Source of the DNA: a virus
Virus record (IMG/VR): IMGVR_UViG_3300028831_000281
Coordinates: 1 to 56,668 of that record
DNA: 56,668 bases
Reading direction: 5' to 3' (one strand)
Part shown: positions 1 through 56,668 of the stretch, one piece after another
Layout of the letters: each line of letters begins with the position of its first letter
Position numbering within the stretch: the stretch's first letter is position 1
Translations under genes and position numbers: made by a program
Notes under the pieces: generated by a model
What the model was told of the DNA's origin: nothing
Databases searched by the model: none
The model's input: only the letters and a program-made list of their open reading frames with translations

Positions 1-67
1 CCAGTGGAAGTCCGCCGACCAGTACGACGCCGCCCGGGGCAACGTGGAGTGGGTGCAGATCCGCTGC
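1..67. repeat. 67-bp terminal duplication, identical to 56602..56668 (contig overlap of a circular or circularly permuted genome)
   Basis: Bases 1-67 (ccagtggaagtccgccgacc...gatccgctgc) recur exactly at 56602-56668 and lie inside one reading frame running from 56546 into 2..529. Confidence 0.9.
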
Positions 68-529
68 CACTCCAAGTACACCCGCCGGGTCGAGCGGTTC
101 AGCGTCGGCTACGTCGGCCCCAACGGCAAGGCCCGCCTGGTCTACCAGGGCCCCGAGGTCACCGGCCCGGTCGGCTACCTCGTTCCCCAGTGCACGGTGA
201 TCGCCAGCACCCCCGTGGCCCGCGCCCGCTACATCGACGCCCAGGTCGGCGACACGCTGATCATGCCCGGCGGGCAGCGCATGGTCATCGTGGAAGACCA
301 GCCCCGGATGGACTACCCGCGACTGGTGTCCGAAGTGGAGGTCGGCCTGAACGCCGCCATCGACGCGGTCCGGGCTCGGCTGAATGACGCTTCCGCCGAC
401 CTGCGCGCCGACGCCGACGAGATCGACAAGACCAAGGCCGCCGCCCGATACGACCTGTTGCAGCAGCTGTGTACCGAGCTGCTCGACCAGGCTGAGCCGC
501 TGCGCACCCGGTGCGCGGCCGACCAGTGA
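2..529 (+). CDS. hypothetical protein, 3' part of the CDS that starts at 56546 (wraps through the overlap)
   Basis: Same frame as ORF 44..529 and open from base 2. N-terminus MTTFDLQANM... is supplied by 56546..56668. Hairpin follows. Confidence 0.7.
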   Translation, partial: QWKSADQYDAARGNVEWVQIRCHSKYTRRVERFSVGYVGPNGKARLVYQGPEVTGPVGYLVPQCTVIASTPVARARYIDAQVGDTLIMPGGQRMVIVEDQPRMDYPRLVSEVEVGLNAAIDAVRARLNDASADLRADADEIDKTKAAARYDLLQQLCTELLDQAEPLRTRCAADQ

Positions 530-534
530 AAGAC

Positions 535-575
535 GCGATGCGCCGGCCGTGACCATCCCCCGGCCGGCGCATCGC
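535..575 (+). terminator. GC-rich hairpin, intrinsic-terminator-like
   Basis: 15-bp stem gcgatgcgccggccg / cggccggcgcatcgc with 11-nt loop, 6 nt after the stop at 529. Confidence 0.6.
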
Positions 576-599
576 CCACCATCGTGCGGAATCACCGCA

Positions 600-630
600 C
601 AGGGAACAACCCTCAACGGAAGGACCCCGA
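600..630 (+). promoter_or_regulatory. conserved leader element without the promoter half (CAGGGAACAACC ... GGAAGGACCC)
   Basis: cagggaacaacc at 600-611 and ggaaggaccc at 618-627, 3 nt before ATG 631. No TTGACC/TAnnnT pair upstream. Confidence 0.6.
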
Positions 631-1107
631 ATGCCCGACTACAAGACCAACACCCGCATCGTGCTCACCGACCCGGACCTACCGGAGCCGGGCGAGGTGC
701 GTGAGCACCACATCGGCCCCTACACGATTCTGATCGACCACCCCGGCAGCGGAGCCGGCCGGCTGGTGGTGCCCTCACAGCTTCCGGTCATGCCGCCCGA
801 CCCGCAGCTCTTGGCCGCGTTCGATGAGGCCGCCAAGGGCGCCGAGAAGCCGGCAGAGGACAAGCCTGAGGCGTCACCCGAGCGGTTCGTCGTGGCCCTG
901 ATGGACCTGAAGAAAACGATCTACACGCACGCGGTGGAGGTCCGCCGGCACGGCAGACGGGCCCGCGTGGCCGACTTCGCCCTGTGCAACGGTCGCAACA
1001 ACGGACGGCCGGTTCGCGGCCGGGACACCACCCGCACCCTGGCCGACGTGGACTGCCCGCGCTGCCTGCGTCGTATCGAGCAAGCAACCACCGAGGAGAC
1101 GACATGA
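631..1107 (+). CDS. hypothetical protein
   Basis: ORF track. ATG preceded by GGAAGGACCC. 158 aa with C-terminal CPRC motif. No family recognised. Confidence 0.7.
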   Translation: MPDYKTNTRIVLTDPDLPEPGEVREHHIGPYTILIDHPGSGAGRLVVPSQLPVMPPDPQLLAAFDEAAKGAEKPAEDKPEASPERFVVALMDLKKTIYTHAVEVRRHGRRARVADFALCNGRNNGRPVRGRDTTRTLADVDCPRCLRRIEQATTEETT

Positions 1108-1529
1108 CCACGCCAGCCGATTTCTATGTCGGCCGAGGAGTCCACGCCGAGTACCTGGGAACGACGGACCGGGGTCACCCCACGACAGTGAACGTGTGGG
1201 CCGCCTTCCAGTCGCGGACGGACGCGCCCTACACGGAGCTGGTATTCCGGACCACCGTGGCCGTCCTGCTGGACGACAAAACCTGGCCGCACGCACACGG
1301 CGACTCCAGCGGCACCCCGTGGGCCTACTGCTGGGACAAGGGAACCGTCTACGTCTACCACTACGGGGTGGAGGTGGCGCAGATCCGGGCCAACACCCAC
1401 ACCTGGCAGTCGAAGCTGATCAAGCTGGACGACGGACGCGAGGTGATGGAGCCGGCCGAGCGCGAGTTCCGCCGCAAGAGCCCCGTCACCTTCCCCCGGA
1501 TCACCGCACGCCCGGCGGCCAGCGCATGA
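1104..1529 (+). CDS. hypothetical protein
   Basis: Internal ATG of ORF 984..1529 overlapping the upstream stop (ATGA). 141 aa. Confidence 0.7.
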   Translation: MTTPADFYVGRGVHAEYLGTTDRGHPTTVNVWAAFQSRTDAPYTELVFRTTVAVLLDDKTWPHAHGDSSGTPWAYCWDKGTVYVYHYGVEVAQIRANTHTWQSKLIKLDDGREVMEPAEREFRRKSPVTFPRITARPAASA

Positions 1530-1741
1530 ACCACGAGGAGCAGATGTTCCAGGCGATCAGCCGGCAACTCGGCGCGAAGCCGCCCGTGGTGGCGCCCACG
1601 TTCAGCATCCTGGGCGCCTTCAGCCTGCCGGCCGGGTTCATCGCCTGGCTGCTGGTCGGCGACTGGCGCTGGACCCTGGTGGGACTCACCCTCTTCCTGG
1701 GCTTCTCCATCGCCGCCGGAGCTGTCAACCGACGCAAGTAG
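1526..1741 (+). CDS. small membrane protein
   Basis: Internal ATG of ORF 1196..1741 with ATGA overlap. 71 aa with two hydrophobic helices (FSLPAGFIAWLLV, LVGLTLFLGFSIAAGAV). Confidence 0.65.
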   Translation: MNHEEQMFQAISRQLGAKPPVVAPTFSILGAFSLPAGFIAWLLVGDWRWTLVGLTLFLGFSIAAGAVNRRK

Positions 1742-1749
1742 ATCAGCGC

Positions 1750-1787
1750 GTCTACCCCCGACGACGCCCCAGTCGTCGGGGGTAGAC
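1750..1787 (+). terminator. GC-rich hairpin, intrinsic-terminator-like
   Basis: Perfect 15-bp stem tctacccccgacgac / gtcgtcgggggtaga (1751-1765 / 1772-1786), 6-nt loop, 9 nt after the stop. Confidence 0.7.
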
Positions 1788-1802
1788 CGCTACCATGACC
1801 GC

Positions 1803-2213
1803 ATGCCCCGACCCTCCCGCACCAGGACCCGGCAGGCCACCCGCCGGCAGGCCGCCCCCGAGCCCACCCCGCCGCCCACTCCGACCGCCTACCGTGCCGC
1901 CTGGTGGCCGGTCCAGGTCACCCTGCCGGACGGCACCCTGCACCGCATCGCCAAGGTGTTCGCCGCCGCAGAGGGACTCTACGTCTACGCCAGCGTGCCG
2001 GCCGACCCCGCAGCCACCCCCACCTGGTATGCCCCGATCGACTTCGACAAGACCGCGCCACCCCGCAGTGACTACGCTGCCCGTCAAAAGAACATCCGGA
2101 TCACCACGCAAGCCGGCGACGTGGTGATGTCACGGTTGCCGCACTGTGGATGTGGACTGGCGCTGAAGTTCTGGCGGCCGAGCTGGGCCCACCGTAACGA
2201 AGCCTGGAGCTGA
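1803..2213 (+). CDS. hypothetical protein
   Basis: ORF track. High third-position GC. Basic Pro-rich N-terminus. No family recognised. Confidence 0.6.
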   Translation: MPRPSRTRTRQATRRQAAPEPTPPPTPTAYRAAWWPVQVTLPDGTLHRIAKVFAAAEGLYVYASVPADPAATPTWYAPIDFDKTAPPRSDYAARQKNIRITTQAGDVVMSRLPHCGCGLALKFWRPSWAHRNEAWS

Positions 2214-2214
2214 C

Positions 2215-2628
2215 GTGAACCTGGCAGTGCTGACCGGCCCGTGGGCCGTGCTGCTGGCGCTGGCCGCGTTCCGGCTGACCCGGCTGTGGGTGGACGACAC
2301 CCTGCCCCCGCTGCCCCGCATCCGAAAGGCCGTCGACGATTGGGCGATAGCCCGATGGGACCGGGCAGAGCACGCCGCCCTGGCGCGCGATCGGGTGGAG
2401 TTCGACAGCGGGACGCCCCGCCTGCGCAAGCTCCGCGAGCGACACATGGAGTCCGGCAACCAGCCGCCGATCACCTACCTGGTGACCTGCTACTGGTGCG
2501 CCGGCTTCTGGATCGGCCTGGCCGTTGTACTGGTCGCCGTGCTCGTCCCGGTCGCCGTGTGGGCCGTCCCGGTGGCCGCGCTCGCCCTGTCCGCGATCAC
2601 CGGGCTGCTGGCGCAGTTCACCGACTGA
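2215..2628 (+). CDS. DUF1360-like membrane protein
   Basis: GTG 1 nt after the upstream stop. FRLTRLWVDD and CYWCAGFW motifs plus C-terminal TM helices, as in DUF1360 proteins. Confidence 0.7.
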   Translation: MNLAVLTGPWAVLLALAAFRLTRLWVDDTLPPLPRIRKAVDDWAIARWDRAEHAALARDRVEFDSGTPRLRKLRERHMESGNQPPITYLVTCYWCAGFWIGLAVVLVAVLVPVAVWAVPVAALALSAITGLLAQFTD

Positions 2629-2639
2629 AGGGGGCAAGG

Positions 2640-5363
2640 GTGGCGCGCACTGTTCGCCAGGCTGTGGCCGGCAACCTGGACCGTCTGCGGATGGATCCGG
2701 ACCGGGCGAAGAGCGCCATCCAGTACGCGCTGCGCGGCATGGAGCGCTCGGCGCACGCCCGGCAGCATCCGCGTGTGCTGCGCGCGTCCGGCACCCGCAT
2801 CTATTCCATGGCCCCGGAGCGAATGCGCGCCCTGGCCGGCAACAAGCAGAGCTGGCAGCCGATCGCCTGGCAGTACCGGGACAACATCGGCGAACTGCGA
2901 TTCGCGATGCAGTACCGGGCCCGCGCCCTGTCCAAGATCAGTTTTCACGTCGCGGAGATCATCGCGGGCGACGACGAGCCGCTGCCCCTCTACCTGCGCG
3001 ACGAGAAGGACCAGCAGGGCAACCCCACCGAACGCTCCCAGAAGATCACCACCCCGCCCGACCTGGCCGCCGCCGCCGAAAGGGAGCTGGCCCGGCTGCC
3101 GCTTGAGGACGGGTTCAGCTTCCAGGGCATCTGGTCGGAGAACCAGGACGTTGCGGGGGAGTGCTGGCTGCACGGCTACCAGGACCCGGACACCGGGGAG
3201 GAGGTGTGGAAGATCCGGTCGGTGCTGGACGTGGGCACACAGGGCAGCCAGATGACCGTCACCGACGAGCTGGGCCAGCCCCGTGTCATCAACCTGGGAA
3301 CCAAGGACGAGCCCGGCACCGAGGAGATCTACCGGCTGTGGGTGCCGCACCCCGCCCACCCGCACCTTGCGGACTCGGCCCTGCGGGCGATGATGGACGT
3401 GCTCGAGGACATCACCCTGTACGGCCGGGAGATGCGCGCGGTGTCGCGCAGCCGCATCGCCAACAACGGGATCTGGATGATTCCGGAGAACATGGCCACC
3501 CTGCGCAACCTGTTGCAGGACACTGAGGCATCCGAGGACGGGCCGAGCAGCTTCATGGCCGCCCTTCAGGCCGCGTTCCTGGCGCCGATCTCCAACGAAG
3601 GCGAGCCGGGCGGGGTGGTGCCGGCCATCATCACCGGCAACCGCGAAGACATCGAAGTGGCGTCGAAGTCGTTCATCCGGTTTGAGCGTGAGACCAGCAG
3701 CGACATCATCGAAAAGCTCAAGACCGCGCTCGGTCGCATGGGCAACAGCCTGGACCTGCCGCCCGAGGTCATCACCGGCATGGCCGACGCCAACCACTGG
3801 ACCGGCTGGCTGATCGACGCATCCGGGTTCCGCTACCACCTGGAGCCGTCCGCGCGCCTCCAGGTGGACAGCCTGACCGTGCCGTTCCTGCGCGCCAACC
3901 TGGTCGGCCAGGGCTTCCCCCCCGAGCAGGTCCGCAAGCTGCGTATCTGGTTCGAGGCGGGCAACCTGACCGAGAACCCCAACCGCCGCCAGGACGCGCT
4001 GGACGCCCTGGACCGCATCCTGATCGGCCCGGCCGCCGGCCGCAAGGCGTTGGGCTTCTCCGAGGGCGATGCGCCCACCAGCGAGGAAGCCCTCCAGTTG
4101 ATCGCGGCGAAGGCGGGCATCGATCAGGCCGCCGCCGTCAAGCTGCTGGCGCTGTTGGCCGCGCAGGAGGGCGCCGAGCTACCGGAGCAGCTCACCGAGC
4201 CGGTGCGCGCCGAGGCGACCCGCGTGGACCCGCCGCCCGTGCAGGACCCGACCGCGCCCGGCCAGACCCCGGACACGGCGCCGCCCGGTATCACCGCCGC
4301 CGCGCCGCCGCCGAGCTACGAGCTGGATACCGACACCGCGCAGAAGCTGGCCCAGATCGAGCAGGCCCTGCGCCTGGAGCTGCTGCACATCGCCGACGCC
4401 GCCACCGCGCGGGCGCTGGAGCGGGCCGGCAGCCGGCTGCGGGCGAAGGCCACGAAGCGCCCCGAGGTGGCCACCAACCTGTCCGATGTGGCGGTCACGC
4501 ACTGGGCCAGCAAGCTTGGCCGGGAGCAGACGTTCGCGCTCGGCGCCAACGTGCGCTTCCTGCTGAACGAGGCGTGGGCGACCTTGCGGGAGGCGTTCGT
4601 CCGCAAGGTGACGCTGGCGGTCGGCGAGATCACCAGCCGCCTGGCGGACCGGTTGCTGCGGGGTCGGTTGGGCGCCGCCGGGGCGAGTGCCGCCGCCGAG
4701 CGCATGCGCACCCAGATGCTGTCCCGTGTGGACGACGCCTGGGCCACGCTGGAGTCCGGCCTGAACGCCAACGCCGAGCGGCTGATGTTCGGCGAGTCCG
4801 ACACCGACGACGTGGGCGAACTGCCTGACCTGTCCGTTCCGCCGGCCCTGGTGCGCCGCGCCCTGGCCGAGGTGGGCGGCCTGGCCGAAACCTCCAGCGG
4901 GCAGGAGTTCAGCGCCGAGCCGATCGGCGGCCTGGCCACCGGAGCCACCGCCACCCGCGAGCTGGACGCCGCCGGCATCATCCCGGTGGGCTACCTGTGG
5001 GTGTACGGGGTGACGCCGCTGGCCCGCGAGTTCCCGCCGCACCGCGACCTGGAGGGGGAGCGGTTCACGGGCTGGACCGACCCCAAGCTCACCCCGGACC
5101 CGCGCTACAAGTTCGTGGGCGACTTCTACCATCCGGGAGATCACCGGGGCTGCATGTGCAACTACGTGCCTGCCTACGCGGTGCCGGCCTACGCCGCGCA
5201 AACCGCCGAGCGCCTGCGGGTGCCGAGCCAGCCCACCCAGTGGCTGCTGGACCTGGCCGCCCGCGACGACGCCGCCGGCCGCCGGGGCACCACCGCCCAG
5301 GAGACCCGCGACCAGTGGCAGGCTATCCAGGATCTCCAGTCCCGATTTATGAGCGGAGCGTGA
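2640..5363 (+). CDS. portal protein fused to a MuF-like head morphogenesis domain
   Basis: GTG 2640 with GAAGGGGG SD inside ORF 2241..5363. N-terminal ~600 aa portal-like. C-terminus carries the Mu-F/SPP1 gp7-type motif YHPGDHRGCMCNYVP. Confidence 0.8.
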   Translation: MARTVRQAVAGNLDRLRMDPDRAKSAIQYALRGMERSAHARQHPRVLRASGTRIYSMAPERMRALAGNKQSWQPIAWQYRDNIGELRFAMQYRARALSKISFHVAEIIAGDDEPLPLYLRDEKDQQGNPTERSQKITTPPDLAAAAERELARLPLEDGFSFQGIWSENQDVAGECWLHGYQDPDTGEEVWKIRSVLDVGTQGSQMTVTDELGQPRVINLGTKDEPGTEEIYRLWVPHPAHPHLADSALRAMMDVLEDITLYGREMRAVSRSRIANNGIWMIPENMATLRNLLQDTEASEDGPSSFMAALQAAFLAPISNEGEPGGVVPAIITGNREDIEVASKSFIRFERETSSDIIEKLKTALGRMGNSLDLPPEVITGMADANHWTGWLIDASGFRYHLEPSARLQVDSLTVPFLRANLVGQGFPPEQVRKLRIWFEAGNLTENPNRRQDALDALDRILIGPAAGRKALGFSEGDAPTSEEALQLIAAKAGIDQAAAVKLLALLAAQEGAELPEQLTEPVRAEATRVDPPPVQDPTAPGQTPDTAPPGITAAAPPPSYELDTDTAQKLAQIEQALRLELLHIADAATARALERAGSRLRAKATKRPEVATNLSDVAVTHWASKLGREQTFALGANVRFLLNEAWATLREAFVRKVTLAVGEITSRLADRLLRGRLGAAGASAAAERMRTQMLSRVDDAWATLESGLNANAERLMFGESDTDDVGELPDLSVPPALVRRALAEVGGLAETSSGQEFSAEPIGGLATGATATRELDAAGIIPVGYLWVYGVTPLAREFPPHRDLEGERFTGWTDPKLTPDPRYKFVGDFYHPGDHRGCMCNYVPAYAVPAYAAQTAERLRVPSQPTQWLLDLAARDDAAGRRGTTAQETRDQWQAIQDLQSRFMSGA

Positions 5364-5367
5364 CCCG

Positions 5368-5670
5368 GTGACCGTTCCATCGTTCGGCCCCAAGCCCACC
5401 AGCCAGGGCGTGCGCGGCTACCGAAACCTGACCGACGCCGAGGTGGAGTGGGTCAACAGCATCAAGATGCTGGAGGAGCTGGTGGCCGAACGGTGGGGCG
5501 ACGTAGCCCGACGCGAGGTCAACCAGCGCTGGATGGCCGTGGCCCGCACTCACTTCCAGGAGGGCTTCACCGCGCTGATCCGGGCCATCACCCAGCCCCA
5601 CGACCCGTTCCAGGTCCAGGCGGAAAACAACGCACAGGACTTTATCGAGGGCGCACCGCCGAGGAGCTGA
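5368..5670 (+). CDS. hypothetical protein
   Basis: ORF track. GTG 5 nt after the portal stop. 100 aa. Confidence 0.6.
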   Translation: MTVPSFGPKPTSQGVRGYRNLTDAEVEWVNSIKMLEELVAERWGDVARREVNQRWMAVARTHFQEGFTALIRAITQPHDPFQVQAENNAQDFIEGAPPRS

Positions 5671-5672
5671 CC

Positions 5673-8144
5673 ATGGAAACGATCGACGACATCACGCCGG
5701 ACGCGCGCACCCTGGAGCTGGAACGCCCGGAGGGCACCGCGCCCGTCAAGCTGGTCCTGGCCGTGGAGGGCCTGGACACGTCGGACGGCCGATTCATCAA
5801 CGTGGGCGCCCTGGACACCCGCCCCATGCCGCTCACCATCTGGGCTCAGGTCCGCTCCACCCACGGCATCGAGGGCGATGCCGCCACGTTCGTGGTGGGC
5901 TCGATCACCGAGGCCGAGCGCGTGCCGGGTCCCGAGGTGGTCCAGCGCTCCACCGGGGAGCCGTTCCCGCCGGACACCGCCGTGTGGTTGGGTCGGGGCT
6001 GGATGTACACCGACGTGCCGAGCCCCGAGTCGGGCAGCAAGCCGGCCTACACGCTGATGAAGGACGGCGCCCTGTACGGCAACAGCGTGGACCTGGTTGC
6101 CGTTGACGCCGAGTTCGTGTACGGGGAGAACGATCCGCTGGACGGGCCGCCCCGCCAGATCGTGACGCACAGCGCGTCGATCGCCTCCACCACCCTGGTG
6201 GGCATCCCCGCTTTTCAGGATGCGTTCGTGGAGGTGGACGGCGAGCCGATCACCCCGAGCACTGAGGCCCTGGCGTTGGTGGCGGCCGGCCCGGCGATCC
6301 CGTCGTGGCGTTCGGCGGAGATCGGCGACAAGTGCGGGCCGTGCCTGGCCGCGCCCGCCGAGGAGCATTTCACCCCGGAGGCTGCGGCGCACTCGGTCGC
6401 CGTGCTGCGCGAGGCGCTGGCCGATCAGGGGCTGGCCGAGCCGGAGCCGTTCGCCGACGTGCTTACGGGCGATGACCTGGAGCCGGCCGCGCTGGACTTC
6501 TCTACCAGCGGCATGGTGGCGCTCATCCCGGCGGAGCCGGGCCTGTTGGCGGTGCCGGCCGGCGACCGTCCCGACGATCTGCACCTGACCCTGGCCTACC
6601 TGGGCGAGGAGGTGACGAGTTGGCGCCCGGAGGAGATCGCCGCCGTGCACGCGGTGGCGCGCTCGGCGACCGACGCGGAGGAGCAGTGCCGGCAGGCCAC
6701 GGAACGCGCGCTGGAGGCGAACGAGGAGCCGCCCGAGTGCGACATGCTGTATGTGTCCCCGGCGCAGGAAGGCCCGCTGGGTCTCCGGGTGTTTGCCCAC
6801 GCCCTGTTCAACCCGAACGGTGACAACGGGTTCGACCCGGCCGCCGTGTACCTGTTCGACGGAAGTGGGCACTCATCCACGGTGACCGCGTTGGCCGAGC
6901 AGATCTCCAACGAGCTGGCCCGGCAGGTGGGCGCCGCGCAGTTCCCCGAGCAGCACCGGCCGTTCATCCCGCACGTCACCGCCGGATACAACCTGGACCC
7001 AAACCAGTTGAGCTACACCGGCCCGGTCACGTTCGACCGGATCCGGGTGGCGATCGGCAACCAGCGCACCGACTACCCGCTGGGCGGCGGGTCGGCGATC
7101 GTGGCCGCCGCCGCGCCGCTGCCACCCGCAGCCTGGTTCGATGACCCCAAGCTCGAGGGCCCCACCGCAGCTACGGTGACCGAGGACGGGCGCGTGTTCG
7201 GTCACCTGGCCACCTGGGGCACCTGTCACGTCACGTTCCCCGGCCAGTGCATCACCCCGCCGCGCAGCCCGTCCGGGTACGCCTACTTCCTGGTGCACTC
7301 CACCCGGGCGCTGGGCGCGAGTGGCCAGGTGGTGGAGGTGCCGGTGGGCTACGGCACCCTGTCGCGCGATTCGGCCGGTGGGCACGCCGCCGTGACCATG
7401 TCGGCGACGGAGGCCGCCCGGCACTACGACAACACGTGTACGGCCGTCTATGAGATCAACGTGGGCGAGGACGATCACGGGATCTGGTTCGCCGGGCGGC
7501 TGATGCCTGGCCTGGACGAGTTCACCGAGCACAAGGCGCGCGGTGTGGCTTTCTCCGGGGACTGGCGGCCGATCAGGGGCCGGCGTGAGCTGGTGGCCGC
7601 GCTCGGCGTGAACACCCCCGGGTTCCCGGTTCCGCGCGTGCGTGTGGTGGGCGGGCAGCCGGCCGCGCTGGTGGCCGCCGGGGTTCCGCTCGCCGAGCCG
7701 GTCAGTGTTCCGGTGCCGGGCGGGGCTGTGGCGCAGCTCGCCGCGTGGGTGGCCGAGCAGCGCGACACCGCCGAGCGGGAGCGCGTTGAATGGGCGTACG
7801 CGCTCACCAGCGCTGAGCTGACGCTGGCCCTCGAGGGTGACCATCCGTGGTTCTCCGCTACCGAAACCGCTGAGGTGCTGGAGTCGCTGGGCGCGCTGCT
7901 CGGCGAGGAATACGCCGGCAAGAAACTGCACTTGCCGCCATTCATTAAGAGAATAGAAAAGCATCTCCGAGCCAAGGGGATGAGCGAATCCCACGCCATT
8001 GCCACGGCAGTGAACGCCGCTAAGAAGATGTGTTCCACGGGAGACATCTCGTTTCCTGGCCGCCAGCAGATTAACCCAGGGAGCCGGGCAGAGGCGTGCC
8101 GTGCCGTGGCGCAATGGAAGAAAGACCGGCCCGGCGCTCGATAG
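5673..8144 (+). CDS. capsid maturation (prohead) protease with an inserted 2H phosphoesterase domain
   Basis: ATG after GAGGAG in ORF 5448..8144. Blocks EGLDTSDGRF (N-terminal) and GHLATWGTCH..HYDNT..GIWFAG (C-terminal) look like actinophage prohead proteases. LHLTLAYLG / PHVTAGY lie between them. Confidence 0.7.
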   Translation: METIDDITPDARTLELERPEGTAPVKLVLAVEGLDTSDGRFINVGALDTRPMPLTIWAQVRSTHGIEGDAATFVVGSITEAERVPGPEVVQRSTGEPFPPDTAVWLGRGWMYTDVPSPESGSKPAYTLMKDGALYGNSVDLVAVDAEFVYGENDPLDGPPRQIVTHSASIASTTLVGIPAFQDAFVEVDGEPITPSTEALALVAAGPAIPSWRSAEIGDKCGPCLAAPAEEHFTPEAAAHSVAVLREALADQGLAEPEPFADVLTGDDLEPAALDFSTSGMVALIPAEPGLLAVPAGDRPDDLHLTLAYLGEEVTSWRPEEIAAVHAVARSATDAEEQCRQATERALEANEEPPECDMLYVSPAQEGPLGLRVFAHALFNPNGDNGFDPAAVYLFDGSGHSSTVTALAEQISNELARQVGAAQFPEQHRPFIPHVTAGYNLDPNQLSYTGPVTFDRIRVAIGNQRTDYPLGGGSAIVAAAAPLPPAAWFDDPKLEGPTAATVTEDGRVFGHLATWGTCHVTFPGQCITPPRSPSGYAYFLVHSTRALGASGQVVEVPVGYGTLSRDSAGGHAAVTMSATEAARHYDNTCTAVYEINVGEDDHGIWFAGRLMPGLDEFTEHKARGVAFSGDWRPIRGRRELVAALGVNTPGFPVPRVRVVGGQPAALVAAGVPLAEPVSVPVPGGAVAQLAAWVAEQRDTAERERVEWAYALTSAELTLALEGDHPWFSATETAEVLESLGALLGEEYAGKKLHLPPFIKRIEKHLRAKGMSESHAIATAVNAAKKMCSTGDISFPGRQQINPGSRAEACRAVAQWKKDRPGAR
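6504..7082 (+). other. LigT-like 2H phosphoesterase domain (aa ~278-470 of the protease ORF)
   Basis: Two H-x-T motifs in the canonical context: MVALIP..DDLHLTLAYLGE (His codon at 6582) and RPFIPHVTAGY (His codon at 6972), then TFDRIRVAIG. Confidence 0.7.
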
Positions 8145-8157
8145 AAAGGATGGACCC

Positions 8158-8394
8158 ATGACCACGGCGAAGATCATTCTTCGCGTCAAGGAAGGTGATG
8201 ACCCGGTCCGGCTGGAGTTCCACCCGGACTACCAGGACGGCCGAAACAAGGAATGGGCCAGCGCCACCCCCGCGCTGAGCCTGTCCATGACCGTGAAGCG
8301 CGAGGTGGCCGAGCAGTTCTCGCCTGGCACGGCCTACGTGCTCACGTTCGAGGAGGCCGACGACCAGCCGGCCAGCGCATCCGACCCGGAGTGA
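8158..8394 (+). CDS. hypothetical protein
   Basis: Internal ATG of ORF 8101..8394 with AAAGGATGG SD. 78 aa. Last + strand gene before a bidirectional hairpin. Confidence 0.6.
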   Translation: MTTAKIILRVKEGDDPVRLEFHPDYQDGRNKEWASATPALSLSMTVKREVAEQFSPGTAYVLTFEEADDQPASASDPE

Positions 8395-8398
8395 GCGA

Positions 8399-8433
8399 AG
8401 AGGGCCCGGCACCCCATCGGCGCCGGGCCCTCT
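8399..8433. terminator. bidirectional GC-rich hairpin
   Basis: 12-bp stem agagggcccggc / gccgggccctct between convergent genes ending at 8394 (+) and 8444 (-). Confidence 0.7.
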
Positions 8434-8443
8434 CGTCTGCGGT

Positions 8444-8920
8444 TCAGTGGCCGCAGTGCCCGCAGTCGCCAAGCACCGCGTTGGGCAGCTCGGCCTGGGC
8501 CACCTCATCGAGGCGGTAACGGCGGGTGAATCCCCAGGTGTTGCTGGTGAGACTGGCATTGGCGTGCGCGCCGATCTCGCCGATCGTGCCGATCTCCCGG
8601 TGGCCGTTGGTCAGGGTGAGCAGCACGGGCAGGTGCCCGTTGGCGGCTGCGTCCACCAGAATCCGGCAGGTGTGCTCATCCAGGTGCGGGTGCACGTCCT
8701 GGAGCTGGTAGGCCAGGTCAGACAGCGCCGGCCAGTACAGCTTGAGCTGGGCCCGCAGGTGGGCGTTCAGGTAGCTGCCGTTGAGGGTGCCTTCCCAGGT
8801 GACATCGGTGAGCGGGCGGCGAAGTTCGCGAGCCGGGCGCTCGGCGGGCCGGCTCAGATCGGCATCCTGTTCGGCTTCCAGGTCGTTCATGGTTCCGTCT
8901 CCGTAATGCGTCTCAGCCAT
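8444..8920 (-). CDS. hypothetical protein (accessory island)
   Basis: Internal ATG (MAETHYGDG...) of ORF 8444..8986 directly after a promoter-leader cassette. 158 aa ending CGHCGH. Confidence 0.65.
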   Translation of the reverse strand: MAETHYGDGTMNDLEAEQDADLSRPAERPARELRRPLTDVTWEGTLNGSYLNAHLRAQLKLYWPALSDLAYQLQDVHPHLDEHTCRILVDAAANGHLPVLLTLTNGHREIGTIGEIGAHANASLTSNTWGFTRRYRLDEVAQAELPNAVLGDCGHCGH

Positions 8921-8986
8921 TTCGGGTCCTTCCGGGGAGGTCGTTCCTTGTACCGATACGGTACACCCCCGAATCCCGGGGGTCAA
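8921..8986 (-). promoter_or_regulatory. promoter + conserved leader cassette
   Basis: -35 TTGACC (8986-8981), 17-nt spacer, -10 TACCGT (8963-8958), CAAGGAACGACC, GGAAGGACCC, ATG at 8920. Confidence 0.7.
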
Positions 8987-9004
8987 GTCCGGGATTCGGG
9001 GGTG
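8964..9004 (-). terminator. 16-bp hairpin whose loop carries the -35 of the next promoter
   Basis: cacccccgaatcccgg (8964-8979) pairs with ccgggattcgggggtg (8989-9004). Loop gggtcaagt holds ggtcaa. Lies 7 nt past the stop of 9011..9274. Confidence 0.6.
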
Positions 9005-9010
9005 CCGGTT

Positions 9011-9274
9011 TCAGAACTGCGGGCCGTGCTCCAGGCCGCGCAGCGACATCTCGTAGGCCGACTCTGACTCGGCCTGCCGCCGCTGAACATCTTCCACCGT
9101 GAGCGCCAGGTGGGCGGCCAGCACGCGGGCCCCGTCGATGCTGTCCGGAACGTTAGACTGGTAGACCATCTGGGTGAGCATCCACGCGAGATCGAAGTCG
9201 AGGGCGTTCAGTTCCTTGAGTGCCTGGTCGATGAGGGCCAGGTTGTCCTGGTAGGTGTTCACGTGCTCGGTCAT
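9011..9274 (-). CDS. hypothetical protein (accessory island)
   Basis: Internal ATG (MTEHVNTYQ...) of ORF 9011..9358 after a cassette. 87 aa, acidic and helical. Confidence 0.65.
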   Translation of the reverse strand: MTEHVNTYQDNLALIDQALKELNALDFDLAWMLTQMVYQSNVPDSIDGARVLAAHLALTVEDVQRRQAESESAYEMSLRGLEHGPQF

Positions 9275-9340
9275 CTGCGGGTCCTTCCCGATCGGTCGTT
9301 CCTGGAGCCTCACGGTACACCCCTGACTATCCGGGGTCAA
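9275..9340 (-). promoter_or_regulatory. promoter + conserved leader cassette
   Basis: -35 TTGACC (9340-9335), 17-nt spacer, -10 TACCGT (9317-9312), CAGGAACGACC, GGAAGGACCC, ATG 9274. Confidence 0.7.
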
Positions 9341-9358
9341 CAACACCCGGCCTGCCAC

Positions 9359-9424
9359 TTGACCCCTAATCTCAGGGGGTGTACCGTGAGCAGGACAAGG
9401 GAACGACCACCACGGAGGACCCCG
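9359..9424 (+). promoter_or_regulatory. promoter + conserved leader cassette (divergent partner of 9275..9340)
   Basis: -35 TTGACC 9359-9364, 17-nt spacer, -10 TACCGT 9382-9387, GGGAACGACC, GGAGGACCCC, ATG 9425. The two -35 boxes are 18 bp apart. Confidence 0.7.
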
Positions 9425-10933
9425 ATGAACCCCCAGGACTTCAGCGCCACCGCCGGGCCCACCAAGGTCCAGCGCCTACTGGACTCCGCCACCGAGCGCG
9501 GATTGAGCGTCACCTATGACGGCAAGCCCAACGACGACCTGACCCGCAGCTACGCCTGGACGATTAAGAGCGGCGCCGAGCACGACCGGGATGCCCTGTG
9601 GCTGTTCTGGCACCCGGGCCCTAACGGCGGCTCCCTGGCCATCGACTACTACCGTCCGGAACGCGCTGCCGGCAAGAGCAACATCGAGCGCGTCACCCGC
9701 CGGCAGGCCCACCAGCAGATGCAGTGGATGCGCGAGACGCTGGAGCGCCACCAGGAGCGCGAGGCCGCCCGCGCTGAGGTCGAGGCCCACAACAACGCCC
9801 ACCCGGATGGCCCGGGGTGCACCGTGGAGCACCCCGAACTGACCCCCGCTGGCCGGTCGCTGCCCTGTGTGCTGCGCGGACCACACGCTGTCCACCAGGA
9901 CTCCGTGACTCGCAAGTGGACAGTCGGGGTGCCGGCTCCCGGTGTGGCTCAGCAGAGCCAAGAGCGCCGTCCGGAAATGATCAAGCCGGCCGTGGTGACC
10001 AACGCCAGCGACCTATCACCCGGAATGAAGATGACACTGCTCCGAGACACGCCACACAGCCCCCGGCTGACCACCAGGACCACCGTCAACGCCCTGGAGG
10101 CGCGCGGCTTGGCCGTGAGCATGGGCGATGGTTGGTGCGCCCTGACCGACCAGGGGCGCAAGGTGCGGGCCGCGCTCGAGGGCTACGCCCGCGTGTTGGG
10201 CCCCGTGGCTCCAGACGAGCATCTTGCCGCGTGCGGATGCCCTGAGCGCACCATCCAGGAAGAGGGGCACCGGGAGGGCTGCACCCTGCACGGTGCCGAC
10301 CTGGCACGCTTGGCGCAAATCCGGGCCGACGCCGAGGCCGCTGGGAACGAAGCGCTGGCCGTACAGATCACCCGTGAGAGGATCGCCATGGCCAAGAACG
10401 CGCCGGCCAGCCCGTGGCAGTACCCGGCGAACCCGCAGGACCCGAACTGGTTGCGCGCCGACCAGGTGATCCACCGCGCGGGCGAGATCCTCACCGTGGT
10501 GGCGGTGATCATCCATCAGGGCGTGTTGCGCAGCGTGGCAGTGTCCGTGAATGGCGGCTACGGCGGGAAGCTGCGCTGGTACGGCGACTACGCCGAGCCG
10601 ACCACGGGGCCCGTGTCGATGCTGTTCGACGACGAGTGCGGCCTGCCGGCTGATGAGCGCCGGCCGTGGCCGCGCAGCCTGGTGTCCGCCCATGACACGG
10701 TCCGGCGCGTTCTGCATGAGCAGCGGCTGGACGGGTGGGCGGCCGGCAAGGTGTACGAGGACGAGTCCCAGCCCGGTTACATCGTGGTGGAGGTTCCAGC
10801 GCTCCAGAATCCCGCCCGGCACCTGGCCCTGCTGGAGCGCTACGTGCCGTACGTGTGCAATGTCCGATCCCTGGGGGACAGTGAGGGCTGGACCGAAATC
10901 GCGATCGAGCCCACCGACACCCCGGAGGACTGA
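9425..10933 (+). CDS. hypothetical protein, 502 aa (accessory island)
   Basis: Internal ATG of ORF 9110..10933 after the cassette. Segment TTVNALEARGLAVSMGDGWCALTDQGRKV looks winged-helix-like. No family recognised. Confidence 0.65.
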   Translation: MNPQDFSATAGPTKVQRLLDSATERGLSVTYDGKPNDDLTRSYAWTIKSGAEHDRDALWLFWHPGPNGGSLAIDYYRPERAAGKSNIERVTRRQAHQQMQWMRETLERHQEREAARAEVEAHNNAHPDGPGCTVEHPELTPAGRSLPCVLRGPHAVHQDSVTRKWTVGVPAPGVAQQSQERRPEMIKPAVVTNASDLSPGMKMTLLRDTPHSPRLTTRTTVNALEARGLAVSMGDGWCALTDQGRKVRAALEGYARVLGPVAPDEHLAACGCPERTIQEEGHREGCTLHGADLARLAQIRADAEAAGNEALAVQITRERIAMAKNAPASPWQYPANPQDPNWLRADQVIHRAGEILTVVAVIIHQGVLRSVAVSVNGGYGGKLRWYGDYAEPTTGPVSMLFDDECGLPADERRPWPRSLVSAHDTVRRVLHEQRLDGWAAGKVYEDESQPGYIVVEVPALQNPARHLALLERYVPYVCNVRSLGDSEGWTEIAIEPTDTPED

Positions 10934-10936
10934 CCC

Positions 10937-11230
10937 ATGAACGTACCCCCCGAGGACTGGCAGAGCTGCCGGGCCTGCCGCGCTGACATCGTGTTCGGTC
11001 GCACCAGCCGAATCAGCAAGGGCAAGCCGGTGGTGATGCCGGTGGACGTGAAACCGGCTGACAACGGCACGGTGGCCCTGTCCAAGCAGGGCGGTGTCTA
11101 CTACGCGGGGGTGGTGCGCAAGAACCAAGCCGCCGGCATGCGCGATCGGGGCGTCGGCCTGCACGTTTCGCATTTCACGACGTGTCCGCAGGGTGCCCGG
11201 TTCCGCCGGTACTACCCGGACGCCGGCTGA
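10937..11230 (+). CDS. small zinc-ribbon-like protein
   Basis: ORF track. GGAGGA SD. CRAC ... HFTTCP Cys/His pattern. Confidence 0.65.
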   Translation: MNVPPEDWQSCRACRADIVFGRTSRISKGKPVVMPVDVKPADNGTVALSKQGGVYYAGVVRKNQAAGMRDRGVGLHVSHFTTCPQGARFRRYYPDAG

Positions 11231-11487
11231 TGATCGACCCCGACTATCTGGCCGACCTGCGCCGCCGCGCCACCGCCGACGCCGAGCAGCTCACCGTGGC
11301 CGAGCGCCACGAGCTGGCCACCCTGGCTCTCGGCCTGGGAAACGCCGCCCGCGCCACCGTCCGGGGCGAGTACCTCCAGCAGGCCCTGGACCTGCTCGGC
11401 GAGGCCGCGCCCACGCTGGCGCTGGAGCTGCGCCGCGTGCTCGCCGCCGCAGCGCTCTACCAGCCGGCCCGCCGCGACATCGCCTAG
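11230..11487 (+). CDS. hypothetical protein
   Basis: Internal ATG of ORF 11182..11487 overlapping the upstream stop (TGATG). 85 aa, Ala/Leu-rich. Confidence 0.55.
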   Translation: MIDPDYLADLRRRATADAEQLTVAERHELATLALGLGNAARATVRGEYLQQALDLLGEAAPTLALELRRVLAAAALYQPARRDIA

Positions 11488-11563
11488 ATGAGTTCCCCCG
11501 GGCGAGACACCCCCCACGGTCGGGACCTATGCTGCGCGCAGCGGAGGTAAGCCACCGTCCGAC

Positions 11564-11605
11564 CCCGGCCCAGCCGAGCGCGTTGGATCACTCCCGGCCC
11601 AGCCG
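11564..11605 (+). repeat. two 13-nt direct repeats (cccggcccagccg) upstream of the capsid gene
   Basis: Copies at 11564-11576 and 11593-11605 within the 163-nt non-coding region before ATG 11651. Confidence 0.6.
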
Positions 11606-11650
11606 GTCCACCCTCCGTTACATCACTGTGACGAGAGATGAGGACCCCCC

Positions 11651-13471
11651 ATGTCGCGGACATTTGACGCCGGCATTCTGGGCCGACTCGGCGAGGCAAC
11701 CTCCGAGGAGCTGGCCGCCGCCCTGTCGGCGATCCGCACCGACTTTTCGCACTTCGCCTCCCAGCCGGCCAGCCAGGACAACCTGAGCGCCGTGACCGAG
11801 CTGGAGTCTGCCGCCCAGAGCATCAAGGCCGAGCAGGCGAGTCGGGCGCAGCAGGCTGCCGACTACTCCGCGCGGCTGTCTTCGCTGGGCGCGCTGACCG
11901 ACAAGTCGGACGACAAGCCGGCCGAGCCTGACCCGCAGGTCCAGCAGGAGCCCCTCGAGCCGGGCCAGCCGGACAAGCGCGCCGAGCCCAACCAGCCGGC
12001 CCTGCCTGAGCCGGGCGAGGGCGACGGCGACAAGCCTTCCGGTGACGGCGACGACTCGGCGGTCACCGCCGCTGGCGCACCGCGTCGGCCGCTCGGTACC
12101 GGCGGGCACAAGCCGGCCGCGCGTCGGGCCGCCGCCATCCCCCGGGTGACCGTGCAGACCTACGCCAACCACGGCGTGGCGCACAGCCCGGCCGGTGAGC
12201 CGGTCGCGATGAGCGATGTGCTGCGGGCGTTCGAGGACCGGCGCCGGCTCAACCGGGCGGGCGGGGGCGGATACGAGCGCTACCCGATCGTGACCGCCGT
12301 GACCACTTTCCCGGAGGACCGTTTCCTGGCCCGCCAGGCCGACCCGGACCGCAACGACAACGTGGTCCGCAGGGCGGTGCGCGAGGCGGCCAGCATCCAC
12401 GCCCGGGACAACCTGAACCGTGAGCTGCGCATCCGCACCGGCCGGAGCGAGGACAGCGCGCTGGTGGCTGCCGGCCTGTGCGCCCCCGTCGAAACGATCT
12501 ATGACATCGACGTGGTGGGTGATCAGGACCGGCCGATCCGGGACAGCGCGGTGGTGCGGTTCGGCGCCGAGCGCGGCGGGGTGCAGCTTCGCCCCGACAT
12601 TTCCGGTGCCGGGCAGACCTTGGCCACCGGGGTGTGGACCACCACCCAGGATGAGGCCGACCCGATCGTCCCCAAGACCTGTGTGGAGATCGACTGCCCC
12701 GGGCTGGTCACCGCCGAGGTGGAGGCCCTCTACCAGTGCATGACCTGGTCGAACATGTCCACCCGGTTCGACCCGGAGGGCATGCAGGCCAACCTGGAGG
12801 CGCAGGGTGTGGCGCACGCGCGCTTCGCCGAGAACCGCCTGTTCACCCAGATTCAGACGGCCAGCAAGGATGTCTACTCGAGCCGGGTCCTGGGTGCCAC
12901 CAGGGACATTCTGGTCACCCTCGACCAGATGACCGCCTACCTGCGCAACCGCCACCGCCTGCGCGGTGCGATGCCGCTGCGCTGGGTGGCGCCGCTGTGG
13001 GCCCGCAACCTGATGCGCGCCGACATCACCCGGCAGATGGTCGGCGACGGTCTCCAGTCGCTGGCGGTCACGGACGCCGAGCTGGAGCGCTGGCTGGCCG
13101 AGCGCAACGTCAACACCACCTGGCACCTGGACGGCACCGACCCGGCGGACATCACCGGCCCGACGCCCGACGTGGTGGTGCCGGCGCAGTTCTACGCCAA
13201 CCTGGTGGACGAGTCGGCCGTGCCGGGATTCCCGGACGCCATCTCGACCCTGCTCTACCCGGAGGGCACCTGGCTGTACCTGGACGGCGGAACCCTGGAC
13301 CTGGGCGTGGTGCGCGACTCCACCCTCAACAGCCAGAACCGGTTCCAGACCTTCTCCGAGGAGTTCGCCTTCCCGCTGTTCAAGGGCGTGGAGTCGATCC
13401 ACCTGGTGATGCAGGTGCAGCCGACCGGCCAGTCCGCAGCAACCAGGGACACCAACGCCATCGTTGACTGA
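11651..13471 (+). CDS. major capsid protein with N-terminal scaffold/delta-like region
   Basis: 606 aa. Coiled-coil plus Pro/Glu/Asp-rich first ~170 aa, then a large capsid-type body (GLCAPVE.., LDLGVVRDSTLNSQNRFQTFSEEF). No separate scaffold gene. Strong hairpin downstream. Confidence 0.65.
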   Translation: MSRTFDAGILGRLGEATSEELAAALSAIRTDFSHFASQPASQDNLSAVTELESAAQSIKAEQASRAQQAADYSARLSSLGALTDKSDDKPAEPDPQVQQEPLEPGQPDKRAEPNQPALPEPGEGDGDKPSGDGDDSAVTAAGAPRRPLGTGGHKPAARRAAAIPRVTVQTYANHGVAHSPAGEPVAMSDVLRAFEDRRRLNRAGGGGYERYPIVTAVTTFPEDRFLARQADPDRNDNVVRRAVREAASIHARDNLNRELRIRTGRSEDSALVAAGLCAPVETIYDIDVVGDQDRPIRDSAVVRFGAERGGVQLRPDISGAGQTLATGVWTTTQDEADPIVPKTCVEIDCPGLVTAEVEALYQCMTWSNMSTRFDPEGMQANLEAQGVAHARFAENRLFTQIQTASKDVYSSRVLGATRDILVTLDQMTAYLRNRHRLRGAMPLRWVAPLWARNLMRADITRQMVGDGLQSLAVTDAELERWLAERNVNTTWHLDGTDPADITGPTPDVVVPAQFYANLVDESAVPGFPDAISTLLYPEGTWLYLDGGTLDLGVVRDSTLNSQNRFQTFSEEFAFPLFKGVESIHLVMQVQPTGQSAATRDTNAIVD

Positions 13472-13477
13472 CCGACT

Positions 13478-13513
13478 CCCTCCCCGGCGGTACTCGACCC
13501 CCGCCGGGGAGGG
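13478..13513 (+). terminator. GC-rich hairpin (attenuator/terminator-like)
   Basis: 13-bp stem ccctccccggcgg / ccgccggggaggg, 10-nt loop, 7 nt after the stop at 13471. Confidence 0.6.
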
Positions 13514-13536
13514 CCCACACGGGAGGAGGGCTGCAC

Positions 13537-14685
13537 TTGTTCAGCCCGATTGAGCCGGTCCACGCCGAGCGACCCACGACCGGCCTGGTGGCCACCGCGT
13601 TCACGCCGCGCGACGTGGCCGCCCGCTGGCAAGACGGCTTCGCATGGCGCCCCGAACGCTGCCCCACCGCACGCGGATTCGACCCCGTGTGCGGCCTGGA
13701 GGCCCCGTTCAGCCCGGAGGTGGGCGACGGCGACAACGGCCCCGCCTACCACCGGCCCACCGCGTTCCGGGTGGAGGAGGACTGCGGCACGCGCGGCAAC
13801 CCCGACCAGGACATGGTCACCCGGGTGCGCCGGCAGGCCGAGGCGATCTCCAGCTTCATGGTGGCCCGCGAACTTCAGAACGGCGCGATCACCCAGGCCG
13901 ACCCGTACACCGCGTTCGGGGCGTCGGGCGTTGTCAACGGCTACCTGGCCAGCCCGGACGCCGAGGTGGAGGCGGGCGCATGGGATCCGCTGTCGGCACT
14001 GGGTCGGATCGAGGAGGCCGCCCGGCAGACCGCGCTCGGCATGGACGTGTTCGTCCACATGCCGGTGCGCATGGTTCCGCTGGTGTATCCGTCGCTGGAG
14101 CAGCGCGGCAACCTGCTGTACACGGCGACCGGCGCCAAGGTGGTGGCCGACGCCGGCTACACGGGTGCCGGCCCGCTGTCGGCCGGCACGTCCGAGGTCC
14201 AGTCCGTGACGATCACGGGCGGGCCTTCGGGGGGCACCTGGACGCTCACTCACAACGGCGACACCACCGCGCCGCTGCCGGTGGGCGCGTCACCCGCACT
14301 GGTCCAGGACTCCCTGGAGGACCTGGACGGGGTGAACCCGGGCGATGTCACGGTGACCGGTTCGCCGGGCGCACACACGGTGACGTTCAGCGCCGACCAG
14401 GGCAACGTGCCGCAGATGACCGCAGACGGTTCCGGGCTGACCGGGGGAACCACGCCGGCCGTGGTGGTCGCCACCGTCACACCCGGGGTTGCGCCGACCG
14501 CGACGGCCGGGGACTGGATGTATGCCACCGGCCCGGTGCTGGTGCTGCTCGGCGAGATCCAGGTGACCCAGATCCCGGTGTGGTCGGAGAACCGCAACCT
14601 GCTGGTGGCGGAGCGGGTGATGGCCGCCGCGTTCGACCCGTGCAACCTTCACGCCATCGAAGTAGACATGCCGGCCGCCGCTTAG
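13537..14685 (+). CDS. HK97-fold-like capsid protein candidate (second capsid, vertex or decoration protein) with inserted display domain
   Basis: TTG after GGGAGGAGGG. C-terminal WSENRNLLVAERVMAAAF resembles the HK97-family signature W..N..LVA.RVEAE.AF. Has a ~99-aa insert (aa 219-317). Confidence 0.5.
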   Translation: MFSPIEPVHAERPTTGLVATAFTPRDVAARWQDGFAWRPERCPTARGFDPVCGLEAPFSPEVGDGDNGPAYHRPTAFRVEEDCGTRGNPDQDMVTRVRRQAEAISSFMVARELQNGAITQADPYTAFGASGVVNGYLASPDAEVEAGAWDPLSALGRIEEAARQTALGMDVFVHMPVRMVPLVYPSLEQRGNLLYTATGAKVVADAGYTGAGPLSAGTSEVQSVTITGGPSGGTWTLTHNGDTTAPLPVGASPALVQDSLEDLDGVNPGDVTVTGSPGAHTVTFSADQGNVPQMTADGSGLTGGTTPAVVVATVTPGVAPTATAGDWMYATGPVLVLLGEIQVTQIPVWSENRNLLVAERVMAAAFDPCNLHAIEVDMPAAA

Positions 14686-14707
14686 GCCCAACCGAGGAGG
14701 ATTCAAC

Positions 14708-15661
14708 ATGTGGGACGGCAGCGGTAGCCTTTTCGCTCTCGGCATCCGCCTGACCAAGCTTGACACGGTCGGGGCACCCCTGGCCGGATCGGACACCTGC
14801 TACCAGACCAACGGCCTGATCTCCATCGGGGTGGGCCTGGAGTTCCGGGACGCGCTCGAGGTGGAGCAGATCGGCGGAACGGGCAGCGCGTGCCTGTACT
14901 ACTTCGCCCCGCCGACACTCAAGCGGGGCACGATCTCTGATCTTCAGTTCTGCACCCCGGACCCGAACGTGTTGCAGTTCTGCCAGGGCGGCGACATCAT
15001 CGCCGGCCCGGCCGCTGTGGCCGAGGTGCAGACGCTGACGATCTCCGGGATTCCGACCGGCGGCACCTACACGCTGACGTTCGACGGCGAGACCACCACC
15101 CCGCTGGCTTTCGATGCCGCCGCTGCCGCCATCCAGGCCGCGCTGCTGGCGTTGGACAACCTGGACCCCGGATCGGTCACGGTGACCGGCACGGGCCCCT
15201 ACACCATCACCTTCACCACGGGTGCTGGCAACGTCCCGCAGGTTCTGGCGAACGGTTCCGGCCTGACCGGCGGCACCGACCCGGACGCCACGGTGACCAC
15301 GGCGACCCCAGGCAGCAACCTGACGGAGATCGGCTACGCGGCGCCGGAGGTGGGCACCGCCCCGGTCCCCAACGGCGTGGGTGTGGAGTTCTGGACCGCC
15401 GCGATCGCTGACGGCGCCTACGCGGCATCCTACCCCTACATCCAGTGGGTGTTGCCGCGCTGCTATCTGTCCCCTTCGGACAACTGGAAGGCGGAGGGAG
15501 AGAACCCGCTGCTGCCCGGCTTCTCCGGTTTCTCCAACCAGAACCCGAACTGGGGCGATGGGCCGCTTGATGACTGGCCCTATGAGTCGGGCCGCGTGTG
15601 GCAGTTCGCCCGGGTGACCGACCTGCCCGACCTGTCCACCGGCTACGTTACGGTTTCCTGA
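14708..15661 (+). CDS. virion structural protein, possible major tail (tube) protein, with paralogous display domain
   Basis: ATG after GAGGAGGA. 317 aa. Insert aa 105-202 is ~55% identical to that of 13537..14685. Hairpin follows. No other tube candidate lies before the chaperones. Confidence 0.45.
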   Translation: MWDGSGSLFALGIRLTKLDTVGAPLAGSDTCYQTNGLISIGVGLEFRDALEVEQIGGTGSACLYYFAPPTLKRGTISDLQFCTPDPNVLQFCQGGDIIAGPAAVAEVQTLTISGIPTGGTYTLTFDGETTTPLAFDAAAAAIQAALLALDNLDPGSVTVTGTGPYTITFTTGAGNVPQVLANGSGLTGGTDPDATVTTATPGSNLTEIGYAAPEVGTAPVPNGVGVEFWTAAIADGAYAASYPYIQWVLPRCYLSPSDNWKAEGENPLLPGFSGFSNQNPNWGDGPLDDWPYESGRVWQFARVTDLPDLSTGYVTVS

Positions 15662-15696
15662 GCTGCCCGGTCGGACGGTCCGGGCGGGGTGAGACG

Positions 15697-15735
15697 GGGC
15701 CGGCGCCGGGGATTCCGCCCTCCTGGCGCCGGCCC
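15697..15735 (+). terminator. GC-rich hairpin (attenuator/terminator-like)
   Basis: 11-bp stem gggccggcgcc / ggcgccggccc with 17-nt loop, between 15661 and 15753. Confidence 0.55.
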
Positions 15736-15752
15736 TGTGCGGAGGAGGGCGC

Positions 15753-16520
15753 ATGGCACCATCGGCCGTGTCTTCGGTGCTGTGCTCGCCGTGGGCCACT
15801 GTGGACGACGTGTCAGCCAACCAGCGCGCGCAGGTCTCAGCCCTGTCGGACGCCGAGCTGAACGCGCAACTGCTCATCGCCAGCGAGATCCTGTGGGCCC
15901 TGTCCGGCCGCCGCTGGTACGGCGGCGGGTGTGTGGAAACGGCCACGCTGCGCTCGGCGCCGCCGAACCCCGGCGAGGGAACCTGGCCCTACCATCGCAC
16001 CTGGGGAAACTGCGGGTGTTGGGCGTGGGGTGGCCCGGCGAACGGATGGATCGGCCAGCACATCTCCGCACCCATGGCGGTCCGGCTGCCGCGCTCGGCG
16101 GTCACGGCGGTCACGGCGGTCACCGTCAACGGCGACCCGTTCACCGAATACCGGCTGGTGCGGGCCGGCTGGCTGGAGCGCACGGACGGGCGCGGCTGGT
16201 CGGTGTGCGACGACTCCACCCAGATCACCTACGAGCACGGGGAGCCCCCGCCGCTGGCCGGCCTGACCGCCGCCGTGGAACTGGGTATCGAGCTGGCCAA
16301 GGCCGCGCTGAACGACAACTCGTGCCGGCTGCCGGTGCGCACCACCCAGGTCACCCGGCAGGGCGTGTCCATGACCGTGGTGGACCCTTCGGAGTTCCTG
16401 GACAAGGGTAAGGTGGGCCTGCCTGGAGTGGATCTGTGGCTGGCCGCCGTAAACCCCCAGGCCGCCCCGCAGTCCGCCGGGGTGTGGTCACCCGATATCC
16501 CGACGACGCTGCGGAGCTGA
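15753..16520 (+). CDS. head-to-tail adaptor candidate
   Basis: ORF track. N-terminus ATVDDVSANQRAQVSALSDAELNAQLLIASEILWALSGRRW resembles connector/adaptor proteins. Position supports it. Confidence 0.5.
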   Translation: MAPSAVSSVLCSPWATVDDVSANQRAQVSALSDAELNAQLLIASEILWALSGRRWYGGGCVETATLRSAPPNPGEGTWPYHRTWGNCGCWAWGGPANGWIGQHISAPMAVRLPRSAVTAVTAVTVNGDPFTEYRLVRAGWLERTDGRGWSVCDDSTQITYEHGEPPPLAGLTAAVELGIELAKAALNDNSCRLPVRTTQVTRQGVSMTVVDPSEFLDKGKVGLPGVDLWLAAVNPQAAPQSAGVWSPDIPTTLRS

Positions 16521-16521
16521 C

Positions 16522-17013
16522 ATGCACGTTGACCCCAAGGCCCCCTTCGATTCGCCGCTGCACCCGTCGAACATCGGGCGCGCGTCGATGGACGAGTTGG
16601 ACGCTGCTGCGAGTCAGCCGCCCACCCTGGATGAACTGCTCGAGGTCCATCGCACGGCGGGCGAACGCGAAGCTGACCTCACCCCGGACCGCGCGGAGCT
16701 GGAGCGCCGGGACCAGTTGGTGGCCGAGCACGAGGAGGACCCGAACCCGGAGTATGCGCCCACGCTGGTGGATATGGCCGATGTGGAGCACCGCTGGGAG
16801 GAGGACGGCTGGCAACCGGTCGAGCCGGCCGACGACGCGCAGGAGGACGCCGAGGCGGGCGACGGCGAGGAGCACGGGGAGCCCCCGCAGGACGCCGAGA
16901 AGCCGGAACCCAAGAAGCGCACCGGCCGGCACCGCAAGGCCCCCGCCAAGACTGCCGCGCCCAAGCTGGACGCCGCCCTGGCCAAGCTGGACCGCGCCCG
17001 GGGCAAGAAGTGA
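16522..17013 (+). CDS. hypothetical protein, highly acidic
   Basis: ORF track. 163 aa with an Asp/Glu-rich centre and Lys-rich C-terminus. Confidence 0.6.
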   Translation: MHVDPKAPFDSPLHPSNIGRASMDELDAAASQPPTLDELLEVHRTAGEREADLTPDRAELERRDQLVAEHEEDPNPEYAPTLVDMADVEHRWEEDGWQPVEPADDAQEDAEAGDGEEHGEPPQDAEKPEPKKRTGRHRKAPAKTAAPKLDAALAKLDRARGKK

Positions 17014-17537
17014 CCACTGGCCGGCGGCTGCTGGTCGCCGAGCTGGCCGAGGATCTCCTGTCGGCCATCGAGGGGCACTTCGCCACCGCCGGGGTGGCGC
17101 TGCCGGCCCGCCGCTGCGTGGTGCCGGGTGAGCCCCGCACGTTCGCCTGGGACTGCGAGCAGCTCACCGTGGCGCTCGGCGGCATCGGCTGGGGCCCGGC
17201 CGTCGATATCTCGATGCCCACCCCGGCGCCCGGCATCAACGCGGGGGTGTTCAGCGTCCGGCACGCCGTGTACGCGGCAACCCTGGTGCGTTGCACCCCG
17301 CCGACCAACCGGGACGGCACCCCGCCGAGCGCCGAGGACCTACATGCCGCCGGCCTGGCGTTCATGCATGACGCCGGCCTGATCTCCCAGGCGCTGGTGG
17401 AGCACGTCACCCGGGTGCGCGGCTCGCTGCCACCGGAGGGCAAGGTTCAGGCGGGCGCGGTGGAGCCGGTGGGCCCATCCGGTGGCCTGCACGGGCTGGA
17501 AACCATCCTGGCCGTCACCGCCTCAAGGCTGGAGTGA
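17010..17537 (+). CDS. head-tail connector candidate
   Basis: ORF track. GTGA overlap with the upstream stop. Call is from position only. Confidence 0.45.
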   Translation: MTTGRRLLVAELAEDLLSAIEGHFATAGVALPARRCVVPGEPRTFAWDCEQLTVALGGIGWGPAVDISMPTPAPGINAGVFSVRHAVYAATLVRCTPPTNRDGTPPSAEDLHAAGLAFMHDAGLISQALVEHVTRVRGSLPPEGKVQAGAVEPVGPSGGLHGLETILAVTASRLE

Positions 17538-17541
17538 CGCC

Positions 17542-17955
17542 GTGGTCGTGCGCCTGGAGCCGGGTCTGGTCCGGTTCGACCCGGGGGAGCCGGACCGGTA
17601 TGTGACCGACCCGGCCGGCCCGGTGATTCGCGACCTGGACCGCCGCATGACACGGGTGGAGTTCGCCTCCCGGGCGCAGGTGGGCGTCAGGTCGGGGCTG
17701 CTGCTGTCTACGATCCGCAAACAGCCCGGCTTCACCAAGAGCACCGTCCGGGTGGACCTGCTCGCCGGCCGTTCCGGCATGCGCTACACCATGGCCCACC
17801 ACGACGGCACGCCGCCGCACGAGATCCGGCCGAGCCGGCGCAAGGCGCTGCGGTTCGTGGTGGGCGGACAGGTCATGTTTCGGGGCCGCGTGTGGCACCC
17901 GGGCACGAAGGCCAACCGGTTCCTCACCGACAACCTGCCCCTGGCGGGCGGGTAG
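17542..17955 (+). CDS. neck/tail-terminator candidate (HK97 gp10-like pattern, weak)
   Basis: GTG in ORF 17482..17955, 5 nt after the upstream stop. ~137 aa. Lies immediately before the chaperone genes. Confidence 0.45.
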   Translation: MVVRLEPGLVRFDPGEPDRYVTDPAGPVIRDLDRRMTRVEFASRAQVGVRSGLLLSTIRKQPGFTKSTVRVDLLAGRSGMRYTMAHHDGTPPHEIRPSRRKALRFVVGGQVMFRGRVWHPGTKANRFLTDNLPLAGG

Positions 17956-17989
17956 ACCCCGCACCACCCTCACCCCTGGAGAACCCGTC

Positions 17990-18493
17990 ATGAAGTCGTT
18001 CGGACAGCAGCACGCCCCCTCCATCCCGGTTCAGCGCGAACCGTTCAGCTTCTGGTTCATGCGCGACGACGAACCGGAGGAGCACCGATTCCAGGCCCGG
18101 GTGGTTACCGACATCGGCAGCCTGCTGGTGGCGCTGAACGCCAGCCGCCGCGACAACACAGGCAAGGCCGTGCAGGGCGCCGCGCTGATCGTCGCCAGGA
18201 TGCTGGACAACAAGGACGGCACGCCGGCCCGCTGGTCGCCGGAACCGATGGACCCCCCGGAGGGCGCCGCCGAGAACTGGGAGGCCAGTTTCCGTGGGCC
18301 GGACGGAAACATCTACACGATGGAGCACGCCGAGAAGTTCACCCGGTTCGAGGCGGGGTCGAGCCGGCGCCGCTGGCTGTACCTGATGGAGGAGGACGAC
18401 GAGGTCGTGGTGGATGCCAAGGACCTCATGGCGTTGATGGAGTGGCTGGTCAGGATGGCGGCGGGCCGCCCTACGGAGCCGTCGCTTTCCTGA
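17990..18493 (+). CDS. tail assembly chaperone (G-like)
   Basis: ORF track. Directly upstream of the tape measure. Acidic C-terminal part. Overlapped by an open -1 frame. Confidence 0.7.
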   Translation: MKSFGQQHAPSIPVQREPFSFWFMRDDEPEEHRFQARVVTDIGSLLVALNASRRDNTGKAVQGAALIVARMLDNKDGTPARWSPEPMDPPEGAAENWEASFRGPDGNIYTMEHAEKFTRFEAGSSRRRWLYLMEEDDEVVVDAKDLMALMEWLVRMAAGRPTEPSLS

Positions 18494-18852
18494 TCCTGGG
18501 AGTGGCGGAAGACCCATTGTTGGGTCCGTGGATCAAGGGCCGACTGGCCCTTGCGGGCATCGGGTTGCGCACCGATCTGCGGGTGTGGCTTGATGCCGTC
18601 TACGCGCTGTGGCTGGAGGCCCCGGATGGCGATCGGGTGCGATCGGTGGCGCGACAGCTCGAGCAGAAGGCGGCCATGATCCGACCGGAGGAGGCGCGCG
18701 AAACGTGGGGCCGTTCGCCGGTCGCACGGGCGCTGTCGGGCGGCCTGGGCCAGGGTGCGGGCGCCGAGGTGGGTGGGGGCGGACCGCCGGAGGGTGCCGC
18801 GCTGGCCGCGTATCAGCGCATCCAGGAGCGCAACCGGATGCGGGGGAGGTGA
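18442..18852 (+). CDS. tail assembly chaperone, -1 frameshift extension (GT-like)
   Basis: Frame is -1 relative to 17990..18493 and open across the overlap. Ends 3 nt before the tape-measure start. Slippery site not identified, so coordinates are those of the ORF. Confidence 0.5.
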   Translation: MAGQDGGGPPYGAVAFLILGVAEDPLLGPWIKGRLALAGIGLRTDLRVWLDAVYALWLEAPDGDRVRSVARQLEQKAAMIRPEEARETWGRSPVARALSGGLGQGAGAEVGGGGPPEGAALAAYQRIQERNRMRGR

Positions 18853-18855
18853 GCC

Positions 18856-21456
18856 GTGGCCCGGGTTATCGGTGAAGCTGCCATCCGGCTGGTGGCCGAC
18901 CAGCGCGGGCTGGCCGCCAACATGCGGGTCATCCTGCGCGAGGCGCTCAACGACGCCACCCGGGGCATCGGGCCCGGCTCCACCCAAGGCATCGAGGACG
19001 ACTCGAACCGCACCGCCGCGCGCATCAAGAAGCTGTTCGCCGAGACCTTCTCAAGCATCCGGGGGCTGGCCGGGCGGGCTAGTGCTGCGGTCGCTGCCGG
19101 CACGCGGCTGGCCCTGATCGGCACCGCAGCCGCCACCGCGCTGGCCGGGGTGACCAGTCTGACCACGGGACTGATCGGGCTGGTGGCCGCCGCCGGCCAG
19201 GCTGCGGGGGTGATCGGGCTCTTACCCGCTGTGCTGCTGGCGGTGAAGGCCGGCACCGCCACGGTTCAGCTCGGCATGGTCGGCATGGGCGAGGCGTTCA
19301 AGGCGGTGGGGTCAGGGGATGCCGCCGCGCTGAATGAGGCACTCAAGAAGCTTTCGCCGAGCGCTGCCGCTTTCGTGCGCGAGGTAAACAAAGTAAAGCC
19401 TGCCTTTGATGCCATGCGCTTGAATATTCAAGAGGCATTGTTCAAGGGACTGTCCGGGTCAATCGCACAATTGGCAACTCAGTATTTGCCGATCGCGAAC
19501 CGGCTTTTCGCCGGTCTCGGTACGGAGATGAACAAGGCCGCCAAGGAGGCTATCAGCTTCGCCACGTCCGCGCGGGCGGTCGGTCAGACCAACGTCCTGG
19601 TGGACAACATCAAGGCGTCGTTCGCGGGCCTGGTGCCGGCCATCCGGCCCGCCCTGTCCGCGTTCCTGGACATCAGCCAGGTGGGCTCCAACTTCCTGCC
19701 CCGGCTGTCCCAGTCCATCGCGGGCGCGGCTGCATCGTTTGGCGAGTTCATCCGGGGCGCCGCCGCATCCGGGCAGCTTCAGCAGTTCTTCGAAAACGCC
19801 ATCGCCACGGTGCAGCAGCTCGGCCAGATCCTGGTGCAGTTCGGCGCCGGGCTGGGCGCGGTGTTCAACGCCGCGCAGGCGTCGGGCGCCGGCATCCTGG
19901 ACACCCTGCTCCAGGTCGGAACCGCGTTCAACCGGTTCGCCTCGAGCGCCGCCGGCCAGACCGCGCTGACCGAGTTCTTCTCCAGCATGCGCTCCATCAT
20001 CGCCGCCGTGATCCCCGTGGTGATCACGATCGCGCAGGTGGTCGGCACGACGCTGGCGCCGATCCTGGCCGACATCGCCCGCACCATCCTGCCGGTGCTC
20101 AACGTGGTTGTGCAGCAGTTCGGCGCCGCGCTCCAGGCCGCCCGTCCTGGCATCCAGGCGTTGGTGCAGGGGCTGGCCACGCTGCTGGAGGTGTTCGGGC
20201 CGACCATCACCTTCGCCGTGCAGCTCGCCGGCATCCTGGGCGGGGTGCTCGGCCGGGTGCTTCAGACGCTGGCCCCGGTGCTGGCTCGGGTGGCCAACGC
20301 GCTGCTCCAAGGGCTGATCGCTATCATGCCCAAGCTGGAGCCCCTGATCATCCAGGTGGCCGACGCGCTGGTGCAGGTGATCGACGCCGCCCTGCCGCTC
20401 ATCCCGGTGTTCCTCCAGTTGGTGACCGCGCTGTTGCCGCTGCTGCCGCCGCTGCTGCAACTGGTGGCCGCCGTGCTGCCGCCGCTCATCGGTCTGGTGG
20501 AGGCGCTGGCTCCGATCGTGCTGGAGCTGGCCCGGGTGCTGGCCGCGCTGCTGCCGCCGATCACCGCCGTGGTCGTCACGATCTTGAACATCCTGATTCC
20601 GCCCATCCAGTTCCTGGCGGCCGTGGTGGCACAGACGGCCGGCGCCGTGGCCGACGTGTTCCAGGCGCTTTCCGGAACGGTTACCGCGATCCTGACCGCG
20701 CTGGGCGCGGTGATCTCCGGGATTTGGGGCACCATCGTGAATATCTTCACGGGTGCCGTCAACATTATCGGGGGCATTGTTCGGGGGGCGTTCGAGGGTA
20801 TTCGCAGCTTTATCGCGGGGGCCCTGTCCGGGATTGGTAACGCGGTCCGGACAGGGCTGGACGCCGTTGTGGGGTTCTTCTCCCGGCTGCCCGGCCAGGT
20901 GCTGGGCTTCCTGGGAAACCTGGCGTCGGACGCATTCAACGCGGGCGTCAACATCATCAAGGGAATCGTCAACGGCCTGGGCAGTATCGCCAGCTCCATC
21001 GTCAACAAGCTCAAGCAGATCGTCTCCCAGGCGTGGGATGCCGTGCTGAGCTTCTTCGGGATCTCCAGTCCCTCGAAGCTGGCCGAGCGCACCTTCCGGT
21101 TCGTGGGCGAGGGTGCCATCGTCGGTCTGGAGAAGATCACCCCCGATGTGGTGGCGGCTGCGGCTGACCTGGCGGCATCAGCCATGGACGCCATGGGCAG
21201 CGGCCTGGCGGGCGGGCTGACCTTGAGCGGTTCGGGCGGCCTGGGCGGCGCTGGAACGGCGGGCGGTGGCGGGGTGGTGTTGCACCAGGTGAACGTCATG
21301 CGGGAAGGGGCCGACGTGACCCAGTTCGCTTCCGAGGTGGCCCGGCTGGGTGCGCAGCGGTTGGCGGTCGGCGCCACCAGCCTGCCGGTGTCGGTGGGCT
21401 CCGTACAGTCTGGGATAGCCGGGCCGGGAACCATGTTCGGGGTGGGCGGCATCTGA
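18856..21456 (+). CDS. tape measure protein
   Basis: 866 aa. Ala/Leu/Gly-rich repetitive helical segments with a Gly-rich C-terminus. Position after the G/GT pair. Confidence 0.9.
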   Translation: MARVIGEAAIRLVADQRGLAANMRVILREALNDATRGIGPGSTQGIEDDSNRTAARIKKLFAETFSSIRGLAGRASAAVAAGTRLALIGTAAATALAGVTSLTTGLIGLVAAAGQAAGVIGLLPAVLLAVKAGTATVQLGMVGMGEAFKAVGSGDAAALNEALKKLSPSAAAFVREVNKVKPAFDAMRLNIQEALFKGLSGSIAQLATQYLPIANRLFAGLGTEMNKAAKEAISFATSARAVGQTNVLVDNIKASFAGLVPAIRPALSAFLDISQVGSNFLPRLSQSIAGAAASFGEFIRGAAASGQLQQFFENAIATVQQLGQILVQFGAGLGAVFNAAQASGAGILDTLLQVGTAFNRFASSAAGQTALTEFFSSMRSIIAAVIPVVITIAQVVGTTLAPILADIARTILPVLNVVVQQFGAALQAARPGIQALVQGLATLLEVFGPTITFAVQLAGILGGVLGRVLQTLAPVLARVANALLQGLIAIMPKLEPLIIQVADALVQVIDAALPLIPVFLQLVTALLPLLPPLLQLVAAVLPPLIGLVEALAPIVLELARVLAALLPPITAVVVTILNILIPPIQFLAAVVAQTAGAVADVFQALSGTVTAILTALGAVISGIWGTIVNIFTGAVNIIGGIVRGAFEGIRSFIAGALSGIGNAVRTGLDAVVGFFSRLPGQVLGFLGNLASDAFNAGVNIIKGIVNGLGSIASSIVNKLKQIVSQAWDAVLSFFGISSPSKLAERTFRFVGEGAIVGLEKITPDVVAAAADLAASAMDAMGSGLAGGLTLSGSGGLGGAGTAGGGGVVLHQVNVMREGADVTQFASEVARLGAQRLAVGATSLPVSVGSVQSGIAGPGTMFGVGGI

Positions 21457-22391
21457 TGAGCGCACCCACGAGCTTCCCGGTTCCCACGCTCACCGACCGG
21501 TTCCGGATGGGCCCGCTGTTCACCGAGACTCCGGACGTGGATTACTGGTGGAACTACCAGTGGGCGGACGGCACCTACACGGCGTGCGGTGAACCGGCCG
21601 GGTGGGAGTCGCTGTCCTACGTCACCCCGCTGGACGTGGCCGGCGGGCGAGACGGGGCCTTGACCGGACCGCAGTCGATCGCGCCGCGCGAACTGGAGTG
21701 CGAGGCCCTGATCGTGGCCCCGAGCCCCGCGCTGCTACGGCAGCACATCGCCCGGGTACGCCGCATCCTGGGGCCACAGGGCCTGCCTGGACCCCGCCAG
21801 CCGATCGTGTGGGAGCAGCACGACTACGGCACCAGCCGCCGGCTGGCCTTCATCACCCGGCCGGACGGGCCCGCGCGGTTCCAGGTGGTGCCCGGCTTCC
21901 AGGAGGGCGGGCTGGCCGCCGTGGTCACGTTCAAGCTGGTGGCCGCCAACCCGTGGCGGCACCAGTCCGGCGCCGCCGAGTCCGCCCAGGACGGCCTGCC
22001 GAACAGCGCGCTGGTCACCGGCCGCACCTACAGTAAGACCTACAGTTACAACTATGGCGCCGGCACGGGCGCGATCGGCGGCGAGTTCGTGGCCGTCAAC
22101 TCCGGAGACCTGCCTACCGAGGTGGTGTTCACGGTCACCGGCCCGGTGGACTATCCGATCATCGCCAACGCCACCACGGGCCTATCCTTCCAGATCAACG
22201 CCAACCTGTCGGCCAGTGACGTGGTGGTGGTGGACGGCCAGACCGGTGTGGTGACCCCCGCGTCGGTGCGGCTGGTGGGCCGCCCGTTCCTGCTCCAGCC
22301 CGGCAACAACACCATCCGGTGGCGTTCGCTGTCCGGCACCTACTACCCGGCCGCGCTGCTGCACATGGCGTGGCGCAGCAAGTCCCTGTGA
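21456..22391 (+). CDS. minor tail protein (distal-tail-protein position)
   Basis: ORF track. TGATG overlap with the tape-measure stop. 311 aa. Confidence 0.6.
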   Translation: MSAPTSFPVPTLTDRFRMGPLFTETPDVDYWWNYQWADGTYTACGEPAGWESLSYVTPLDVAGGRDGALTGPQSIAPRELECEALIVAPSPALLRQHIARVRRILGPQGLPGPRQPIVWEQHDYGTSRRLAFITRPDGPARFQVVPGFQEGGLAAVVTFKLVAANPWRHQSGAAESAQDGLPNSALVTGRTYSKTYSYNYGAGTGAIGGEFVAVNSGDLPTEVVFTVTGPVDYPIIANATTGLSFQINANLSASDVVVVDGQTGVVTPASVRLVGRPFLLQPGNNTIRWRSLSGTYYPAALLHMAWRSKSL

Positions 22392-22404
22392 GGAGCACAG
22401 CCCC

Positions 22405-23619
22405 ATGACCGTGATCACCCCGCCCGCGTTCCTCCAGGCCGGCACCTACACCGCGCTGATGGACCGCCTGCACATCAACACGGTTCCGGTGGTGCGCGAC
22501 TACAGCCAGACCCACCGGGCCCGCCAGGGGTTCTTCCTGTCCCGCACACCCACGTTCAGCAACCCGGCCGGGCTCCAGATCGCGATCTCGGCATGTGCCG
22601 GCACGATCGCCAACACGTTCGCCACCGACGCGGGCGAGTACCGGTTCACCAACCCGTCCAGCACCAGCGTCACCCTGGCCGCAGCGAGCCCCACCCAGAA
22701 CCGCATTGACGTGGTGGGCTTCCAGGTCAAGGACAACTTCTATGACGCCAGCGGGCTGAACCAGGTGGCCCCGGCGGTCATCCAGGGCGCCAACAGTGCT
22801 GGCGCCCCGAGCGCACCAGCCCTGCCGGCCAGCTTCATCGCCGTGGTGGAGGTCCTGGTCAACGCGGCGGCGGTCACCCCCACCAGCATGACCTCCCGGA
22901 TCGTGCGCACCGCCTTCGACGGCTCGCCCATCCCGGTGTCCAGCGCCACCGAGCGCAACGCTCTGGGTACCCCGGTGGAGAGCCAGCTCGTGGACCGCAG
23001 CGACCGGGACTGGCTGGAGCGCCACGACGGCGCCGCGTGGCGCGTGCTCGGCGGGCCGGCCATCGCCACCAGCACCGCCGACCGGGACAGCGCGATCACC
23101 AACCCGGCCGCCGGCAACACGTCGATCGTCACCGGCACCCGGTGGCTGTACCAGCACGAGGGCAGCGCGTGGATTCCGTTCGGTCAGGTCGCCGGCCGCC
23201 TGGTCACCCAGGTGGGGATTCAGGGCACCACAGTCGGAACCACCGAGCTGAACTTCCCCAAGCTGGCGATCGAGAACTACCGGGTGAAGCAAAACGGCTG
23301 GTACATATTCTGGGTTCGGCTGTCCGCCCAGTTCGGCGCGGCGGGTGACAGTTTCGTGATTCGGGTGCGAAAGGACACCGCGCTTTCCGGAACCATTCTT
23401 TCCAGCTTCGAATGGATCGGGCAGGTGGGCGGCTTCACCCACTCCATTACGATGGGCCTGCCGTGGCAGGCCCCGGCTGACGACACCGACGCCGATTTCT
23501 ACATTTCCGCGCAGCGTATCGGTGGCGGCAACGTGCTGGCGGTCAACGGCGATACCCGGTCGGCTTCGTGGATGGACGACCGGGGCGGCGACTCGGCGAT
23601 CTGGTCCACGGTGGCCTGA
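22405..23619 (+). CDS. minor tail protein
   Basis: ORF track. 404 aa. C-terminal third lies in a lower-GC patch (~23270-23520). Confidence 0.5.
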   Translation: MTVITPPAFLQAGTYTALMDRLHINTVPVVRDYSQTHRARQGFFLSRTPTFSNPAGLQIAISACAGTIANTFATDAGEYRFTNPSSTSVTLAAASPTQNRIDVVGFQVKDNFYDASGLNQVAPAVIQGANSAGAPSAPALPASFIAVVEVLVNAAAVTPTSMTSRIVRTAFDGSPIPVSSATERNALGTPVESQLVDRSDRDWLERHDGAAWRVLGGPAIATSTADRDSAITNPAAGNTSIVTGTRWLYQHEGSAWIPFGQVAGRLVTQVGIQGTTVGTTELNFPKLAIENYRVKQNGWYIFWVRLSAQFGAAGDSFVIRVRKDTALSGTILSSFEWIGQVGGFTHSITMGLPWQAPADDTDADFYISAQRIGGGNVLAVNGDTRSASWMDDRGGDSAIWSTVA

Positions 23620-24869
23620 TGAGCTACCCGCTGTTCAGCGACCCGGCGGTTGCCTCCCTGGAGCAGGAGGTGCGCTGGACCTACTGGCCGGTGTCCTACC
23701 AGCTCGGCGACCCCACGGTGATCTCTGAACCGATCCCCATGTCCGGCGTGAGCATGTCCGAGGTGATCCGGGGGGTGGGGGAGTTCAAGGGAACGGTCCA
23801 GCTCGCCGACCCCGAGGTTCGGGCCCTGTACCCGTGGGACAAGATCGTGCCCCGCAAGACCGGCATCGTGGCCGTGCGGGAGGCGTTCGACCCGACCGCC
23901 CACGCCTGGATCGCCGTGCCGTTTCAGCACTATGTGGTGTGGAGCGCGCCGCGCGACCCGCAGACCGGCCGCATGACGGTCACCGGCCAGACCGTGGAGT
24001 CGCTGTGGGCCCGCCGGCTGATCACCCGCGAGATGACGTGGGACAACACGGACCAAACCGACATCGCAGCCGACCTGCTGGACCCGGCCCTGTTCTCGCT
24101 GGTGGATCTCGGCGCTGGGCTGTGGCCGGGCTGGATCACCGTGGACCCGCCGACCACGCCCACCGGGGTGGTGCGTGACCTCACCTATGAGGAGGGCCAG
24201 GAGACCAACCTGCTGGCCGCCCACCAGGACCGATCCCAGGTGATTGACGGCTACGAGTGGCGCACGTCGGTGCGGGTGCTGTCCGGCGCGGACGCGGTGA
24301 GCGCATCGACGTTCCGGGTCCAGTTCGTGCTGGGCTACCCGCAGCTTGGCCGGCGTCTGGGCAGCCTGGCCGGCATCCCCCGGCTGCGGTTCGACCGGGA
24401 GGGCTCCGGCAACGTGCTGGAGGTCAGTTACCCGTGGGACGGCAGCGACGTGCCCAACATCGTCTGGGGTCGGGGTAACGGGTACGAGGACCTACAGGTG
24501 AAGAGTCTGGTGCTCAACCCCGAGTGGGAGAATGGGTTCCTGCAAACCGAGGAAAGGTTCAGCGATCCGGACGTCAAGAGCCAGTCAACCCTGGACAATA
24601 AGGGCATCCGCATTATCGATGAGGCGCTGTCGGGGGAGCGTTACATCGCGGGGCTGACCATTCGCGGGGATCGGCCACCGTACCTGACATCGTATGTGCC
24701 GGGAGACGACTTGATCTTCGAGACAAATGACCTGACGTGGCCGGCGGACTTCTACGACGAGCACGGGTTTACCGCGTTGTCGGCGCGGATTTTTGGGCGG
24801 GTGGTGACGCCGCCGCAGGGCAGCCAGAGCGAGCGGGTCAAGCTTCTGGTGACCGGGGGTGACGTGTGA
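23619..24869 (+). CDS. minor tail protein
   Basis: Internal ATG (MSYPLFSD..) of ORF 23568..24869 overlapping the upstream stop (TGATG). 416 aa. Confidence 0.55.
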   Translation: MSYPLFSDPAVASLEQEVRWTYWPVSYQLGDPTVISEPIPMSGVSMSEVIRGVGEFKGTVQLADPEVRALYPWDKIVPRKTGIVAVREAFDPTAHAWIAVPFQHYVVWSAPRDPQTGRMTVTGQTVESLWARRLITREMTWDNTDQTDIAADLLDPALFSLVDLGAGLWPGWITVDPPTTPTGVVRDLTYEEGQETNLLAAHQDRSQVIDGYEWRTSVRVLSGADAVSASTFRVQFVLGYPQLGRRLGSLAGIPRLRFDREGSGNVLEVSYPWDGSDVPNIVWGRGNGYEDLQVKSLVLNPEWENGFLQTEERFSDPDVKSQSTLDNKGIRIIDEALSGERYIAGLTIRGDRPPYLTSYVPGDDLIFETNDLTWPADFYDEHGFTALSARIFGRVVTPPQGSQSERVKLLVTGGDV

Positions 24870-25648
24870 GCAGCCCGGTGCGGTACACGCCGCATTCCCC
24901 GGACTTCATCGAGACCCTGGCCTACGTGCAGCGGGTGGCGGATTCCATCCTGCGCAACAACCCGCTGGTCAACGCGGTGGTAAGTACGGGGCTCATGCGC
25001 TGGATCGGCAACCACACCGATGGCGGCGGCAACAAGATCAACCTGCTGTGGATCGGCGGCTTCCTGCCGGCCGACACCAGTCTCCCCGGCAGCCCGCCAC
25101 AGCGCGGTGTGAGTCTGGTGCGCGACGACTCCACCGGGGGCAGCTCGGCATTCGCCCTGTATGACCATGACCCGTCCGGCGGCGGCGGGCTGCGGCAGAC
25201 CATCCATGTCGGCGGGGTGGATGGGGAGCGGCTTTTCAGCGAGGCCCGGCAGGGCGGCCAGCAGTGGCCAGAGGACTTGATCCCGATGGCCCCGATCGGG
25301 TCGAACCTGCTGGACTGGTTCGCCACCACGGACAACTCGCCCACCTGGGGAACCATCTACTTCGGGACGTACAACGGCGTGGGGAACCTGATCCACTACA
25401 TGTTCGGCGCGGCCTGCACGAATGGGTGCGCCGCCAATTTCCGGGTGCGGGTGAGCACCCAGGTGGGTGACGTGTTCAGCAGTACTCACACCCTGCCAGT
25501 GAACGGTAACAACTTGTTCACTGGAACGGTTACTTTGCCCGCCGACCAACGGGGCTTCTCCAACCAGATAAACCTGGAGGGGCAACGCACCAATGGCGTG
25601 GGCGAGGCGCGCGCATCCCCCTACACCTTCCGGTGCTACACCCCGTAG
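24866..25648 (+). CDS. minor tail protein / receptor-binding candidate
   Basis: ORF track. GTGA overlap. 260 aa. Last gene of the tail block. Lower-GC 3' end. Confidence 0.4.
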   Translation: MSSPVRYTPHSPDFIETLAYVQRVADSILRNNPLVNAVVSTGLMRWIGNHTDGGGNKINLLWIGGFLPADTSLPGSPPQRGVSLVRDDSTGGSSAFALYDHDPSGGGGLRQTIHVGGVDGERLFSEARQGGQQWPEDLIPMAPIGSNLLDWFATTDNSPTWGTIYFGTYNGVGNLIHYMFGAACTNGCAANFRVRVSTQVGDVFSSTHTLPVNGNNLFTGTVTLPADQRGFSNQINLEGQRTNGVGEARASPYTFRCYTP

Positions 25649-25687
25649 ACATACGGGCCCGGCGAACAAGTCGCGAACGGCTTTCGT

Positions 25688-26197
25688 GTGTCAGACTTCC
25701 CCCATGCAGCGACACCGCCGGGGGGCCATGTGATCACCAGGGACCGGCGCGGCCGGGTGCTCGCCGAGCGCAGCATCGACCCGTTCGAGGTCGGCACCCT
25801 CGTGATCTGCGTGCTCTACGGTTTGGTCGGCCTGGCGTGGTACGACACCCTCACGCTGCGCACGGTGAAGCTGTATCCGTTCATCGGCGGTCGGGTGTTC
25901 CTGGCCGCGCTCGCGATCGGTAGCGCCACCGCGCTGATCGGCCTTGCCCGCAACAACCTTCGGGGGCTTCGGTTGGAGCGGGCCGGGCTGCGGCTGCTGG
26001 TGTGCCTGGGCGTCTCGTTCGCCCTGTGGACGCCGTTCACGGCAGGGGCGGGCGGCATCAGCATGCTGGTGTCGTTCGGCATCCTGCTGGGCGTTCCGGG
26101 TGCCGTGGTGTCCTACCGGCGTGGGCTGCTGATCCGAAAGCTGGAGGGCGTGAACCGCGCCCGGGAGAGACCGAGAGGCCCGAATGCCCCCGCTTGA
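25688..26197 (+). CDS. membrane protein, 4 predicted TM helices
   Basis: ORF track (GTG). Four hydrophobic segments. Lies after the tail genes. Confidence 0.55.
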   Translation: MSDFPHAATPPGGHVITRDRRGRVLAERSIDPFEVGTLVICVLYGLVGLAWYDTLTLRTVKLYPFIGGRVFLAALAIGSATALIGLARNNLRGLRLERAGLRLLVCLGVSFALWTPFTAGAGGISMLVSFGILLGVPGAVVSYRRGLLIRKLEGVNRARERPRGPNAPA

Positions 26198-26534
26198 CAC
26201 TGTAGGCGCCTGGCTGGTCGGTGCTGTGGCCACTGGCGGCCTGGGCAAGTATCTGGTTGACCTGGCCATTGCCCGCTGGAAGGGCAAGAAGGAAGGCGCC
26301 GAGGGCGCGGCCATCCTGGTGAGTTCGGCGTCCCAGTATGCCCGCCAGCTTCAGGAGGATGCGCACGCCGCCCGCGCTGAGACCGCTACGCTGCGCCGCG
26401 AGTTCGAAGCCTACCGGCGCGACCAGCAGCGGCTGTTTCGCCGACACGAGCTGTGGGATGGCCGAGTGTGGCAGAAGCTGCGCGAACTGGGCGAGGAGAT
26501 CGACGCTCCCCCGCCGCTGTATTCCGATGCCTGA
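26184..26534 (+). CDS. membrane-anchored coiled-coil protein (lysis-associated candidate)
   Basis: ORF track. N-terminal TM (VGAWLVGAVATGGLG) followed by a charged helical region. Confidence 0.55.
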   Translation: MPPLDTVGAWLVGAVATGGLGKYLVDLAIARWKGKKEGAEGAAILVSSASQYARQLQEDAHAARAETATLRREFEAYRRDQQRLFRRHELWDGRVWQKLRELGEEIDAPPPLYSDA

Positions 26535-26553
26535 TGGAGGAGAGGACAGAAAC

Positions 26554-26949
26554 ATGACACAGCCGACCGATGCCCCCAGCGTGTTCGCCAAGTACCGCAA
26601 GGCGGTCGCCGTGGTGGTGGTGACCGTGGCGTCCTTTGTGGTCACCGTGCTCACTGATGGCATCACCCCGCAGGAGTGGGTCCTGATCGCCGGGGTGGGC
26701 GTGAACGCCGCCGGGGTGGCCGTGGTGCCCAACCTGGACGCCGGGATCGGCACGGTCGCCAAGACCGTGGTCTCGGCCCTGCTGGCCGGGCTGACCCTGC
26801 TGGCCACCGCCGTGCTCGGCGGCCTGACCCCCACCGAGGTGATCGAGGTCCTGCTCGCCTGCGCGGCTGCGGTGGGCGTGACGGCGCTGCCGAACGACTG
26901 GCCGCCGGCCCGGCAGATTCCGCCGGCTGGCGGGCGCGTAGCTGCCTGA
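26554..26949 (+). CDS. holin-like membrane protein
   Basis: Internal ATG of ORF 26338..26949 after GGAGGAGAGGA. 131 aa with 3-4 TM helices. Confidence 0.5.
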   Translation: MTQPTDAPSVFAKYRKAVAVVVVTVASFVVTVLTDGITPQEWVLIAGVGVNAAGVAVVPNLDAGIGTVAKTVVSALLAGLTLLATAVLGGLTPTEVIEVLLACAAAVGVTALPNDWPPARQIPPAGGRVAA

Positions 26950-26993
26950 GTGCGCTACCCTGGCCCGCGAGGGTATCGGGCCTTCGGTTCCAT

Positions 26994-27030
26994 CGCAGGG
27001 CCCCCGGAACGTGATTCCGGGGGCCCTGCG
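26994..27030. terminator. bidirectional GC-rich hairpin
   Basis: 16-bp stem (core cagggcccccggaa / ttccgggggccctg), 5-nt loop, between convergent genes ending at 26949 (+) and 27043 (-). Confidence 0.75.
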
Positions 27031-27042
27031 TGGTGTCTGGGT

Positions 27043-27528
27043 TCATTCGCCGTAGTGGGCCATCTCCCATTCGCGGGTGCCCCAGTGGTTCTCCCCGACC
27101 GGGTCCATGCACAGGTTCAGGCTCATGCCGTGGTGGCACACCGGGTAGAGCACCTTGGCCAGCTCCGGGAAGGCTTCCCCGGAGAAGGGCGCCAGGTGGG
27201 ATTCGCTGATCGTGTGGGTGGAGCGGCGGGCGGCGATGTAGGCCAGGGCCCACCGCTGCGCGTCGGGGCCCTCGAACGTCACCGTGTAGCTGGCCGGGGT
27301 GTAGTCGCAGCCGAACACGTGGAGGGTGATCGTGTCGGTGCTCTCGGCCGGCGCCGGCATGCGGCGGGCCTGGATGTCCTGCTCGAGCAGCTCGAGCGCG
27401 CTGGCGCAGGTGCCGTCGCAGTAGCTGATGGCGCCGGGGTCGCACTGTCCGTCGCAGGCGGGGCCGATCTCCGGAATCCATGCGCATTCGCAGCCGCCGT
27501 GGCCCTGGCACCAGTACGTGGGGAGCAT
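27043..27528 (-). CDS. hypothetical Cys-rich protein
   Basis: Internal ATG (MLPTYWCQGHGGCECAW..) of ORF 27043..27675 after a cassette. 161 aa. Confidence 0.65.
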   Translation of the reverse strand: MLPTYWCQGHGGCECAWIPEIGPACDGQCDPGAISYCDGTCASALELLEQDIQARRMPAPAESTDTITLHVFGCDYTPASYTVTFEGPDAQRWALAYIAARRSTHTISESHLAPFSGEAFPELAKVLYPVCHHGMSLNLCMDPVGENHWGTREWEMAHYGE

Positions 27529-27605
27529 TTCGGGGGTCCTTCCCTGCGGGGGGTTGTTCCTGGCCTGACAAGAAGGACAGTACACCCCCCACGTACCGGG
27601 GTCAA
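27529..27605 (-). promoter_or_regulatory. promoter + conserved leader cassette
   Basis: -35 TTGACC (27605-27600), 17-nt spacer, -10 TACTGT (27582-27577), CAGGAACAACC, GGAAGGACCC, ATG 27528. Confidence 0.7.
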
Positions 27606-27614
27606 GCGGTGGGC

Positions 27615-27890
27615 TTACCCGGCTTCCGAGACACTGCGGAACGGCGGCACGTAGCCCTCCGGGGGGTCCACCCACACGAAATCATCCGAGGTCGCCGGCT
27701 CCCCGTTCACCAGGGGCATCTGGGAGTTCCACGACTCCACGACGTAGCCCATCAGCCGCTCGCCGGTCTCCTGGTTCGTCTCGTACTGCTCGGCACACGA
27801 GGCGTTCACCTCCGGGTGATCCACCACCACCGCCTGCCAAATGTTCATGTCGTCGCAGGGCTCGAGCCAGCGGTACGTCTGTTCAGCCAC
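27615..27890 (-). CDS. hypothetical protein
   Basis: ORF track. GTG start preceded by GGAGGAGG. 91 aa, acidic. Confidence 0.65.
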   Translation of the reverse strand: MAEQTYRWLEPCDDMNIWQAVVVDHPEVNASCAEQYETNQETGERLMGYVVESWNSQMPLVNGEPATSDDFVWVDPPEGYVPPFRSVSEAG

Positions 27891-28077
27891 AGGGTTCCTC
27901 CTCCGGTTTCGGGTGACCGCCCAGGATGGCCTGGGCGGTCTTGATCTCGTGCTTCACCCCGGCCAGCGCTGTGTACAGCTCGCGGCTGGTGTGCTCCCGG
28001 TCGGCCACCGCCAGCACCGCGCGGGCGCGGGCCAGCGCGTGACCGATCTCGGTCAGGTCGGCCAGGACCCCGCTCAC
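27883..28077 (-). CDS. hypothetical protein
   Basis: GTG inside ORF 27883..28230 overlapping the upstream stop (GTGA). 64 aa. Confidence 0.5.
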   Translation of the reverse strand: MSGVLADLTEIGHALARARAVLAVADREHTSRELYTALAGVKHEIKTAQAILGGHPKPEEEPCG

Positions 28078-28433
28078 GGCTGCTCGGCCAGGCGCCGCTG
28101 GAGTTCCTCCGGGGTCATGCCGGCCGCGCGTGCCGCCTGTTCGATGCTCACCGTGCCGGTCGGGTCCGGCTCCGGCTGGGACAGCTTGCGCCACGCCGAG
28201 CAGGGCCAGGTCTCGCCGTCCTGGCCGCACACGTCGTCCTGGCCTTCCAGGCTTCGGATGAAGTGCGCCTGGCCGTCCACCATGTTGCCGAACGACTCGG
28301 CGGTGGTGAGGTGGCTGGGCGGTCGGTCGAGCACGACGGGCGCCGCCGGCTGGAACGCGGGCGGTAGTCCGGTGGGGTCCTGGTCGGGGGTCCGCTGCTG
28401 GGGTTCGCGCTCCGGGGGAATCGGGGGGGTCAT
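28074..28433 (-). CDS. hypothetical protein with HTH-like C-terminus
   Basis: ORF track. GAGAGGAAG SD. C-terminal VSIEQAARAAGMTPEELQRRL looks like a MerR/excisionase-type HTH. Confidence 0.6.
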   Translation of the reverse strand: MTPPIPPEREPQQRTPDQDPTGLPPAFQPAAPVVLDRPPSHLTTAESFGNMVDGQAHFIRSLEGQDDVCGQDGETWPCSAWRKLSQPEPDPTGTVSIEQAARAAGMTPEELQRRLAEQP

Positions 28434-28435
28434 GG

Positions 28436-29188
28436 TTACTTCCTCTCGTACTTCACGCCCTTGTAGGTGACAGTCTTGCGGATCGCGCTGGTGACCACCG
28501 ACGCCGTGGCATCGTCGCCGGACCGGGACAGCTCCGCAGCGTAGGCCCTGACCTTGCTGACCTGGGGCTCGAACTTCCCCAGTTCCAGCAGGGCGACCAG
28601 GGCGGCGGCCAGGGTCTGCTCCGGGGTGCGCTCGCCCTGCTGGTCATCAGACAGGGTGGCGGCGATCACCGCCGCCACGAGCTGATCCACGTCGATGTCA
28701 TAGCTGTTGGCATTGTCCAGCGACAGCACCACGTCCCCAGCGGGGTCCGGGATGCGCAGCCCCTGGTTCGGCCTGCCGGTGCCGCTGTAGACCGGCAGGC
28801 CACTGTTGCCCGTCTCGCTCACCACCCGGGTCTGCTCGCCGACCGCGTCGATGAGCTGTTCTTCCACGAGCTGCGACACGTACCGGCGCAGGTCGTAGAA
28901 CACGCCGCTGTACGCCTTAAGGGCGTCGGTGGCGGCTGCCAGGGCGCGCTGGATGTCGTAGGTGTCCTCCGGTAGCCGCGCCTCCCCACGGATCGCCAGG
29001 GCCGCCTGGTAGGCCGTCTCGAGCTGTTCGCGCAGGGACCACTTGAGCGCGTTCGGGTCGGGCAGGTTCGCGGTGAGGTGGTGCAGTGGCCGCAGGGTGG
29101 CGGACAGGGCTCGCGGTATCCACTCGGCGGCGGGCGGCTGCTCGGCCGGCTGGATCTCGTTTGGCTGCGGTTCGGGCTGTTCGGTCAT
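28436..29188 (-). CDS. hypothetical protein
   Basis: Internal ATG (MTEQPEPQP..) of ORF 28436..29317 with AGGAAGGA SD. 250 aa. Confidence 0.65.
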   Translation of the reverse strand: MTEQPEPQPNEIQPAEQPPAAEWIPRALSATLRPLHHLTANLPDPNALKWSLREQLETAYQAALAIRGEARLPEDTYDIQRALAAATDALKAYSGVFYDLRRYVSQLVEEQLIDAVGEQTRVVSETGNSGLPVYSGTGRPNQGLRIPDPAGDVVLSLDNANSYDIDVDQLVAAVIAATLSDDQQGERTPEQTLAAALVALLELGKFEPQVSKVRAYAAELSRSGDDATASVVTSAIRKTVTYKGVKYERK

Positions 29189-29472
29189 GCGTTGAGTTCC
29201 TTCCTGATCTGATCTCCGATCCGGTCCAAGAGTCGCGCGACCTCCCCGATCGGCTCGGCGTGCTGCGGGTTGTCGGCGGCCAGCTCGGCGGTGGCGTCCG
29301 CCACGTCGGCCAGACATTCGGCCTTGATGTACGGCGCGGCGGCCAGCAGCACCAGCAGCACGGCCGCGTCCGCGTCGTCGGCGGACAGCACGCCGGCCGC
29401 CACCATGGCGTTCAACGGCTTGCGTCCGGCGGTGAAGCCGGGCACCTGGGCCAGCCCGTCCGGTTCGGTCAC
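29185..29472 (-). CDS. hypothetical protein
   Basis: GTG inside ORF 29185..29595 overlapping the upstream stop (GTGA). 95 aa. Confidence 0.55.
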   Translation of the reverse strand: MTEPDGLAQVPGFTAGRKPLNAMVAAGVLSADDADAAVLLVLLAAAPYIKAECLADVADATAELAADNPQHAEPIGEVARLLDRIGDQIRKELNA

Positions 29473-29693
29473 GTGGCCTGCTCGGCGAGGTGATCGCGCA
29501 GCGTGTGAAGGTACCCGGCGATCTCGTGCTCCAGGTCGGCCGCGCCCTGCTGCTGGGCGACGGCCTGGATGCGCTCGGCGCACTGAACCCACCACGCCAC
29601 GCTGGAGTCCGGACTCCGGCTGTCCAGGTCTTCGTTCGCCTTGCGCTGCCCCTCGAGGTAGAGCGGGTGCGCCTGGTCGATGAACGCGCTCAT
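29469..29693 (-). CDS. hypothetical protein
   Basis: Internal ATG (MSAFIDQ..) of ORF 29469..29762 with ATGA overlap. 74 aa. Confidence 0.6.
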   Translation of the reverse strand: MSAFIDQAHPLYLEGQRKANEDLDSRSPDSSVAWWVQCAERIQAVAQQQGAADLEHEIAGYLHTLRDHLAEQAT

Positions 29694-29974
29694 GCCGCGT
29701 ATTCCAGGGTGACGGGGTGGGTGCAACTGGCGCCCGCGCGGAACAGGGCTTGTTCGGTACACCCGGCGCAGGACTCCACCACCCGGCCGTCGCCGTCCAC
29801 GGTGGCTCCGTAGGCGTTCACCTCAATCACGTTTCCTTCCGTCTGGCAGTACAGGCAGGGCTCGCCGATGCAGGCCCAGGTGACGGCTGCGGGGTGGGTG
29901 ACCGGGGTCAGGATGAGGTCGAACTTGGCAACCAGGCTGGCGGGCAGCTTCACACCGTTGGGGAGGGTGAGCAT
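29690..29974 (-). CDS. hypothetical Cys-rich protein
   Basis: ORF track. 94 aa with CxxC pairs (CLYC, CAGC). Confidence 0.6.
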   Translation of the reverse strand: MLTLPNGVKLPASLVAKFDLILTPVTHPAAVTWACIGEPCLYCQTEGNVIEVNAYGATVDGDGRVVESCAGCTEQALFRAGASCTHPVTLEYAA

Positions 29975-29975
29975 G

Positions 29976-30251
29976 TCAGGCCGCCATGACCTTGACGATG
30001 CCGTTGGCGGTCACCGATTCGGTGGTCCAGCTGCGGGCGTCGAAGTCGAACATGAGGAACGACACGGCGCCGCTGCCGCGCTGGCTGCGCATCTTGTGGT
30101 CCACCTCTCCGATCGGGGTGTGCAGTTCCGGGTCGATGAGGATCATGCCCGCCCGCAGCGCGCTGCCCTTGATCTCCACGTAGGGGAGGGCGGCGAAGGT
30201 GTCCAGGTCGCTGCGGACCTCGCTGGCCTTGTTGACGTAGGCGGTGGTCAT
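29976..30251 (-). CDS. hypothetical protein
   Basis: Internal ATG (MTTAYVNK..) of ORF 29976..30410 after a cassette. 91 aa. Confidence 0.65.
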   Translation of the reverse strand: MTTAYVNKASEVRSDLDTFAALPYVEIKGSALRAGMILIDPELHTPIGEVDHKMRSQRGSGAVSFLMFDFDARSWTTESVTANGIVKVMAA

Positions 30252-30317
30252 CGGGTCCTCCGGTAGTTGCCGTTCCCTGACAACAACCACCATACACCCC
30301 CTATGTCCGGGGGTCAA
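30252..30317 (-). promoter_or_regulatory. promoter + conserved leader cassette
   Basis: -35 TTGACC (30317-30312, overlapping the ssb stop), 17-nt spacer, -10 TATGGT (30294-30289), CAGGGAACGGC, CGGAGGACCC, ATG 30251. Confidence 0.65.
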
Positions 30318-30829
30318 ACGATGAACGGCTCCGGACGCGCGAAGAAAGGAGGGGGGTCGTTCGACGGCCACGAGCCGCCACCTCCGGCTGACGCCGGCTG
30401 CTGGCCCCACGGGTCGGCCGGCGCGCTTCCGGTAGGCCCGTCTGAACGGACCTGCCCGTCCGACCGCTGCGCCCTCTTGACCTGCGCCGTGGCGTAGCGC
30501 AGCGACGGGCCGATCTCGTCCACGTCCAGCTCGATCACCGAGCGCTTGTCACCCTCGCGGGTCTCGAAGGACCGTTGCTTGAGCCGGCCCGACACGATCA
30601 CGCGGGTGCCCTTGGGCAGCGACTCGGCGACGTTCTCGGCCATCTGCCGCCAGCAGTTACAGCGCAGGAACAGTGCTTCCCCGTCCTTCCATTCCCCGCT
30701 CGCCTTGTCGAACGTGCGGGGTGTGGACGCCACGGTGAAGCTGGCCACCGCCGCTCCCGAGGATGTGTACCTGAGTTCTGGATCTTGTACGAGGTTACCG
30801 ATGATCACGATGTTAGTCTCTCCGGCCAT
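30314..30829 (-). CDS. ssb: single-stranded DNA-binding protein
   Basis: OB-fold SSB signature ([26 protein letters not shown]..., [15 protein letters not shown]), Gly-rich tail and NDPPPFF acidic-tip-like motif. Confidence 0.9.
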
Positions 30830-31277
30830 TTCCTTTACGTCTCCTGTCTCGTTCTCGTTCGCACGATCGACACTTCCGGATTCGGCTACCCGCCCGAATC
30901 TGGAACCTGGTGTTCTCGTCCGAGTATTCGTGACCGTATGGGCAGTGGGTCTTCCTCTGGTTTGCGTTGTGGCTGGCGCGGTAATTGTCCCCCGGGCTCT
31001 TCTGTATCAGGTGATCAGGCCGTACGCACAGCCTGTGCACGCACCCGCGCCCGCCCGAGCAAGAGAAATCCCTATTATGGCATTCGTGGTCTATATGTTG
31101 GCCCGGAAGTAATTCGCCCACGCAATCCTGATATGCGAATCGGTGAGCTAGCACCAAAGTGCCCTTTGTGGGATGGAATCCTCCATATCCGGCGCTAGTT
31201 TTCCCGGCCGTCCATAGCCAGCAGCCGGCATCGCTACGGATTACCTTCTCCCAGAACCTATCCCGGGCGGACCTCAT
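30813..31277 (-). CDS. HNH homing-type endonuclease
   Basis: [16 protein letters not shown].., HIDHECHNR.., CVRPDHL motifs. Gene lies in a ~55% GC patch. 3' end overlaps the ssb start by 17 nt. Confidence 0.85.
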
Positions 31278-31305
31278 GCCGGAACTGTAGCACTACCCTT
31301 CCGGC

Positions 31306-31497
31306 TCACCGGCCACGGTTGTACCTCCGTTTTCTCTGGATGGGTCCGCCCGCCCTCCGCCAGCGCAACCCCCTAACGATCTTGCTCACTTCGCTCTGGG
31401 AGATCCCGAAATCGGCGGCCAGGTTGCGCTCATTGGCGCCCGCCTTCCGACGCTCCCGCAGCTCGCGGGCCTGCTCATCAGTCAGCTTGCGGCTCAC
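31306..31497 (-). CDS. helix-turn-helix DNA-binding protein
   Basis: GTG inside ORF 31306..32148 with GTGA overlap. 63 aa. NERNLAADFGISQSEVSKIVRG is HTH-like. Confidence 0.6.
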   Translation of the reverse strand: MSRKLTDEQARELRERRKAGANERNLAADFGISQSEVSKIVRGLRWRRAGGPIQRKRRYNRGR

Positions 31498-32105
31498 CAG
31501 GCACGCCCCGAACGGTCGTGCTGGCCCGGCGCCCCACCGCCCTGGTAGGCCACCGCCACACTCTTGGCCACCGACTGGTAGCCCGACAGCACCGCGCGCA
31601 GGTTGTGCATGGTGGCCTGCACCGCCTTGCGCAGCATCACCGCGTCCGCCTTCTCCCGGGTGGTGCCGTCCTCCTCGCAGGCCACCATGCCGGCCGCCTT
31701 GCGCTTGATCTCCGAGGAGGCCGAGGTTTCGGCGATGGCCCGCCAGTAGGTGCGGTTCCAGGCATCCAGGGCGCGTTCCTCGCGCAGGATGCACTCCCGC
31801 TCGAACAGCGCGCCGGTCTCCAGCCGAGCGAGCACGTCCAGGATGTGGCGCTCCACCTCGTCGGGCGTGTAGATCTTGGTGGCGTCGATCAGCCCCAGCG
31901 CGGACTGGATCGGATCGCGGGCCGTGTACTCCAGCTCGCCGGCCGGCTCCGGACGCACCGCCGCATACCCGCAGCCGCAGATCACGGTGGCCTGCTCCGG
32001 AAGGTAGCGGGCCTGTTCGACATGCGGACAGGTGTGTCCGTCGTGTTCGAGGATCTTTGCGCACCAGGCGCGCAGGGCCTGGTAGTTGTCCGGTTCGGTC
32101 ATCAC
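31494..32105 (-). CDS. hypothetical protein
   Basis: ORF track (GTG-ATG start overlapping the erf stop). 203 aa. Confidence 0.65.
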   Translation of the reverse strand: MMTEPDNYQALRAWCAKILEHDGHTCPHVEQARYLPEQATVICGCGYAAVRPEPAGELEYTARDPIQSALGLIDATKIYTPDEVERHILDVLARLETGALFERECILREERALDAWNRTYWRAIAETSASSEIKRKAAGMVACEEDGTTREKADAVMLRKAVQATMHNLRAVLSGYQSVAKSVAVAYQGGGAPGQHDRSGRAW

Positions 32106-33757
32106 ATGCTCGGCGGGTAGTCATCGGGCGCGGGCGGCATCGGTGCATCCGTCCAGGGGTTGCGCTCCCCGGTGAGCATCGCGGCCTGCTCCGGTGCGGT
32201 CAGGGTGCGCGAGATCGCTATGGCGTGCGCGGCCAGCGTGGCATCCTCCACCACCACGGTGGCCAGGCCAGTTTCGGTGATCTTGTTCAGGATGCGGGCC
32301 AGCTCGGCAGGTCGCTTGTCCGGCGGCTGCCGGTCGATCGCTCGCAGGGCGGCCAGCGCACCCCGGGCCATCTCGTCCTGGCTCGGCGGGCGGTTGGCCG
32401 GCGGCTGCGCGGGCGGGGCCTGGGACGGCTGCTGGGACGGCTGGGGCGGGTGTTCGGTGCTCACCGTGGGCGCCTCCCCGTCCGACTCGTCCAGGCCCTC
32501 CACCGGGATCATCAGCGCCTGGAACAGGCCGTACTTGAGCGCCATAGACATCGCCTTGCTGGTGGACTTGTCGCTGGCATCGCGACCCTCCCCGGCGCCC
32601 TGGAAGCTGTGCCGGCTGCCGTCCGTGGGATCAACGAACGTGTACCGCACCACCAGGCGGGTGGTGGACCACACCACCGTTCGGGTCTCGCCCCGGCTGT
32701 TGGTCTTGGTCACCGGATTCTCGTCGTGCTCGGTACTGAGCACTTCGGTCTCCAGGGTCAACCCGACCGCGCGCATCGCGTGGCCGACCGCATCCATCGC
32801 CGCATCGATGCCCCGGAACTTGAACCGGCCACCCTCGCCCGCATTGGCTTCCTTGTCCTTGCCGATGGCGGTCACCGCGCGCATCAGCTCCAGCACCTTG
32901 GCGTGGACGCCGCCCACTGCCGGCTCCGGATACCGGCCCTCGTACGGACTGGCCTTCGGGGCGGGTCGGTTGTCCAGCTCGTGCTTGATCATCTCCTGAA
33001 GGCGTAGCTCCACATCCCCCTCCGCCATGGCTAGCCAGCCCGGCGAGTCGGAGCGCCTCTCGATCTCGGCGGCCACGCGCTCGGCGAGGCCCTTCTCCAG
33101 TGCGTCCAGCCGGGCTGACACGTCAACCGCAACCTCGAACTGCTTGCCGGCCGTGCTGAGTTCCTCCAGGTCGTTGACCCGTTCCTGAAGGTTGTTCTCA
33201 CCCTGGAGAAGCTGGTCGGCCAGCTCCACGCTTTCGGTCAATACCTCTAGCCGCTGATCGATCCTGCCGATGGAGCTTTCCAGGCCCATGGTCACCTGGG
33301 CGACCGCGTCCGCGCGCTGCCCGTCGATCACCTCGAGCGCCTGCACCCGATCCACCAGGGCGGCCATGTTGGTGTTGGCGCTCTCGATGATCGGCCGCAT
33401 GGCGGTGTGTACCAGCGCGGTGACCTGGTCGCTGAGCGCGTCCTCCTCCAGCATGATCGCCGCACCGCTCGGTTCGGCCTTCTCCAGCCGGCGCAGGATG
33501 CCCTTCTGGAAGCCGTCGATCTCCTCCCGCATCGCGGCCATGCCCTCATCCAGCCGGGTCTGCAACGCCGGGGTGGTGGGTAGGGCCTTGCTGATCCGGG
33601 CCTGGATGGTTACGAGCTGTTCGGTGACGCCCTCCAGGCCATCCCGGACGGCCTGCGCCACCCGGAGGGCGTGGTCGGCCACCTGCCGCGCCGTCTGGCC
33701 GGCTGGCTTGTCCGGCGCGGCTGTGGCGGCCTGGGCTTCATCGGGCGTTTCGGTCAT
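32102..33757 (-). CDS. erf: ERF-family single-strand annealing recombinase with long N-terminal coiled-coil extension
   Basis: Core FKFRGIDAAMDAV..VVRYTFVD..GEGRDASDKSTSKAMSMALKYGLFQALMIP matches the ERF pattern. It is preceded by ~240 aa of heptad-like sequence. Confidence 0.8.
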   Translation of the reverse strand: MTETPDEAQAATAAPDKPAGQTARQVADHALRVAQAVRDGLEGVTEQLVTIQARISKALPTTPALQTRLDEGMAAMREEIDGFQKGILRRLEKAEPSGAAIMLEEDALSDQVTALVHTAMRPIIESANTNMAALVDRVQALEVIDGQRADAVAQVTMGLESSIGRIDQRLEVLTESVELADQLLQGENNLQERVNDLEELSTAGKQFEVAVDVSARLDALEKGLAERVAAEIERRSDSPGWLAMAEGDVELRLQEMIKHELDNRPAPKASPYEGRYPEPAVGGVHAKVLELMRAVTAIGKDKEANAGEGGRFKFRGIDAAMDAVGHAMRAVGLTLETEVLSTEHDENPVTKTNSRGETRTVVWSTTRLVVRYTFVDPTDGSRHSFQGAGEGRDASDKSTSKAMSMALKYGLFQALMIPVEGLDESDGEAPTVSTEHPPQPSQQPSQAPPAQPPANRPPSQDEMARGALAALRAIDRQPPDKRPAELARILNKITETGLATVVVEDATLAAHAIAISRTLTAPEQAAMLTGERNPWTDAPMPPAPDDYPPSM

Positions 33758-33771
33758 CGAGTGTTCTCCTC

Positions 33772-34188
33772 CTAGGGTTTTCCGGTGCGGGCGAAGTGTT
33801 CGAGGCCCTCATCCAGCGCCCGGGTGACGTTCATCCCGTTGGCTTCGAGCCGGGCCAGGGCGTTGCGGTAGGTGGCCGCTGCCATGGTGAAGCGCAGCGG
33901 CTTGGTGGGCTGCCGGCCGCCGAACTGCCGGCGGTTGCGGGCGTTGAGCGGGATGCCGGTGCGGGTTTCGAGGTCACCGGAGGGCTTCACCCGGTTGGGT
34001 GCGCCGCGCTTGGGTGGCTCCCATTCGGCGAGGATGGTCCGGCCGATGTCGGCCAGCCTGGTCCGCACCACGCCGTAGGTCTCCCGCTCGGCCTTGTTGA
34101 TCAGTTCGAGGCGCGCTCGCGCTGCCTCGAGGATCGGTTCTTGGATATCCACGTCAACGTTGTGGACATGCACGTCACTCTGGGTCAC
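33772..34188 (-). CDS. hypothetical protein, possible ribbon-helix-helix C-terminus
   Basis: ORF track (GTG, GAAAGGGGGG SD). First gene of the leftward operon. C-terminus LRFTMAAATYRNALARLEANGMNVTRALDEGL. Confidence 0.65.
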   Translation of the reverse strand: MTQSDVHVHNVDVDIQEPILEAARARLELINKAERETYGVVRTRLADIGRTILAEWEPPKRGAPNRVKPSGDLETRTGIPLNARNRRQFGGRQPTKPLRFTMAAATYRNALARLEANGMNVTRALDEGLEHFARTGKP

Positions 34189-34246
34189 TTACCCCCCTTT
34201 CCGTGTAGGGTTGATCTATAGTAACCCACACTACCGGGGGGGTCAA
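34189..34246 (-). promoter_or_regulatory. leftward operon promoter (truncated cassette: promoter half only)
   Basis: -35 TTGACC (34246-34241), 17-nt spacer, -10 TACTAT (34223-34218), short leader to GTG 34188. Confidence 0.65.
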
Positions 34247-34259
34247 CGGAAGGGGACAG

Positions 34260-34637
34260 GTGATGTCACGTCTGAGTGATCAACGCATGCCGCTGTGGGA
34301 GCGCTGCGGCGGGCGGTGCGAGGCGTCCGGCCAGCCGATCACCTTCGACAGCTTCGACATGCACCATCGTCGTAATCTGGGCATGGGCGGAACCAGCCGG
34401 ACCGACGCGCACGACCTGGATAACCTCCTGGCCCTCTCGCCCGTTATCCACAACGGCAGTCCACAGGCTGTGCACAGCCGACGACCGTGGGCACAGGAGC
34501 GCGGCTACCTGGTGCCCAAGCACGACAACCACCCCGGCATGCGGCCGGTCTGGTTGCACGGCCGGCGCTGGGTGCTGCTCGGCAAGGACGGCCAGTACCA
34601 CGACCCGCCCATTCCGCTGCCGCCACCGCGCGGCTGA
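34260..34637 (+). CDS. HNH endonuclease
   Basis: ORF track. CGGRCEASG .. DMHHRRNLGMGG .. NLLALSPVIHN (HNH core). Confidence 0.8.
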   Translation: MMSRLSDQRMPLWERCGGRCEASGQPITFDSFDMHHRRNLGMGGTSRTDAHDLDNLLALSPVIHNGSPQAVHSRRPWAQERGYLVPKHDNHPGMRPVWLHGRRWVLLGKDGQYHDPPIPLPPPRG

Positions 34638-34660
34638 TTCGTGAAACCGGAGACCCGATC

Positions 34661-35005
34661 ATGAACCTGGCCTACTTCCTGGCCCACCCGCAGTTCCTGG
34701 CCGTGCAGCTAGCCGGCGGCTTGATGCTGCTGCGCAGCGTCTACCAGGCCGGCCCGGTCGGCCACCGGCCGCCACCGCCCCGCTGGGTGCAGGTCATCGC
34801 CGGCCAGCGCGGGCAGGGCAACACACCCAAGCCGTGGGTTCTGCTGATCGCCGGCCAGGCCGTGCTGCTCGCCTACATGGCCCTGACTGGCCAGGTGGGG
34901 TTCCTGCTGTGGAATTTCGGCATGATCTGGATCGGTGCCGGCCACCTGCGCCGGGTGCTCGCCGAGCGCGCCGCCGACTCCCGCAGCACCCCGTCCGGGG
35001 TGTAG
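34661..35005 (+). CDS. membrane protein
   Basis: Internal ATG of ORF 34487..35005. 114 aa with three hydrophobic helices. Confidence 0.6.
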   Translation: MNLAYFLAHPQFLAVQLAGGLMLLRSVYQAGPVGHRPPPPRWVQVIAGQRGQGNTPKPWVLLIAGQAVLLAYMALTGQVGFLLWNFGMIWIGAGHLRRVLAERAADSRSTPSGV

Positions 35006-35027
35006 GGTCTGCGATCAAGAAATAAAT

Positions 35028-35062
35028 GACCCCCGGCTATGGCCTGCCAGCCACCGGGGGTC
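35028..35062 (+). terminator. GC-rich hairpin
   Basis: 9-bp stem gacccccgg / ccgggggtc, 17-nt loop, preceded by an AT-rich run (aagaaataaat). Confidence 0.55.
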
Positions 35063-35071
35063 TACGAAGTA

Positions 35072-35155
35072 GGGATGCAGGATCGAGCATAGCCGTACCC
35101 CCCTGGGTGCGTGCAACCGCTCACCCCTGCATCCCCCTATCTGAAAGGGGGATGC
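35072..35155 (+). promoter_or_regulatory. RBS-sequestering hairpin with an upstream competing arm (or three GGGATGC sites)
   Basis: gcatccccct (35129-35138) pairs with agggggatgc (35146-35155), covering the SD before TTG 35157. gggatgcagg (35072-35081) is complementary to cctgcatccc (35126-35135). Confidence 0.5.
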
Positions 35156-35156
35156 C

Positions 35157-36158
35157 TTGAGTGTCAAGGCCATCACCTGGGTGTGGGAGCACTCCGAATC
35201 GTCCGGCACCGCGCGCATGGTGCTGCTGGCTATCGCCGACGCTGCCGACCACCACGGTGCCAACGCCTGGCCCTCCCAGCCGACCCTGGCCGCCATGTGC
35301 CGGATCTCCGTGCGCACCGTGATCCGGGCCGTCGCCGAACTGGAGCAGCTCGGCGAACTGGAAGTCATCCAGCACGGCGGGCCCGCCTACCGTGAGGACC
35401 GCCGGCCAAACCGGTATCGCCTGGTCAAGATGGGCCCGCCTACGGGGTGTCAGCCTGTCACCCCGTTACTGCCCCCACGGGGTGACAGCCGCGCGCCACG
35501 GGGTGACAAGTACGACGAACGGGGTGACACTGCTGTCACGTTACCCACCCTTTTAGACCCGTCCTTCTCAGAACAAAAGATCCCCTCCGGGGGCTCCCTG
35601 CGGGAGACCGATCCGTCGAAGGATTCCGACATGACCCGAACCCCGAACCCGTCCGATGCCCTGCCCCTCGAGTTCACAGACAGCCTGGAGGAGGAGATGG
35701 CACCCCCGCCTCCTGGCAGACCGGCTGCGGCTACCGGTGCGCAGGCTGTCGTGGCCGCTTTCGTCGATGCCTTCCGTCGCCACCACGACGGCACCGACCC
35801 GGCCAAGAGCAGCAAGGGCCGTGTGGCCCGCGACGCCGCGCAACTTCTGGCCGGCGGAACCAAGCACGAGGTACTAATCCAGGCCGCCACCGCCATGGGC
35901 GCCACCCCGTACTCGAACCTTCCGGTGCAGGTGTCGATGCTGAGCCAGCGCGGCGGGGCGAGCAAGGGTGTGGCCCCGATCGCCCCGATCGGTTCGTTCG
36001 ACCAGGCCGCCGCCGAACGGCACGCCCGGTTCCTGGAGGAGGTGCGCACCGACCCGGAGGCCGCCGCGTGGGTGGCCCGCGATCCGGCGCAGGTGGCGAA
36101 ACTGATCGCCGAGGACCCGACGCTGGAGCCCGTGTTCGCCCGGTTGGGCGCGGCATGA
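35157..36158 (+). CDS. helix-turn-helix replication-initiator-like DNA-binding protein
   Basis: ORF track (TTG). N-terminal ITWVWEHSESSGTARMVLLAIADAADHHG..PSQPTLAAMCRISVRTVIRAVAELEQLGEL is a winged-HTH pattern. Lies upstream of the DnaC-like gene. Confidence 0.6.
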   Translation: MSVKAITWVWEHSESSGTARMVLLAIADAADHHGANAWPSQPTLAAMCRISVRTVIRAVAELEQLGELEVIQHGGPAYREDRRPNRYRLVKMGPPTGCQPVTPLLPPRGDSRAPRGDKYDERGDTAVTLPTLLDPSFSEQKIPSGGSLRETDPSKDSDMTRTPNPSDALPLEFTDSLEEEMAPPPPGRPAAATGAQAVVAAFVDAFRRHHDGTDPAKSSKGRVARDAAQLLAGGTKHEVLIQAATAMGATPYSNLPVQVSMLSQRGGASKGVAPIAPIGSFDQAAAERHARFLEEVRTDPEAAAWVARDPAQVAKLIAEDPTLEPVFARLGAA

Positions 36159-36955
36159 GCAGCTCACAGCCTGTTGCACCCCCCGCCCGTGGTGGGTATG
36201 GTTGGAATATGGACGACAGCGCTCGGCTCCAGGCCGAGGTGGAGCGGCGGGCCCGCAAGGCCCCGTCGCGCGCGCCCATCGGCCAGGTCATCAACCAGAT
36301 CGCCGCCCGCCAGGGCGTGGACCTGGAGCGCATGAACGACCCGCAGCTCGGCGACAAGCTGATCGCCGAGAAGGACGCCGCGCTGCGCGATGAGCGCATC
36401 CGCCGCCAGGTCGCCATCCACCTGGCATCGCTGCCGCCGCGCTTCCGGGAGGCCGACTTCCCGGCGACCGACTTCGGCCGAGACGCCCGCCGCTGGCTGG
36501 AGGAGTTCCGGCAGGCCCGCAGCAAGGGTGAGCCCGGTCGCCGGCTGGTGATCCTGGGTGACCCGGGCGCGGGCAAGACGTGGACCGCGTGCGCCATCGC
36601 CCGTGAGCTGCTGATCACCGACGTGATCCCCACTACGGTGATCACCACCGCCGACATGCTGGCTGCGATGCGTCCCGGCGGCGACGGTCTCGAGGTGGAC
36701 ATGGTCCAGTTCGCCCTGGCCCCCGTGCTGGTGCTGGACGACTTCGGGGTGGAGAAGCTCACGGAGTGGGCTGCCGAGCAGCTCTACCGGCTGGCCGACA
36801 TGCGCTACCGGGAGGCCCGGCCCACCATCGTCACCAGCAACCTGACGGGGGAGCAGATCAAGGCCCGCTACGACCGGCGCACGGTCGAGCGGCTGTTCGG
36901 CGGCGCCCAGCTGATCCAGATCGCGGGCGGTTCGCTACGCCAGCTTCCCTTCTGA
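36155..36955 (+). CDS. DnaC/IstB-like AAA+ ATPase (helicase loader)
   Basis: Internal ATG of ORF 36068..36955 with ATGA overlap. Walker A GDPGAGKT, Walker B LVLDDFG, and TIVTSNL. Confidence 0.85.
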   Translation: MSSSQPVAPPARGGYGWNMDDSARLQAEVERRARKAPSRAPIGQVINQIAARQGVDLERMNDPQLGDKLIAEKDAALRDERIRRQVAIHLASLPPRFREADFPATDFGRDARRWLEEFRQARSKGEPGRRLVILGDPGAGKTWTACAIARELLITDVIPTTVITTADMLAAMRPGGDGLEVDMVQFALAPVLVLDDFGVEKLTEWAAEQLYRLADMRYREARPTIVTSNLTGEQIKARYDRRTVERLFGGAQLIQIAGGSLRQLPF

Positions 36956-36969
36956 CCCGAGAGGACCCG

Positions 36970-37419
36970 ATGCCCGAACAGCCCCGCACCCAGCCGCTGA
37001 GCTGGTGGGAGAAGATCACCGAGGCGGTCGGCTGGTTCGTCGCCCTGGTGCTGTGGAATCTGAGCCGTGTACCGGAGGTGTGGCGCCGCGCGCCTATGCT
37101 GGATCGGACCATCCTGACCTTGGAGGTCATCCTCCTGGGCGTGATATTCACGTTCGCGATCCTGGCTCCGGGTGGCTGGGACCTGGCGTGGTCATTCGTG
37201 GTGGGCATCTTCGCCGCCCGCGTGGCCATGGAGTTCTCCCGCGTCAACCGTGACGTGGTCGAGCGGGAGAAGACCCTGCGCCTGCTGGCCACCGAGCCCA
37301 CCGGGGCGCCGCGCGTGGCTGTGGTGGCCTGCACCCACGGCGACTACTTCCGGTTCGCCTACGGCCCGGATGGGTGGCAGGAGATCGGGCCTGCCGCCGC
37401 CGAGGAGATCCCCCGCTGA
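36970..37419 (+). CDS. membrane protein
   Basis: Internal ATG of ORF 36766..37419 after GAGAGGACCCG. 149 aa with three TM helices. Confidence 0.6.
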   Translation: MPEQPRTQPLSWWEKITEAVGWFVALVLWNLSRVPEVWRRAPMLDRTILTLEVILLGVIFTFAILAPGGWDLAWSFVVGIFAARVAMEFSRVNRDVVEREKTLRLLATEPTGAPRVAVVACTHGDYFRFAYGPDGWQEIGPAAAEEIPR

Positions 37420-37437
37420 GCTGAAGGGTTACTGGTC

Positions 37438-38328
37438 ATGGAATATCGGATCATCCCGCGTGCCGAGTGGGGCGCCCGATACGACAACGGCAGCGGGCAC
37501 CGCGCGCTGCCGGCCACCGAGGTGTGGCTGCACCACTCGGTCACGATCGCCCCCGACCTGATCCCGCCGTTCGATGACGACTACCAGGCGATCCGGGACC
37601 TGGAGCAGATCGGGGAGGACCGGTTCGGCAGCGGCATCTCCTACACCTGGCCGATCACCCCCGCCGGGCTGATCTTCGAAGGCCACTCGCCGGACCGGAT
37701 CGGCACCCACACCCAGAACCACAACACGGTGGCGTCGGCGATCTGCTACGTGGGCAACTACGAGATCGCCGCGCCGACCGTGGAGCAGACCAGCGCCACG
37801 GCCTGGCTGCTCCAGCACGCGAAGGCCAACGGCTGGATCAAGTATCCCCAGATCACGGGCGGACACCAGGATCTGAAGGCCACCGCCTGCCCCGGGGCCC
37901 TGGCCTACGCCGAGATCCCGACGATCAACACGCTGGCTGCGGGGCCGCCCATCGTGGCTGTGGAGCCCAAGAAGGACGAGGAGCACGACATGCCCAATGG
38001 AGCGTTCGAACCCCGACTTGACCCGGCCAAGCCGGGCCGGATATCGATCCCCATACCGCAGGTGGGCGGTGACACCGGTCTGCGCGGGGCCCGGCTGCAC
38101 ACGTCGTGCGGCTGGTACAACGAGCTGCGCTACAAGGTGTGGTTCGCCAAGCACGGCGGCGGATATGTCAGCAACCCCGGCAAGCCGGTTCCGGAAGAGT
38201 ACGTGACCCGGTCGGACCAGCCCGGCTACATCGCGGTTCCGATCAACGCCGCCCAGATTTCGATCGAGTACACCACCACCCTGGACAACTCGCTGGCGGG
38301 CTGGACGGTCGAGCTGGACTACGCATAG
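37438..38328 (+). CDS. endolysin, N-acetylmuramoyl-L-alanine amidase (PGRP/amidase_2 type)
   Basis: IIPRAEWGA, LHHSVT, GHQDLKATACPG motifs. C-terminal ~120 aa of unknown type. Confidence 0.85.
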   Translation: MEYRIIPRAEWGARYDNGSGHRALPATEVWLHHSVTIAPDLIPPFDDDYQAIRDLEQIGEDRFGSGISYTWPITPAGLIFEGHSPDRIGTHTQNHNTVASAICYVGNYEIAAPTVEQTSATAWLLQHAKANGWIKYPQITGGHQDLKATACPGALAYAEIPTINTLAAGPPIVAVEPKKDEEHDMPNGAFEPRLDPAKPGRISIPIPQVGGDTGLRGARLHTSCGWYNELRYKVWFAKHGGGYVSNPGKPVPEEYVTRSDQPGYIAVPINAAQISIEYTTTLDNSLAGWTVELDYA

Positions 38329-38333
38329 CCCTC

Positions 38334-38696
38334 ATGGCTCCCCGAGCGCGACAGGCCCGGCTCCCCGACGCCGGGCCTGTCGCCTTGTCCGAGGACGACT
38401 TGAAGCGCCGCATCCTGGACGCCGCGAAACTATATGGCTGGCAGCGCCACCACGGCAGACCGGCCCGCACCGCGAAGGGCTGGCGCACCCCGATCGAGGG
38501 TGATCCCGGCTTCCCCGATCTCGTGCTGGCCCGCGATGGGGTACTCATCGTGGCCGAGCTGAAACGGAACGACGCTTACCCGACTCCGCAGCAACGTGCC
38601 TGGTTGGCGCAGCTAGGACCCTATGGCCGGTTGTGGCGGCCGAGGGACTGGGACGCCATCCTGGCCGAGCTTTCCACCCCCCGCAGACCGGGGTAG
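38334..38696 (+). CDS. VRR-NUC domain nuclease
   Basis: Internal ATG of ORF 38106..38696. GFPDLVLARDGVLIVAELKRNDAYPTPQQRAWL matches the VRR-NUC core. Confidence 0.85.
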   Translation: MAPRARQARLPDAGPVALSEDDLKRRILDAAKLYGWQRHHGRPARTAKGWRTPIEGDPGFPDLVLARDGVLIVAELKRNDAYPTPQQRAWLAQLGPYGRLWRPRDWDAILAELSTPRRPG

Positions 38697-38735
38697 GCTG
38701 AAGATCGGCGACCGTCTCAGCCCCCTGGAGATCAC

Positions 38736-39314
38736 ATGAGCGACGAACCAGGCACCTGGACACGCGGGGGAATCCAGTGCAAAGCCAAGAGCAAGGGCAG
38801 TCAGAAGCGCTGCCGCCGGCCGGCCACGCCCGGGCACCTGGTGTGCAAGCTGCACGGGTCGGCCAGCCCACAAGCCAAGCGCCGCGTCGAACGGGACCGG
38901 CTCATCGCCGAGGTGGAGTTGGGCGCCCGCAAGGCCCTGGACAAGCTGGGCTTCGAGCCGGTCCAGGACCCGCTGACCGAGCTTCAGCGGCTCGGCGGTG
39001 AGGTGGTGGCCTGGAAGGACCTGTTGCGCAAACTGGTGGACAAGCTGCAACAGAAGTACCGGTACGAGGGTGAGCACGCCGAGCAGATCCGGGGAGAGGT
39101 GCTGCTGTTCGAGCGCGCCCTCGACCGGTGCGCCATGGTGCTGGGCCTGATCGCCCGGCTGAAGATCGATGACCGGTTGGTGGCGATCGAGGAAGCCAAG
39201 GTCACCCAGATCGTGGATGCGGTGGAGACGGCCCTGGACGCGCTGGGCCTGTCGGTGGAGCAGCAGCTCGAGGCCAAGGCTGAAGTGGCCCGGACACTTC
39301 GGGTGGTGGGTTGA
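38736..39314 (+). CDS. terminase small subunit
   Basis: ORF track. N-terminal basic Cys cluster CKAKSKGSQKRCRRPATPGHLVCKLHG typical of actinophage TerS. Directly upstream of TerL. Confidence 0.75.
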   Translation: MSDEPGTWTRGGIQCKAKSKGSQKRCRRPATPGHLVCKLHGSASPQAKRRVERDRLIAEVELGARKALDKLGFEPVQDPLTELQRLGGEVVAWKDLLRKLVDKLQQKYRYEGEHAEQIRGEVLLFERALDRCAMVLGLIARLKIDDRLVAIEEAKVTQIVDAVETALDALGLSVEQQLEAKAEVARTLRVVG

Positions 39315-40897
39315 CCAGTGTTCTGGAGCGCGCGGCCGATGCGCTCGCGGAGAAGGCCAGCCCGCCGTACCTGAAGAAGATTCGGGACTGGCGGGATTCG
39401 TCCTGTGTGGACCCGCAGCGCTACCCGTCCCACGAGATCGCGCCCAACTGGGACGGCCCCGGCACGCTGTGCCGATCGTGCGCCACCTGTCGGCCTGAGC
39501 AGCGGCTGCCCGGCGGCGACTGGGACACCTGGCTATATTGTGCCGGCAGGGGGGCCGGCAAGACACGTAGCGCCGCCGAGGTGGTCGCCGAAACCCTGGT
39601 GATGAACCGGCGCTGGCGCATCGCCGTGCTGGCCCCCACCTACGCCGATGGCCGCGACACCTGCATCGAGGGCGAGTCCGGGCTGATCTCCATCTTCGAC
39701 CGGTGGGGCTGGCGCGAGGGCCGCGAGTACGTCTGGAACCGCAGCCTGGGTGAGCTGATCGTGCGCGCCACCCGATCCCGGGTGAAGCTCTACAGCGCCG
39801 AGAAGCCGGCCCGGCTGCGCGGACCCCAGCACCACATGGCGTGGGTGGACGAGCTGGCCCAGGTGGTCAAGGACGCCCCCGACGCCTGGGACATGCTGCT
39901 GTTCGGCCTGCGCCTAGGACGCCATCCCCGGGTCATCTGCACCACCACCCCGTTGCCCGTCCAGGTGATCAAGGATCTGCTGGCGGACGAAACCTGCACC
40001 GTCACCCGGGGCACCACCGACGACAACGCCGCCAACCTGGCCCCCGTGGTGTTGCGCAAGCTGCACCGCAAGTACGACGGCACCCGGCTGGGTCGCCAGG
40101 AGCTGGGCGCCGAGCTGCTCGATGACATCCCCGGCGCGCTGTGGCGCCGCGCATGGCTGGACGACGGGCGCATCCCCACCGAGCTGGTGGCGCGCTGGCA
40201 CGAGTGGACCGCCGAGCGCACCCAGCCGGTGGCCGCCGCGATCCTCGCCGAGCTGGAGGCGCGCGGAATCGTCCTGCACCGCATCGTGGTGGCGGTGGAC
40301 CCGGCGGTCACTTCCGGGGACGGCGACGAGGAACCCGGCGCCATGGCCACCAAGAAGGGCAAGAGCCGGGCCGACGAGTCCGGCATCGTGGTGGCCGGGC
40401 GCGGCGACGACGGGCACTTCTACGTGCTGGCCGACTACACGATCCGCGACACCCCGGATGCGGTCATGGCTAAAGTGATCCAGGCGGTGGACGACTGGGG
40501 CGCCAACGGCGTGATCGTGGAGACCAACAACGGCGGCGACTACATCCCCGGCATGCTGCGGATGTCCTGCCGGATCACCGGCCACCCCTCGATCGCCATC
40601 GAGAAGGTCCACGCCAAGAAGTCGAAGCGGGTCCGCGCCGAGCCGGTCTCGGCGATCTACGGCCAGGGTCAGGCCCACCACGTAGGCACTCACCACCACC
40701 TGGAGGACCAGATTTGCATCTGGTCTGCGGAGCTTCCGGAGTCGCCGGACCGAATGGACGCCCTGGTCTACGCCATTCTGCACCTGGACGTGCTCGGCCT
40801 GGGCTCCGAGGTGATGGCACCCAGCGGGGCGCGCGGCCGGCTTCCGCGACACCAGATGCGCAGGCACGTTCCGACCGGCTCCAGGAGGTACCGGTGA
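39311..40897 (+). CDS. terminase large subunit
   Basis: ORF track (TTG). Walker A CAGRGAGKT, then VKLYSAEKPARLRGPQHHMAWVDE, and a C-terminal nuclease-like half. Confidence 0.9.
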   Translation: MTSVLERAADALAEKASPPYLKKIRDWRDSSCVDPQRYPSHEIAPNWDGPGTLCRSCATCRPEQRLPGGDWDTWLYCAGRGAGKTRSAAEVVAETLVMNRRWRIAVLAPTYADGRDTCIEGESGLISIFDRWGWREGREYVWNRSLGELIVRATRSRVKLYSAEKPARLRGPQHHMAWVDELAQVVKDAPDAWDMLLFGLRLGRHPRVICTTTPLPVQVIKDLLADETCTVTRGTTDDNAANLAPVVLRKLHRKYDGTRLGRQELGAELLDDIPGALWRRAWLDDGRIPTELVARWHEWTAERTQPVAAAILAELEARGIVLHRIVVAVDPAVTSGDGDEEPGAMATKKGKSRADESGIVVAGRGDDGHFYVLADYTIRDTPDAVMAKVIQAVDDWGANGVIVETNNGGDYIPGMLRMSCRITGHPSIAIEKVHAKKSKRVRAEPVSAIYGQGQAHHVGTHHHLEDQICIWSAELPESPDRMDALVYAILHLDVLGLGSEVMAPSGARGRLPRHQMRRHVPTGSRRYR

Positions 40898-41355
40898 GCT
40901 TCTCCGATCCGCTGCCGGCCCGGCACGCCCGCCGGCTGGTGTCGAACGTTCCGCTGAACGTGGAGGCCCTGCCGGGCGGCAAGTACCGGGTGTCGAGTCC
41001 GGCGGCACGCGGCTGGGCTGGCGTGGCGGGTACGCCGCACGAGCTGGCCCGCGTGCTGGCGCAGGCATTCCACGAGGTGACCCGGGCGTCGGTGGCCCGC
41101 GCGAACCGGGACCGCTATGACCTGGACGGGCTGACCATGAAGGTGGCCGGCGACCCGCTGGCGGGCAAACCGCAGGCCCGGATTCGCGCGGCGCCGGGCG
41201 CGGCGACCCGGTCGATCAGGCACCGTGCGCACGCCCCGGAGTCGTGGACCCGGATGGAGGACGGGCGGTGGCGCTCACCGGGCGGCCGGATGTACTCGCA
41301 CGACTCGGCGGCGGTGCGCAGCGTGCGCAAGCGACTGGGTGAGGACCCCTCTTGA
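40894..41355 (+). CDS. hypothetical protein
   Basis: GTG inside ORF 40714..41355 after AGGAGG with GTGA overlap. 153 aa, basic. Confidence 0.6.
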   Translation: MSFSDPLPARHARRLVSNVPLNVEALPGGKYRVSSPAARGWAGVAGTPHELARVLAQAFHEVTRASVARANRDRYDLDGLTMKVAGDPLAGKPQARIRAAPGAATRSIRHRAHAPESWTRMEDGRWRSPGGRMYSHDSAAVRSVRKRLGEDPS

Positions 41356-41402
41356 CCGGGGGTGTACCATGGGGGGAAGGCCCGAAACCCCAAGGAGGTC
41401 AT

Positions 41403-41774
41403 ATGAAGCCCCCCGCCCTGGTCGAGATGAAACCGGAGACCTACAAGGCCGACGAGCTGCTGATGTTCTACGGCTTCCGCCGGGACAGCCTGCGAGACGG
41501 GACCCTGCTCACCTACGAGCACAGCCACGGCGCCGTGCCGGTGTTGGTGGTGCTGGACGTGACCGCAAACTCGGCGAGGCTGTCGCGCTCGATTCCGGGT
41601 GAGCCGTTCAAGCCGTGGTCCTGTGTGGTGTCCCCGCAGCCGTTGCGGGCTGCGCTCGAGGCGTGCTGGTTCGTCGCGATCAGCCACGGATTGACCCCCC
41701 CGACTATAGGGGGTACGCTGGTCACCGACTGGAAGGAACGTCACACCCCCGATACCCAGAAGGACACCGAGTGA
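41403..41774 (+). CDS. hypothetical protein
   Basis: Internal ATG of ORF 41352..41774 after AAGGAGG. A degenerate cassette remnant lies at 41352-41370. Confidence 0.65.
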   Translation: MKPPALVEMKPETYKADELLMFYGFRRDSLRDGTLLTYEHSHGAVPVLVVLDVTANSARLSRSIPGEPFKPWSCVVSPQPLRAALEACWFVAISHGLTPPTIGGTLVTDWKERHTPDTQKDTE

Positions 41775-42334
41775 AGCCCACCGACTTCCCCCTGCACCGC
41801 GTCACCGACCTGATCAACCAACTACACCAGGCCACCGACAACGAACTCACCGCCGCTCGCCGGCTACGCCTAGACGGCCAGCCCGGATCGCGCGAACGCC
41901 TGGAGAGTGCCCTGGCCTACTCCGGTGCCGCCCACGCGGTCAACCGCGCCTACCTGGCGATACTCGGCGACCTGGACGCCGCCGCCGCCCACGAGCACAC
42001 CATGCAAGACGCCCGCGACCGGCAGGACGCTGGCAAGGAGGACGCCGGCACCGCCATGCAGCACCCGTGGCCGATCGACGGACTGGAGCTGCTCGGCGGA
42101 ACCGAGCGTCACCCGCAGTGGGGCGTTCGCTCCAGGCTGGGCACCCGCGTCATGCTCTATCGCTCGCTTTCTGGCGGTGTCCGGATGGGGCTCCAGGTCG
42201 AGGACAAGTCCGTCACCCTGGAGGGTGAAGACTGGCAGGCCCTGAACGCCCTGGCGCAGCGCATCCTGGCCGACGTGCCGGTCCCGTGGGGTACCCGGGC
42301 GCCAGCCCCCGATGACGACGAGTTCACCGAATGA
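41771..42334 (+). CDS. hypothetical protein
   Basis: GTG inside ORF 41615..42334 with GTGA overlap. 187 aa. Confidence 0.6.
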   Translation: MKPTDFPLHRVTDLINQLHQATDNELTAARRLRLDGQPGSRERLESALAYSGAAHAVNRAYLAILGDLDAAAAHEHTMQDARDRQDAGKEDAGTAMQHPWPIDGLELLGGTERHPQWGVRSRLGTRVMLYRSLSGGVRMGLQVEDKSVTLEGEDWQALNALAQRILADVPVPWGTRAPAPDDDEFTE

Positions 42335-42939
42335 GCGCCCAAGTGGATGCCGCCGAGCTGCTCGCCGCGCTCGGCGACCTGGAGCGCACCGCCGGCAAGG
42401 ATCGCACGCTGCCCATGCTGGCCGGCGTCATGCTGCACGCCCATCCGGGTGACGGCCGGCTGTACCTGACGAGCACCAACCGGTTCGTCATGGGCCAGGC
42501 GTGGCTGCCGTGCGAGGGTGACCTGAAGGCCACTTTCCTGGCCCTGGATTCGGTCAGTGTCGTGCGAGCCCTGCTCGGCGCCGCGTTCGGCCCGGTGGAG
42601 CTGGCCCGAAACGATCAGGAGATCGTGCTGTCCGCGCGGGGTTCGGGTGAGCTGGCGCTGCCGGTCGTCGATGACCACGGTTTCCCGAACGTGGAATCGA
42701 TCATCAAGTCGGCGCCGGCCGAGGGCAACACGGACGCCACGCTGGGCGCTGACCTGGTCTCCGCGCTGGCCATGATCGCCCGGCGCCGCCGTGAGCCGCT
42801 GCGCTTCCGGTTCGGTACCGCGCTCAAGCCGTCCGTGATCGAGATCGGCCAGCAGTATCGCGCCATGATCATGCCGGTGATCGCTCCGCCGGTCGAGGAG
42901 TTCATCTGGTCCGTACCGCACACAGAAAGGACACCGTGA
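42331..42939 (+). CDS. DNA polymerase III beta sliding-clamp-like protein (short, ~2 domains)
   Basis: ORF track. TLPMLAGVMLHA..GRLYLTSTNRFVM and DHGFPNV resemble DnaN domain I and the linker. Only 202 aa. Confidence 0.55.
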   Translation: MSAQVDAAELLAALGDLERTAGKDRTLPMLAGVMLHAHPGDGRLYLTSTNRFVMGQAWLPCEGDLKATFLALDSVSVVRALLGAAFGPVELARNDQEIVLSARGSGELALPVVDDHGFPNVESIIKSAPAEGNTDATLGADLVSALAMIARRRREPLRFRFGTALKPSVIEIGQQYRAMIMPVIAPPVEEFIWSVPHTERTP

Positions 42940-43043
42940 TGGGCCGCCACCGCGCCGTCCCACCGCCCCGCTTTGCCGCCCTGCGCCGCGCTGGAGCCAC
43001 CGCGCGCCTGTTCGGCGCCGTCCTGTCCGCCATGCTGCGATGA
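42939..43043 (+). CDS. small hypothetical protein (34 aa)
   Basis: Not in the ORF track. ATG overlaps the upstream stop (GTGATG) and its stop overlaps the next ATG (ATGA). Tight coupling on both sides. Confidence 0.35.
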   Translation: MGRHRAVPPPRFAALRRAGATARLFGAVLSAMLR

Positions 43044-43540
43044 AGCCGCCAGGGCCGATCCTGGCCCGCAGCCTGTTCGCCCAGCCGGGGCACGTCGTGG
43101 AGATGGACGGCCAGTGGCGCTGGAACGGCGAGGAGTGGCTTCCGTTGCAGCCGGGTGACATCTGCCGGCACGGCCAGACCGGGGCCAGCCTGCTGTGGAC
43201 TGGCCAGGAGTGGAAGCTGCCCACCTGGTCGAAGTCCGACCGTGACGAGCTGGCCGCCGTGATCGACCCGGAGGCGTTCAGTGGCCAGGACACCGAGGAC
43301 GCCACGCACTGGGAGATCCGCCGGGCCCTGGCCCGCGAGTCGGCCCGCCGCGCCCTGGTCCACGGCTACGTGCTCTCCACCCGACTGGCCGCGCTCGAGC
43401 CGGTGGTCTACCACACCAAGGGCCTGGGCTACGAGGTGGGCGATCGGGTGGACGTGACGTGGTCCAACGGCCGGCGCACCCGGCACGAAGTGATCGAAAT
43501 CGTAGACGGTCGGCCGGTGCTGCTGGCCCTGGAACCGTGA
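43040..43540 (+). CDS. hypothetical protein
   Basis: ORF track. 166 aa. Confidence 0.65.
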   Translation: MKPPGPILARSLFAQPGHVVEMDGQWRWNGEEWLPLQPGDICRHGQTGASLLWTGQEWKLPTWSKSDRDELAAVIDPEAFSGQDTEDATHWEIRRALARESARRALVHGYVLSTRLAALEPVVYHTKGLGYEVGDRVDVTWSNGRRTRHEVIEIVDGRPVLLALEP

Positions 43541-43552
43541 GAGGGGGAAACC

Positions 43553-43729
43553 ATGGCAGAGACGGACAAGGAGAAGGCCGCCCGCGAGGCGCGTGAGGCC
43601 GCAGCCAAGACAAAGGCAAGGGGCAGCATCGTGCGCGCCACGCTGAAGGGCAACAAGACCGCAGCCAAGACCGAGACGGGCAAGGCCACCGCGAAGGTGC
43701 TGAAGTCCGCCGCGAAGAACAAGCGGTGA
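43553..43729 (+). CDS. small Lys/Ala-rich basic protein (58 aa)
   Basis: Not in the ORF track. ATG after GAGGGGGAAACC. MAETDKEKAAREAREAAAKTKARG..KSAAKNKR. Stop overlaps the next GTG. Confidence 0.55.
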   Translation: MAETDKEKAAREAREAAAKTKARGSIVRATLKGNKTAAKTETGKATAKVLKSAAKNKR

Positions 43730-44046
43730 GCGTGCGCGCCCGGCGGTCCCCGATCCATGTGGAGAAGGGCCGCACCTGGAAGGGCGAGGTGGTGTGGGTG
43801 TGGTCCTGTGACGCGCACCCACGCCACCGGGGCTACCACCACACCAACCGCTGGACCGACCAGTGGCGCCGGGCGCAGGGGTTGCCGCCGGATACGCATC
43901 CGTGGCTCCGCTGCATGGATGGCGCGGCCAGGCACTGGCACGAGCATCACGCTGTGTGTAAGTGCGCTGTGACAGTCGGCCCCGATATGTCACTCAAACC
44001 CCGGGCTGAGACCGAACCAACCCCGCAGATTGGACACGCACAGTGA
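43726..44046 (+). CDS. hypothetical His/Trp/Cys-rich protein
   Basis: ORF track (GTG, GTGA overlap). 106 aa. Confidence 0.6.
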   Translation: MSVRARRSPIHVEKGRTWKGEVVWVWSCDAHPRHRGYHHTNRWTDQWRRAQGLPPDTHPWLRCMDGAARHWHEHHAVCKCAVTVGPDMSLKPRAETEPTPQIGHAQ

Positions 44047-44360
44047 CAAACAAGACCTACGTGAAGTTCACCGAGGAGAACGACCACGAGGGCGAGACCT
44101 GGACCTTCTGGCTGCCCGTCGAAGGCAACGAACACGCCCTGGCCGCCTTCGCCGAATGGCTGGCCGATCAGGGCCCCCGGGTCGAGGATTACAACCTGGA
44201 GCTGGAGGCCCGCGAGTCGGAGGAGCGGGTCGCCGCGCTGGTCGAGCACGGCGGGTCTGGCTACATGGCCTATCACACCAAGGTGTCCGGGCTGATGTCC
44301 AGCCCACCGGACAACCCGGATCGGCTGTACAAGGGCGGCATCCGGGGACTCTTCGCATGA
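44043..44360 (+). CDS. hypothetical protein
   Basis: ORF track (GTG, GTGA overlap). 105 aa, acidic. Confidence 0.65.
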   Translation: MTNKTYVKFTEENDHEGETWTFWLPVEGNEHALAAFAEWLADQGPRVEDYNLELEARESEERVAALVEHGGSGYMAYHTKVSGLMSSPPDNPDRLYKGGIRGLFA

Positions 44361-44608
44361 CACCCGACCAGGGTCTGATGGTCCCGCCGCTGGCGCTCGA
44401 GGAGGGCGCCGAACCCGGCTTCTCCGTCTACGCCGAGATCACCACGCCCGATGGGGTGACCTTCCACGGCGGGGTGACGCTGCCGGCTGACGCCGCGTTG
44501 GGCGACATCGCGCGGGCCCTGAAGTCCGCCGCCATGGCCGCCGCAGCCTGCCACGGCGGGGTGCTGCCGGCCATGGTCTCCGACCGCATGGGCGGACCGT
44601 CCCGGTAG
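44357..44608 (+). CDS. hypothetical protein
   Basis: Internal ATG of ORF 44030..44608 with ATGA overlap. 83 aa. Confidence 0.6.
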   Translation: MTPDQGLMVPPLALEEGAEPGFSVYAEITTPDGVTFHGGVTLPADAALGDIARALKSAAMAAAACHGGVLPAMVSDRMGGPSR

Positions 44609-44611
44609 CTG

Positions 44612-44640
44612 TTGCCCCATCCGGGCGGTGGGTGTAGGGT
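44612..44640 (+). promoter_or_regulatory. orphan promoter of the cassette family (no leader, no ORF behind it)
   Basis: TTGCCC 44612-44617, 17-nt spacer ending GGGTG, TAGGGT 44635-44640. Confidence 0.5.
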
Positions 44641-44794
44641 GGGTTAAGTCCGGGGTCGCCCAACGAAAAGCCCCGAGAACCTTGACAACTACAGGCTTCC
44701 CCGATGGCCGGACGCACATGGACGCGAAAGGCCAGACGGGAGGAGGGGCGCCGGTGTTTCGTCGCACCGTGTCGGCGAAATTCCCCCGCCGGCT

Positions 44795-44819
44795 ACCCGC
44801 CCGTTCACCACGGGCGGGT
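44795..44819. terminator. bidirectional hairpin
   Basis: 9-bp stem acccgcccg / cgggcgggt, 7-nt loop. Lies downstream of both the orphan promoter (+) and the small gene 44837..44968 (-). Confidence 0.55.
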
Positions 44820-44836
44820 GCACCCCGCAAAGCTTC

Positions 44837-44968
44837 CTATCGGCACTGCCCGTCAACCGACAGGCAGCCCTGGGTGGATGCCGTGGCAGTCGGGGTGCCC
44901 CAGTTGATGGCCCCGAGGATTCCCAGGATGCCGAGCATGGCGGCGGCGATCTTGGTCTTGACCGACAT
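44837..44968 (-). CDS. small secreted/membrane peptide (43 aa)
   Basis: C-terminal part of ORF 44837..46018. ATG 6 nt after GGAG. MSVKTKIAAAMLGILGILGAINWG (signal/TM-like) then TPTATASTQGCLSVDGQCR. Confidence 0.5.
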   Translation of the reverse strand: MSVKTKIAAAMLGILGILGAINWGTPTATASTQGCLSVDGQCR

Positions 44969-45313
44969 GGTTGCTCCGTTCAGTAGTGGTGGTGTCGCGC
45001 AATGATAGCCACCTCCCAGACCTCGCCGATTCGGTACGGCGAGTCGCGCCGCTGGTATCGGCGCGTGAAGGTCCCCCGTGTGCGCCCGGCCAGTGTGGAG
45101 CAGGTCGGCGCCTTCGACTCCCCTCGAGGGCGGGGCCCGTGGGCGCGAGCCCTGCGCACCGGGGGACCACCCAAGACCCAGCACGACGCCGCATGCCACC
45201 CGCTCCGGGGTGGGCGCCGTGCGGTGGGGGCGGCCGGATGAAACGCCGGAACGGGCTGGAGGGTGACGTATCCCCCCGCCCCCACCAGGGACCACAACCG
45301 AGAGGAGGGCCCC

Positions 45314-45874
45314 ATGTTCGAGAAGCGCGCTCCGCACCGGAACGTTCCGGTGCTCTACCTGGACCTGGACGGCACCGTGCGCCACGGACGCGACGAGCTG
45401 GGCCGGTTCGTCAACAGTCCGCAGGATGTGATCGTGTTCCCGGAGGCCATCGCCATGATGCGCGCGTGGCGGGATCGCGGCGGGCGGATCGTAGCGATCA
45501 GCAACCAGGGCGGGGTGGCGCTCGGCCATGTGTCGGAGGAGGAGGTTCACGCCGCCCTGCTGGCAACCCACCGTGCGACGGGCAGCCTGTTCGATGACCT
45601 GTTCGCCTGCGCCCACCACCCTGCCGCAACGGACCCGTTCAAGGCGCGCTGCTGGTGCCGCAAACCCAAGCCGGGCATGATCGTCATGGCGGCCATGGTC
45701 CTGGTCAACCGGCACCCGCAGGAGCACTACCCGCCGCACCTGGCTCTGATGGTGGGCGACCGCGACGAGGACCGCCTGTGCGCGCAAGCCGCCGACATCG
45801 ACTTCATGGACGCCAAGGTGTGGCGCTCCCAGGCCAACACCGCCGACCCCTACGCGAGGATCACCGATGCCTGA
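45314..45874 (+). CDS. HAD-IIIA family phosphatase (GmhB / polynucleotide 3'-phosphatase-like)
   Basis: Internal ATG of ORF 45263..45874 after GAGAGGAGGG. Motifs LDLDGT, AISNQ, CRKPKPGM, VGDRDED. Confidence 0.75.
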   Translation: MFEKRAPHRNVPVLYLDLDGTVRHGRDELGRFVNSPQDVIVFPEAIAMMRAWRDRGGRIVAISNQGGVALGHVSEEEVHAALLATHRATGSLFDDLFACAHHPAATDPFKARCWCRKPKPGMIVMAAMVLVNRHPQEHYPPHLALMVGDRDEDRLCAQAADIDFMDAKVWRSQANTADPYARITDA

Positions 45875-46205
45875 AGACAGCACCGAGCCGACGTTCACAC
45901 TGGGCGAACCGCGCCGTATGTGGGAGTCCACCGACCCGCCGCGCATGCGCGTGTGGGTGCCGTTCCGGGGCTGTGCCACCGTGCTCGCCCTCAAGCATCT
46001 GGCCGACGAGCTGGGCATCCCGTACCAGGACTTGGGCGTGAATCACCCGCAGTCCGTCTCCTGGATCGAGCCGGCCACCCACGATGATTGCGCCGCCCGG
46101 GCTGCCCGCGAGCTGGACCGCGATCTGCGTCACGCGAAGTGGGAGCGCGACACCTACGAGCGGCTGCGCGCCAAGTTCGAGGCCGATCGGAAGGGCACCC
46201 CGTGA
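45867..46205 (+). CDS. hypothetical protein
   Basis: ORF track. 8-nt overlap with the HAD gene. 112 aa. Confidence 0.6.
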   Translation: MPEDSTEPTFTLGEPRRMWESTDPPRMRVWVPFRGCATVLALKHLADELGIPYQDLGVNHPQSVSWIEPATHDDCAARAARELDRDLRHAKWERDTYERLRAKFEADRKGTP

Positions 46206-46372
46206 GTTTCCTGGACGATCCCCGCTACACCCTGTACGTCCTGGTGGCCACGCTGGTGATCATTGTGGTGACCATGCCGGGCGAGGGCAACGCGCACATG
46301 TACGCGATCGCCTGGACGTTCTGCGTGCTGGCCTGGCGAGACCGCCACCAGCAGATGGAGGACACGCCATGA
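46202..46372 (+). CDS. small membrane protein (56 aa)
   Basis: GTG inside ORF 46088..46372 with GTGA overlap. Two hydrophobic segments. Confidence 0.5.
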   Translation: MSFLDDPRYTLYVLVATLVIIVVTMPGEGNAHMYAIAWTFCVLAWRDRHQQMEDTP

Positions 46373-46662
46373 GCGGATATCTGCGCAGCGGCCGGCGCCG
46401 CTACCGGCTCACCTGCTCCGACTGCTCCAGCAGCCTGGCGGTGATCCTGGGCCTGATTCCGGCGCGGCACTGCCCGGCCACCCACCTGCTCAAGTACCGG
46501 CATAGCGGCCTGCGGCTGTACGTGTGCGCCAAGCACGCCAGCCAGCGCACCGAGCGCAGCCGCGAGCGCCGGTTCTACCTGGCGACCGCCGAGCCAGGCT
46601 CCGCAGTGTGGTTCAACTGGGCCACCCGCGTGGACGCCTACCGATTCCGGAGCCTGTCATGA
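46369..46662 (+). CDS. hypothetical protein
   Basis: Internal ATG of ORF 46084..46662 with ATGA overlap. 97 aa, basic, Cys-containing. Confidence 0.55.
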   Translation: MSGYLRSGRRRYRLTCSDCSSSLAVILGLIPARHCPATHLLKYRHSGLRLYVCAKHASQRTERSRERRFYLATAEPGSAVWFNWATRVDAYRFRSLS

Positions 46663-46964
46663 GCCGATACCAGCGGCCTTACGACGGCGCCGAGATGCGC
46701 GACGAGCCGCCCCGCCCGGCCACCACCCGCGCCGAGGGCGGCCGGTTCGACGGCATCACCGACCTCACCCGGCTCACCGATGGCTCGGTCATGTGCTGCA
46801 TCTGTTTCGAATACACCCCGCCCGATCAACTGTGGCGCGACACCCGAGGCCAGGCGTGGGACGTGTGCCAGCCGTGCGGCGACCGCGAAGACACACCCGA
46901 GTTCATGGGAGAACCACAACCCGAGGAGGACAAGCCGTGGCACCCGAGCGCGGACACTTCGTGA
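46659..46964 (+). CDS. hypothetical zinc-ribbon-like protein
   Basis: Internal ATG of ORF 46524..46964 with ATGA overlap. CCIC..CQPC pattern. Confidence 0.55.
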   Translation: MSRYQRPYDGAEMRDEPPRPATTRAEGGRFDGITDLTRLTDGSVMCCICFEYTPPDQLWRDTRGQAWDVCQPCGDREDTPEFMGEPQPEEDKPWHPSADTS

Positions 46965-47689
46965 TGACCAACATCGGCCAGCCGCCCGTCCACAACCAGC
47001 GGCCCGCCGGACATCGGCCGGGCCCCGCACCCGCCACCCGAGCCAACCCGCAGCCCGTCGCACCACCACCGCCACCCGAGTACTGCCAGACCCGCGTCTG
47101 GCCGTCCTGGGCCCACACCTGGGTACCGTGCGGCCGGGGCATCGGACCAGACGGCACATGCCTCTACGGACACCGCAAGCCGCAGAAGCACCACTGCGAC
47201 CACACCTGCGTCTGCCCCATCCACGGCACCCAGCTCTACTACGCCCCCGCCCACAAGAAACACGCCTGCCAAGACCCCGACTGCGTCCACGCCCACGGCA
47301 TGCAACCCCAGGAGCACACCATGGATTGCCGCAGCTACGGGGCACATCCGCACGCCGGCCACCGCTGCCCCGAATGCCCGCTCTGCACCGGACTGGACGT
47401 CAACCAGACCTGCGCCCAGAACGACACCGCCGAGCGTCCGCCCACCGAACACACCCTGAAGGAAACGTCCGCAGAGCGGACACACCCGGAGGAGAATCGT
47501 CCGACCGTGCGGGTGCTCGAGCTGGCCCTGTCGTCGGCCGGTTCGAGCACCTACGTGGTGCAGTTGGCGACGGTGGGGATGGAGCGGGCGGTGGCCACCT
47601 GCCCGTACCGGGAGTATGCGGAGCTGGTGGCGGAAGGGCTGCGCCGGCTGTCGGCCGATGAGGTGGAGTGCCTGCTGGATCGGGGGTAG
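46964..47689 (+). CDS. Cys/His-rich protein
   Basis: ATG (or GTG 46961) in ORF 46793..47689 overlapping the upstream stop. Central ~120 aa very rich in Cys and His. Confidence 0.6.
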   Translation: MTNIGQPPVHNQRPAGHRPGPAPATRANPQPVAPPPPPEYCQTRVWPSWAHTWVPCGRGIGPDGTCLYGHRKPQKHHCDHTCVCPIHGTQLYYAPAHKKHACQDPDCVHAHGMQPQEHTMDCRSYGAHPHAGHRCPECPLCTGLDVNQTCAQNDTAERPPTEHTLKETSAERTHPEENRPTVRVLELALSSAGSSTYVVQLATVGMERAVATCPYREYAELVAEGLRRLSADEVECLLDRG

Positions 47690-47692
47690 TTG

Positions 47693-47827
47693 GTGAGTCG
47701 CGATCGGGACACCCCGGCGGCGGAGATTCGCCGGCAGGCCCGCCGCGAGCTGGCCGACTTGCAGGCGGAGAAGCGGCGGCGGGAGATCCTGGAGGAGGCG
47801 CAGCGGCGAGAGCAAGAACAGGGTTGA
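47693..47827 (+). CDS. small charged coiled-coil protein (44 aa)
   Basis: Not in the ORF track. GTG 47693 (TTG 47690 is also in frame) after GGGGG. Stop TGA lies inside the next -35 box. Confidence 0.35.
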   Translation: MSRDRDTPAAEIRRQARRELADLQAEKRRREILEEAQRREQEQG

Positions 47828-47894
47828 CCCCCGATGGCGGGGGGTGTAGGGTTTCGGGTGTCAGGAACAACCGGACCCCCGGAAGGACCCCGAA
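47824..47894 (+). promoter_or_regulatory. promoter + conserved leader cassette
   Basis: -35 TTGACC 47824-47829, 17-nt spacer, -10 TAGGGT 47847-47852, CAGGAACAACC 47862-47872, GGAAGGACCC 47881-47890, ATG 47895. Confidence 0.75.
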
Positions 47895-48164
47895 ATGCAG
47901 ACCTCCACCCTCGAGCCGATGCGCCGCCCCGCCCACAACGGCGACGAGCAGGACGCCTTCAGCCGCACCGCCCGCCGCTCCCTGTGCGCCCTCCAGCGCG
48001 CTGGTGTCGTGCACCGCACCAAGATCCGTGCCGCCCGCCGCGCGCGCCACGCCCGCCGGCAGGAACTGCGCGCCACCGCCCGGGGCTACGAGAACCTGTT
48101 CGCCCTGGCCCGCACTGGCGATGCGCAGGCCGTGGTGGACGCCTACTGGGCCCTGGACGCCTGA
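47895..48164 (+). CDS. hypothetical basic protein
   Basis: ORF track. 89 aa. A single-gene unit between a cassette and a hairpin. Confidence 0.7.
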   Translation: MQTSTLEPMRRPAHNGDEQDAFSRTARRSLCALQRAGVVHRTKIRAARRARHARRQELRATARGYENLFALARTGDAQAVVDAYWALDA

Positions 48165-48217
48165 TAGGCTCGATGCCAGCAGGAGGCGCAACGCCAGGGC
48201 CAGCAGCCCGGACAGCA

Positions 48218-48250
48218 CTCAGCCCCCGACCGACCTGGACGGGGGCTGAG
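48218..48250. terminator. bidirectional GC-rich hairpin
   Basis: 11-bp stem ctcagcccccg / cgggggctgag, 11-nt loop, between convergent genes. Confidence 0.7.
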
Positions 48251-48262
48251 TCGCGTCTGGAG

Positions 48263-48466
48263 CTATGAGGTGGGGCGCAGGTTGGCCAGCAGCCGCGCGG
48301 GCACGCCGCCGGCCACGTTGATGCGGACGCCGCTCTTGCTGTCGAATGCCGTGCTGCGGGCGCCGTCGAGGTAGACACAGTTGCCGCCGCTGTCCTGGCC
48401 GCCGCCGTCGCTGCCTGAGAACGATGACTTGCGGAACCCTGCCGGGATCTTGCCTGTAGTAGTCAT
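48263..48466 (-). CDS. DUF397 (BldB-like) domain protein
   Basis: Internal ATG of ORF 48263..48619. FRKSSFSGSDGGGQDSGGNCVYL matches the DUF397 core (W/F-R-K-S-S-x-S...C-V-E/Y). Confidence 0.7.
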   Translation of the reverse strand: MTTTGKIPAGFRKSSFSGSDGGGQDSGGNCVYLDGARSTAFDSKSGVRINVAGGVPARLLANLRPTS

Positions 48467-48511
48467 ACGGTCACCGTACCGCAGGGGTCGGACAGTCCGC
48501 GCGATCCAGGG

Positions 48512-48548
48512 TTGACACCCCCAACGATAGGGGGGTAAAGTTACCGGC
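48512..48548 (+). promoter_or_regulatory. promoter giving a leaderless mRNA (truncated cassette)
   Basis: TTGACA 48512-48517, 18-nt C-run/G-run spacer, TAAAGT 48536-48541, only 7 nt to ATG 48549, no SD. Confidence 0.6.
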
Positions 48549-48788
48549 ATGAGCGCCACCCAGAAGCCCAAGTACCGAGTCGGCCAGACCGTAGAGGTCA
48601 AGGAATACGACTTCAGCACTCCCGGCTATCCGGTGGCCTGGATGCCTGGCACCATCCAGGCGGTCGCCTGGAATGAGGACCATGGGCTGTACGACGTGAA
48701 GATCGAAATGGACCGTGGTGGACTAGCGAACCTGCGCGTAGGTCGCCGAGGTGGGAACGCCTTCCTCCGTCCGGCGCCCGTGAGCTGA
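48549..48788 (+). CDS. hypothetical protein
   Basis: ORF track. 79 aa. Confidence 0.65.
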   Translation: MSATQKPKYRVGQTVEVKEYDFSTPGYPVAWMPGTIQAVAWNEDHGLYDVKIEMDRGGLANLRVGRRGGNAFLRPAPVS

Positions 48789-48796
48789 GCCACAAT

Positions 48797-48830
48797 CGGG
48801 CCCCTGCGCGGGGGATACCGCAGGGGCCCG
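48797..48830 (+). terminator. GC-rich hairpin
   Basis: 12-bp stem cgggcccctgcg / cgcaggggcccg, 10-nt loop. Confidence 0.65.
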
Positions 48831-48854
48831 CACCTATAAGGAGACCGAGCGCTG

Positions 48855-49628
48855 ATGCAGTACCTGGGTGGCAAGGCCCGCCAGGTAGCCCACCTGTCCG
48901 GCATTCTGGTCGCCATCCCGCACCGCCGCTACCTCGAGCCGTTCCTGGGCGGTGCGTCCATCGCCGAGCGCGTGGCCCCCCAGGTTCGCAGCCCCGAGGC
49001 TTCCGACGCCCACCCCGATCTGATGCTGATGTGGCAGGCCCTGGTGGACGGGTGGCAGCCGCCGGCCGAGGTGTCGCGCGAGGAGTACGCCGCGCTGCGC
49101 CACGCCGAGCCGTCCGCGCTGCGCGGCCTGGTGGGGTTCGGCGCGTCGTTCGGCGGCAAGTGGTTCGGCGGCTACGCGGTACGCGGGGTTCATCCCAAGA
49201 ACATCCCGGGCCCGGTCTACCGGGCCGGCCGAGAAGGGGCGATGCGCAAGGCCGCCGTGCTTCGCGCTGCCGGCGTGAAGCTGGCATGCCGGTCCTACGA
49301 GGAGACCGACGCCGGCCCGGGTGATCTCGTGTACTGCGACCCGCCGTACGCCGGCACCACAAGCTATGACGGCCTGCCCGCGTTCGATTCGGACCGGTTC
49401 TGGGCGTGCGTTCGCGGGTGGGCGTTGGCGGGCGCGTCGGTGCTGGTGAGCGAGTACAGCGCGCCGCCGTGGGCTCGGGTGGTGTGGAGCCGGCCGGCGG
49501 TGAAGAGTCTGCGCCGGGATCAGAATGATGGCGCGGCGGTGGAGCGGCTGTTCGCGGTTGGTGGCGTGTTGGGGTTCGGGCCGGCGATGCTGCGCCTGAT
49601 GGACCCGGACTTGACCCCCGGACAGTAG
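48855..49628 (+). CDS. dam: DNA N6-adenine methyltransferase (Dam/D12 class)
   Basis: ORF track. AAGGAG SD. N-terminal MQYLGGKARQ and catalytic VYCDPPYAG motifs. Confidence 0.85.
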   Translation: MQYLGGKARQVAHLSGILVAIPHRRYLEPFLGGASIAERVAPQVRSPEASDAHPDLMLMWQALVDGWQPPAEVSREEYAALRHAEPSALRGLVGFGASFGGKWFGGYAVRGVHPKNIPGPVYRAGREGAMRKAAVLRAAGVKLACRSYEETDAGPGDLVYCDPPYAGTTSYDGLPAFDSDRFWACVRGWALAGASVLVSEYSAPPWARVVWSRPAVKSLRRDQNDGAAVERLFAVGGVLGFGPAMLRLMDPDLTPGQ

Positions 49629-49678
49629 GGGTGTAGAGTCTGTACTGTCAGGAACGACCCGATCGGGAAGGACCCACC
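49611..49678 (+). promoter_or_regulatory. promoter + conserved leader cassette (starts inside the dam 3' end)
   Basis: -35 TTGACC 49611-49616, 17-nt spacer containing the dam stop, -10 TAGAGT 49634-49639, CAGGAACGACC, GGAAGGACCC, ATG 49679. Confidence 0.75.
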
Positions 49679-50173
49679 ATGGCAGACCAGTACCGCTGGC
49701 TCGGCATCACCGACGAGTGCACCGACTGCGAGAAGTGCCACAAGGCCAACCTGAAGTCAACCGTGGTGCTCCAGTACCTGGACGTGGACGGAAACCCGGA
49801 CGGCGACCCCGTCTACTTCGGATCCACCTGCGCCGCCCGCGCCCTGTCCGTCAAGGGCGGCGGCCGGTCGGTGCTCGCCTCCGCGCGCGGCGCCCACCAC
49901 CAGACCCTGACCGATGCAGCCGACGCCCGCAGCATGCTCGAGCTGTACGGGGTTCCCGAGTCCGGCGACATGGACGACGACGGCTACCGGCAGGCCGTGG
50001 CCAACTACCGGCGGTACAACGCGGGTGTGGCGCATTGGGACTTCCCCTACCTTCTGGGCAGGGTGCGCGACTTCACTGCCCGCAGGCGGGCCGCGATCGC
50101 CGCCGCCGCGCTGATCGACCCGGTATGCCCCATGTGCCAGTGCCAGCACCAGCCGCGCAAGCGCACCCCCTGA
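49679..50173 (+). CDS. hypothetical protein with N-terminal Cys cluster
   Basis: ORF track. 164 aa. CTDCEKC near the N-terminus and CPMCQC near the C-terminus. Confidence 0.7.
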   Translation: MADQYRWLGITDECTDCEKCHKANLKSTVVLQYLDVDGNPDGDPVYFGSTCAARALSVKGGGRSVLASARGAHHQTLTDAADARSMLELYGVPESGDMDDDGYRQAVANYRRYNAGVAHWDFPYLLGRVRDFTARRRAAIAAAALIDPVCPMCQCQHQPRKRTP

Positions 50174-50182
50174 GAGGACCGA

Positions 50183-50359
50183 ATGGCCAGAGGCGGAACC
50201 AGCAAAGGGCACAAGGGTCACGGCGAGAAAGGCCAGGGCTATAAGGGCCACAAGGGCAAGGGTGACCAGGATGAGGGCGTGTGGCGGCAGTCTCAGCGGG
50301 CCGCTGATATCGCCACCCACCTGATCAAGCAAGCCCCCAAGGGCAACGGAAAGAAGTAG
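50183..50359 (+). CDS. small Gly/Lys/His-rich protein (58 aa)
   Basis: Not in the ORF track. ATG after GAGAGGACCGA. KGHKGHGEKGQGYKGHKGKG low-complexity run. Hairpin follows. Confidence 0.5.
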   Translation: MARGGTSKGHKGHGEKGQGYKGHKGKGDQDEGVWRQSQRAADIATHLIKQAPKGNGKK

Positions 50360-50365
50360 CACCGC

Positions 50366-50393
50366 ACCCCGCCGGCCATGCAGCCGGCGGGGT
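50366..50393 (+). terminator. GC-rich hairpin followed by TTT
   Basis: 11-bp stem accccgccggc / gccggcggggt, 6-nt loop, then ttcccgt. Confidence 0.7.
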
Positions 50394-50427
50394 TTCCCGT
50401 GGAACATCCAACCGAGAGGACCCGACC

Positions 50428-50925
50428 TTGACCACCAGCGAACCGACCGTTACCAGCGGCACCGTCGCCACCCTCATCTGCATCCCCATCCTGCTGGCGA
50501 TCTTGGCCGCCGGACTGGCCTGGGCGCTGCTCTACGCCCGCCGCAACCACGACACCGGCAACGACGGCGAGGAGTTCGCCGCCAAGATTCTGGCCGCCGC
50601 GCTCGGCGTGCTCATGGTGCTCACCGTGGTGGCCACCTGGTGGAGCATGTACCCGTGGCGTTGGGAGTATCACGAGTGGCGGCCGATCTCCGGCACGGTG
50701 GCTTCCGTGGACTCCAGGCTGAACCGCACCGACTCCGGAACGGAGGAGAAGTTCGTGGTGACGTTCGAGGGCAGCCGCCAGCAGTACGGGGTCCTGGACA
50801 CCCGGGCCGCGACGCTGCGGCCGGGCGACCGGCTGAGCATCACCTGTGTGCGCCGCTGGCAGTGGTCGGGCACGCACGGCTATGACTGCGCCTTCGTGGA
50901 CATGGAGCGCCCTGTCAGTCGTTGA
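50428..50925 (+). CDS. membrane protein (2 TM + C-terminal domain)
   Basis: ORF track (TTG after GAGAGGACCCGACC). 165 aa. Confidence 0.6.
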   Translation: MTTSEPTVTSGTVATLICIPILLAILAAGLAWALLYARRNHDTGNDGEEFAAKILAAALGVLMVLTVVATWWSMYPWRWEYHEWRPISGTVASVDSRLNRTDSGTEEKFVVTFEGSRQQYGVLDTRAATLRPGDRLSITCVRRWQWSGTHGYDCAFVDMERPVSR

Positions 50926-50991
50926 CACCCCCGACTCACAGGGGGTAGGGTGGGCAGTGCAGGAACAACCAACCGGAAGGACCCGATACTC
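50922..50991 (+). promoter_or_regulatory. promoter + conserved leader cassette
   Basis: -35 TTGACA 50922-50927 (overlaps the upstream stop), 18-nt spacer, -10 TAGGGT 50946-50951, CAGGAACAACC, GGAAGGACCC, ATG 50992. Confidence 0.75.
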
Positions 50992-51363
50992 ATGATCCGA
51001 AACGACGAGGTGACAGGCGGCGACGACATGAGCAAGAGCAGCCGCGACCGCGAGATCGCCCGCCGCCGACACAAGATCCGGGTGGCCATGTCTCGACTGG
51101 AGCCGGGTACCGACCCGGAGCCGCCGCGCCCGCCGCAGGCGCCCGAGCCTCCCCGGCCGCCGCAGGCGCCCCTGCCACCGTTCGCCCTGCCGCCCGCCTA
51201 CTACGAGAACGTGGCGGCGATCCGGCGGGCGTTCGGTGTCACGCCGCCGCCGCGTACCTGGCGGGCTGACCCGGTCAGGACCTTCTACTTTGGACTGGCG
51301 CTCGGCCTGGTTCCGCTCGTCCTGGTCATGTCCGCCCTGTTCATCGCCGGGGTGCTGCCGTGA
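50992..51363 (+). CDS. Pro-rich membrane-anchored protein
   Basis: Internal ATG of ORF 50950..51363. Tandem EPPRPPQAP x2. C-terminal TM helix. Confidence 0.65.
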   Translation: MIRNDEVTGGDDMSKSSRDREIARRRHKIRVAMSRLEPGTDPEPPRPPQAPEPPRPPQAPLPPFALPPAYYENVAAIRRAFGVTPPPRTWRADPVRTFYFGLALGLVPLVLVMSALFIAGVLP

Positions 51364-51527
51364 CCAGCCTGGAGGACATGCTGGCCAACCTCGAGGTGCT
51401 GGACTGGCAGCGCATCGCCGCCGAAACCACGGTCGTCACCGGCCAGCCGTGCACCGCCGAGCAGGCCCGCGAGATCTGCACCGATCAGATCCGGCTGGCC
51501 TGGATCGAGAAACTGGAGGGGCTGTGA
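51360..51527 (+). CDS. small hypothetical protein (55 aa)
   Basis: Not in the ORF track. GTGA overlaps at both ends. High third-position GC. Confidence 0.5.
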   Translation: MTSLEDMLANLEVLDWQRIAAETTVVTGQPCTAEQAREICTDQIRLAWIEKLEGL

Positions 51528-51958
51528 CCGAGCCGGTGCGGTGGTTGCTCACCATCTCCCGAGAGTGGACGTGGTGGACCCTGCTGCGCATGCGCTATAC
51601 CACCCTGGCAGCCGCCTACCCGCGATCGGTCCTGGTGCACGGCAACGCGCCGCAGGGCGACCAGCAGGCCGCACGCATCTGGAAGCTGGAGTTCGGCGGC
51701 CAGACGGACCCGTGGGACGCCGACTGGGAGACCTGCACCGACGAGTGCCGGCACCGACCTCGATACAACCGGGCCGGCCGGCTCTACTGCCCGATCGCCG
51801 GCTTCCGTCGCAACGCCGCCATGGTGGAGCGGGGCCGCTGCCGGTTCATGGAGGCGTTCATCCACAACCACTCGCCCGGCGCCACCGACTGCGCCAAGAA
51901 GGCGAAGGCCGCCGGTCTACCTGTCACCATCCACCGCAACCCTTGGGAGATCCGTTGA
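51524..51958 (+). CDS. DUF2493-type (SLOG-like Rossmannoid) protein
   Basis: GTG inside ORF 51236..51958. VLVHGNAPQGDQQAARIW, DADW, AGFRRNAAMVERG, SPGATDCAKKAKAAGLPV follow the DUF2493 pattern. Confidence 0.7.
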   Translation: MTEPVRWLLTISREWTWWTLLRMRYTTLAAAYPRSVLVHGNAPQGDQQAARIWKLEFGGQTDPWDADWETCTDECRHRPRYNRAGRLYCPIAGFRRNAAMVERGRCRFMEAFIHNHSPGATDCAKKAKAAGLPVTIHRNPWEIR

Positions 51959-52086
51959 GCTACACCTGTTCGAAGGGCTGCGGCGCCACCCGCTCGAGCT
52001 ACTCGGCGATCACCACACACGAATCGTCGTGTGTGGGCAAACCCCCGCCTGACCGCAAGGCGCCCGAACCGAAAGGACCCCGGTGA
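51955..52086 (+). CDS. small C2HC-like protein (43 aa)
   Basis: TTG in ORF 51541..52086 overlapping the upstream stop (TTGA). SYTCSKGCG..THESSC. Confidence 0.35.
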   Translation: MSYTCSKGCGATRSSYSAITTHESSCVGKPPPDRKAPEPKGPR

Positions 52087-52262
52087 CCAACATCCTGCCC
52101 CGCCACTGGTGCGACCCGGTGGCCCACCCACACGACGCCAGCCGGGCCGTGTGCGGCTGCGGACGCCGCTGGATTCCCTTGGGCGACCCGAACAGTATCG
52201 GCCTTCTGATGCTGCGCCCCGAGCGCTTGTGGGAGCGCGCAGCGCGGTGGTGGAGACCGTGA
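52083..52262 (+). CDS. small hypothetical protein (59 aa)
   Basis: Not in the ORF track. GTGA overlaps at both ends. Confidence 0.4.
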   Translation: MTNILPRHWCDPVAHPHDASRAVCGCGRRWIPLGDPNSIGLLMLRPERLWERAARWWRP

Positions 52263-52444
52263 CCGCCGGCCGCCTGCTACTGGTGATCGTTCGGTGCGTG
52301 CTGGTGTTTGTGGCCAGCTTCATGCTTGGCCTGGCCGCCACGTTCGGCCTGGTGCCCCCGTTCGACGCTGCCGCCGCCGTGGGCGCCGGTCTGGTGAGCG
52401 CGTTCCTGTTCGTCGCGTTCTGGGCGTTGGGGTGGTTGGAGTGA
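52259..52444 (+). CDS. small membrane protein (61 aa)
   Basis: GTG in ORF 52031..52444 with GTGA overlap. Two TM helices. Confidence 0.5.
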   Translation: MTAGRLLLVIVRCVLVFVASFMLGLAATFGLVPPFDAAAAVGAGLVSAFLFVAFWALGWLE

Positions 52445-52686
52445 GCCGGCCGCAGCACCCGCCGATGACAGAGACGCATCCGATCATGGCCGGTGCTGAT
52501 GACGTGTGGGAGTTCGGCCCGTCGCTGTGGGCGTGGTGGGTGCCGGGTGCCGGGGTGGTGGTGCAGGGCGAGGACGGCGACGTGACGATCCCGCCGGATC
52601 GGCTGATCTTGTTGGCGCGCGCGTTGATGGCAGCGGGCGTGACGGCGAGCCGCCCGGAGTGGAGGGCGCCGGGCGGTGGCCAGTAA
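52441..52686 (+). CDS. hypothetical protein
   Basis: GTG in ORF 52294..52686 with GTGA overlap. 81 aa. Confidence 0.5.
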   Translation: MSRPQHPPMTETHPIMAGADDVWEFGPSLWAWWVPGAGVVVQGEDGDVTIPPDRLILLARALMAAGVTASRPEWRAPGGGQ

Positions 52687-52885
52687 GGGTGGCTGGCGCA
52701 GGACGCACGGCGGGCAGTTCGGCCGACCGAAACGGAAGTTCGCCCGCTACTGCGATGCGTTGTGGTTCGTGCTCGGCAAGCATGGGGCGTGTTCGCAGTA
52801 TTCGGTGTACCGGTGTGATCGGGGCGACGTGTCCGGCACGGTGGGGGATCCGCATTGGCATCATGGCCGCGCCCGCCAGACTTGA
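52676..52885 (+). CDS. hypothetical protein
   Basis: ORF track. Third-position GC ~78% by my count of 69 codons. Stop lies inside the next -35 box. Confidence 0.45.
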   Translation: MASKGGWRRTHGGQFGRPKRKFARYCDALWFVLGKHGACSQYSVYRCDRGDVSGTVGDPHWHHGRARQT

Positions 52886-52949
52886 CCCCCCTACCGGTGG
52901 GGGTGTAGAGTGGGCTCACGAGGAACAACCACCCCGGAAGGACCCGATC
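52882..52949 (+). promoter_or_regulatory. promoter + conserved leader cassette
   Basis: -35 TTGACC 52882-52887, 18-nt spacer, -10 TAGAGT 52906-52911, AGGAACAACC, GGAAGGACCC, ATG 52950. Confidence 0.75.
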
Positions 52950-53261
52950 ATGAACGAGCTTCCCACCCTCGAGCAGACCGCCAAGAGGTCCGCCGACAAC
53001 CTGTCCGAGGCCCTCTACCAGATCGGCCTGGTCCGCAGCCGGCTCGAGGAAGCCGAGCAGCTCATCCGGGTCGGCTCGCCCGTGGACCTCGACTTCGCCG
53101 CCGACGCGCTGCGCGCCGCGCAGTCCAGCACCCGCACCGCCCGCTCCCAGGAAACCTGGATGACCGGCATCCTTATGGCGCAGGCTGGCCACAGCAACGT
53201 GCGCATTGCCCCGTACCGGGCACTGGTGGCCACCGCGCTGGCCGAGCGCGTGGACGGGTGA
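52950..53261 (+). CDS. hypothetical helical protein
   Basis: Internal ATG of ORF 52506..53261 after the cassette. 103 aa. Confidence 0.65.
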   Translation: MNELPTLEQTAKRSADNLSEALYQIGLVRSRLEEAEQLIRVGSPVDLDFAADALRAAQSSTRTARSQETWMTGILMAQAGHSNVRIAPYRALVATALAERVDG

Positions 53262-53266
53262 GCGAC

Positions 53267-53935
53267 ATGAAGGCTCCACGCCTGCTGGATCTGTTCAGCG
53301 GAGCCGGTGGCGCAGCGATGGGCTACCGGCTGGCCGGCTTCGAAGTGGTCGGGGTGGACATCCGGCCGCAGCCCAGGTATCCGTTCGAGTTCCACCAGGG
53401 AAACGCGCTGGAGTTCGTGGCTGACTACGGTGGCGAGTTTGACGCCATCCACGCAAGCCCGCCGTGTCACGACCACTCGTCGCTGAGATCGCGATCCGGT
53501 GCGGACGGCACCGGCTGGCTTCTCCAGGCCACCCGTGACGCCCTGGCCGCGCATCCGGTTACAGTGATCGAAAACGTGGAAGGTGCGCCGATGCGCGCGG
53601 ATCTGGTGCTGTGCGGCTCCATGTTCAACCTGGGGTCGGACGGGTTCGTTCTGCGCCGGCATCGCCTGTTCGAGTCGAGCTTGCCCTTGTCCGCGCCTGG
53701 CCCGGATGCGTGTGCGGGGAGACCGGCCGGCGGGGTGCACGGCGGGGGCCCGTGGAAGCGTTCTGATCGCCCGGGGATCAAGTTCAATGCCGAGCAGGCG
53801 CGTCGGGCCATGGGTATCGGCTGGATGGGTCGGGATGCCTTGGCGCAGGCGATTCCGCCCGCGTACACGAGGTGGATCGGGGAGCAGTTGTTGTCCTTGC
53901 CGGCAGGGGTTGACACCCCCCGTGTCGGGGGGTAG
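53267..53935 (+). CDS. DNA (cytosine-5) methyltransferase, compact form
   Basis: Internal ATG of ORF 52910..53935. Motifs DLFSGAGG (I), SPPC (IV), ENV (VI), RRHRLF (VIII), QAIPP (X). Only 222 aa. Confidence 0.85.
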   Translation: MKAPRLLDLFSGAGGAAMGYRLAGFEVVGVDIRPQPRYPFEFHQGNALEFVADYGGEFDAIHASPPCHDHSSLRSRSGADGTGWLLQATRDALAAHPVTVIENVEGAPMRADLVLCGSMFNLGSDGFVLRRHRLFESSLPLSAPGPDACAGRPAGGVHGGGPWKRSDRPGIKFNAEQARRAMGIGWMGRDALAQAIPPAYTRWIGEQLLSLPAGVDTPRVGG

Positions 53936-53979
53936 GGTCACTTCTATCAGGAACAACCCCAACCGGGAAGGACCCCGAA
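53910..53979 (+). promoter_or_regulatory. promoter + conserved leader cassette (inside the methyltransferase 3' end)
   Basis: -35 TTGACA 53910-53915, 17-nt spacer CCCCCCGTGTCGGGGGG, -10 TAGGGT 53933-53938 (contains the TAG stop), CAGGAACAACC, GGAAGGACCC, ATG 53980. Confidence 0.75.
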
Positions 53980-54333
53980 ATGGCCACCAGCATCGCTACC
54001 CAGAACCCCACCTTCCACGCCCTTTCCACCGACGTGCCGGTGGGGCACAAGCAGGTGTTCGTTCGGGGCGACTACGCCGGCACCGTGACCACGGTGACCC
54101 GCATCAACCACAATTACTGGGGGGTGACCGTGCGCGAGGTGCGCAATGCCTTCAGCAGCCCGGTGGTGGGCGTGTCGGCCACCGTGTGGCGCGACTCGAA
54201 CGGCCAGTGGGTGGCCGACTACCAGGACGCTTCGACCAGCGTGGAGATCACCCGGGCGTTCGTCCTGCGCGCCGCGCTCGGCCTGGCTATCTGGTCGGCC
54301 GGTGACCGGGGGCACACCGCCGGCCGGTGGTGA
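53980..54333 (+). CDS. hypothetical protein
   Basis: ORF track. 117 aa. A single-gene unit closed by a hairpin. Confidence 0.7.
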   Translation: MATSIATQNPTFHALSTDVPVGHKQVFVRGDYAGTVTTVTRINHNYWGVTVREVRNAFSSPVVGVSATVWRDSNGQWVADYQDASTSVEITRAFVLRAALGLAIWSAGDRGHTAGRW

Positions 54334-54340
54334 CCTAGAC

Positions 54341-54375
54341 GTGGGCCCTCCCCGGAGCCAGCGGGGAGGGCCCAC
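54341..54375 (+). terminator. GC-rich hairpin
   Basis: 14-bp stem gtgggccctccccg / cggggagggcccac, 7-nt loop. Confidence 0.75.
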
Positions 54376-54395
54376 CCATTCGAGGGGAGGAAACG

Positions 54396-54713
54396 ATGGG
54401 ACTGTCCACAGTGGAGATGCCGGCCTACGCGGAGGTGGCCCTCGAGCGCGCCGAGGCCGAGGCCGTCGAACGCACCGCCGCCACCAGCGGCAAGGTGGCC
54501 TACGAGGTGATCCGGGTGGTCGGCTGGTCCCAGAAGGGCCTGCGCTACCAGACCGTGATCGACTCCCGGCAGACCTGGGCCGACATCGCGGAGAACGGCG
54601 TGGTTGCCGGGCGAAGCTACCGGATAACCACGACCTACCAGTCGCGCAACCCGGACGGCCAGCACACCGTGTTTGTCGGCTCCGACTCGCGGGACTGGAT
54701 CGAGCCCCGATGA
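54396..54713 (+). CDS. hypothetical protein
   Basis: ORF track. GAGGGGAGGAAACG SD. 105 aa. Confidence 0.7.
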   Translation: MGLSTVEMPAYAEVALERAEAEAVERTAATSGKVAYEVIRVVGWSQKGLRYQTVIDSRQTWADIAENGVVAGRSYRITTTYQSRNPDGQHTVFVGSDSRDWIEPR

Positions 54714-54897
54714 GCTGGCAGCATCCCTGGATTCAGGCCCTGGCAGACGCCAAGCTGGCCGAGCTGACCCGGTATCACCCTCTGTCCGCAGGCGTGGAGC
54801 GTAGCCAGGCACTGAACGATCACCTGAGTGCGTGTCTTGCTGGTGGTGATCAGTCGGGCGCCGATGCCGGACCCGGCGGAGTGGTCGAGGATCTTCG

Positions 54898-55167
54898 ATG
54901 GCCGCCGCATCGCGGGGTAGGCGGTCTGGCCACTACGGACCCACGCCGCTGCGCATGGTCACGGTGGGCAACGTGGCCTACCTGGGGGGCGGGTGCCGCC
55001 GGTTCGGCTGCAACCACACATTCCTTCAGCACGACATGGGGCGCCCGGATGGCGGGCATGGTCTCCAGGGCGAGGGCGCGCAGGGCGGCCAGTGTCGGGG
55101 CACGAACCGGGACAGTGCGGGGGTGAAGTCGCCGTGTGCGTGTCCGTGCTTCCAGAATTTCGGCTGA
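54898..55167 (+). CDS. hypothetical Cys-rich protein
   Basis: ORF track. GAGGA SD. Third-position GC 16/20 and 19/20 in the two 60-nt blocks I counted (54901-55020). Confidence 0.6.
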   Translation: MAAASRGRRSGHYGPTPLRMVTVGNVAYLGGGCRRFGCNHTFLQHDMGRPDGGHGLQGEGAQGGQCRGTNRDSAGVKSPCACPCFQNFG

Positions 55168-55172
55168 ACCTG

Positions 55173-55242
55173 TTGACCCCCCGTCCACTGGGGGTGTAGA
55201 GTTCACTTCAGCAGGAACGACCGGCAACCGGAAGGACCCGAC
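55173..55242 (+). promoter_or_regulatory. promoter + conserved leader cassette
   Basis: -35 TTGACC 55173-55178, 18-nt spacer, -10 TAGAGT 55197-55202, CAGGAACGACC, GGAAGGACCC, ATG 55243. Confidence 0.75.
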
Positions 55243-55596
55243 ATGATCGCCACCACCGACACCAGCCCCAAGGCCCAGGCCGACGCCCTCGCCGCCATCC
55301 TCGAGCGCGAGATCGCCGAGCGGATCACCAACCTTGACTACCAGGTGATCTGGACCGCCCGCGAGTACAAGCTGATTGGCTGGCTGTACCGCAAGGCGAC
55401 CATCACCGCCGCCCCGGGCCGGGTCGCGATCGACGCCCCCGCCGGCCGCACCGCGCAGCGCTACGGCTACGTGCTTTACTCCGCTCTCGAGAACGCCTTC
55501 GCCACCCTCGAGACCACCCCGTGGGCCGTCCCCTACGAGGGCCCCGGCGCGGCCAACGGCCACAGCAGCGACACCGGCGGATCGCTCACCTGGTAG
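55243..55596 (+). CDS. hypothetical protein
   Basis: ORF track. 117 aa. A single-gene unit closed by a hairpin. Confidence 0.7.
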   Translation: MIATTDTSPKAQADALAAILEREIAERITNLDYQVIWTAREYKLIGWLYRKATITAAPGRVAIDAPAGRTAQRYGYVLYSALENAFATLETTPWAVPYEGPGAANGHSSDTGGSLTW

Positions 55597-55606
55597 TCCC
55601 ACCGAC

Positions 55607-55631
55607 GCCCCCCGCCCACCCGGCGGGGGGC
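55607..55631 (+). terminator. GC-rich hairpin
   Basis: 10-bp stem gccccccgcc / ggcggggggc, 5-nt loop. Confidence 0.65.
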
Positions 55632-55650
55632 AAGAGAGGTTTGAAGGATC

Positions 55651-55785
55651 ATGCGGAAACGATTGCGGTTCGCCCTGGTGGCCGCCGGCTGGACCCTGGT
55701 GGCGATACCGGCCGTGGTTGGCGCCCAGCTTGGCGCCATCCTGCTGGTCTTGTGGGTGGCCACCTGGATGCCGGGCCTGGGCTGA
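55651..55785 (+). CDS. small membrane protein (44 aa)
   Basis: Not in the ORF track. ATG after GAAGGA. MRKRLRFALVAAGWTLVAIPAVVGAQLGAILLVLWVATWMPGLG. Confidence 0.5.
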   Translation: MRKRLRFALVAAGWTLVAIPAVVGAQLGAILLVLWVATWMPGLG

Positions 55786-55853
55786 TGCCAACTTCACTTG
55801 GCATGCGGACCGACGTGCCAAGCCGAACACCGTCACAGTTGGATGGAGGAGAC

Positions 55854-56024
55854 ATGGCCAAGAGTGCGGGCGGTAGCTACTGCTCATCGTGCGGCCAGAA
55901 GCATCGCGGCAAGTGCGCGGCCAGCCAGGGCACGCCGCCACCCAAGGAGACATCCGACAAGGAGCGCCAAGCGGCCGAGCGGGCGAACAAGGATCTGCGC
56001 GATTCCCGCTGGACCGACAGGTGA
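55854..56024 (+). CDS. small hypothetical protein (56 aa)
   Basis: Internal ATG of ORF 55521..56024 after GGATGGAGGAGAC. CSSC..KC motif. Confidence 0.5.
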   Translation: MAKSAGGSYCSSCGQKHRGKCAASQGTPPPKETSDKERQAAERANKDLRDSRWTDR

Positions 56025-56338
56025 GCGGGCCCAACCACCCGCGCGGCACGAGCAACAGCAACCAGCGCGGCGGCTCGGCTGCCCGCGCGGCTCGGCGCCG
56101 CTGGCTGGTCGAGGTGTTCGGGGACGGCGAGTTCGTGGACTGCGCGCTGCGGGCGGTCCCGGGCTGCTGGGTGGCCATGACCGAGTGGAGCGTGTGGGTG
56201 GATCGCATCCTGCCGGGCGCCCGTGGCGGAACCTACGAGCGGGGCAACATCCGGCCGGCGTGCGGACCGTGCCAGATCCACACCGGTATCTGGCTGCGGG
56301 AGCAGTTGAAGGCCGAGCGCGCGCAGGTGGGCGCGTGA
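56021..56338 (+). CDS. HNH endonuclease (small)
   Basis: GTG in ORF 55889..56338 with GTGA overlap. VDRILPGARGGTYERGNIRPACGPCQ resembles the HNH core. Confidence 0.6.
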   Translation: MSGPNHPRGTSNSNQRGGSAARAARRRWLVEVFGDGEFVDCALRAVPGCWVAMTEWSVWVDRILPGARGGTYERGNIRPACGPCQIHTGIWLREQLKAERAQVGA

Positions 56339-56502
56339 GCGGGCGGGAGACGGTGGACGGCCGGCGGGATCAGCGCGCGGTGGCCGCGCTCGAGCGGATC
56401 GCGGTGGCGATAGAGGCGGTGCTGGTGGAGCTGCGGGCGGTGCGGGAGCTGCTGGAGTCGGACCGGAAACCAGGGCTTGACCCCCGAGCACGGGGGGTGT
56501 AA
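56335..56502 (+). CDS. small hypothetical protein (55 aa)
   Basis: GTG in ORF 55798..56502 with GTGA overlap. Stop TAA lies inside the next -10 box. Confidence 0.45.
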   Translation: MSGRETVDGRRDQRAVAALERIAVAIEAVLVELRAVRELLESDRKPGLDPRARGV

Positions 56503-56545
56503 TGTCGTCCATGTCAGGAACAACCCACCAGGGAAGGACCCCAAG
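56477..56545 (+). promoter_or_regulatory. promoter + conserved leader cassette
   Basis: -35 TTGACC 56477-56482, 17-nt spacer, -10 TAATGT 56500-56505, CAGGAACAACC, GGAAGGACCC, ATG 56546. Confidence 0.75.
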
Positions 56546-56668
56546 ATGACCACCTTCGACCTCCAGGCCAACATGATCCCCAGCCAGTACGGCGAACAGG
56601 ACCAGTGGAAGTCCGCCGACCAGTACGACGCCGCCCGGGGCAACGTGGAGTGGGTGCAGATCCGCTGC
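56546..56668 (+). CDS. hypothetical protein, 5' part (continues at base 2 after removing the 67-bp overlap)
   Basis: ATG after the cassette. Frame stays open to the window end. Last 67 nt are identical to 1-67. Confidence 0.7.
   Translation, partial: MTTFDLQANMIPSQYGEQDQWKSADQYDAARGNVEWVQIRC
56602..56668. repeat. 67-bp terminal duplication, identical to 1..67
   Basis: Exact match to the first 67 bases of the window. Confidence 0.9.

Follow-up and report, generated by a model that had tools for sequence, protein, structure and literature searches.

A LigT-like 2H phosphoesterase domain between the protease and partner domains of an actinophage-like head-maturation polyprotein

The window analysed here is the whole of IMG/VR virus record IMGVR_UViG_3300028831_000281 (56,668 nucleotides). 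Its source is a metagenomic phage of actinophage-like appearance, and a megablast search of its first 25 kb against deposited phages returned no nucleotide-level relative. Within the head-gene module (Table 1), an 823-aa ORF is situated between the portal and major capsid genes, its ATG 2 nt past the stop of the preceding gene and its GC3 equal to 0.85. The portal ORF has no Pfam match, and its real start probably lies downstream of position 2241. The 823-aa ORF matches PHROG 18402 'head maturation protease' (E=5.8e-73) and PHROG 859 (E=2e-67), and it has 269 homologues at E<=1e-10, the majority on 55-60 kb contigs. With the domain identities given below, the order of the polyprotein is almost certainly HK97-type serine protease (N), linker, 2H domain, partner domain (C) and helical tail. 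In domain make-up the protein can be classed as polyvalent, with protease, 2H, C domain and tail carried by a single head-module ORF.

Table 1. Features of the window and of the polyprotein it encodes.
Feature	Position	Strand	Basis or description
Portal gene	2241-5363	+	PHROG 776 portal, E=1.4e-81 over ORF aa 168-803
Acb2/Tad1-like cyclic-nucleotide sponge gene (predicted), 100 aa	5368-5670	+	Directly upstream of the polyprotein ORF
Head-maturation polyprotein ORF, 823 aa	5673-8144	+	ORF and translation
N domain, HK97/S78-type prohead serine protease, aa 22-190	5736-6242	+	Motifs, AF2, sub-threshold TIGR01543
Putative catalytic His64	5862-5864	+	
Putative catalytic Ser138	6084-6086	+	
Linker, aa 191-277	6243-6503	+	Disordered stretch with C221-x-x-C224, then helices 235-265
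LigT-like 2H phosphoesterase domain, aa 278-470	6504-7082	+	Profile, homologue and structure matches
First H-x-T motif, H304-L-T306	6582-6590	+	
Second H-x-T motif, H434-V-T436	6972-6980	+	
C domain, aa 471-650	7083-7622	+	Conserved partner domain of actinophage 'capsid maturation proteases'
Disordered linker, aa 651-683, and helical tail, aa 684-823	7623-8144	+	AF2 secondary structure, conservation
Major head protein gene, 606 aa	11651-13471	+	PHROG 777, E=1.9e-70
HAD/PNK-3'-phosphatase-like protein	45263-45874		PF08645, E=0.0015; PHROG 415, E=1.7e-4

The N domain carries the signature of a prohead protease: EG, DGR..GAL, His64, GNS138VD and VGIPAF. In a by-eye comparison with HK97 gp4 (H65/S114), the order of the motifs is the same and their spacing nearly so, with E32-G33, D38-G-R40, G45-A-L47, H64, G136-N-S138 and P179-A180 corresponding to E27-G28, D39-G-D41, G46-A-F48, H65, G112-M-S114 and P148-A149. 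S138 is invariant in 89 homologues, while the histidine stands at position 64 in 62 of them and at position 69 in the other 27. AF2 predicts a fold rich in beta structure, with pLDDT mostly >90. When the whole ORF was scanned, the sole library match on this block was TIGR01543 (proheadase_HK97), sub-threshold at 12 bits over aa 119-187 (E=0.17; cut-off 59); the N domain of Rizwana gp17 scored 20.9 bits (E=3e-4), again sub-threshold. Neither PF04586 nor any other Pfam family matched the block, and Pfam S78 gave no match in seven isolated-phage homologues. Aligned by hhalign with an HK97 gp4 alignment of 120 homologues, the N and C domains gave no significant match; that profile is shallow and made of close relatives, as the last homologue search yielded only proteins of at least 68% identity. 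Searched against BFVD, the full-length model retrieved entries named 'Prohead protease', 'HK97 family phage prohead protease' and 'COG3740' (E=1e-8 to 1e-6, aligned domain unspecified). The same model retrieved only 2H structures and no solved protease from the PDB in Foldseek, and an HMM of the full-length family returned nothing useful from PDB sequences.

In the first linker, pLDDT falls below 50 over aa 202-233 and the segment aligns poorly between homologues, yet C221 and C224 are invariant in 89/89. The C domain has invariant residues H511, C518, H519, C526, H542, H571, D586, S628 and D630, matches PHROGs 21470, 859, 18402 and 29860 (E=1e-43 to 1e-59) and was found by tblastn in 860 phage records. 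No Pfam or NCBIfam family matched the C domain or the tail. A tandem duplication of S78-like domains was considered for N and C and dropped, since hhalign of the two family alignments found no similarity (probability 0.2%). The end of the tail (aa 747-823) is strongly conserved, with C787 and C809 invariant. P0333 and P0336 are among the proteins devoid of N and C domains in which its motif directly follows the 2H domain. We propose that the tail is a scaffold-like or capsid-targeting module.

The central segment had been read from the sequence alone as a LigT-like 2H phosphoesterase inserted into a protease polyprotein, and the assignment holds. All of the strings on which it was based occur in the translation: EGLDTSDGRF (aa 32-41) in the N part; MVALIP (281-286), DDLHLTLAYLGE (301-312), RPFIPHVTAGY (429-439) and TFDRIRVAIG (452-461) in the 2H segment; and GHLATWGTCH (510-519), HYDNT (584-588) and GIWFAG (603-608) in the C part. 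The proposed interval, nucleotides 6504-7082, corresponds exactly to aa 278-470 and agrees with the folded domain in the models, which runs from the strand at 280-286 to that at 464-469. The invariant H-x-T motifs, the AF2 model and Foldseek agree on a LigT-like 2H domain with an intact active site.

The Pfam LigT_PEase match is borderline: with a gathering score of 23.3, aa 258-490 alone reach 25.5 bits (E=1.5e-5) and the whole ORF reaches 21.8. PF13563 scored 22.4 bits (cut-off 27), and a precomputed hit to this family is present in many homologues. PHROG 2659 'RNA ligase' matches the domain at E=2.5e-28. A homologue search recovered 41 proteins (best E=7e-50), and among those that stand alone the majority have PF13563. 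H304, T306, H434 and T436 are invariant in all 89 full-length homologues (45-64% identity), and the pocket residues H376, N380, Q427, H428 and R458 are invariant or nearly so. The active site is likewise retained in the homologous domains of Dexdert, Salete, Rizwana, Kithara and Bxz1 gp93. The AF2 model of the domain (pLDDT 88.3, pTM 0.83) gave, as its best 40 PDB matches in Foldseek, members of the 2H superfamily exclusively (E=2.7e-6 to 3e-2), headed by TT0787, LigT and drCPDase; these fold matches were reproduced with the full-length model, and both H-x-T motifs align with those of 1iuh and LigT. The 2H match is thus well beyond chance. Against the equivalog TIGR02258, the domain scored 27.9 bits with a cut-off of 65.7, so it is not a ThpR orthologue; it is LigT-like in fold and motifs, without orthology. 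The best structural matches are housekeeping LigT/ThpR-type cyclic phosphodiesterases and the match to Acb1 is weaker, an observation that speaks against a counter-defence role.

As proposed, the domain is flanked by two conserved blocks of a head-maturation protease polyprotein of actinophage type, encoded in a head-gene module. The sequence-only reading had taken these blocks for the two halves of one protease. Two conserved blocks do flank the 2H domain, but they are separate domains and not halves of a single fold: the N block bears the HK97/S78 signature and the C block is a conserved domain of its own. Homologue comparison bears out the insertion, as N and C abut in relatives that have no 2H domain (BrazzalePHS gp24, Obutu gp12 and Shatter gp9), which makes the 2H domain an inter-domain insertion.

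The position of the 2H domain varies by lineage, and fusion of this 2H subfamily to head proteins is recurrent. Of 120 metagenomic homologues, 117 have the order N-2H-C and three have 2H-N-C. Among isolated phages, four fusions were mapped, with the orders MuF-2H-N-C (Rizwana, Salete), 2H-N-C (Kithara) and C-2H (Dexdert). At locus L011, 2H and C are split between two adjoining genes, and locus L010 has a portal gene, then MuF, then a 2H domain with its own tail. Among the best 150 representatives of the subfamily, 116 are embedded in longer polypeptides. Several of these are head or polyvalent proteins, and the set includes MuF-2H-NUDIX-ART (P0337) and portal-2H-kinase-like (P0322). Stand-alone homologues in Cluster C mycobacteriophages (Bxz1 gp93) sit away from head genes, an observation that tells against packaging.

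The sequence-only reading knew of no description of the fusion, and the suggestion that it is undescribed finds no support in the records. The 2H domain was found in 382 phage records, 173 of them non-mycobacteriophage (Gordonia 138, Streptomyces 17, Arthrobacter 8, and others), where the labels covering it are 'RNA ligase', 'capsid maturation protease', 'portal protein', 'hypothetical protein' and 'capsid maturation protease and MuF-like fusion protein'. Actinophage genomes and metagenomes commonly carry the fusion, which as a sequence observation is unsurprising. Of these labels 'RNA ligase' is misleading, and annotation of such genes would gain from its correction. Head-fused 2H domains were also discussed by Iyer et al. 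in 2017 (PMC5512222, section 20) and in 2022 (PMC9503650, section 21), sections that describe fusions to the head proteins MuF and portal and propose that the virion carries such domains into the host, where they would break down immune nucleotides or RNA. In the literature searched, no paper specifically names a 2H-protease fusion or reports virion proteomics on these genes, and none gives proteomic, biochemical or genetic evidence, for this protein or a relative, on how it is packaged or cleaved or on what it acts. The idea of a packaged and injected 2H enzyme has been in print since 2017 and is not known to have been put to experiment.

Genomic context adds a further element. The gene directly upstream of the polyprotein is, by sequence, an Acb2-like cyclic-nucleotide sponge, a detail that is new: its product matches Pfam PF24729 (E=1.5e-11, 44.7 bits, cut-off 27) and the Acb2 'p26' structures 8ixz and 8h2j (E=2e-6). 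The 65 phage records that match it include none from actinophages. No Acb2-like neighbour was found at four metagenomic loci or at nine isolated-phage loci (L001-L009, L004 being an HK97 control), so the adjacency is a single case among the related loci examined.

In the mechanism that we propose, the polyprotein would co-assemble into the procapsid via its tail, and the protease would then cleave the disordered linkers. At ~21 kDa, the folded 2H domain should be too large for the capsid pores; it would consequently remain in the head and enter the next host with the DNA. There it could hydrolyse abortive-infection second messengers (those of CBASS, type III CRISPR and related systems are candidates, whether cyclic or 2'-5'-linked oligonucleotides) or RNA 2',3'-cyclic phosphate ends, and would do so before any phage gene is expressed. 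The logic would be that of T4 Alt or IPI*, with Acb1-like chemistry. Packaging, release and counter-defence draw some support from the recurrence of the 2H subfamily in head proteins and from the Acb2-like gene upstream. That the 2H domain is packaged and serves as counter-defence is close to an even call, leaning slightly against. A fuller version, in which the domain is a pre-loaded eraser of immune signals, excised by the protease, carried in the virion, injected and backed by the Acb2-like sponge, is offered tentatively and is somewhat doubtful. In that version, cyclic-oligonucleotide or 2'-5'-linked alarm signals would be destroyed from the first seconds of infection, and the upstream sponge gene would be coupled in translation to the polyprotein gene.

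Several other roles have to be weighed against counter-defence, one of them RNA end-healing. Where host anticodon nucleases or other metal-independent RNases have left 2',3'-cyclic phosphate ends, the 2H domain might open these and so allow tRNA or mRNA to be repaired, early in infection, if injected, or late. The best structure and sequence matches are indeed LigT/ThpR-type RNA 2',3'-cyclic phosphodiesterases, and the locus of the closest stand-alone 2H homologue (P0001, 49% identity) has a PNKP-Thg1-Rnl1 RNA-repair cassette at a distance of 3 kb; the window itself encodes a HAD/PNK-3'-phosphatase-like protein. Yet the domain is no ThpR orthologue, and the PNKP cassette at L011 is encoded on the other strand. 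The window lacks tRNA genes, and a scan of 10 of its larger non-structural ORFs revealed no RNA ligase. According to section 20 of PMC5512222, this 2H type is never associated with RNA ligases. On balance, we regard RNA healing as unlikely. An injected 2H domain might instead act as a Usb1-like RNase, cutting host RNA to leave 2',3'-cyclic ends and shut off the host with no degradation of signals. This is one of the two options given in the part of PMC5512222 that treats 2H domains, the parallel drawn being with PBECR RNases that are fused to MuF and portal. Usb1 structures do appear among the fold matches (E ~2e-4), but they match less well than LigT-type enzymes, and no RNA-binding module is evident in the polyprotein, which leaves such an activity distinctly improbable.

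Delivery itself may be doubted. The 2H domain could be active only in the producing cell, within an abundant late protein, for example in late destruction of immune signals, and then be degraded or expelled at head maturation. HK97-type proteases and scaffolds are normally digested or removed from the capsid, which counts against retention of the 2H domain, and the stand-alone homologues outside head modules point the same way. On the other side, it is difficult to see why the domain would have been fused repeatedly and independently to MuF, portal and the protease tail if capsid localisation did not matter. Abortive-infection signalling is usually set off no later than late gene expression, and an enzyme produced only at that stage would lag behind it. 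A role confined to the producing cell seems quite unlikely. Finally, the module could be inactive, a spacer or scaffold element with a 2H fold. Some 2H-fold domains are binding modules, as is the central domain of AKAP18, and nothing specific favours this option here; the H-x-T motifs and pocket residues are near-invariant in 89 homologues and are kept in distant phage fusions, which makes a purely structural role barely credible.

If the domain is packaged and injected, an anti-signalling enzyme would be in the cell ahead of phage gene expression, a timing beyond that of the free Acb1 and Apyc1 enzymes and of sponge proteins. We know of no experimental demonstration of an enzyme that is delivered by the virion and degrades nucleotide signals. 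Were the tentative reading as a pre-loaded eraser true, the N-2H-C order would mean that cargo is embedded in the maturation protease itself. The family offers a clean test case, with an invariant active site, culturable relatives (Gordonia, Streptomyces and Arthrobacter phages) and, at this locus, an adjoining Acb2-like sponge gene.

Among known systems, the closest are the 2H head and polyvalent proteins of Iyer et al. (PMC5512222, PMC9503650), which share the 2H subfamily and the fusion to virion-assembly proteins in late modules; the profile of the window 2H domain itself recovers MuF-2H-NUDIX-ART, portal-2H and MuF-2H-C proteins. The relevant sections of their text name MuF and portal as partners and mention assemblin-like peptidases solely as C-terminal parts of polyvalent proteins, while their figures and lists may show N-2H-C. 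Compared with the fusions described there, the window ORF has its 2H domain between protease and partner domains and has no MuF. The fusion genes of Gordonia phage Dexdert (gp18), Streptomyces phage Salete (gp11), Arthrobacter phage Rizwana (gp17) and Curtobacterium phage Kithara (gp23) have homologous 2H, N and C domains, the same head-module position and intact H-x-T motifs; they differ in order (C-2H, MuF-2H-N-C or 2H-N-C, against N-2H-C here) and are only 28-40% identical.

Likeness to enzymes of known chemistry is more distant. The folds that match best are those of LigT/ThpR, Thermus TT0787 and the Deinococcus CPDase (E=3e-6 to 1e-5, TM 0.55-0.60 on target). These bacterial RNA 2',3'-cyclic phosphodiesterases share 12-18% identity with the window 2H domain, which has an extra helical insert (aa ~335-366) and lies within a virion polyprotein, whereas they are free cytoplasmic enzymes. 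Acb1 of T4 and FBB1, the anti-CBASS 2H nuclease, is likewise phage-encoded and has the 2H fold in common at superfamily level only, with 7t27 and 7t26 matching at E=4e-4 to 1e-3 (TM 0.46-0.51 on target) against 3e-6 for TT0787. As a degrader of immune cyclic nucleotides, it is the functional analogue that we propose; it is a small free protein made once infection has begun and is not known as virion cargo. T4 encodes both Acb1 and Acb2. For delivery, the proposed analogy is with T4 Alt and IPI*, effectors built into the prohead and trimmed by the head protease gp21. The T4 capsid-targeted proteins are described in PMC5512222, in its treatment of such cargo, as ejected with the DNA and acting before phage transcription. 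They are separate polypeptides with a short capsid-targeting sequence, whereas the predicted cargo of the window would be covalently part of the protease polyprotein. The fusion is a new member of the actinophage 2H-head fusions already known.

The segment that the sequence-only reading had called LigT-like is securely a 2H phosphoesterase domain. Pfam evidence alone is borderline, because LigT_PEase, which scored 25.5 bits on residues 258-490 (gathering score, 23.3), dropped just under threshold on the whole ORF; PF13563 gave 22.4 bits on the same residues, below threshold. PHROG 2659 ('RNA ligase') gave a match at E=2.5e-28, and in a phmmer search of PDB sequences the two H-x-T motifs lined up with their counterparts in Thermus TT0787 and E. 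coli LigT. The domain as query returned 41 homologues, and PF13563 is present in most of the stand-alone ones (~190 aa). The active site is intact and strongly constrained: all 36 aligned homologues share H47, T49 and H177 (domain numbering), and the H-x-T motifs are retained in every isolated-phage fusion inspected.

Structure comparison agreed with this assignment. The AlphaFold2 model of the domain (mean pLDDT 88.3, pTM 0.83) was searched against the PDB with Foldseek, and the best 40 matches all belonged to the 2H superfamily, unrelated folds starting only at E ~1. The strongest were TT0787, LigT, Deinococcus CPDase and YjcG (E=3e-6 to 1e-4); weaker ones included Usb1, the AKAP18 central domain, phage Acb1, coronavirus and rotavirus 2',5'-phosphodiesterases, plant CPDase and ASCC1. 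The domain thus has both the sequence features and the fold of the superfamily, and is nearest to its LigT-like branch. Because it scores 27.9 bits against the ThpR/LigT equivalog threshold of 65.7, it is taken to work like LigT without being an orthologue. Its relation to Acb1 is at the superfamily level only.

The 2H domain is covalently embedded in the head-maturation polyprotein. HMMs for the four parts (N, 2H, C and tail) were built from the metagenomic family and mapped on isolated phages, with Pfam MuF matches added. In Microbacterium phage BrazzalePHS gp24 (489 aa) N and C abut without 2H, which bears out the proposed insertion and places it between domains. The window ORF reads N-2H-C-tail. 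Other orders are MuF-N-C (Mycobacterium phage Obutu gp12, Gordonia phage Shatter gp9), MuF-2H-N-C (Arthrobacter phage Rizwana gp17, Streptomyces phage Salete gp11), 2H-N-C (Curtobacterium phage Kithara gp23) and C-2H (Gordonia phage Dexdert gp18). Of 120 metagenomic full-length homologues, every one carries 2H, as N-2H-C in 117 and 2H-N-C in 3.

A 2H profile search of 1.84 billion representatives gave 748 proteins at E<=1e-30. Among the best 150 of the 748, 34 were solo proteins of <260 aa and 116 belonged to larger proteins, whose many arrangements include H2-N-C, N-H2-C, H2-C and H2-T. This 2H subfamily is represented in a 2567-aa MuF-2H-NUDIX-ADP-ribosyltransferase protein (P0337) and in a 1317-aa portal-2H protein whose C-terminal segment is PI3/PI4-kinase-like (P0322). 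One contig (L010) encodes a portal, a MuF-like protein and then a 2H protein with its own tail. Repeated and independent fusions have linked this subfamily to prohead components (protease, MuF, portal). Another contig (L011, 8001-11289 and 11759-14592) carries a split form of the fusion: the closest stand-alone 2H homologue (311 aa) lies directly upstream of a gene for a 418-aa C-domain protein, and a VIP2-like ADP-ribosyltransferase gene adjoins the pair, which sits beside injected-effector-like and RNA-repair genes. The latter form a PNKP-Thg1-T4 Rnl1 cassette on the opposite strand.

The full-length AlphaFold2 model (89 sequences, mean pLDDT 81.6) separates the parts of the ORF (see table). 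The N domain is the probable protease, since it carries an HK97 protease signature. Its motifs E32-G33, D38-G-R40, G45-A-L47, H64, G-N-S138-V-D and V-G-I-P179-A-F, compared by eye, follow the same order and almost the same spacing as E27-G28, D39-G-D41, G46-A-F48, H65, G-M-S114-V-G and T-F-P148-A-N of HK97 gp4, whose catalytic residues are H65 and S114. TIGR01543 (NCBIfam, HK97-family prohead protease) gave sub-threshold matches to the window N domain (E=0.17, aa 119-187) and to Rizwana gp17 (E=3e-4, aa 539-629, the N domain by the family HMM). Ser138 is invariant in the 89 homologues. His is found at position 64 in 62/89 and at position 69 in 27/89, and Asp at position 69 in 62/89 and at position 64 in 20/89; by these counts the putative catalytic His and its Asp partner look swapped between homologues. 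BFVD matches of the full-length model were labelled 'Prohead protease', 'HK97 family phage prohead protease' and 'COG3740' (E=1e-8 to 1e-6, the aligning domain not singled out), and its PDB matches included no solved protease.

The C domain is the part recognised by PHROGs 18402, 859, 21470 and 29860. A total of 860 phage records contain it; their labels include 'capsid maturation protease' and 'capsid maturation protease and MuF-like fusion protein'. Many of its His, Cys, Ser and Asp positions are invariant, and it gave no Pfam or NCBIfam match. The flanking blocks had been read as two halves of capsid maturation proteases. They are separate domains and not halves of one fold: the N block carries the HK97 signature, and the C block, which PHROG 18402 'head maturation protease' matches, has no similarity to N detectable by comparison of the family alignments. 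The conserved tail motif also directly follows 2H in proteins without N and C domains. Invariant Cys/His residues occur in the linker predicted to be disordered, in the C domain and in the tail; they suggest one or two sites for metal binding or disulfides, which could tie the linker to the tail.

Features of the window; domain limits are from the full-length AlphaFold2 model
Feature	Window position (strand)	Residues
Portal gene	2241-5363 (+)	
Acb2-like gene	5368-5670 (+)	100 aa
Open frame containing the ORF	5448-8144	898 codons
Protease-2H ORF	5673-8144 (+)	823 aa
N domain, beta-rich		22-190
Putative catalytic His/Asp	5862-5879	64-69
Disordered stretch (two helices follow it)		202-233
Invariant C-x-x-C	6333-6344	C221, C224
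2H domain	6504-7082	278-470
C domain, beta-rich		about 484-650
Invariant H-x6-C-H-x6-C cluster	7203-7250	H511, C518, H519, C526
Second disordered stretch		653-682
Helical tail		684-817
Conserved tail motif		747-823
Invariant tail Cys	8031-8033	C787
Invariant tail Cys	8097-8099	C809
Break in head module	8400-11650	
ORF in break	9011-9358 (-)	
ORF in break	9110-10933 (+)	607 aa
Endolysin-like gene	37438-38328	
Terminase large subunit gene	39311-40897 (+)	
HAD-family protein gene	45263-45874 (+)	203 aa

The ATG of the ORF is separated by 2 bases from the stop codon of the gene before it. All peptide strings quoted in the sequence-only reading were found in place in the translation, and its interval for the inserted domain corresponds exactly to the residues tabulated. 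Since a portal gene (PHROG 776, E=1e-81) lies upstream and a 606-aa major head protein (PHROG 777, E=2e-70) downstream, the ORF belongs to a head-morphogenesis module. The genome (70% G+C) looks like that of an actinophage; megablast with the first 25 kb found no deposited phage with a nucleotide-level match, and relatives of the ORF lie mostly on 55-60 kb contigs. The terminase large subunit gene, with an endolysin-like gene just upstream, is not adjacent to the portal gene but ~34 kb downstream of it (or ~18 kb upstream of it, should the contig represent a permuted circle). The head module is broken by ~3 kb between the protease and major capsid genes, and neither ORF there had a PHROG or Pfam match. 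Relatives likewise have variable small genes at this point, such as an Endonuclease_7 gene on contig L012.

The fusion had been thought undescribed, which does not hold. By tblastn, the 2H domain is in 382 deposited phage genomes: 209 Mycobacterium-phage records, including Cluster C myophages with a stand-alone gene (e.g., Bxz1 gp93), and 173 others, including 138 Gordonia, 17 Streptomyces and 8 Arthrobacter phage records. Among the matches listed, the non-mycobacteriophage records have 2H under large head-protein genes. Homologous fusion genes are variously labelled 'RNA ligase', 'capsid maturation protease', 'head maturation protease', 'portal protein' or 'hypothetical protein', variants seen in GenBank actinophage records such as Dexdert gp18, Kithara gp23 and MelBins gp19; 'RNA ligase' is a misnomer for a protease polyprotein with a 2H phosphoesterase.

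The counter-defence/RNA interpretation is also already in print in general form. In a section on 2H in phage polyvalent proteins, Iyer et al. 2017 noted MuF and portal fusions and offered a Usb1-like RNase, or breakdown of host-defence 2'-5' oligoadenylate and cyclic nucleotides, as options; assemblin-like peptidases at polyvalent-protein C termini are noted there as well (PMC5512222). The packaged-and-injected proposal recurs, for MuF- and portal-fused 2H, in Iyer et al. 2022 (PMC9503650). A literature search that covered the text of the polyvalent-protein paper found no paper naming the protease-embedded arrangement and no proteomic or enzymatic data on these genes. Specific to this case are the N-2H-C order of a large metagenomic lineage, the HK97 signature on the N block and not on the C block matched by PHROG 18402, and the adjacent Acb2-like gene. 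The protease-embedded 2H is modest as a sequence finding alone and a good experimental entry point.

The Acb2-like gene is directly upstream of, and translationally coupled to, the protease-2H gene. Its product matched PF24729 (Acb2/Tad1 hairpin domain; E=1.5e-11, 44.7 bits vs a cut-off of 27) and solved Acb2 'p26' proteins in the PDB (E=2e-6), and on these matches is a predicted Acb2/Tad1-family cyclic-nucleotide sponge homologue. Acb2 soaks up the cyclic di- and trinucleotides of CBASS (PMC10312549); this neighbour points to cyclic-nucleotide signalling as a context for 2H. No such gene occupies this position in four related metagenomic loci or in the isolated-phage loci examined (L001-L009), so the adjacency is a single-genome association of limited weight. 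The homologue also appears unusual in a 70% G+C actinophage-like genome, since the 65 phage records matched by tblastn are all from phages of Proteobacteria.

A packaged counter-defence or RNA-repair function, as first proposed, would be a reasonable reading. The polyprotein would enter the procapsid via its tail, and the protease would cut the disordered linkers; the folded 2H domain would stay behind in the head and leave it together with the DNA, and could then hydrolyse nucleotide signals of host immunity or RNA ends of the 2',3'-cyclic or 2'-5' type. The main rival to an attack on immune signals is RNA end-healing, to which the LigT-like best matches of the domain and the repair cassette near its closest solo homologue both lend support. 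The window itself encodes a HAD-family protein weakly like polynucleotide kinase 3'-phosphatase (PF08645 E=0.0015, PHROG 415 E=1.7e-4), a possible partner in RNA or DNA end-healing. Nevertheless, no RNA ligase was found among the 10 larger non-structural ORFs scanned, the window has no tRNA genes, and the relevant passage of Iyer et al. describes this 2H type as lacking ligase association (PMC5512222). For the packaged enzyme, the delivery logic proposed is that of T4 Alt and IPI*, and the chemistry would be that of Acb1, LigT or the viral 2',5'-phosphodiesterases.

Follow-up and report, generated by a model that had tools for sequence, protein, structure and literature searches.

The five genes between the head maturation protease and major head protein genes of this phage raise the question of whether they are cargo inserted into the head module or a native part of it, and of how they are read. 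Our analysis covered the window, that is, the whole stretch of 56,668 nucleotides, in which the block spans positions 8399 to 11650. The phage genome is circular, 56.6 kb long and 70% GC, and its 67-nt terminal overlap indicates that it is complete. The genes for capsid, portal, protease and tape measure have their matches in actinophage siphovirus families. No integrase, recombinase, repressor, partition or RNA-polymerase families were found among the 62 ORFs of the complete genome, and the phage is probably lytic. Its high GC content is as in actinobacterial phages, and the only hint of a host is a 2.3-kb contig binned to a Nakamurella MAG.

Layout and transcription units of the block

A first-pass annotation of this DNA had described two leftward single-gene units and one rightward three-gene unit between the protease and capsid genes, each headed by a promoter cassette. 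This layout was recovered in our analysis: the left flank is a head maturation protease (phrog_18402, E 6e-73), the right flank is a major head protein (phrog_777, E 2e-70), and between them are five coding genes in three transcription units (gpA; gpB; gpC-gpD-gpE), all with GC3 values (0.82-0.91) of the coding type in a 70% GC genome.

8444 to 8920, minus strand: gpA, a 158-aa ORFan whose last residues are CGHCGH; single-gene unit, GC3 0.82
9011 to 9274, minus strand: gpB, 87 aa, an ORFan predicted to be helical; single-gene unit, GC3 0.86
9425 to 10933, plus strand: gpC, 502 aa
10937 to 11230, plus strand: gpD, 97 aa, a small zinc-type protein with a basic tail and invariant C11, C14, H79 and C83 (CxxC...HxxxC)
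11230 to 11487, plus strand: gpE, an Ala-rich protein of 85 aa, apparently helical; gene start and gpD stop overlap by 1 nt

The GC content dips slightly to 0.65-0.66 at 8.5-9.5 kb, versus about 0.70 elsewhere. An Acb2/Tad1-like hairpin-domain gene was detected at 5368-5670 (44.7 bits versus a cutoff of 27), 2.7 kb upstream of the block and inside the same head module.

Strong hairpins close the protease operon, gpA, gpB and a distant gene at 27043-27528(-), the last being ended by a hairpin at 26994-27030 (z -8.2).

8399 to 8433, both strands: two-way hairpin terminator, ending the portal-protease operon on the plus strand and the gpA unit on the minus strand
8964 to 9004, minus strand: perfect hairpin with a 16-bp stem, just past the gpB stop codon (inverted repeat I14, 100% complementary)

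The first of these folds at -36.6 kcal/mol on the plus strand (z -4.7) and -39.5 kcal/mol on the minus strand (z -5.2), and none of 200 shuffles folds as well; transcription of the portal-protease operon is predicted to stop here. The second folds at -38 kcal/mol (z -5.5). In contrast, there is no terminator after gpE, as the region 11485-11630 folds no better than shuffles (z 0.11). A promoter and a terminator of their own thus flank gpA (cassette P1, hairpin 8399-8433) and gpB (cassette P2, hairpin 8964-9004), while the gpC-gpD-gpE unit has a promoter only. The five genes also stand apart from the portal-protease operon, as had been proposed; they have their own promoters and a strong hairpin ends the upstream operon.

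8921 to 8986, minus strand: cassette P1, with promoter TTGACC-17-TACCGT at 8958-8986 and leader ...CAAGGAACGACC..GGAAGGACCC..ATG; predicted transcript start near 8951
9275 to 9340, minus strand: cassette P2, with promoter at 9312-9340 and leader; predicted transcript start near 9305; shares direct repeats D1 and D5 with P1
9359 to 9424, plus strand: cassette P3, with promoter at 9359-9387 and a 37-nt leader; predicted transcript start near 9394
27577 to 27605, minus strand: a further cassette of this subtype, the fourth, located away from the block and preceding the single Cys-rich 161-aa ORFan at 27043-27528(-)

P3 is an inverted copy of P2 located 18 bp away (inverted repeat I2), and the two facing -35 boxes (9335-9340 and 9359-9364) were found again at that spacing. 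In P1, the -35 box and spacer lie in the loop and 3' arm of hairpin 8964-9004, forming a composite terminator-promoter. Only in P1 is the -35 box fused to a full hairpin; in the other cassettes the spacer holds a CCCC/GGGG palindrome of 4-6 bp, and some of their units have separate terminators further downstream.

The pattern TTGACC-N17-TACCGT has four matches in the window (the three in the block plus one copy with one mismatch), versus 0.05 expected, and the broader pattern TTGACN-N16-18-TANNNT has 15, versus 0.36 expected in Markov simulations. Essentially one layout is common to all 15 sites: TTGACC, a 17-nt spacer with CCCC...GGGG ends (C-rich and G-rich in 15/15, or 12/15 under a stricter count), TANNNT, and then a leader of about 37-42 nt, CAGGAAC(A/G)ACC...GGAAGGACCC...ATG. 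This leader is conserved in 13 of the 15, where it ends GGA(A/G)GGA...ATG/GTG; the cassette at 34246 has a divergent leader and the start at 48549 looks leaderless. Ten copies are spread among small ORFs at 41.7-56.5 kb, a further three, leftward, occupy 27.6-34.2 kb, and the block has three, among which P3 is the sole plus-strand promoter of its class between 1 and 41.6 kb and within the virion genes. These promoters are close to the housekeeping-sigma consensus, in agreement with the separate promoters earlier assigned to the block's units, although the block's -10 box, TACCGT, is further from consensus than most other copies (TAGAGT, TAGGGT). The cassette is thus the phage's general host-type promoter rather than a feature specific to the block, which holds 3 of the 15 copies.

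Exchange and conservation among relatives

We compared the block with nine related loci, representing eight distinct metagenomic contigs. The closest, L004 (88% nucleotide identity), has all five genes and three cassettes, with an allele only 34-39% identical in the place of gpB, for which dN is about equal to dS. L004 also lacks g8158 and has two extra genes. Short blocks of homology between the window and L004 (8911-9064 and 9308-9428) fall on the cassettes and border the genes that were replaced or inserted. The other relatives have from zero to three leftward genes, mutually unrelated, and in L009 and L010 an Endonuclease_7 gene occupies this same spot. The proteins themselves are poorly represented elsewhere: gpA (dN/dS 0.17 versus L004) has one homologue among 5.8 billion proteins, at 86% identity, with no phage match by tblastn and no significant Pfam, PADLOC, NCBIfam or PDB match, and gpB has no phage or PDB match. 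As the content of the gpA and gpB units differs between close relatives, they behave like morons, and it is this left half only that, judged from gene content, behaves as swappable cargo. Because the joints of these exchanges are located within the repeated cassettes, we infer that the cassettes probably act as recombination sites, at which gpA and gpB could have been swapped in the manner of the PeSL elements described below; the cassette-bounded exchange is seen in a single close pair, the window and L004.

The right half has a different history. A promoter and gpD are present at the same protease-capsid site in 9/9 related loci, down to 47-50% capsid identity, and gpC and gpE are kept in the closer relatives, down to about 54% capsid identity. 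A P3-equivalent promoter precedes the gpD-containing operon in L004-L009, L011, L018 and L019; gpC-like, gpD and gpE-like genes lie behind the same promoter type in L007, L008-L010 and L011, and the promoter and gpD are retained in L005, L006, L018 and L019. The positional homologues of gpE in L007, L008 and L011 are 30-35% identical. In comparison to L004, dN/dS was 0.02 for gpD and 0.05 for gpE, the tightest constraint on any gene measured in this region, versus 0.14 for the protease, 0.25 for the capsid gene and 0.32 for gpC, indicating that purifying selection on gpD and gpE is stronger than on the capsid gene. From this distribution, gpD appears as the conserved core of the block, and the right half is seen as inherited, not recent cargo. 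The comparison of synteny therefore divides the earlier claim of a moron-type accessory insertion: gpA and gpB are variable as that claim implies, whereas P3 and gpD are in all nine loci, gpC and gpE are in the closer ones, and gpD and gpE are strongly constrained.

The five proteins were already described as free of virion-type motifs and of unassigned function. Consistent with that description, none has a structural PHROG or Pfam match, and database and structure searches (PADLOC, Pfam, NCBIfam, PDB) linked none of the five to a family known from virions, defence systems or solved structures. For gpE there was neither a phage nor a PDB match. The Pfam matches of gpC are to winged-helix families only and all are sub-threshold. 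From its N-domain (~7-125), this protein continues through a Cys/His-rich insert to a winged-helix-like segment (~188-252), then a second insert, CGCPE..H..GC, and closes with a C-domain (~335-497) that bears the motif DPxRHLxLLxRYVPY. Its AlphaFold model has a mean pLDDT of 70, with both end domains at 83-96, and fold searches gave no significant PDB or viral match save for a stretch of ~95 columns matching an 88-aa Arthrobacter phage protein. Relatives of gpC numbered 57 in 1.84 billion representatives, 13 of them at E<1e-30. gpD belongs to phrog_5984 (E 2.9e-19, residues 7-91 versus profile positions 6-86 of 90), and its relatives, found in 121 phages of Gordonia and Rhodococcus, are encoded away from the virion genes, either in early/recombination regions or as fusions to an exonuclease. 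gpD has its Cys and His residues in common with members of this family such as JuJu gene 58 and the N-terminus of the Rofo gene 48 exonuclease; however, the family's genes in those phages lie in the early or recombination region, whereas gpD lies between protease and capsid genes.

The rightward unit is followed by a conserved region leading to the capsid gene.

11488 to 11650, plus strand: conserved capsid-gene leader, 163 nt, from an alignment of seven loci plus L018 and L019

This leader includes a TANNNT box (TATGCT, 11528-11533) and two copies of CCGGCCCAGCCG, at 11565-11576 and 11594-11605, which are the only exact copies in the window; it has no terminator hairpin and no covariation. 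Because there is no terminator after gpE, P3 transcripts probably continue through the 163-nt leader into the capsid gene. In L005, L006, L018 and L019 there is a hairpin between the block and the leader, so such read-through would not be clade-wide. If it does occur here, transcription of the rightward unit and that of the head genes are partly joined.

Interpretation of the block and its alternatives

The reading we favor, with a probability of roughly 0.6, is of a three-unit block between two virion operons that is read from host-type promoters, its right half inherited and its left half exchangeable cargo. Each unit starts with one copy of the phage's standard cassette and would be read apart from the portal-protease operon. 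As the promoter is near the housekeeping-sigma consensus and the genome yielded no phage RNA polymerase, transcription of the five genes would most likely be by the unmodified polymerase of the host, either early or during the whole infection; the early timing is suggested by the resemblance to consensus. The products gpC, gpD and gpE are most likely non-virion, nucleic-acid-binding early proteins, a putative role to which the zinc motif of gpD, the locations of its relatives and the weak winged-helix-like segment of gpC all point.

The chief alternative, that of the first-pass annotation, is that the whole block is moron-type cargo in the head operon with an early or constitutive role in host interaction, defence or anti-defence. 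It draws on the left half, where gpA and gpB each form a promoter-gene-terminator unit whose ORFan product varies from relative to relative, and on the GC dip over the same area, the mobile items such as the Endonuclease_7 gene of L009 and L010 at this spot, and the Acb2/Tad1 anti-defence-type gene already in the head module. We nevertheless regard it as unlikely for the block as a whole, because P3 and gpC-gpD-gpE are clade-conserved at the site and strongly constrained, the cassettes are the phage's own standard promoter rather than imported alongside the genes, and the family searches of the five proteins, PADLOC included, were without matches. Moreover, with neither integrase nor repressor there is no prophage state from which cargo could be expressed; prophage-type roles for the five genes are accordingly unlikely, and so is superinfection immunity from a prophage, given that recombinase and partition families are also missing from a complete genome.

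Less probable again is that P3 in effect serves as promoter for the capsid-to-tail operon, and that gpC, gpD and gpE serve head assembly, for instance as scaffold-like proteins or chaperones. As a strong terminator ends the upstream operon, the capsid gene needs a promoter, and P3 is the sole recognizable one upstream of it; the open end after gpE, the fixed site directly upstream of the capsid gene in all relatives, and a gpE that is small, Ala-rich and very constrained also fit this idea. However, the capsid protein carries an N-terminal extension of its own (~185 residues), inside the family profile (phrog_777 covers 12-602; the best phage matches begin only from about residue 164 onward), so a separate scaffold is not required. 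The capsid leader also has a conserved TANNNT box of its own, with a terminator hairpin ahead of it in four relatives, and we consider this role doubtful for proteins that lack structural matches and, in the case of gpD, have relatives outside the virion genes of 121 phages. Finally, although long spurious ORFs are generally abundant in 70% GC DNA, a chance origin of the ORFs and cassettes is refuted by the coding-type codon-position GC, dN/dS values well below 1 in four of the five genes, conservation in independent metagenomic contigs and the 15 cassettes found versus 0.36 expected.

Comparison with known systems

Morons, in the Juhala/Hendrix sense, are genes of lambdoid and HK97-like phages that were inserted into a late operon with their own promoter and terminator, and are expressed independently of late transcription, classically from a prophage. 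The units of gpA and gpB resemble them in being single genes with their own promoter and hairpin, placed between late genes and variable among relatives. They differ in that a lysogenic state is not evident here, the promoter is the phage's own repeated one, and the neighboring right-hand operon is conserved and without a terminator.

Gordonia phage Vardy has a 50-bp repeated intergenic promoter motif in five copies (PMC9671010). Its motif differs in sequence from ours and its copies cluster mid-genome among membrane-protein genes rather than in the head module, but both phages have multiple intergenic copies with a sigma-70-type -10 box just before gene starts, and Vardy is likewise a lytic actinophage without an integrase.

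The promoter-early stem-loop (PeSL) cassettes of the hyperplastic regions of T4-like phages are promoter-terminator elements that mediate gene shuffling (Arbiol et al., 2010, PMC2839356; Comeau et al., 2014, PMC4122927). Those phages are myoviruses, whereas this phage has a siphovirus-type, high-GC genome of unrelated lineage and sequence. Here, furthermore, the palindrome is inside the promoter spacer, a full fused terminator hairpin is found in P1 only, the leader is also conserved, and the gpC-gpD-gpE unit is clade-conserved, not plastic. As the virion genes match actinophage siphovirus families, the relation is one of analogy and not membership. The likeness is nonetheless extensive: in both cases a repeated composite motif of near-consensus host promoter, Shine-Dalgarno sequence and start codon stands before small ORFan genes, is associated with stem-loops, is concentrated in variable regions and occasionally lies within conserved core modules beside plastic genes, and bounds the replacements and indels between close relatives.

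Promoter cassettes and transcription units of the five-gene block

The interval between the head protease and capsid genes (8399-11650) carries five genes, gpA to gpE. In all of them (5/5) GC content by codon position is distributed as in real genes, and every element that the first-pass annotation listed there (genes, flanks, cassettes, divergent -35 boxes and hairpin) is present. The leftward genes gpA and gpB, headed by the promoter-plus-leader cassettes P1 and P2, form the left half of the block, and the rightward genes gpC, gpD and gpE, headed by P3, form the right half.

Genes of the block and its flanks (coordinates, strand, product)
5673-8144, + strand, head maturation protease (phrog_18402)
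8444-8920, - strand, gpA, 158 aa
9011-9274, - strand, gpB, 87 aa
9425-10933, + strand, gpC, 502 aa
10937-11230, + strand, gpD, 97 aa
11230-11487, + strand, gpE, 85 aa
11651-13471, + strand, major head protein (capsid; phrog_777)

The first and last 67 nt of the window (1-67 and 56602-56668) are the same, pointing to a complete genome, circular or terminally redundant, of ~56.6 kb unique length and ~70% GC; one gene, starting at 56546, runs over the contig junction to 529. No close relative was found among 50,697 deposited phages, and megablast of the island against those records gave no match. The best capsid matches are actinobacteriophages (identity ~34% or less), and a capsid scan of a genome collection matched only one contig, 2.3 kb long and assigned to a Nakamurella MAG, at 70% capsid identity, a weak hint as to the host. 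Pfam searches of 62 ORFs identified SSB, ERF, a DnaC-like loader, a methyltransferase, a terminase, an amidase and others, and no integrase, recombinase, repressor, partition protein or RNA polymerase. Based on these absences we treat the phage as probably lytic and reliant on the host polymerase, and the lack of integrase and repressor families likewise argues against the prophage-type functions that had been considered for the block. Rfam and tRNA scans of the window gave no matches.

The island has three copies of the promoter TTGACC-N17-TACCGT, and a fourth copy with one mismatch lies at 27577-27605 (four occurrences versus 0.05 expected); the divergent -35 boxes of P2 and P3 lie 18 bp apart. 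When the search was relaxed to TTGACN-N16-18-TANNNT, 15 sites were found genome-wide versus 0.36 expected from Markov simulations, and the layout is essentially the same in all 15, a C run opening the spacer and a G run closing it (12 of 15 by a stricter count of these spacer ends). Thirteen of the 15 sites have a 37-51-nt leader of the form (T)CAGGAAC(A/G)ACC...GGAAGGACCC...ATG or GTG; the leader of the copy at 34246 is divergent. The ATG lies only 6-7 nt past the -10 box in two cassette promoters, at 48512-48551 (+) in the window and at 7458-7492 (-) in L004, the closest related locus, which suggests that leaderless mRNAs may be made beside those with the usual 37-42-nt leader.

Ten copies are situated at 41.7-56.5 kb amid small ORFs, three leftward copies lie in the replication/recombination block (27.6-34.2 kb), and three lie in the island, where P3 (9359) is the sole + strand copy across the virion-gene stretch. 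The island cassettes constitute a subtype with the common -10 box TACCGT, of which P2 and P3 are an inverted duplication. The first-pass annotation had taken the cassettes as the island's own; given 15 like-built sites genome-wide, we instead regard them as three copies of a general class, not imported along with the genes. Because the promoters match the housekeeping-sigma consensus, we infer early or constitutive transcription by the host polymerase. A standard promoter/terminator scan of 7.5-12.5 kb returned nothing, as these -10 boxes and U-less hairpins are outside its rules. For work in a high-GC host, the 15 near-identical promoter-leader units offer a ready set of candidate promoters.

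The hairpin at 8399-8433 folds far better than shuffled sequences on both strands (z -4.7 and -5.2). Behind gpB lies another hairpin, at 8964-9004, with a perfect 16-bp stem; it overlaps with the promoter of gpA. Strong hairpins occur within about 20 nt of the stop codon in the gpA, gpB and 27043-27528 units. Independent transcription of the five genes, as read from sequence, is thus supported by the cassette promoters and by the strong hairpins ending the gpA and gpB units. That the rightward unit is self-contained is not: no terminator hairpin follows gpE, the fold of the 163 nt after it showing no advantage over shuffled sequences (z 0.11).

The island subtype has one more cassette, the fourth, in the unit at 27043-27605 (-), where it heads a lone Cys-rich 161-aa ORFan. 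Closing this unit, at 26994-27030, is a very strong two-way hairpin (z -8.2), placed where the rightward virion/lysis genes meet the leftward genes.

Conservation and proteins of the right half

The block was compared with nine related loci (eight distinct contigs) from viral and metagenomic collections, of which L008, L009 and L010 represent the same phage; a further copy was left out, its DNA not being retrievable.

Related loci (capsid identity; content of the protease-capsid interval)
L004: 91%; all five genes and three cassettes
L007, L008-L010, L011: 54-58%; gpC-like protein (311-401 aa), gpD (57-62%), gpE-like protein (30-35%)
L005, L006, L018, L019: 47-51% where measurable; gpD and other small genes

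Every locus has a single + strand promoter of this build directly ahead of the gpD-containing operon: TTGAC(A/C), then CCCC...GGGG, then TANNNT. Between the window and L004, dN/dS is 0.02 for gpD, 0.05 for gpE, 0.17 for gpA and 0.32 for gpC; for the flanking protease and capsid genes it is 0.14 and 0.25, respectively. Based on the presence of the promoter and gpD at every locus and on the low gpD and gpE values, the right half is best described as an old, vertically inherited and tightly constrained component of this clade, not recent cargo. These same data do not support the view of the block as a single accessory island. The proposed synteny comparison bore out variability for the leftward genes (zero to three per locus) but not for gpD, and the description as moron-like cargo suits the left half, whose gene content differs from that of L004, but not the right half, which is kept across the clade. 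For annotation, this means that genes which look like foreign cargo interrupting a head module can belong to an operon that is old and under strong constraint; here the phage's own standard promoter drives it. The truly mobile part of the block is smaller and bounded by repeated promoter cassettes.

Searches of gpA to gpE against Pfam, PHROGs, NCBIfam and PADLOC gave nothing significant except the assignment of gpD to phrog_5984, and PDB sequence searches (gpA and gpB; profiles of gpC, gpD and gpE) gave no matches. The family of gpD has invariant CxxC...HxxxC residues and, by tblastn, relatives in 121 Gordonia and Rhodococcus phages; tblastn of gpA, gpB, gpC and gpE against phage records found no matches. 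In these phages the gpD relatives belong to early operons of the right arm, close to genes for exonuclease and RecT (as with JuJu gene 58), and in one case, Rofo gene 48, the N-terminus of an annotated exonuclease is a gpD relative. These associations point to a non-virion, probably nucleic-acid-associated role for gpD and, with none of the five proteins matching a structural PHROG, agree with the earlier proposal that the block is non-structural.

An exact look-up of the gpC sequence returned no record, and 57 relatives were found among 1.84 billion representatives. Its N-domain (~100 aa) also stands alone, in gene contexts that are short and uninformative, or joined to a winged-helix-like segment, for which all Pfam matches are sub-threshold. 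In most full-length relatives (P0011-P0022 were compared) this segment is N-terminal; the window protein and its L004 counterpart carry it between the N- and C-domains, so that domain order has been rearranged within a single family. Only some family members have the two Cys/His-rich inserts. An earlier gpC model from three sequences was too poor for use (pLDDT 45); in an AlphaFold model from 15 sequences the N- and C-domains are confident, and Foldseek found no significant PDB or viral fold match to it except an 88-aa Arthrobacter phage protein, which matches a ~95-column stretch, most likely the N-domain.

The remaining proteins, gpA, gpB and gpE, are ORFans. Being short and highly constrained, gpD and gpE are good experimental targets; gpA, gpB and the 27043 gene product are candidate host-takeover or anti-defence ORFans.

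The capsid leader

The 163-nt leader of the capsid gene (11488-11650, +) is kept in all nine related loci. It contains a TANNNT box (TATGCT, 11528-11533) and, at 11565 and 11594, ~29 nt apart, the genome's only exact copies of CGGCCNAGCCG. RNAalifold found no covariation, just two invariant hairpins of 4-5 bp, leaving an RNA element unsupported; the leader is therefore more likely to be bound by a protein or to act as a promoter element than to work as a folded RNA. One similar sequence, GGCCCAGCC, between the divergent promoters of L004, was set aside since it is not conserved in the other relatives and is chance-expected in this composition.

Terminator hairpins precede the leader in L005, L006, L018 and L019, and none does in the window, L004, L007, L008 or L011. 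P3 transcripts probably run on into the capsid gene in this phage, and a non-consensus promoter inside the leader may additionally serve the capsid gene.

One reading, to which we give roughly one chance in ten, is that P3, gpD (joined by gpC and gpE in the nearer relatives) and the leader with its pair of CGGCCNAGCCG sites form a clade-specific switch for capsid and late genes. In that case a protein that binds DNA or RNA, made early from a gene directly upstream, would act on the leader and control whether the capsid operon is transcribed or translated; as a late-control device, this would differ from those of lambda (Q), T4 (gp33/55) and Mu (C). The specific candidacy of gpD as the leader's regulator is weakened by Gordonia phage JuJu, which has a gpD relative, a compact head module and no capsid leader.

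Gene exchange in the left half, and other features of the virion-gene region

The leftward genes at the related loci are unrelated between lineages. The flanks of the window and L004 share 88% nucleotide identity, and in the divergent zone between them the sole homology blocks (8911-9064 and 9308-9428) are the cassettes. In L004, gpB is replaced by a 39%-identical version, and there are two extra genes, a leaderless 87-aa leftward gene and a 69-aa gene between P3 and gpC. L004 also lacks the 78-aa gene that lies between the protease gene and the terminator in the window (8158-8394, +); this gene is found in L007 (55%) though absent from the far closer L004, and its product has a weak match to the C-terminus of phrog_6978 (E 1.4e-7).

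Elsewhere in the head module, a 100-aa gene between the portal-MuF ORF and the protease (5368-5670, +) encodes a product matching the Acb2/Tad1 hairpin domain (PF24729; 44.7 bits versus a cutoff of 27). Proteins of this family counteract the CBASS and Thoeris defences by acting as cyclic-nucleotide sponges. The gene, which lacks its own promoter, is kept in L004 (86%) and L018 (40%). The 823-aa head protease ORF has an internal 2H-phosphoesterase-like segment (~residues 297-446; LigT_PEase 21.8 bits, just below the cutoff of 23.3; phrog_2659 'RNA ligase', E 1.5e-26), whose motifs HLTLAY and HVTAGY are also in L005 and L006. Such an enzyme domain within a head protein is unusual, and it could target cyclic or 2'-5' nucleotides. 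Other mobile items of the same head region are an intein (PF14890) in a portal-region product of L011 (1-1497) and an Endonuclease_7 gene right after the protease in L009 (5092-5247) and L010 (875-1030).

The large terminase gene (39311-40897, +) is ~18 kb from the portal gene over the circle junction, and the gap (41691-56668 / 1-1800) holds roughly 30 small ORFs and 10 cassette copies; cassette-bearing blocks thus interrupt the virion genes twice, not once.

The closest known kinds are morons and the PeSL promoter-terminator cassettes of T4-like phages, in which recombination between repeated promoter motifs swaps ORFan genes, also at sites within conserved modules (PMC2839356, PMC4122927). 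The likeness to PeSLs is in the exchange pattern, with joints in repeated promoter cassettes, and is functional, not genealogical. Only P1 here has a full terminator fused to the promoter. Unlike those systems, this one belongs to a high-GC actinophage, has a palindrome within the promoter spacer, and includes a clade-conserved operon ahead of the capsid gene. The comparison suggests that promoter-cassette gene shuffling, described for T4-like phages, operates also in high-GC actinobacterial siphoviruses.

Follow-up and report, generated by a model that had tools for sequence, protein, structure and literature searches.

Why should a phage place nearly the same stretch of promoter and leader in front of one gene after another? 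The question is raised by an uncultivated high-GC phage (IMG/VR record IMGVR_UViG_3300028831_000281), of which the window analysed here is the whole sequence of 56,668 nt; a 67-bp direct repeat is found at its two ends, and the genome is therefore taken to be circular or complete, at 56,601 bp. An earlier note had listed twelve full copies, and all were recovered where it had placed them, at 9359, 47824, 49611, 50922, 52882, 53910, 55173 and 56477 on the plus strand and at 8986, 9340, 27605 and 30317 on the minus strand. The nhmmer profile built from these 12 copies returned them with E-values of 1.7e-20 to 2.2e-13 and no comparable match elsewhere in the genome. The motif does not occur at chance frequency: against 200 dinucleotide-preserving shuffles, the full composite was observed 12 times versus 0, and the promoter pattern TTGACN-N17/18-TANNNT 15 times versus a mean of 0.24 (maximum 2). 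The sub-motifs are in excess too, the leader box CAGGAACRACC at up to one mismatch (14 versus 1.9 expected) and GGAAGGACCC (16 versus 6.4). The full cassettes, each of ~70 bases, are as follows.

47824-47897, plus strand: full cassette with −35 TTGACC, −10 TAGGGT, box CAGGAACAACC, ribosome site GGAAGGACCC, ATG at 47895 and a spacer hairpin CCCCCG/CGGGGG of −12.9 kcal/mol; heads an 89-aa ORF
49611-49681, plus strand: full cassette; heads a 164-aa ORF (49679-50173)
50922-50994, plus strand: full cassette of the TTGACA subtype
52882-52952, plus strand: full cassette; heads a 103-aa ORF
53910-53982, plus strand: full cassette with the strongest spacer hairpin, −16.0 kcal/mol; heads a 117-aa ORF
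55173-55245, plus strand: full cassette
56477-56548, plus strand: full cassette; its gene spans the circular junction and ends at 529
8918-9004, minus strand: full cassette 8986(−) together with its extended hairpin (8964-9004)
9272-9340, minus strand: full cassette, back-to-back with 9359(+); heads an 87-aa ORF
9359-9427, plus strand: full cassette ahead of a 502-aa gene and the major head protein and tail operon (9425-26949)
27526-27605, minus strand: full cassette; heads a Cys-rich 161-aa ORF
30249-30317, minus strand: full cassette with variant box GGGAACGGC and ribosome site GGAGGACCC; heads a six-gene leftward unit

The partial copies are more varied.

48512-48551, plus strand: promoter-only copy, TTGACA-18-TAAAGT, hairpin of −11.6 kcal/mol, leaderless ATG at 48549
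34186-34246, minus strand: promoter copy with another leader, GGAAAGGGGGG, and a GTG start; heads the leftward Erf/SSB operon
41352-41375, plus strand: collapsed remnant TTGAC-C-GGGGGTGTACC with no spacer, nhmmer E = 0.04
44612, plus strand: weak copy, −35 TTGCCC, nhmmer E = 0.18
41691-41773, plus strand: promoter copy with a degenerate leader; GTG at 41771 starts a 187-aa ORF
603-633, plus strand: leader-only copy, with box, ribosome site and ATG at 631 but no promoter

The first four had been described as truncated copies of the whole cassette: 48512(+) and 34246(−) do carry the promoter, but the former leads to a leaderless ATG and the latter to another leader, while 41352(+), possibly a recombination scar, is only a remnant and 44612(+) is weak. 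The last two had been overlooked; leader-only copies also occur within operons, and a hairpin with a 15-bp stem lies at 535-575, upstream of the one at 603-633. The eight copies reported for 47.8-56.5 kb are seven full and one partial.

Judged from the sequence, the cassette heads most of the small accessory genes of this phage. None of the cassette-led ORFs has a Pfam match, and of ten scanned against PHROGs one weakly matches a family of unknown function. Contrary to what the earlier note states, virion genes too are preceded by cassettes. No consensus promoter other than 9359(+) stands ahead of the 9425-26949 operon, in which the major head protein (11651-13471), the tape measure and tail genes are encoded; portal and MuF-like genes are found 2.3 kb downstream of 56477(+), in the same orientation. 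Beyond this genome, ~87 further distinct copies were found in ~9 related IMG/VR phage contigs and in metagenome contigs. The related contigs share only ~68–72% DNA identity in structural genes, and cassettes are kept in them even where the flanking DNA is not; the family of the 117-aa ORF behind 53910(+) keeps its cassette in eight other contigs. Copies carry lineage-specific states, TTGACC-CCCC..TG-TA in the lineage of this genome and TTGACA-CCCAC in six relatives.

Functionally, we posit as the probable reading that the unit is a composite portable expression cassette, combining promoter, insulating hairpin and leader, whose copies would also act as patches of homology. Its first part has the near-consensus form of a housekeeping-sigma promoter, as the earlier note had recognized, with −35 TTGACA/C, −10 TAnnnT and a spacer of 17 nt (38 copies) or 18 nt (44 copies) in all 82 parsed copies. 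The ~80 ORFs scanned yielded neither a phage sigma factor nor an RNA polymerase domain, and a promoter of this actinobacterial type would be read by host RNA polymerase.

What had gone unremarked is an inverted repeat, able to form a hairpin, that the promoter itself contains. One arm is a G-tract directly 5′ of the −10, and its partner is either a C-tract within the spacer or a stretch lying upstream of the −35; C-tract and G-tract occur in all 15 consensus promoters of the genome, and the G-tract, at −6 to −1, is the 3′ stem arm in ~85% of copies. Copy by copy the arms covary. Perfect stems of at least 7 bp that pair the upstream flank with the −10 region are present in 23% of copies, versus 8% when arms are swapped among copies, and these stems extend over the −10 letters that vary, as in TACTGT/ACAGTA and TATTCT/GAATA. 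Cassette 8986(−), in which the −35 lies in the hairpin loop and the 3′ arm adjoins the −10 (z = −5.1), differs from its orthologue L010 by a compensatory change, CCCGG/CCGGG to CCAG/CTGG. Across copies, z is below −2 versus shuffles in 46%, and the sense strand gives a better fold than the antisense in 63 copies versus 33 (p = 1e-4), with more G-U pairs, an asymmetry for part of which G+T composition could account. Spacer hairpins of this genome range from −8.3 to −16 kcal/mol, the weakest hairpin being that of 34246(−) at −4.7, and the weakest are found at the three promoters that have no co-directional upstream gene (p = 0.009). We propose that a transcript arriving from the unit upstream would fold this GC-rich hairpin, so that read-through would be attenuated or terminated and each unit thereby insulated. 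The idea of insulated units appears to hold, with the addition that a hairpin lies inside the promoter itself as well as at unit ends. Against a terminating role, no T-tract terminator of the E. coli style was found on the plus strand, and the T content after the stem is only ~28%.

The same repeat could instead be an operator, its spacer C-tract and G-tract bound by a dimeric phage or host regulator that switches all units together, which we regard as rather unlikely. A repeat in the spacer and over the −10 would be ideal for repression, yet the sequence and position of the arms, the stem length (4–18 bp) and the loop length vary between copies while complementarity is kept, even at the variable −10 letters. 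In the six relatives the left half scarcely varies, with TTGACACCCAC in all 59 copies, but the right half is far less conserved. The whole copy set switches between lineages, CCCCC/GGGGG versus CCCAC/GTGGG, as expected of co-evolving specificity, and such lineage-specific states are equally expected from a co-evolving DNA-binding factor; moreover, in phage Adephagia the sequence of the ESAS arms is fixed, and a regulator has been proposed for that phage (PMC11373665). The strand asymmetry and the excess of G-U pairs argue against an operator, as does the finding in this phage of no repressor-like domain except that of one HTH_36 replication-type protein.

A strong promoter joined to a strong ribosome site, kept uniform through gene conversion and only incidentally able to form hairpins, is an unlikely explanation as well. 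The C/G tracts would then be promoter-strength elements, such as GGG at −15 to −13, and G is indeed present at −3 relative to the −10 in 99% of copies, the GGG being almost invariant. Homogenization across lineages is seen, and most stems in this genome are short and no stabler than those of shuffled GC-rich DNA: over a 68-nt segment only 3 of the 12 copies fold better than shuffles, the others having only 5–6-bp GC stems. Such a promoter does not, however, account for the long perfect stems of the relatives, each specific to its copy's own −10, nor for the compensatory change between 8986(−) and L010 or the weaker hairpins where co-directional transcription from upstream is absent, and stem-loops at the same position in the PeSL cassettes of T4-like phages terminate transcription.

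The third part of the proposed expression cassette is a leader of ~35 nt, which, together with its ribosome site, is common to the units, as had been noted. It carries, at its 5′ end or close to it, an A/C-rich box, (C)AGGAACAACC, and then a 3–4-bp hairpin, the adjoining conserved Shine-Dalgarno GGGAAGGACCC, predicted to be exposed, and, 4–7 nt on, the ATG. The start is ATG in 82 of 82 parsed copies, and 78 of 82 have the ribosome site GAAGGACC. The leader stem covaries too: its second pair is formed in 87 of 89 distinct leaders (shuffle mean 79.6) and its third in 59 of 76 (shuffle mean 42.1), with C-G, G-C and U-A pairs all found. Predicted accessibility of the ribosome-site core is 0.70 versus 0.62 with a shuffled leader and is higher in 66 copies versus 16, with p-values for accessibility, as for covariation, inflated because the copies, whether from one genome or from related ones, are not independent of each other. 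Jointly, these elements may provide uniformly efficient translation; the earlier note saw in the shared leader a possible common handle for control.

Evolutionarily, ~70 bp repeated in one orientation at gene boundaries could also serve as patches of homology, at which recombination would delete, insert or relocate gene modules and so maintain a plastic region of small accessory genes. A relative of ~86% identity differs from this genome by gene-sized indels, one of which is the following.

48517-49616, plus strand: 1.1-kb module between two cassette promoters, absent from the 86% relative, with a leaderless 79-aa ORF and a D12-class DNA methyltransferase gene (48855-49628)

The methyltransferase has nucleotide similarity to those of Arthrobacter and Curtobacterium phages, and the promoter copy 48512(+) forms the left edge of the module. 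The relative has in its place a single cassette, a chimera of the two flanking ones, with the crossover within TTGAC[A]CCCC. It also has unrelated DNA in place of the 164-aa ORF (49679-50173), keeps cassette 50922(+) as a 90%-identical island amid non-homologous DNA, and lacks a stretch of ~0.96 kb that holds cassette 55173(+). Three gene-sized indels are found in an islet at 8.1-9.4 kb. Of the 33 homology breakpoints, 7 lie no more than 10 nt from a cassette, where 1.6 would be expected (p = 8e-4), and the other 26 lie elsewhere; in distant relatives the 27528-family cassette-plus-gene module, that of the Cys-rich 161-aa ORF, sits at another locus, between MuF and capsid genes. Alongside the recombination that we infer, the phage encodes Erf, SSB and RusA homologues. 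That the unit is instead a self-mobile, MITE-like miniature element, transposing and resembling a promoter by chance, is hardly credible: its copies are many and dispersed, and at least one cassette-plus-gene module occupies differing loci in differing genomes, but all copies are oriented and in register with a start codon 4–7 nt past the ribosome site, unit edges have no terminal inverted repeats or target duplications, there is no transposase, the single event that could be resolved was a homologous crossover within two copies, and one genome per species for 185,579 bacterial and archaeal species yielded only 66 single matches to the leader pattern and no full cassette.

Cassettes of this design have been described before, in T4-like phages and in some phages of actinobacteria. 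Stoperators, in Cluster A mycobacteriophages, are repressor sites of 13 bp that have neither promoter nor ribosome site. They too are many, short, asymmetric, in one orientation relative to transcription and near gene boundaries, whereas the conserved unit here is a promoter and translation start region with no known repressor (a contrast with Cluster A stoperators is drawn in PMC3203893). Morons of lambdoid phages are likewise single accessory genes, each supplied with a promoter and a terminator of its own, but they have no common conserved flank and are thought to move by illegitimate recombination (PMC2839356). The SAS/ESAS elements of Cluster EF Microbacterium phages (Jacobs-Sera et al. 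2020, PMC7302621), compared here through the sequence of phage Hager, have an almost identical ribosome-site motif, GGGAAAGGACCCC, an upstream element centred on GTAGAG, equal to the −10 form GTAGAGT found here, a hairpin directly 5′ of the motif, ATG starts and ~10 copies per genome, one of them upstream of Hager gene 15, between portal and scaffolding genes. They differ in having GTAGCGAAA rather than TTGACA at the −35 position, in having an upstream element AAATTCTCATTT and in lacking the CAGGAAC box; no genome-level relatedness to Cluster EF was detectable, the cassette-consensus search matching only 25 nt in Hager.

The link to Cluster K start-associated sequences drawn in the earlier note was apt, the ESAS and SAS copies of Adephagia sharing the blueprint (Pope et al. 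2011, PMC3203893; Adephagia study 2024, PMC11373665). There, too, TTGACA and TAnnGT are 17/18 nt apart, an inverted repeat overlaps the spacer and −10, the leader is A/C-rich and of CAACAAC type, and a GGG-(Shine-Dalgarno)-CCC motif stands 3–7 nt 5′ of a mostly ATG start; Cluster K copies also share one orientation, number 7–19, are not in host genomes, and have lineage-specific repeat variants with the left arm better conserved than the right. In contrast, the Cluster K SAS is GGGATAGGAGCCC versus GGGAAGGACCC here, and the repeat arm ATGCATACAG versus C/G tracts; the arms there are fixed and their pairing was judged not maintained, whereas here arms vary and pairing is kept; and Cluster K phages are temperate, whereas no integrase or repressor was found in this phage, and one copy here heads the virion operon. 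The promoter-early stem-loop (PeSL) cassettes of T4-like myoviruses (Arbiol et al. 2010, PMC2839356; Comeau et al. 2014, PMC4122927), for which experiments have shown mini-circles as well as promoter and terminator activity whereas the present cassettes are known from sequence, similarly combine a housekeeping-sigma promoter, a G/C-tract stem-loop mostly between −35 and −10 or over the −10, and a 3′ end with Shine-Dalgarno and start codon, in many one-orientation copies concentrated among small genes of unknown function, and indels or replacements between related genomes end in them. The phage studied here differs from those myoviruses in being a high-GC actinobacterial phage with a tape-measure tail, and its cassettes differ from PeSLs in having no AT-rich tract upstream of the −35 and in adding a conserved leader box and ribosome-site motif.

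The cassette, a repeated unit of ~70 nt that runs from a −35 element (TTGACN) through a 17- or 18-nt spacer, a −10 element (TANNNT), a leader box and a ribosome site to an ATG, occurs in 12 full copies in the window, all where the earlier note had placed them: 9359(+), 47824(+), 49611(+), 50922(+), 52882(+), 53910(+), 55173(+), 56477(+), 8986(−), 9340(−), 27605(−) and 30317(−). These were the sole strong matches in the window to a cassette profile (E = 1.7e-20 to 2.2e-13), the profile being built from the same 12 copies. Against 200 dinucleotide-preserving shuffles, the TTGACN-17/18-TANNNT pattern was observed 15 times versus 0.24 expected, and the shuffled-sequence control proposed in the earlier note, applied to the full composite, gave 12 observed versus 0 in the shuffles. 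The cassette's spacer with its C-tract and G-tract was present in all 15 promoter-pattern matches and the full leader in 12; the other three, and a copy of the leader only, are:

41691(+), promoter copy with a degenerate leader
48512(+), hereafter P48512, promoter copy with a leaderless ATG seven bases past the −10
34246(−), promoter copy with a different leader
603(+), leader-only copy preceding the gene at 631

Two further truncated copies listed earlier turned out to be a collapsed remnant (41352(+)) and a weak variant (44612(+)). Every copy has the orientation of its downstream gene, and seven full copies and one partial copy are clustered within 8.7 kb. The cassette-led first genes gave no Pfam match (12 genes) and one weak PHROGs match, to a family of unknown function (10 genes scanned).

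Genomically, the window phage has a G+C content of 69% and a 67-bp terminal direct repeat (1–67 and 56602–56668), which marks the window as circular or complete, at 56,601 bp. PHROG and Pfam scans gave the following gene map:

2241–5363, portal
ending at 8144, MuF-like gene
11651–13471, major head protein
18856–21456, tape measure
up to 26949, tail genes
27043–34188, leftward block including SSB and an Erf-family recombinase
from 34260, rightward block with an HTH_36 protein, a DnaC-like loader, endolysin, large terminase, RusA and a D12-class methyltransferase
39311–40897, large terminase, within the rightward block
across the circular junction up to the portal, small genes continuing the rightward block

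On this map 9359(+) heads the capsid–tail operon, which overturns the earlier claim that no cassette precedes a virion gene, and 8986(−) and 9340(−) are placed between the MuF-like and capsid genes; the cassette family itself was real and well described, and its interpretation largely right. The small genes between large terminase and portal span ~17.9 kb, an unusual location for a plastic region. Between the portal and MuF-like genes, a 100-aa ORF (5368–5670(+)) matches the Acb2/Tad1 hairpin domain (PF24729, E = 1.5e-11); its product may be a sponge protein that counters CBASS or Thoeris defence. No close cultured relative was found, with Megablast matching only the methyltransferase, and the best identities to cultured phages were ≤35% for the major capsid protein and ≤42% for the large terminase. 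Exact-protein look-ups of two window proteins returned no record, Rfam (gathering threshold) and tRNA scans of the window found nothing, and the ~80 ORFs scanned yielded no domain of an integrase, repressor, sigma factor or RNA polymerase.

Transcriptionally, all 82 parsed copies carry housekeeping-sigma-type elements (TTGACA/C, a spacer of 17 or 18, TAnnnT), and the cassette thus begins with a putative promoter of consensus form. Inside this promoter lies an inverted repeat that the earlier note had not described. In the window, C4–6 directly follows TTGAC and G4–6(TG) directly precedes the −10; in 14 of the 15 promoters the resulting spacer hairpin has an energy between −8.3 and −16 kcal/mol. 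Perfect spacer stems measure at least 5 bp in all 12 full window copies and at least 4 bp in 72 of 81 copies from relatives. After 87 further distinct copies had been gathered from related viral contigs, 98 copies were folded: the G-tract formed the 3′ stem arm in ~85%, and z was below −2 in 46%. In many relatives the stem is perfect over 10–16 bp, its loop holding the −35 and its 3′ arm the −10; in the window itself short stems predominate. In 23% of copies a stem of 7–16 bp encloses the −35, and swapping arms among copies reduces the share with at least 7 bp from 23% to 8%.

Such a repeat could be a fixed protein site or a structure on the transcript arriving from upstream. The arms are copy-specific, the 5′ arm being complementary to its own copy's −10 letters, and a compensatory change distinguishes a window cassette from its orthologue in an ~86%-identical relative (a genome from metagenome Ga0075425). 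Folding is stronger on the sense than on the antisense strand (63 versus 33 copies, p = 1e-4, with more G-U pairs), and the weakest window hairpins are those of the three promoters without a co-directional upstream gene (p = 0.009, n = 3 versus 12), although the copies behind these hairpin statistics are not mutually independent. Together, these features favour a predicted RNA structure on transcripts arriving from upstream rather than a protein site of fixed sequence, subject to that dependence among copies, to the shortness of most window stems and to the lack of a T-tract behind them.

A search for terminators of the E. coli type, with a T-tract, gave none in the sense direction; the four matches were the antisense of leaders. 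Units are also closed by strong GC hairpins without T-tracts, as at 535–575, where a 15-bp stem follows the gene that ends at 529, and another lies at ~8400–8434 between convergent genes ending at 8394 and 8444; terminators of this phage thus seem to do without U-tails. The divergent control region at 34186–34263, which separates the leftward Erf/SSB operon from the rightward replication–lysis–terminase operon, is ~97% identical to that of the 86% relative, the best-conserved non-coding stretch seen; TACTAT(−) and TATAGT(+) overlap there as a palindrome, and no consensus rightward promoter was found for the operon from 34260. In three related contigs (L013 ~299, L014 ~135 and L116 ~2605), cassettes have a −35 of TTGCG/TTGTG and carry GTGGGTGTCAA in the spacer; as this is TTGACACCCAC read on the opposite strand, each such cassette resembles a pair of divergent promoters that overlap.

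Downstream, the leader contains a box, CAGGAACAACC, of the form (C)AGGAACAACC, at 7–14 nt from the −10, which puts it on the predicted 5′ end or only a few bases away. Reading its GGAAC as an ECF-sigma −35 was rejected, as no conserved CGTC/GTT-type −10 lies 16–17 nt downstream, where the ribosome site is found. This site, GAAGGACC, is present in 78 of 82 copies, 4–7 nt ahead of a start codon that is ATG in all 82. We take GGGAAGGA to be complementary to eight bases of the 16S rRNA 3′ end (the standard anti-Shine-Dalgarno sequence), with which the conserved CCC next to it cannot pair. Immediately 5′ of AAGGA is a 3–4-bp helix whose pairs 2 and 3 covary (C-G, G-C and U-A types), being paired in 87/89 and 59/76 cases versus 79.6 and 42.1 in partner shuffles, and the predicted openness of the Shine-Dalgarno core is 0.70 versus 0.62 with shuffled leaders (higher in 66 copies versus 16). 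Leader-only copies occur within operons, at 603 in the window and also in the 86% relative, and the leader would therefore work apart from the promoter; this suggests that it acts after transcription, in the simplest case by making translation initiation efficient. The leader box of 27605(−) has an 8-nt insertion relative to its orthologue (27526–27562; GTCAGGCCAGGAAC versus GTCAGGAAC).

Evolutionarily, the cassette is kept among phages with only ~68–72% DNA identity in structural genes, and the copies of any one genome all share lineage-specific states: TTGACC-CCCC...TG-TA in 10 of the 12 window copies, TTGACA-CCCAC in 59/59 copies from six relatives. These lineage-wide states are a product of concerted evolution or of co-evolution with a trans-acting factor. 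Among viral contigs, matches to TTGACCCC-N8-11-GGGGTGTA as a promoter pattern were mostly single and unrelated; this variant is specific to the window lineage. A prophage or host origin was rejected: across 185,579 bacterial and archaeal species, each represented by a single genome, there were 66 single leader-pattern matches, none with a full cassette. Arthrobacter Cluster AZ phages gave a leader match in blastn and were likewise set aside, the whole genome of VResidence holding isolated similar ribosome sites and no cassette family.

Compared with the 86% relative, the terminase-to-portal region is mosaic. A 1,099-bp module (window 48517–49616, a leaderless ORF plus methyltransferase) is missing from the relative, whose single cassette there starts as P48512 and continues as P49611 (the full copy 49611(+)), with the crossover inside TTGAC[A]CCCC. 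At 49614–49675 and 50921–51013, cassettes stand as 90%-identical islands amid unrelated DNA. Homology breakpoints fall ≤10 nt from a cassette in 7 of 33 cases versus 1.6 expected (4-fold, p = 8e-4), the majority sitting away from cassettes. The 8.1–9.4 kb islet contains three gene-sized indels, one of which is a leaderless ORF between a promoter and its leader. The cassette-led 161-aa gene at 27528(−) has homologues with 42–51% identity that are likewise cassette-led and, in distant relatives, lie between the MuF and capsid genes. A similar relocation of the 8920(−) gene family was rejected, as its connection with right-arm genes in relatives arose only through single-linkage clustering and direct blastp matched only the 86% relative. 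The D12-class methyltransferase (48855–49628) is 75–82% identical in DNA over ~100–145 bp to Arthrobacter phage Tbone and Curtobacterium phages; as this is the only nucleotide similarity to cultured phages within 47–56.7 kb, it suggests recent horizontal transfer and is a hint of a Micrococcales host.

With every functional statement on the cassette drawn from sequence, two known systems bear on it. The promoter-early stem-loops (PeSLs) of T4-like phages are proven promoters and terminators and take part in modular shuffling (PMC2839356). Like them, the cassette has a putative promoter of the housekeeping-sigma consensus, a stem-loop that contains G and C tracts and either sits between the −35 and −10 or overlaps the latter, and a Shine-Dalgarno and start codon at its 3′ end; it is concentrated in a plastic region among genes without known homologues, and indels and replacements between related genomes end inside it. 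Unlike them, it lacks an AT-rich tract upstream of the −35, where its columns are C/G-rich. These data suggest that actinobacterial phages, too, shuffle genes by means of cassettes, as has been documented until now in T4-like phages.

Start-associated sequences (SASs) of Cluster K mycobacteriophages were described in 2011 (PMC3203893), and their role was still called unclear or unverified in 2024 and 2025 papers, the most recent found; a recent reinterpretation treats the extended elements (ESASs) of Cluster K as SigA-like promoters that contain a 15-bp inverted repeat, to which a regulator was proposed to bind (PMC11373665). Tentatively, and with more doubt than confidence, we posit that PeSLs and actinobacterial-phage ESAS+SAS are one device: a portable promoter–terminator–ribosome-site linker that would insulate single accessory genes and serve as substrate for the phage's short-homology recombination, capturing, deleting and relocating modules, with the hairpin, not a repressor site, as the inverted repeat's conserved function. 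Erf, SSB and RusA would then be the short-homology recombination system acting on the linker in the window phage. If so, the blueprint common to Cluster K, Cluster EF and this clade (TTGACA, 17/18 nt with a repeat over the −10, a CAACAAC-type leader, GGG-SD-CCC, ATG) would amount to a widespread gene-cassette system in high-GC phages. With a textbook promoter, arms that covary copy by copy and natural recombinants crossing over inside the element, the clade has unusually legible start-associated elements and is a clear natural case for deciding, for the whole class, the roles of the inverted repeat (operator versus terminator) and the conserved start region; the 70-bp unit might also serve as a compact and insulated part for gene expression in high-GC hosts.

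In Cluster K, the SAS is a 13-bp GGGATAGGAGCCC (≤2 mismatches) 3–7 bp before starts, whereas the window has GGGAAGGACCC, which shares the GGG-(Shine-Dalgarno)-CCC form and position and differs in letters and length. Further likenesses are a strong preference for ATG, a single orientation, absence of the full cassette from the bacterial and archaeal genome collection, and an extended upstream element with SigA-like −35/−10 at 17–18 bp and an imperfect inverted repeat; copies in the Cluster K phage Adephagia have the same blueprint as the window, including a CAACAAC-type leader and a GGG-SD-CCC motif. Cluster K SAS/ESAS are confined to the non-structural part of the genome; the window cassettes are not. 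Cluster EF Microbacterium phages have GGGAAAGGACCCC before starts, one A different from the window motif, and a linked upstream element centred on GTAGAG, as we confirmed in Hager; GTAGAGT is the −10 form of three window copies, but −35 element and leader differ and no genome relatedness was seen. In Hager (OP580517, 7317–48580), the ESAS is promoter-like (AAATTCTCATTT, GTAGCGAAA, 17 nt, a TAGAGT-type −10), hairpins often enclose the element at the −35 position, and a second hairpin lies just 5′ of GGGAAAGGACCCC. Since the Cluster K SAS sequence and the PeSL AT-rich tract are missing here while the other structural features tested are present, the cassette constitutes a new sequence family of a known kind, and is best seen as an actinobacterial-phage counterpart of the PeSL and ESAS+SAS cassettes.
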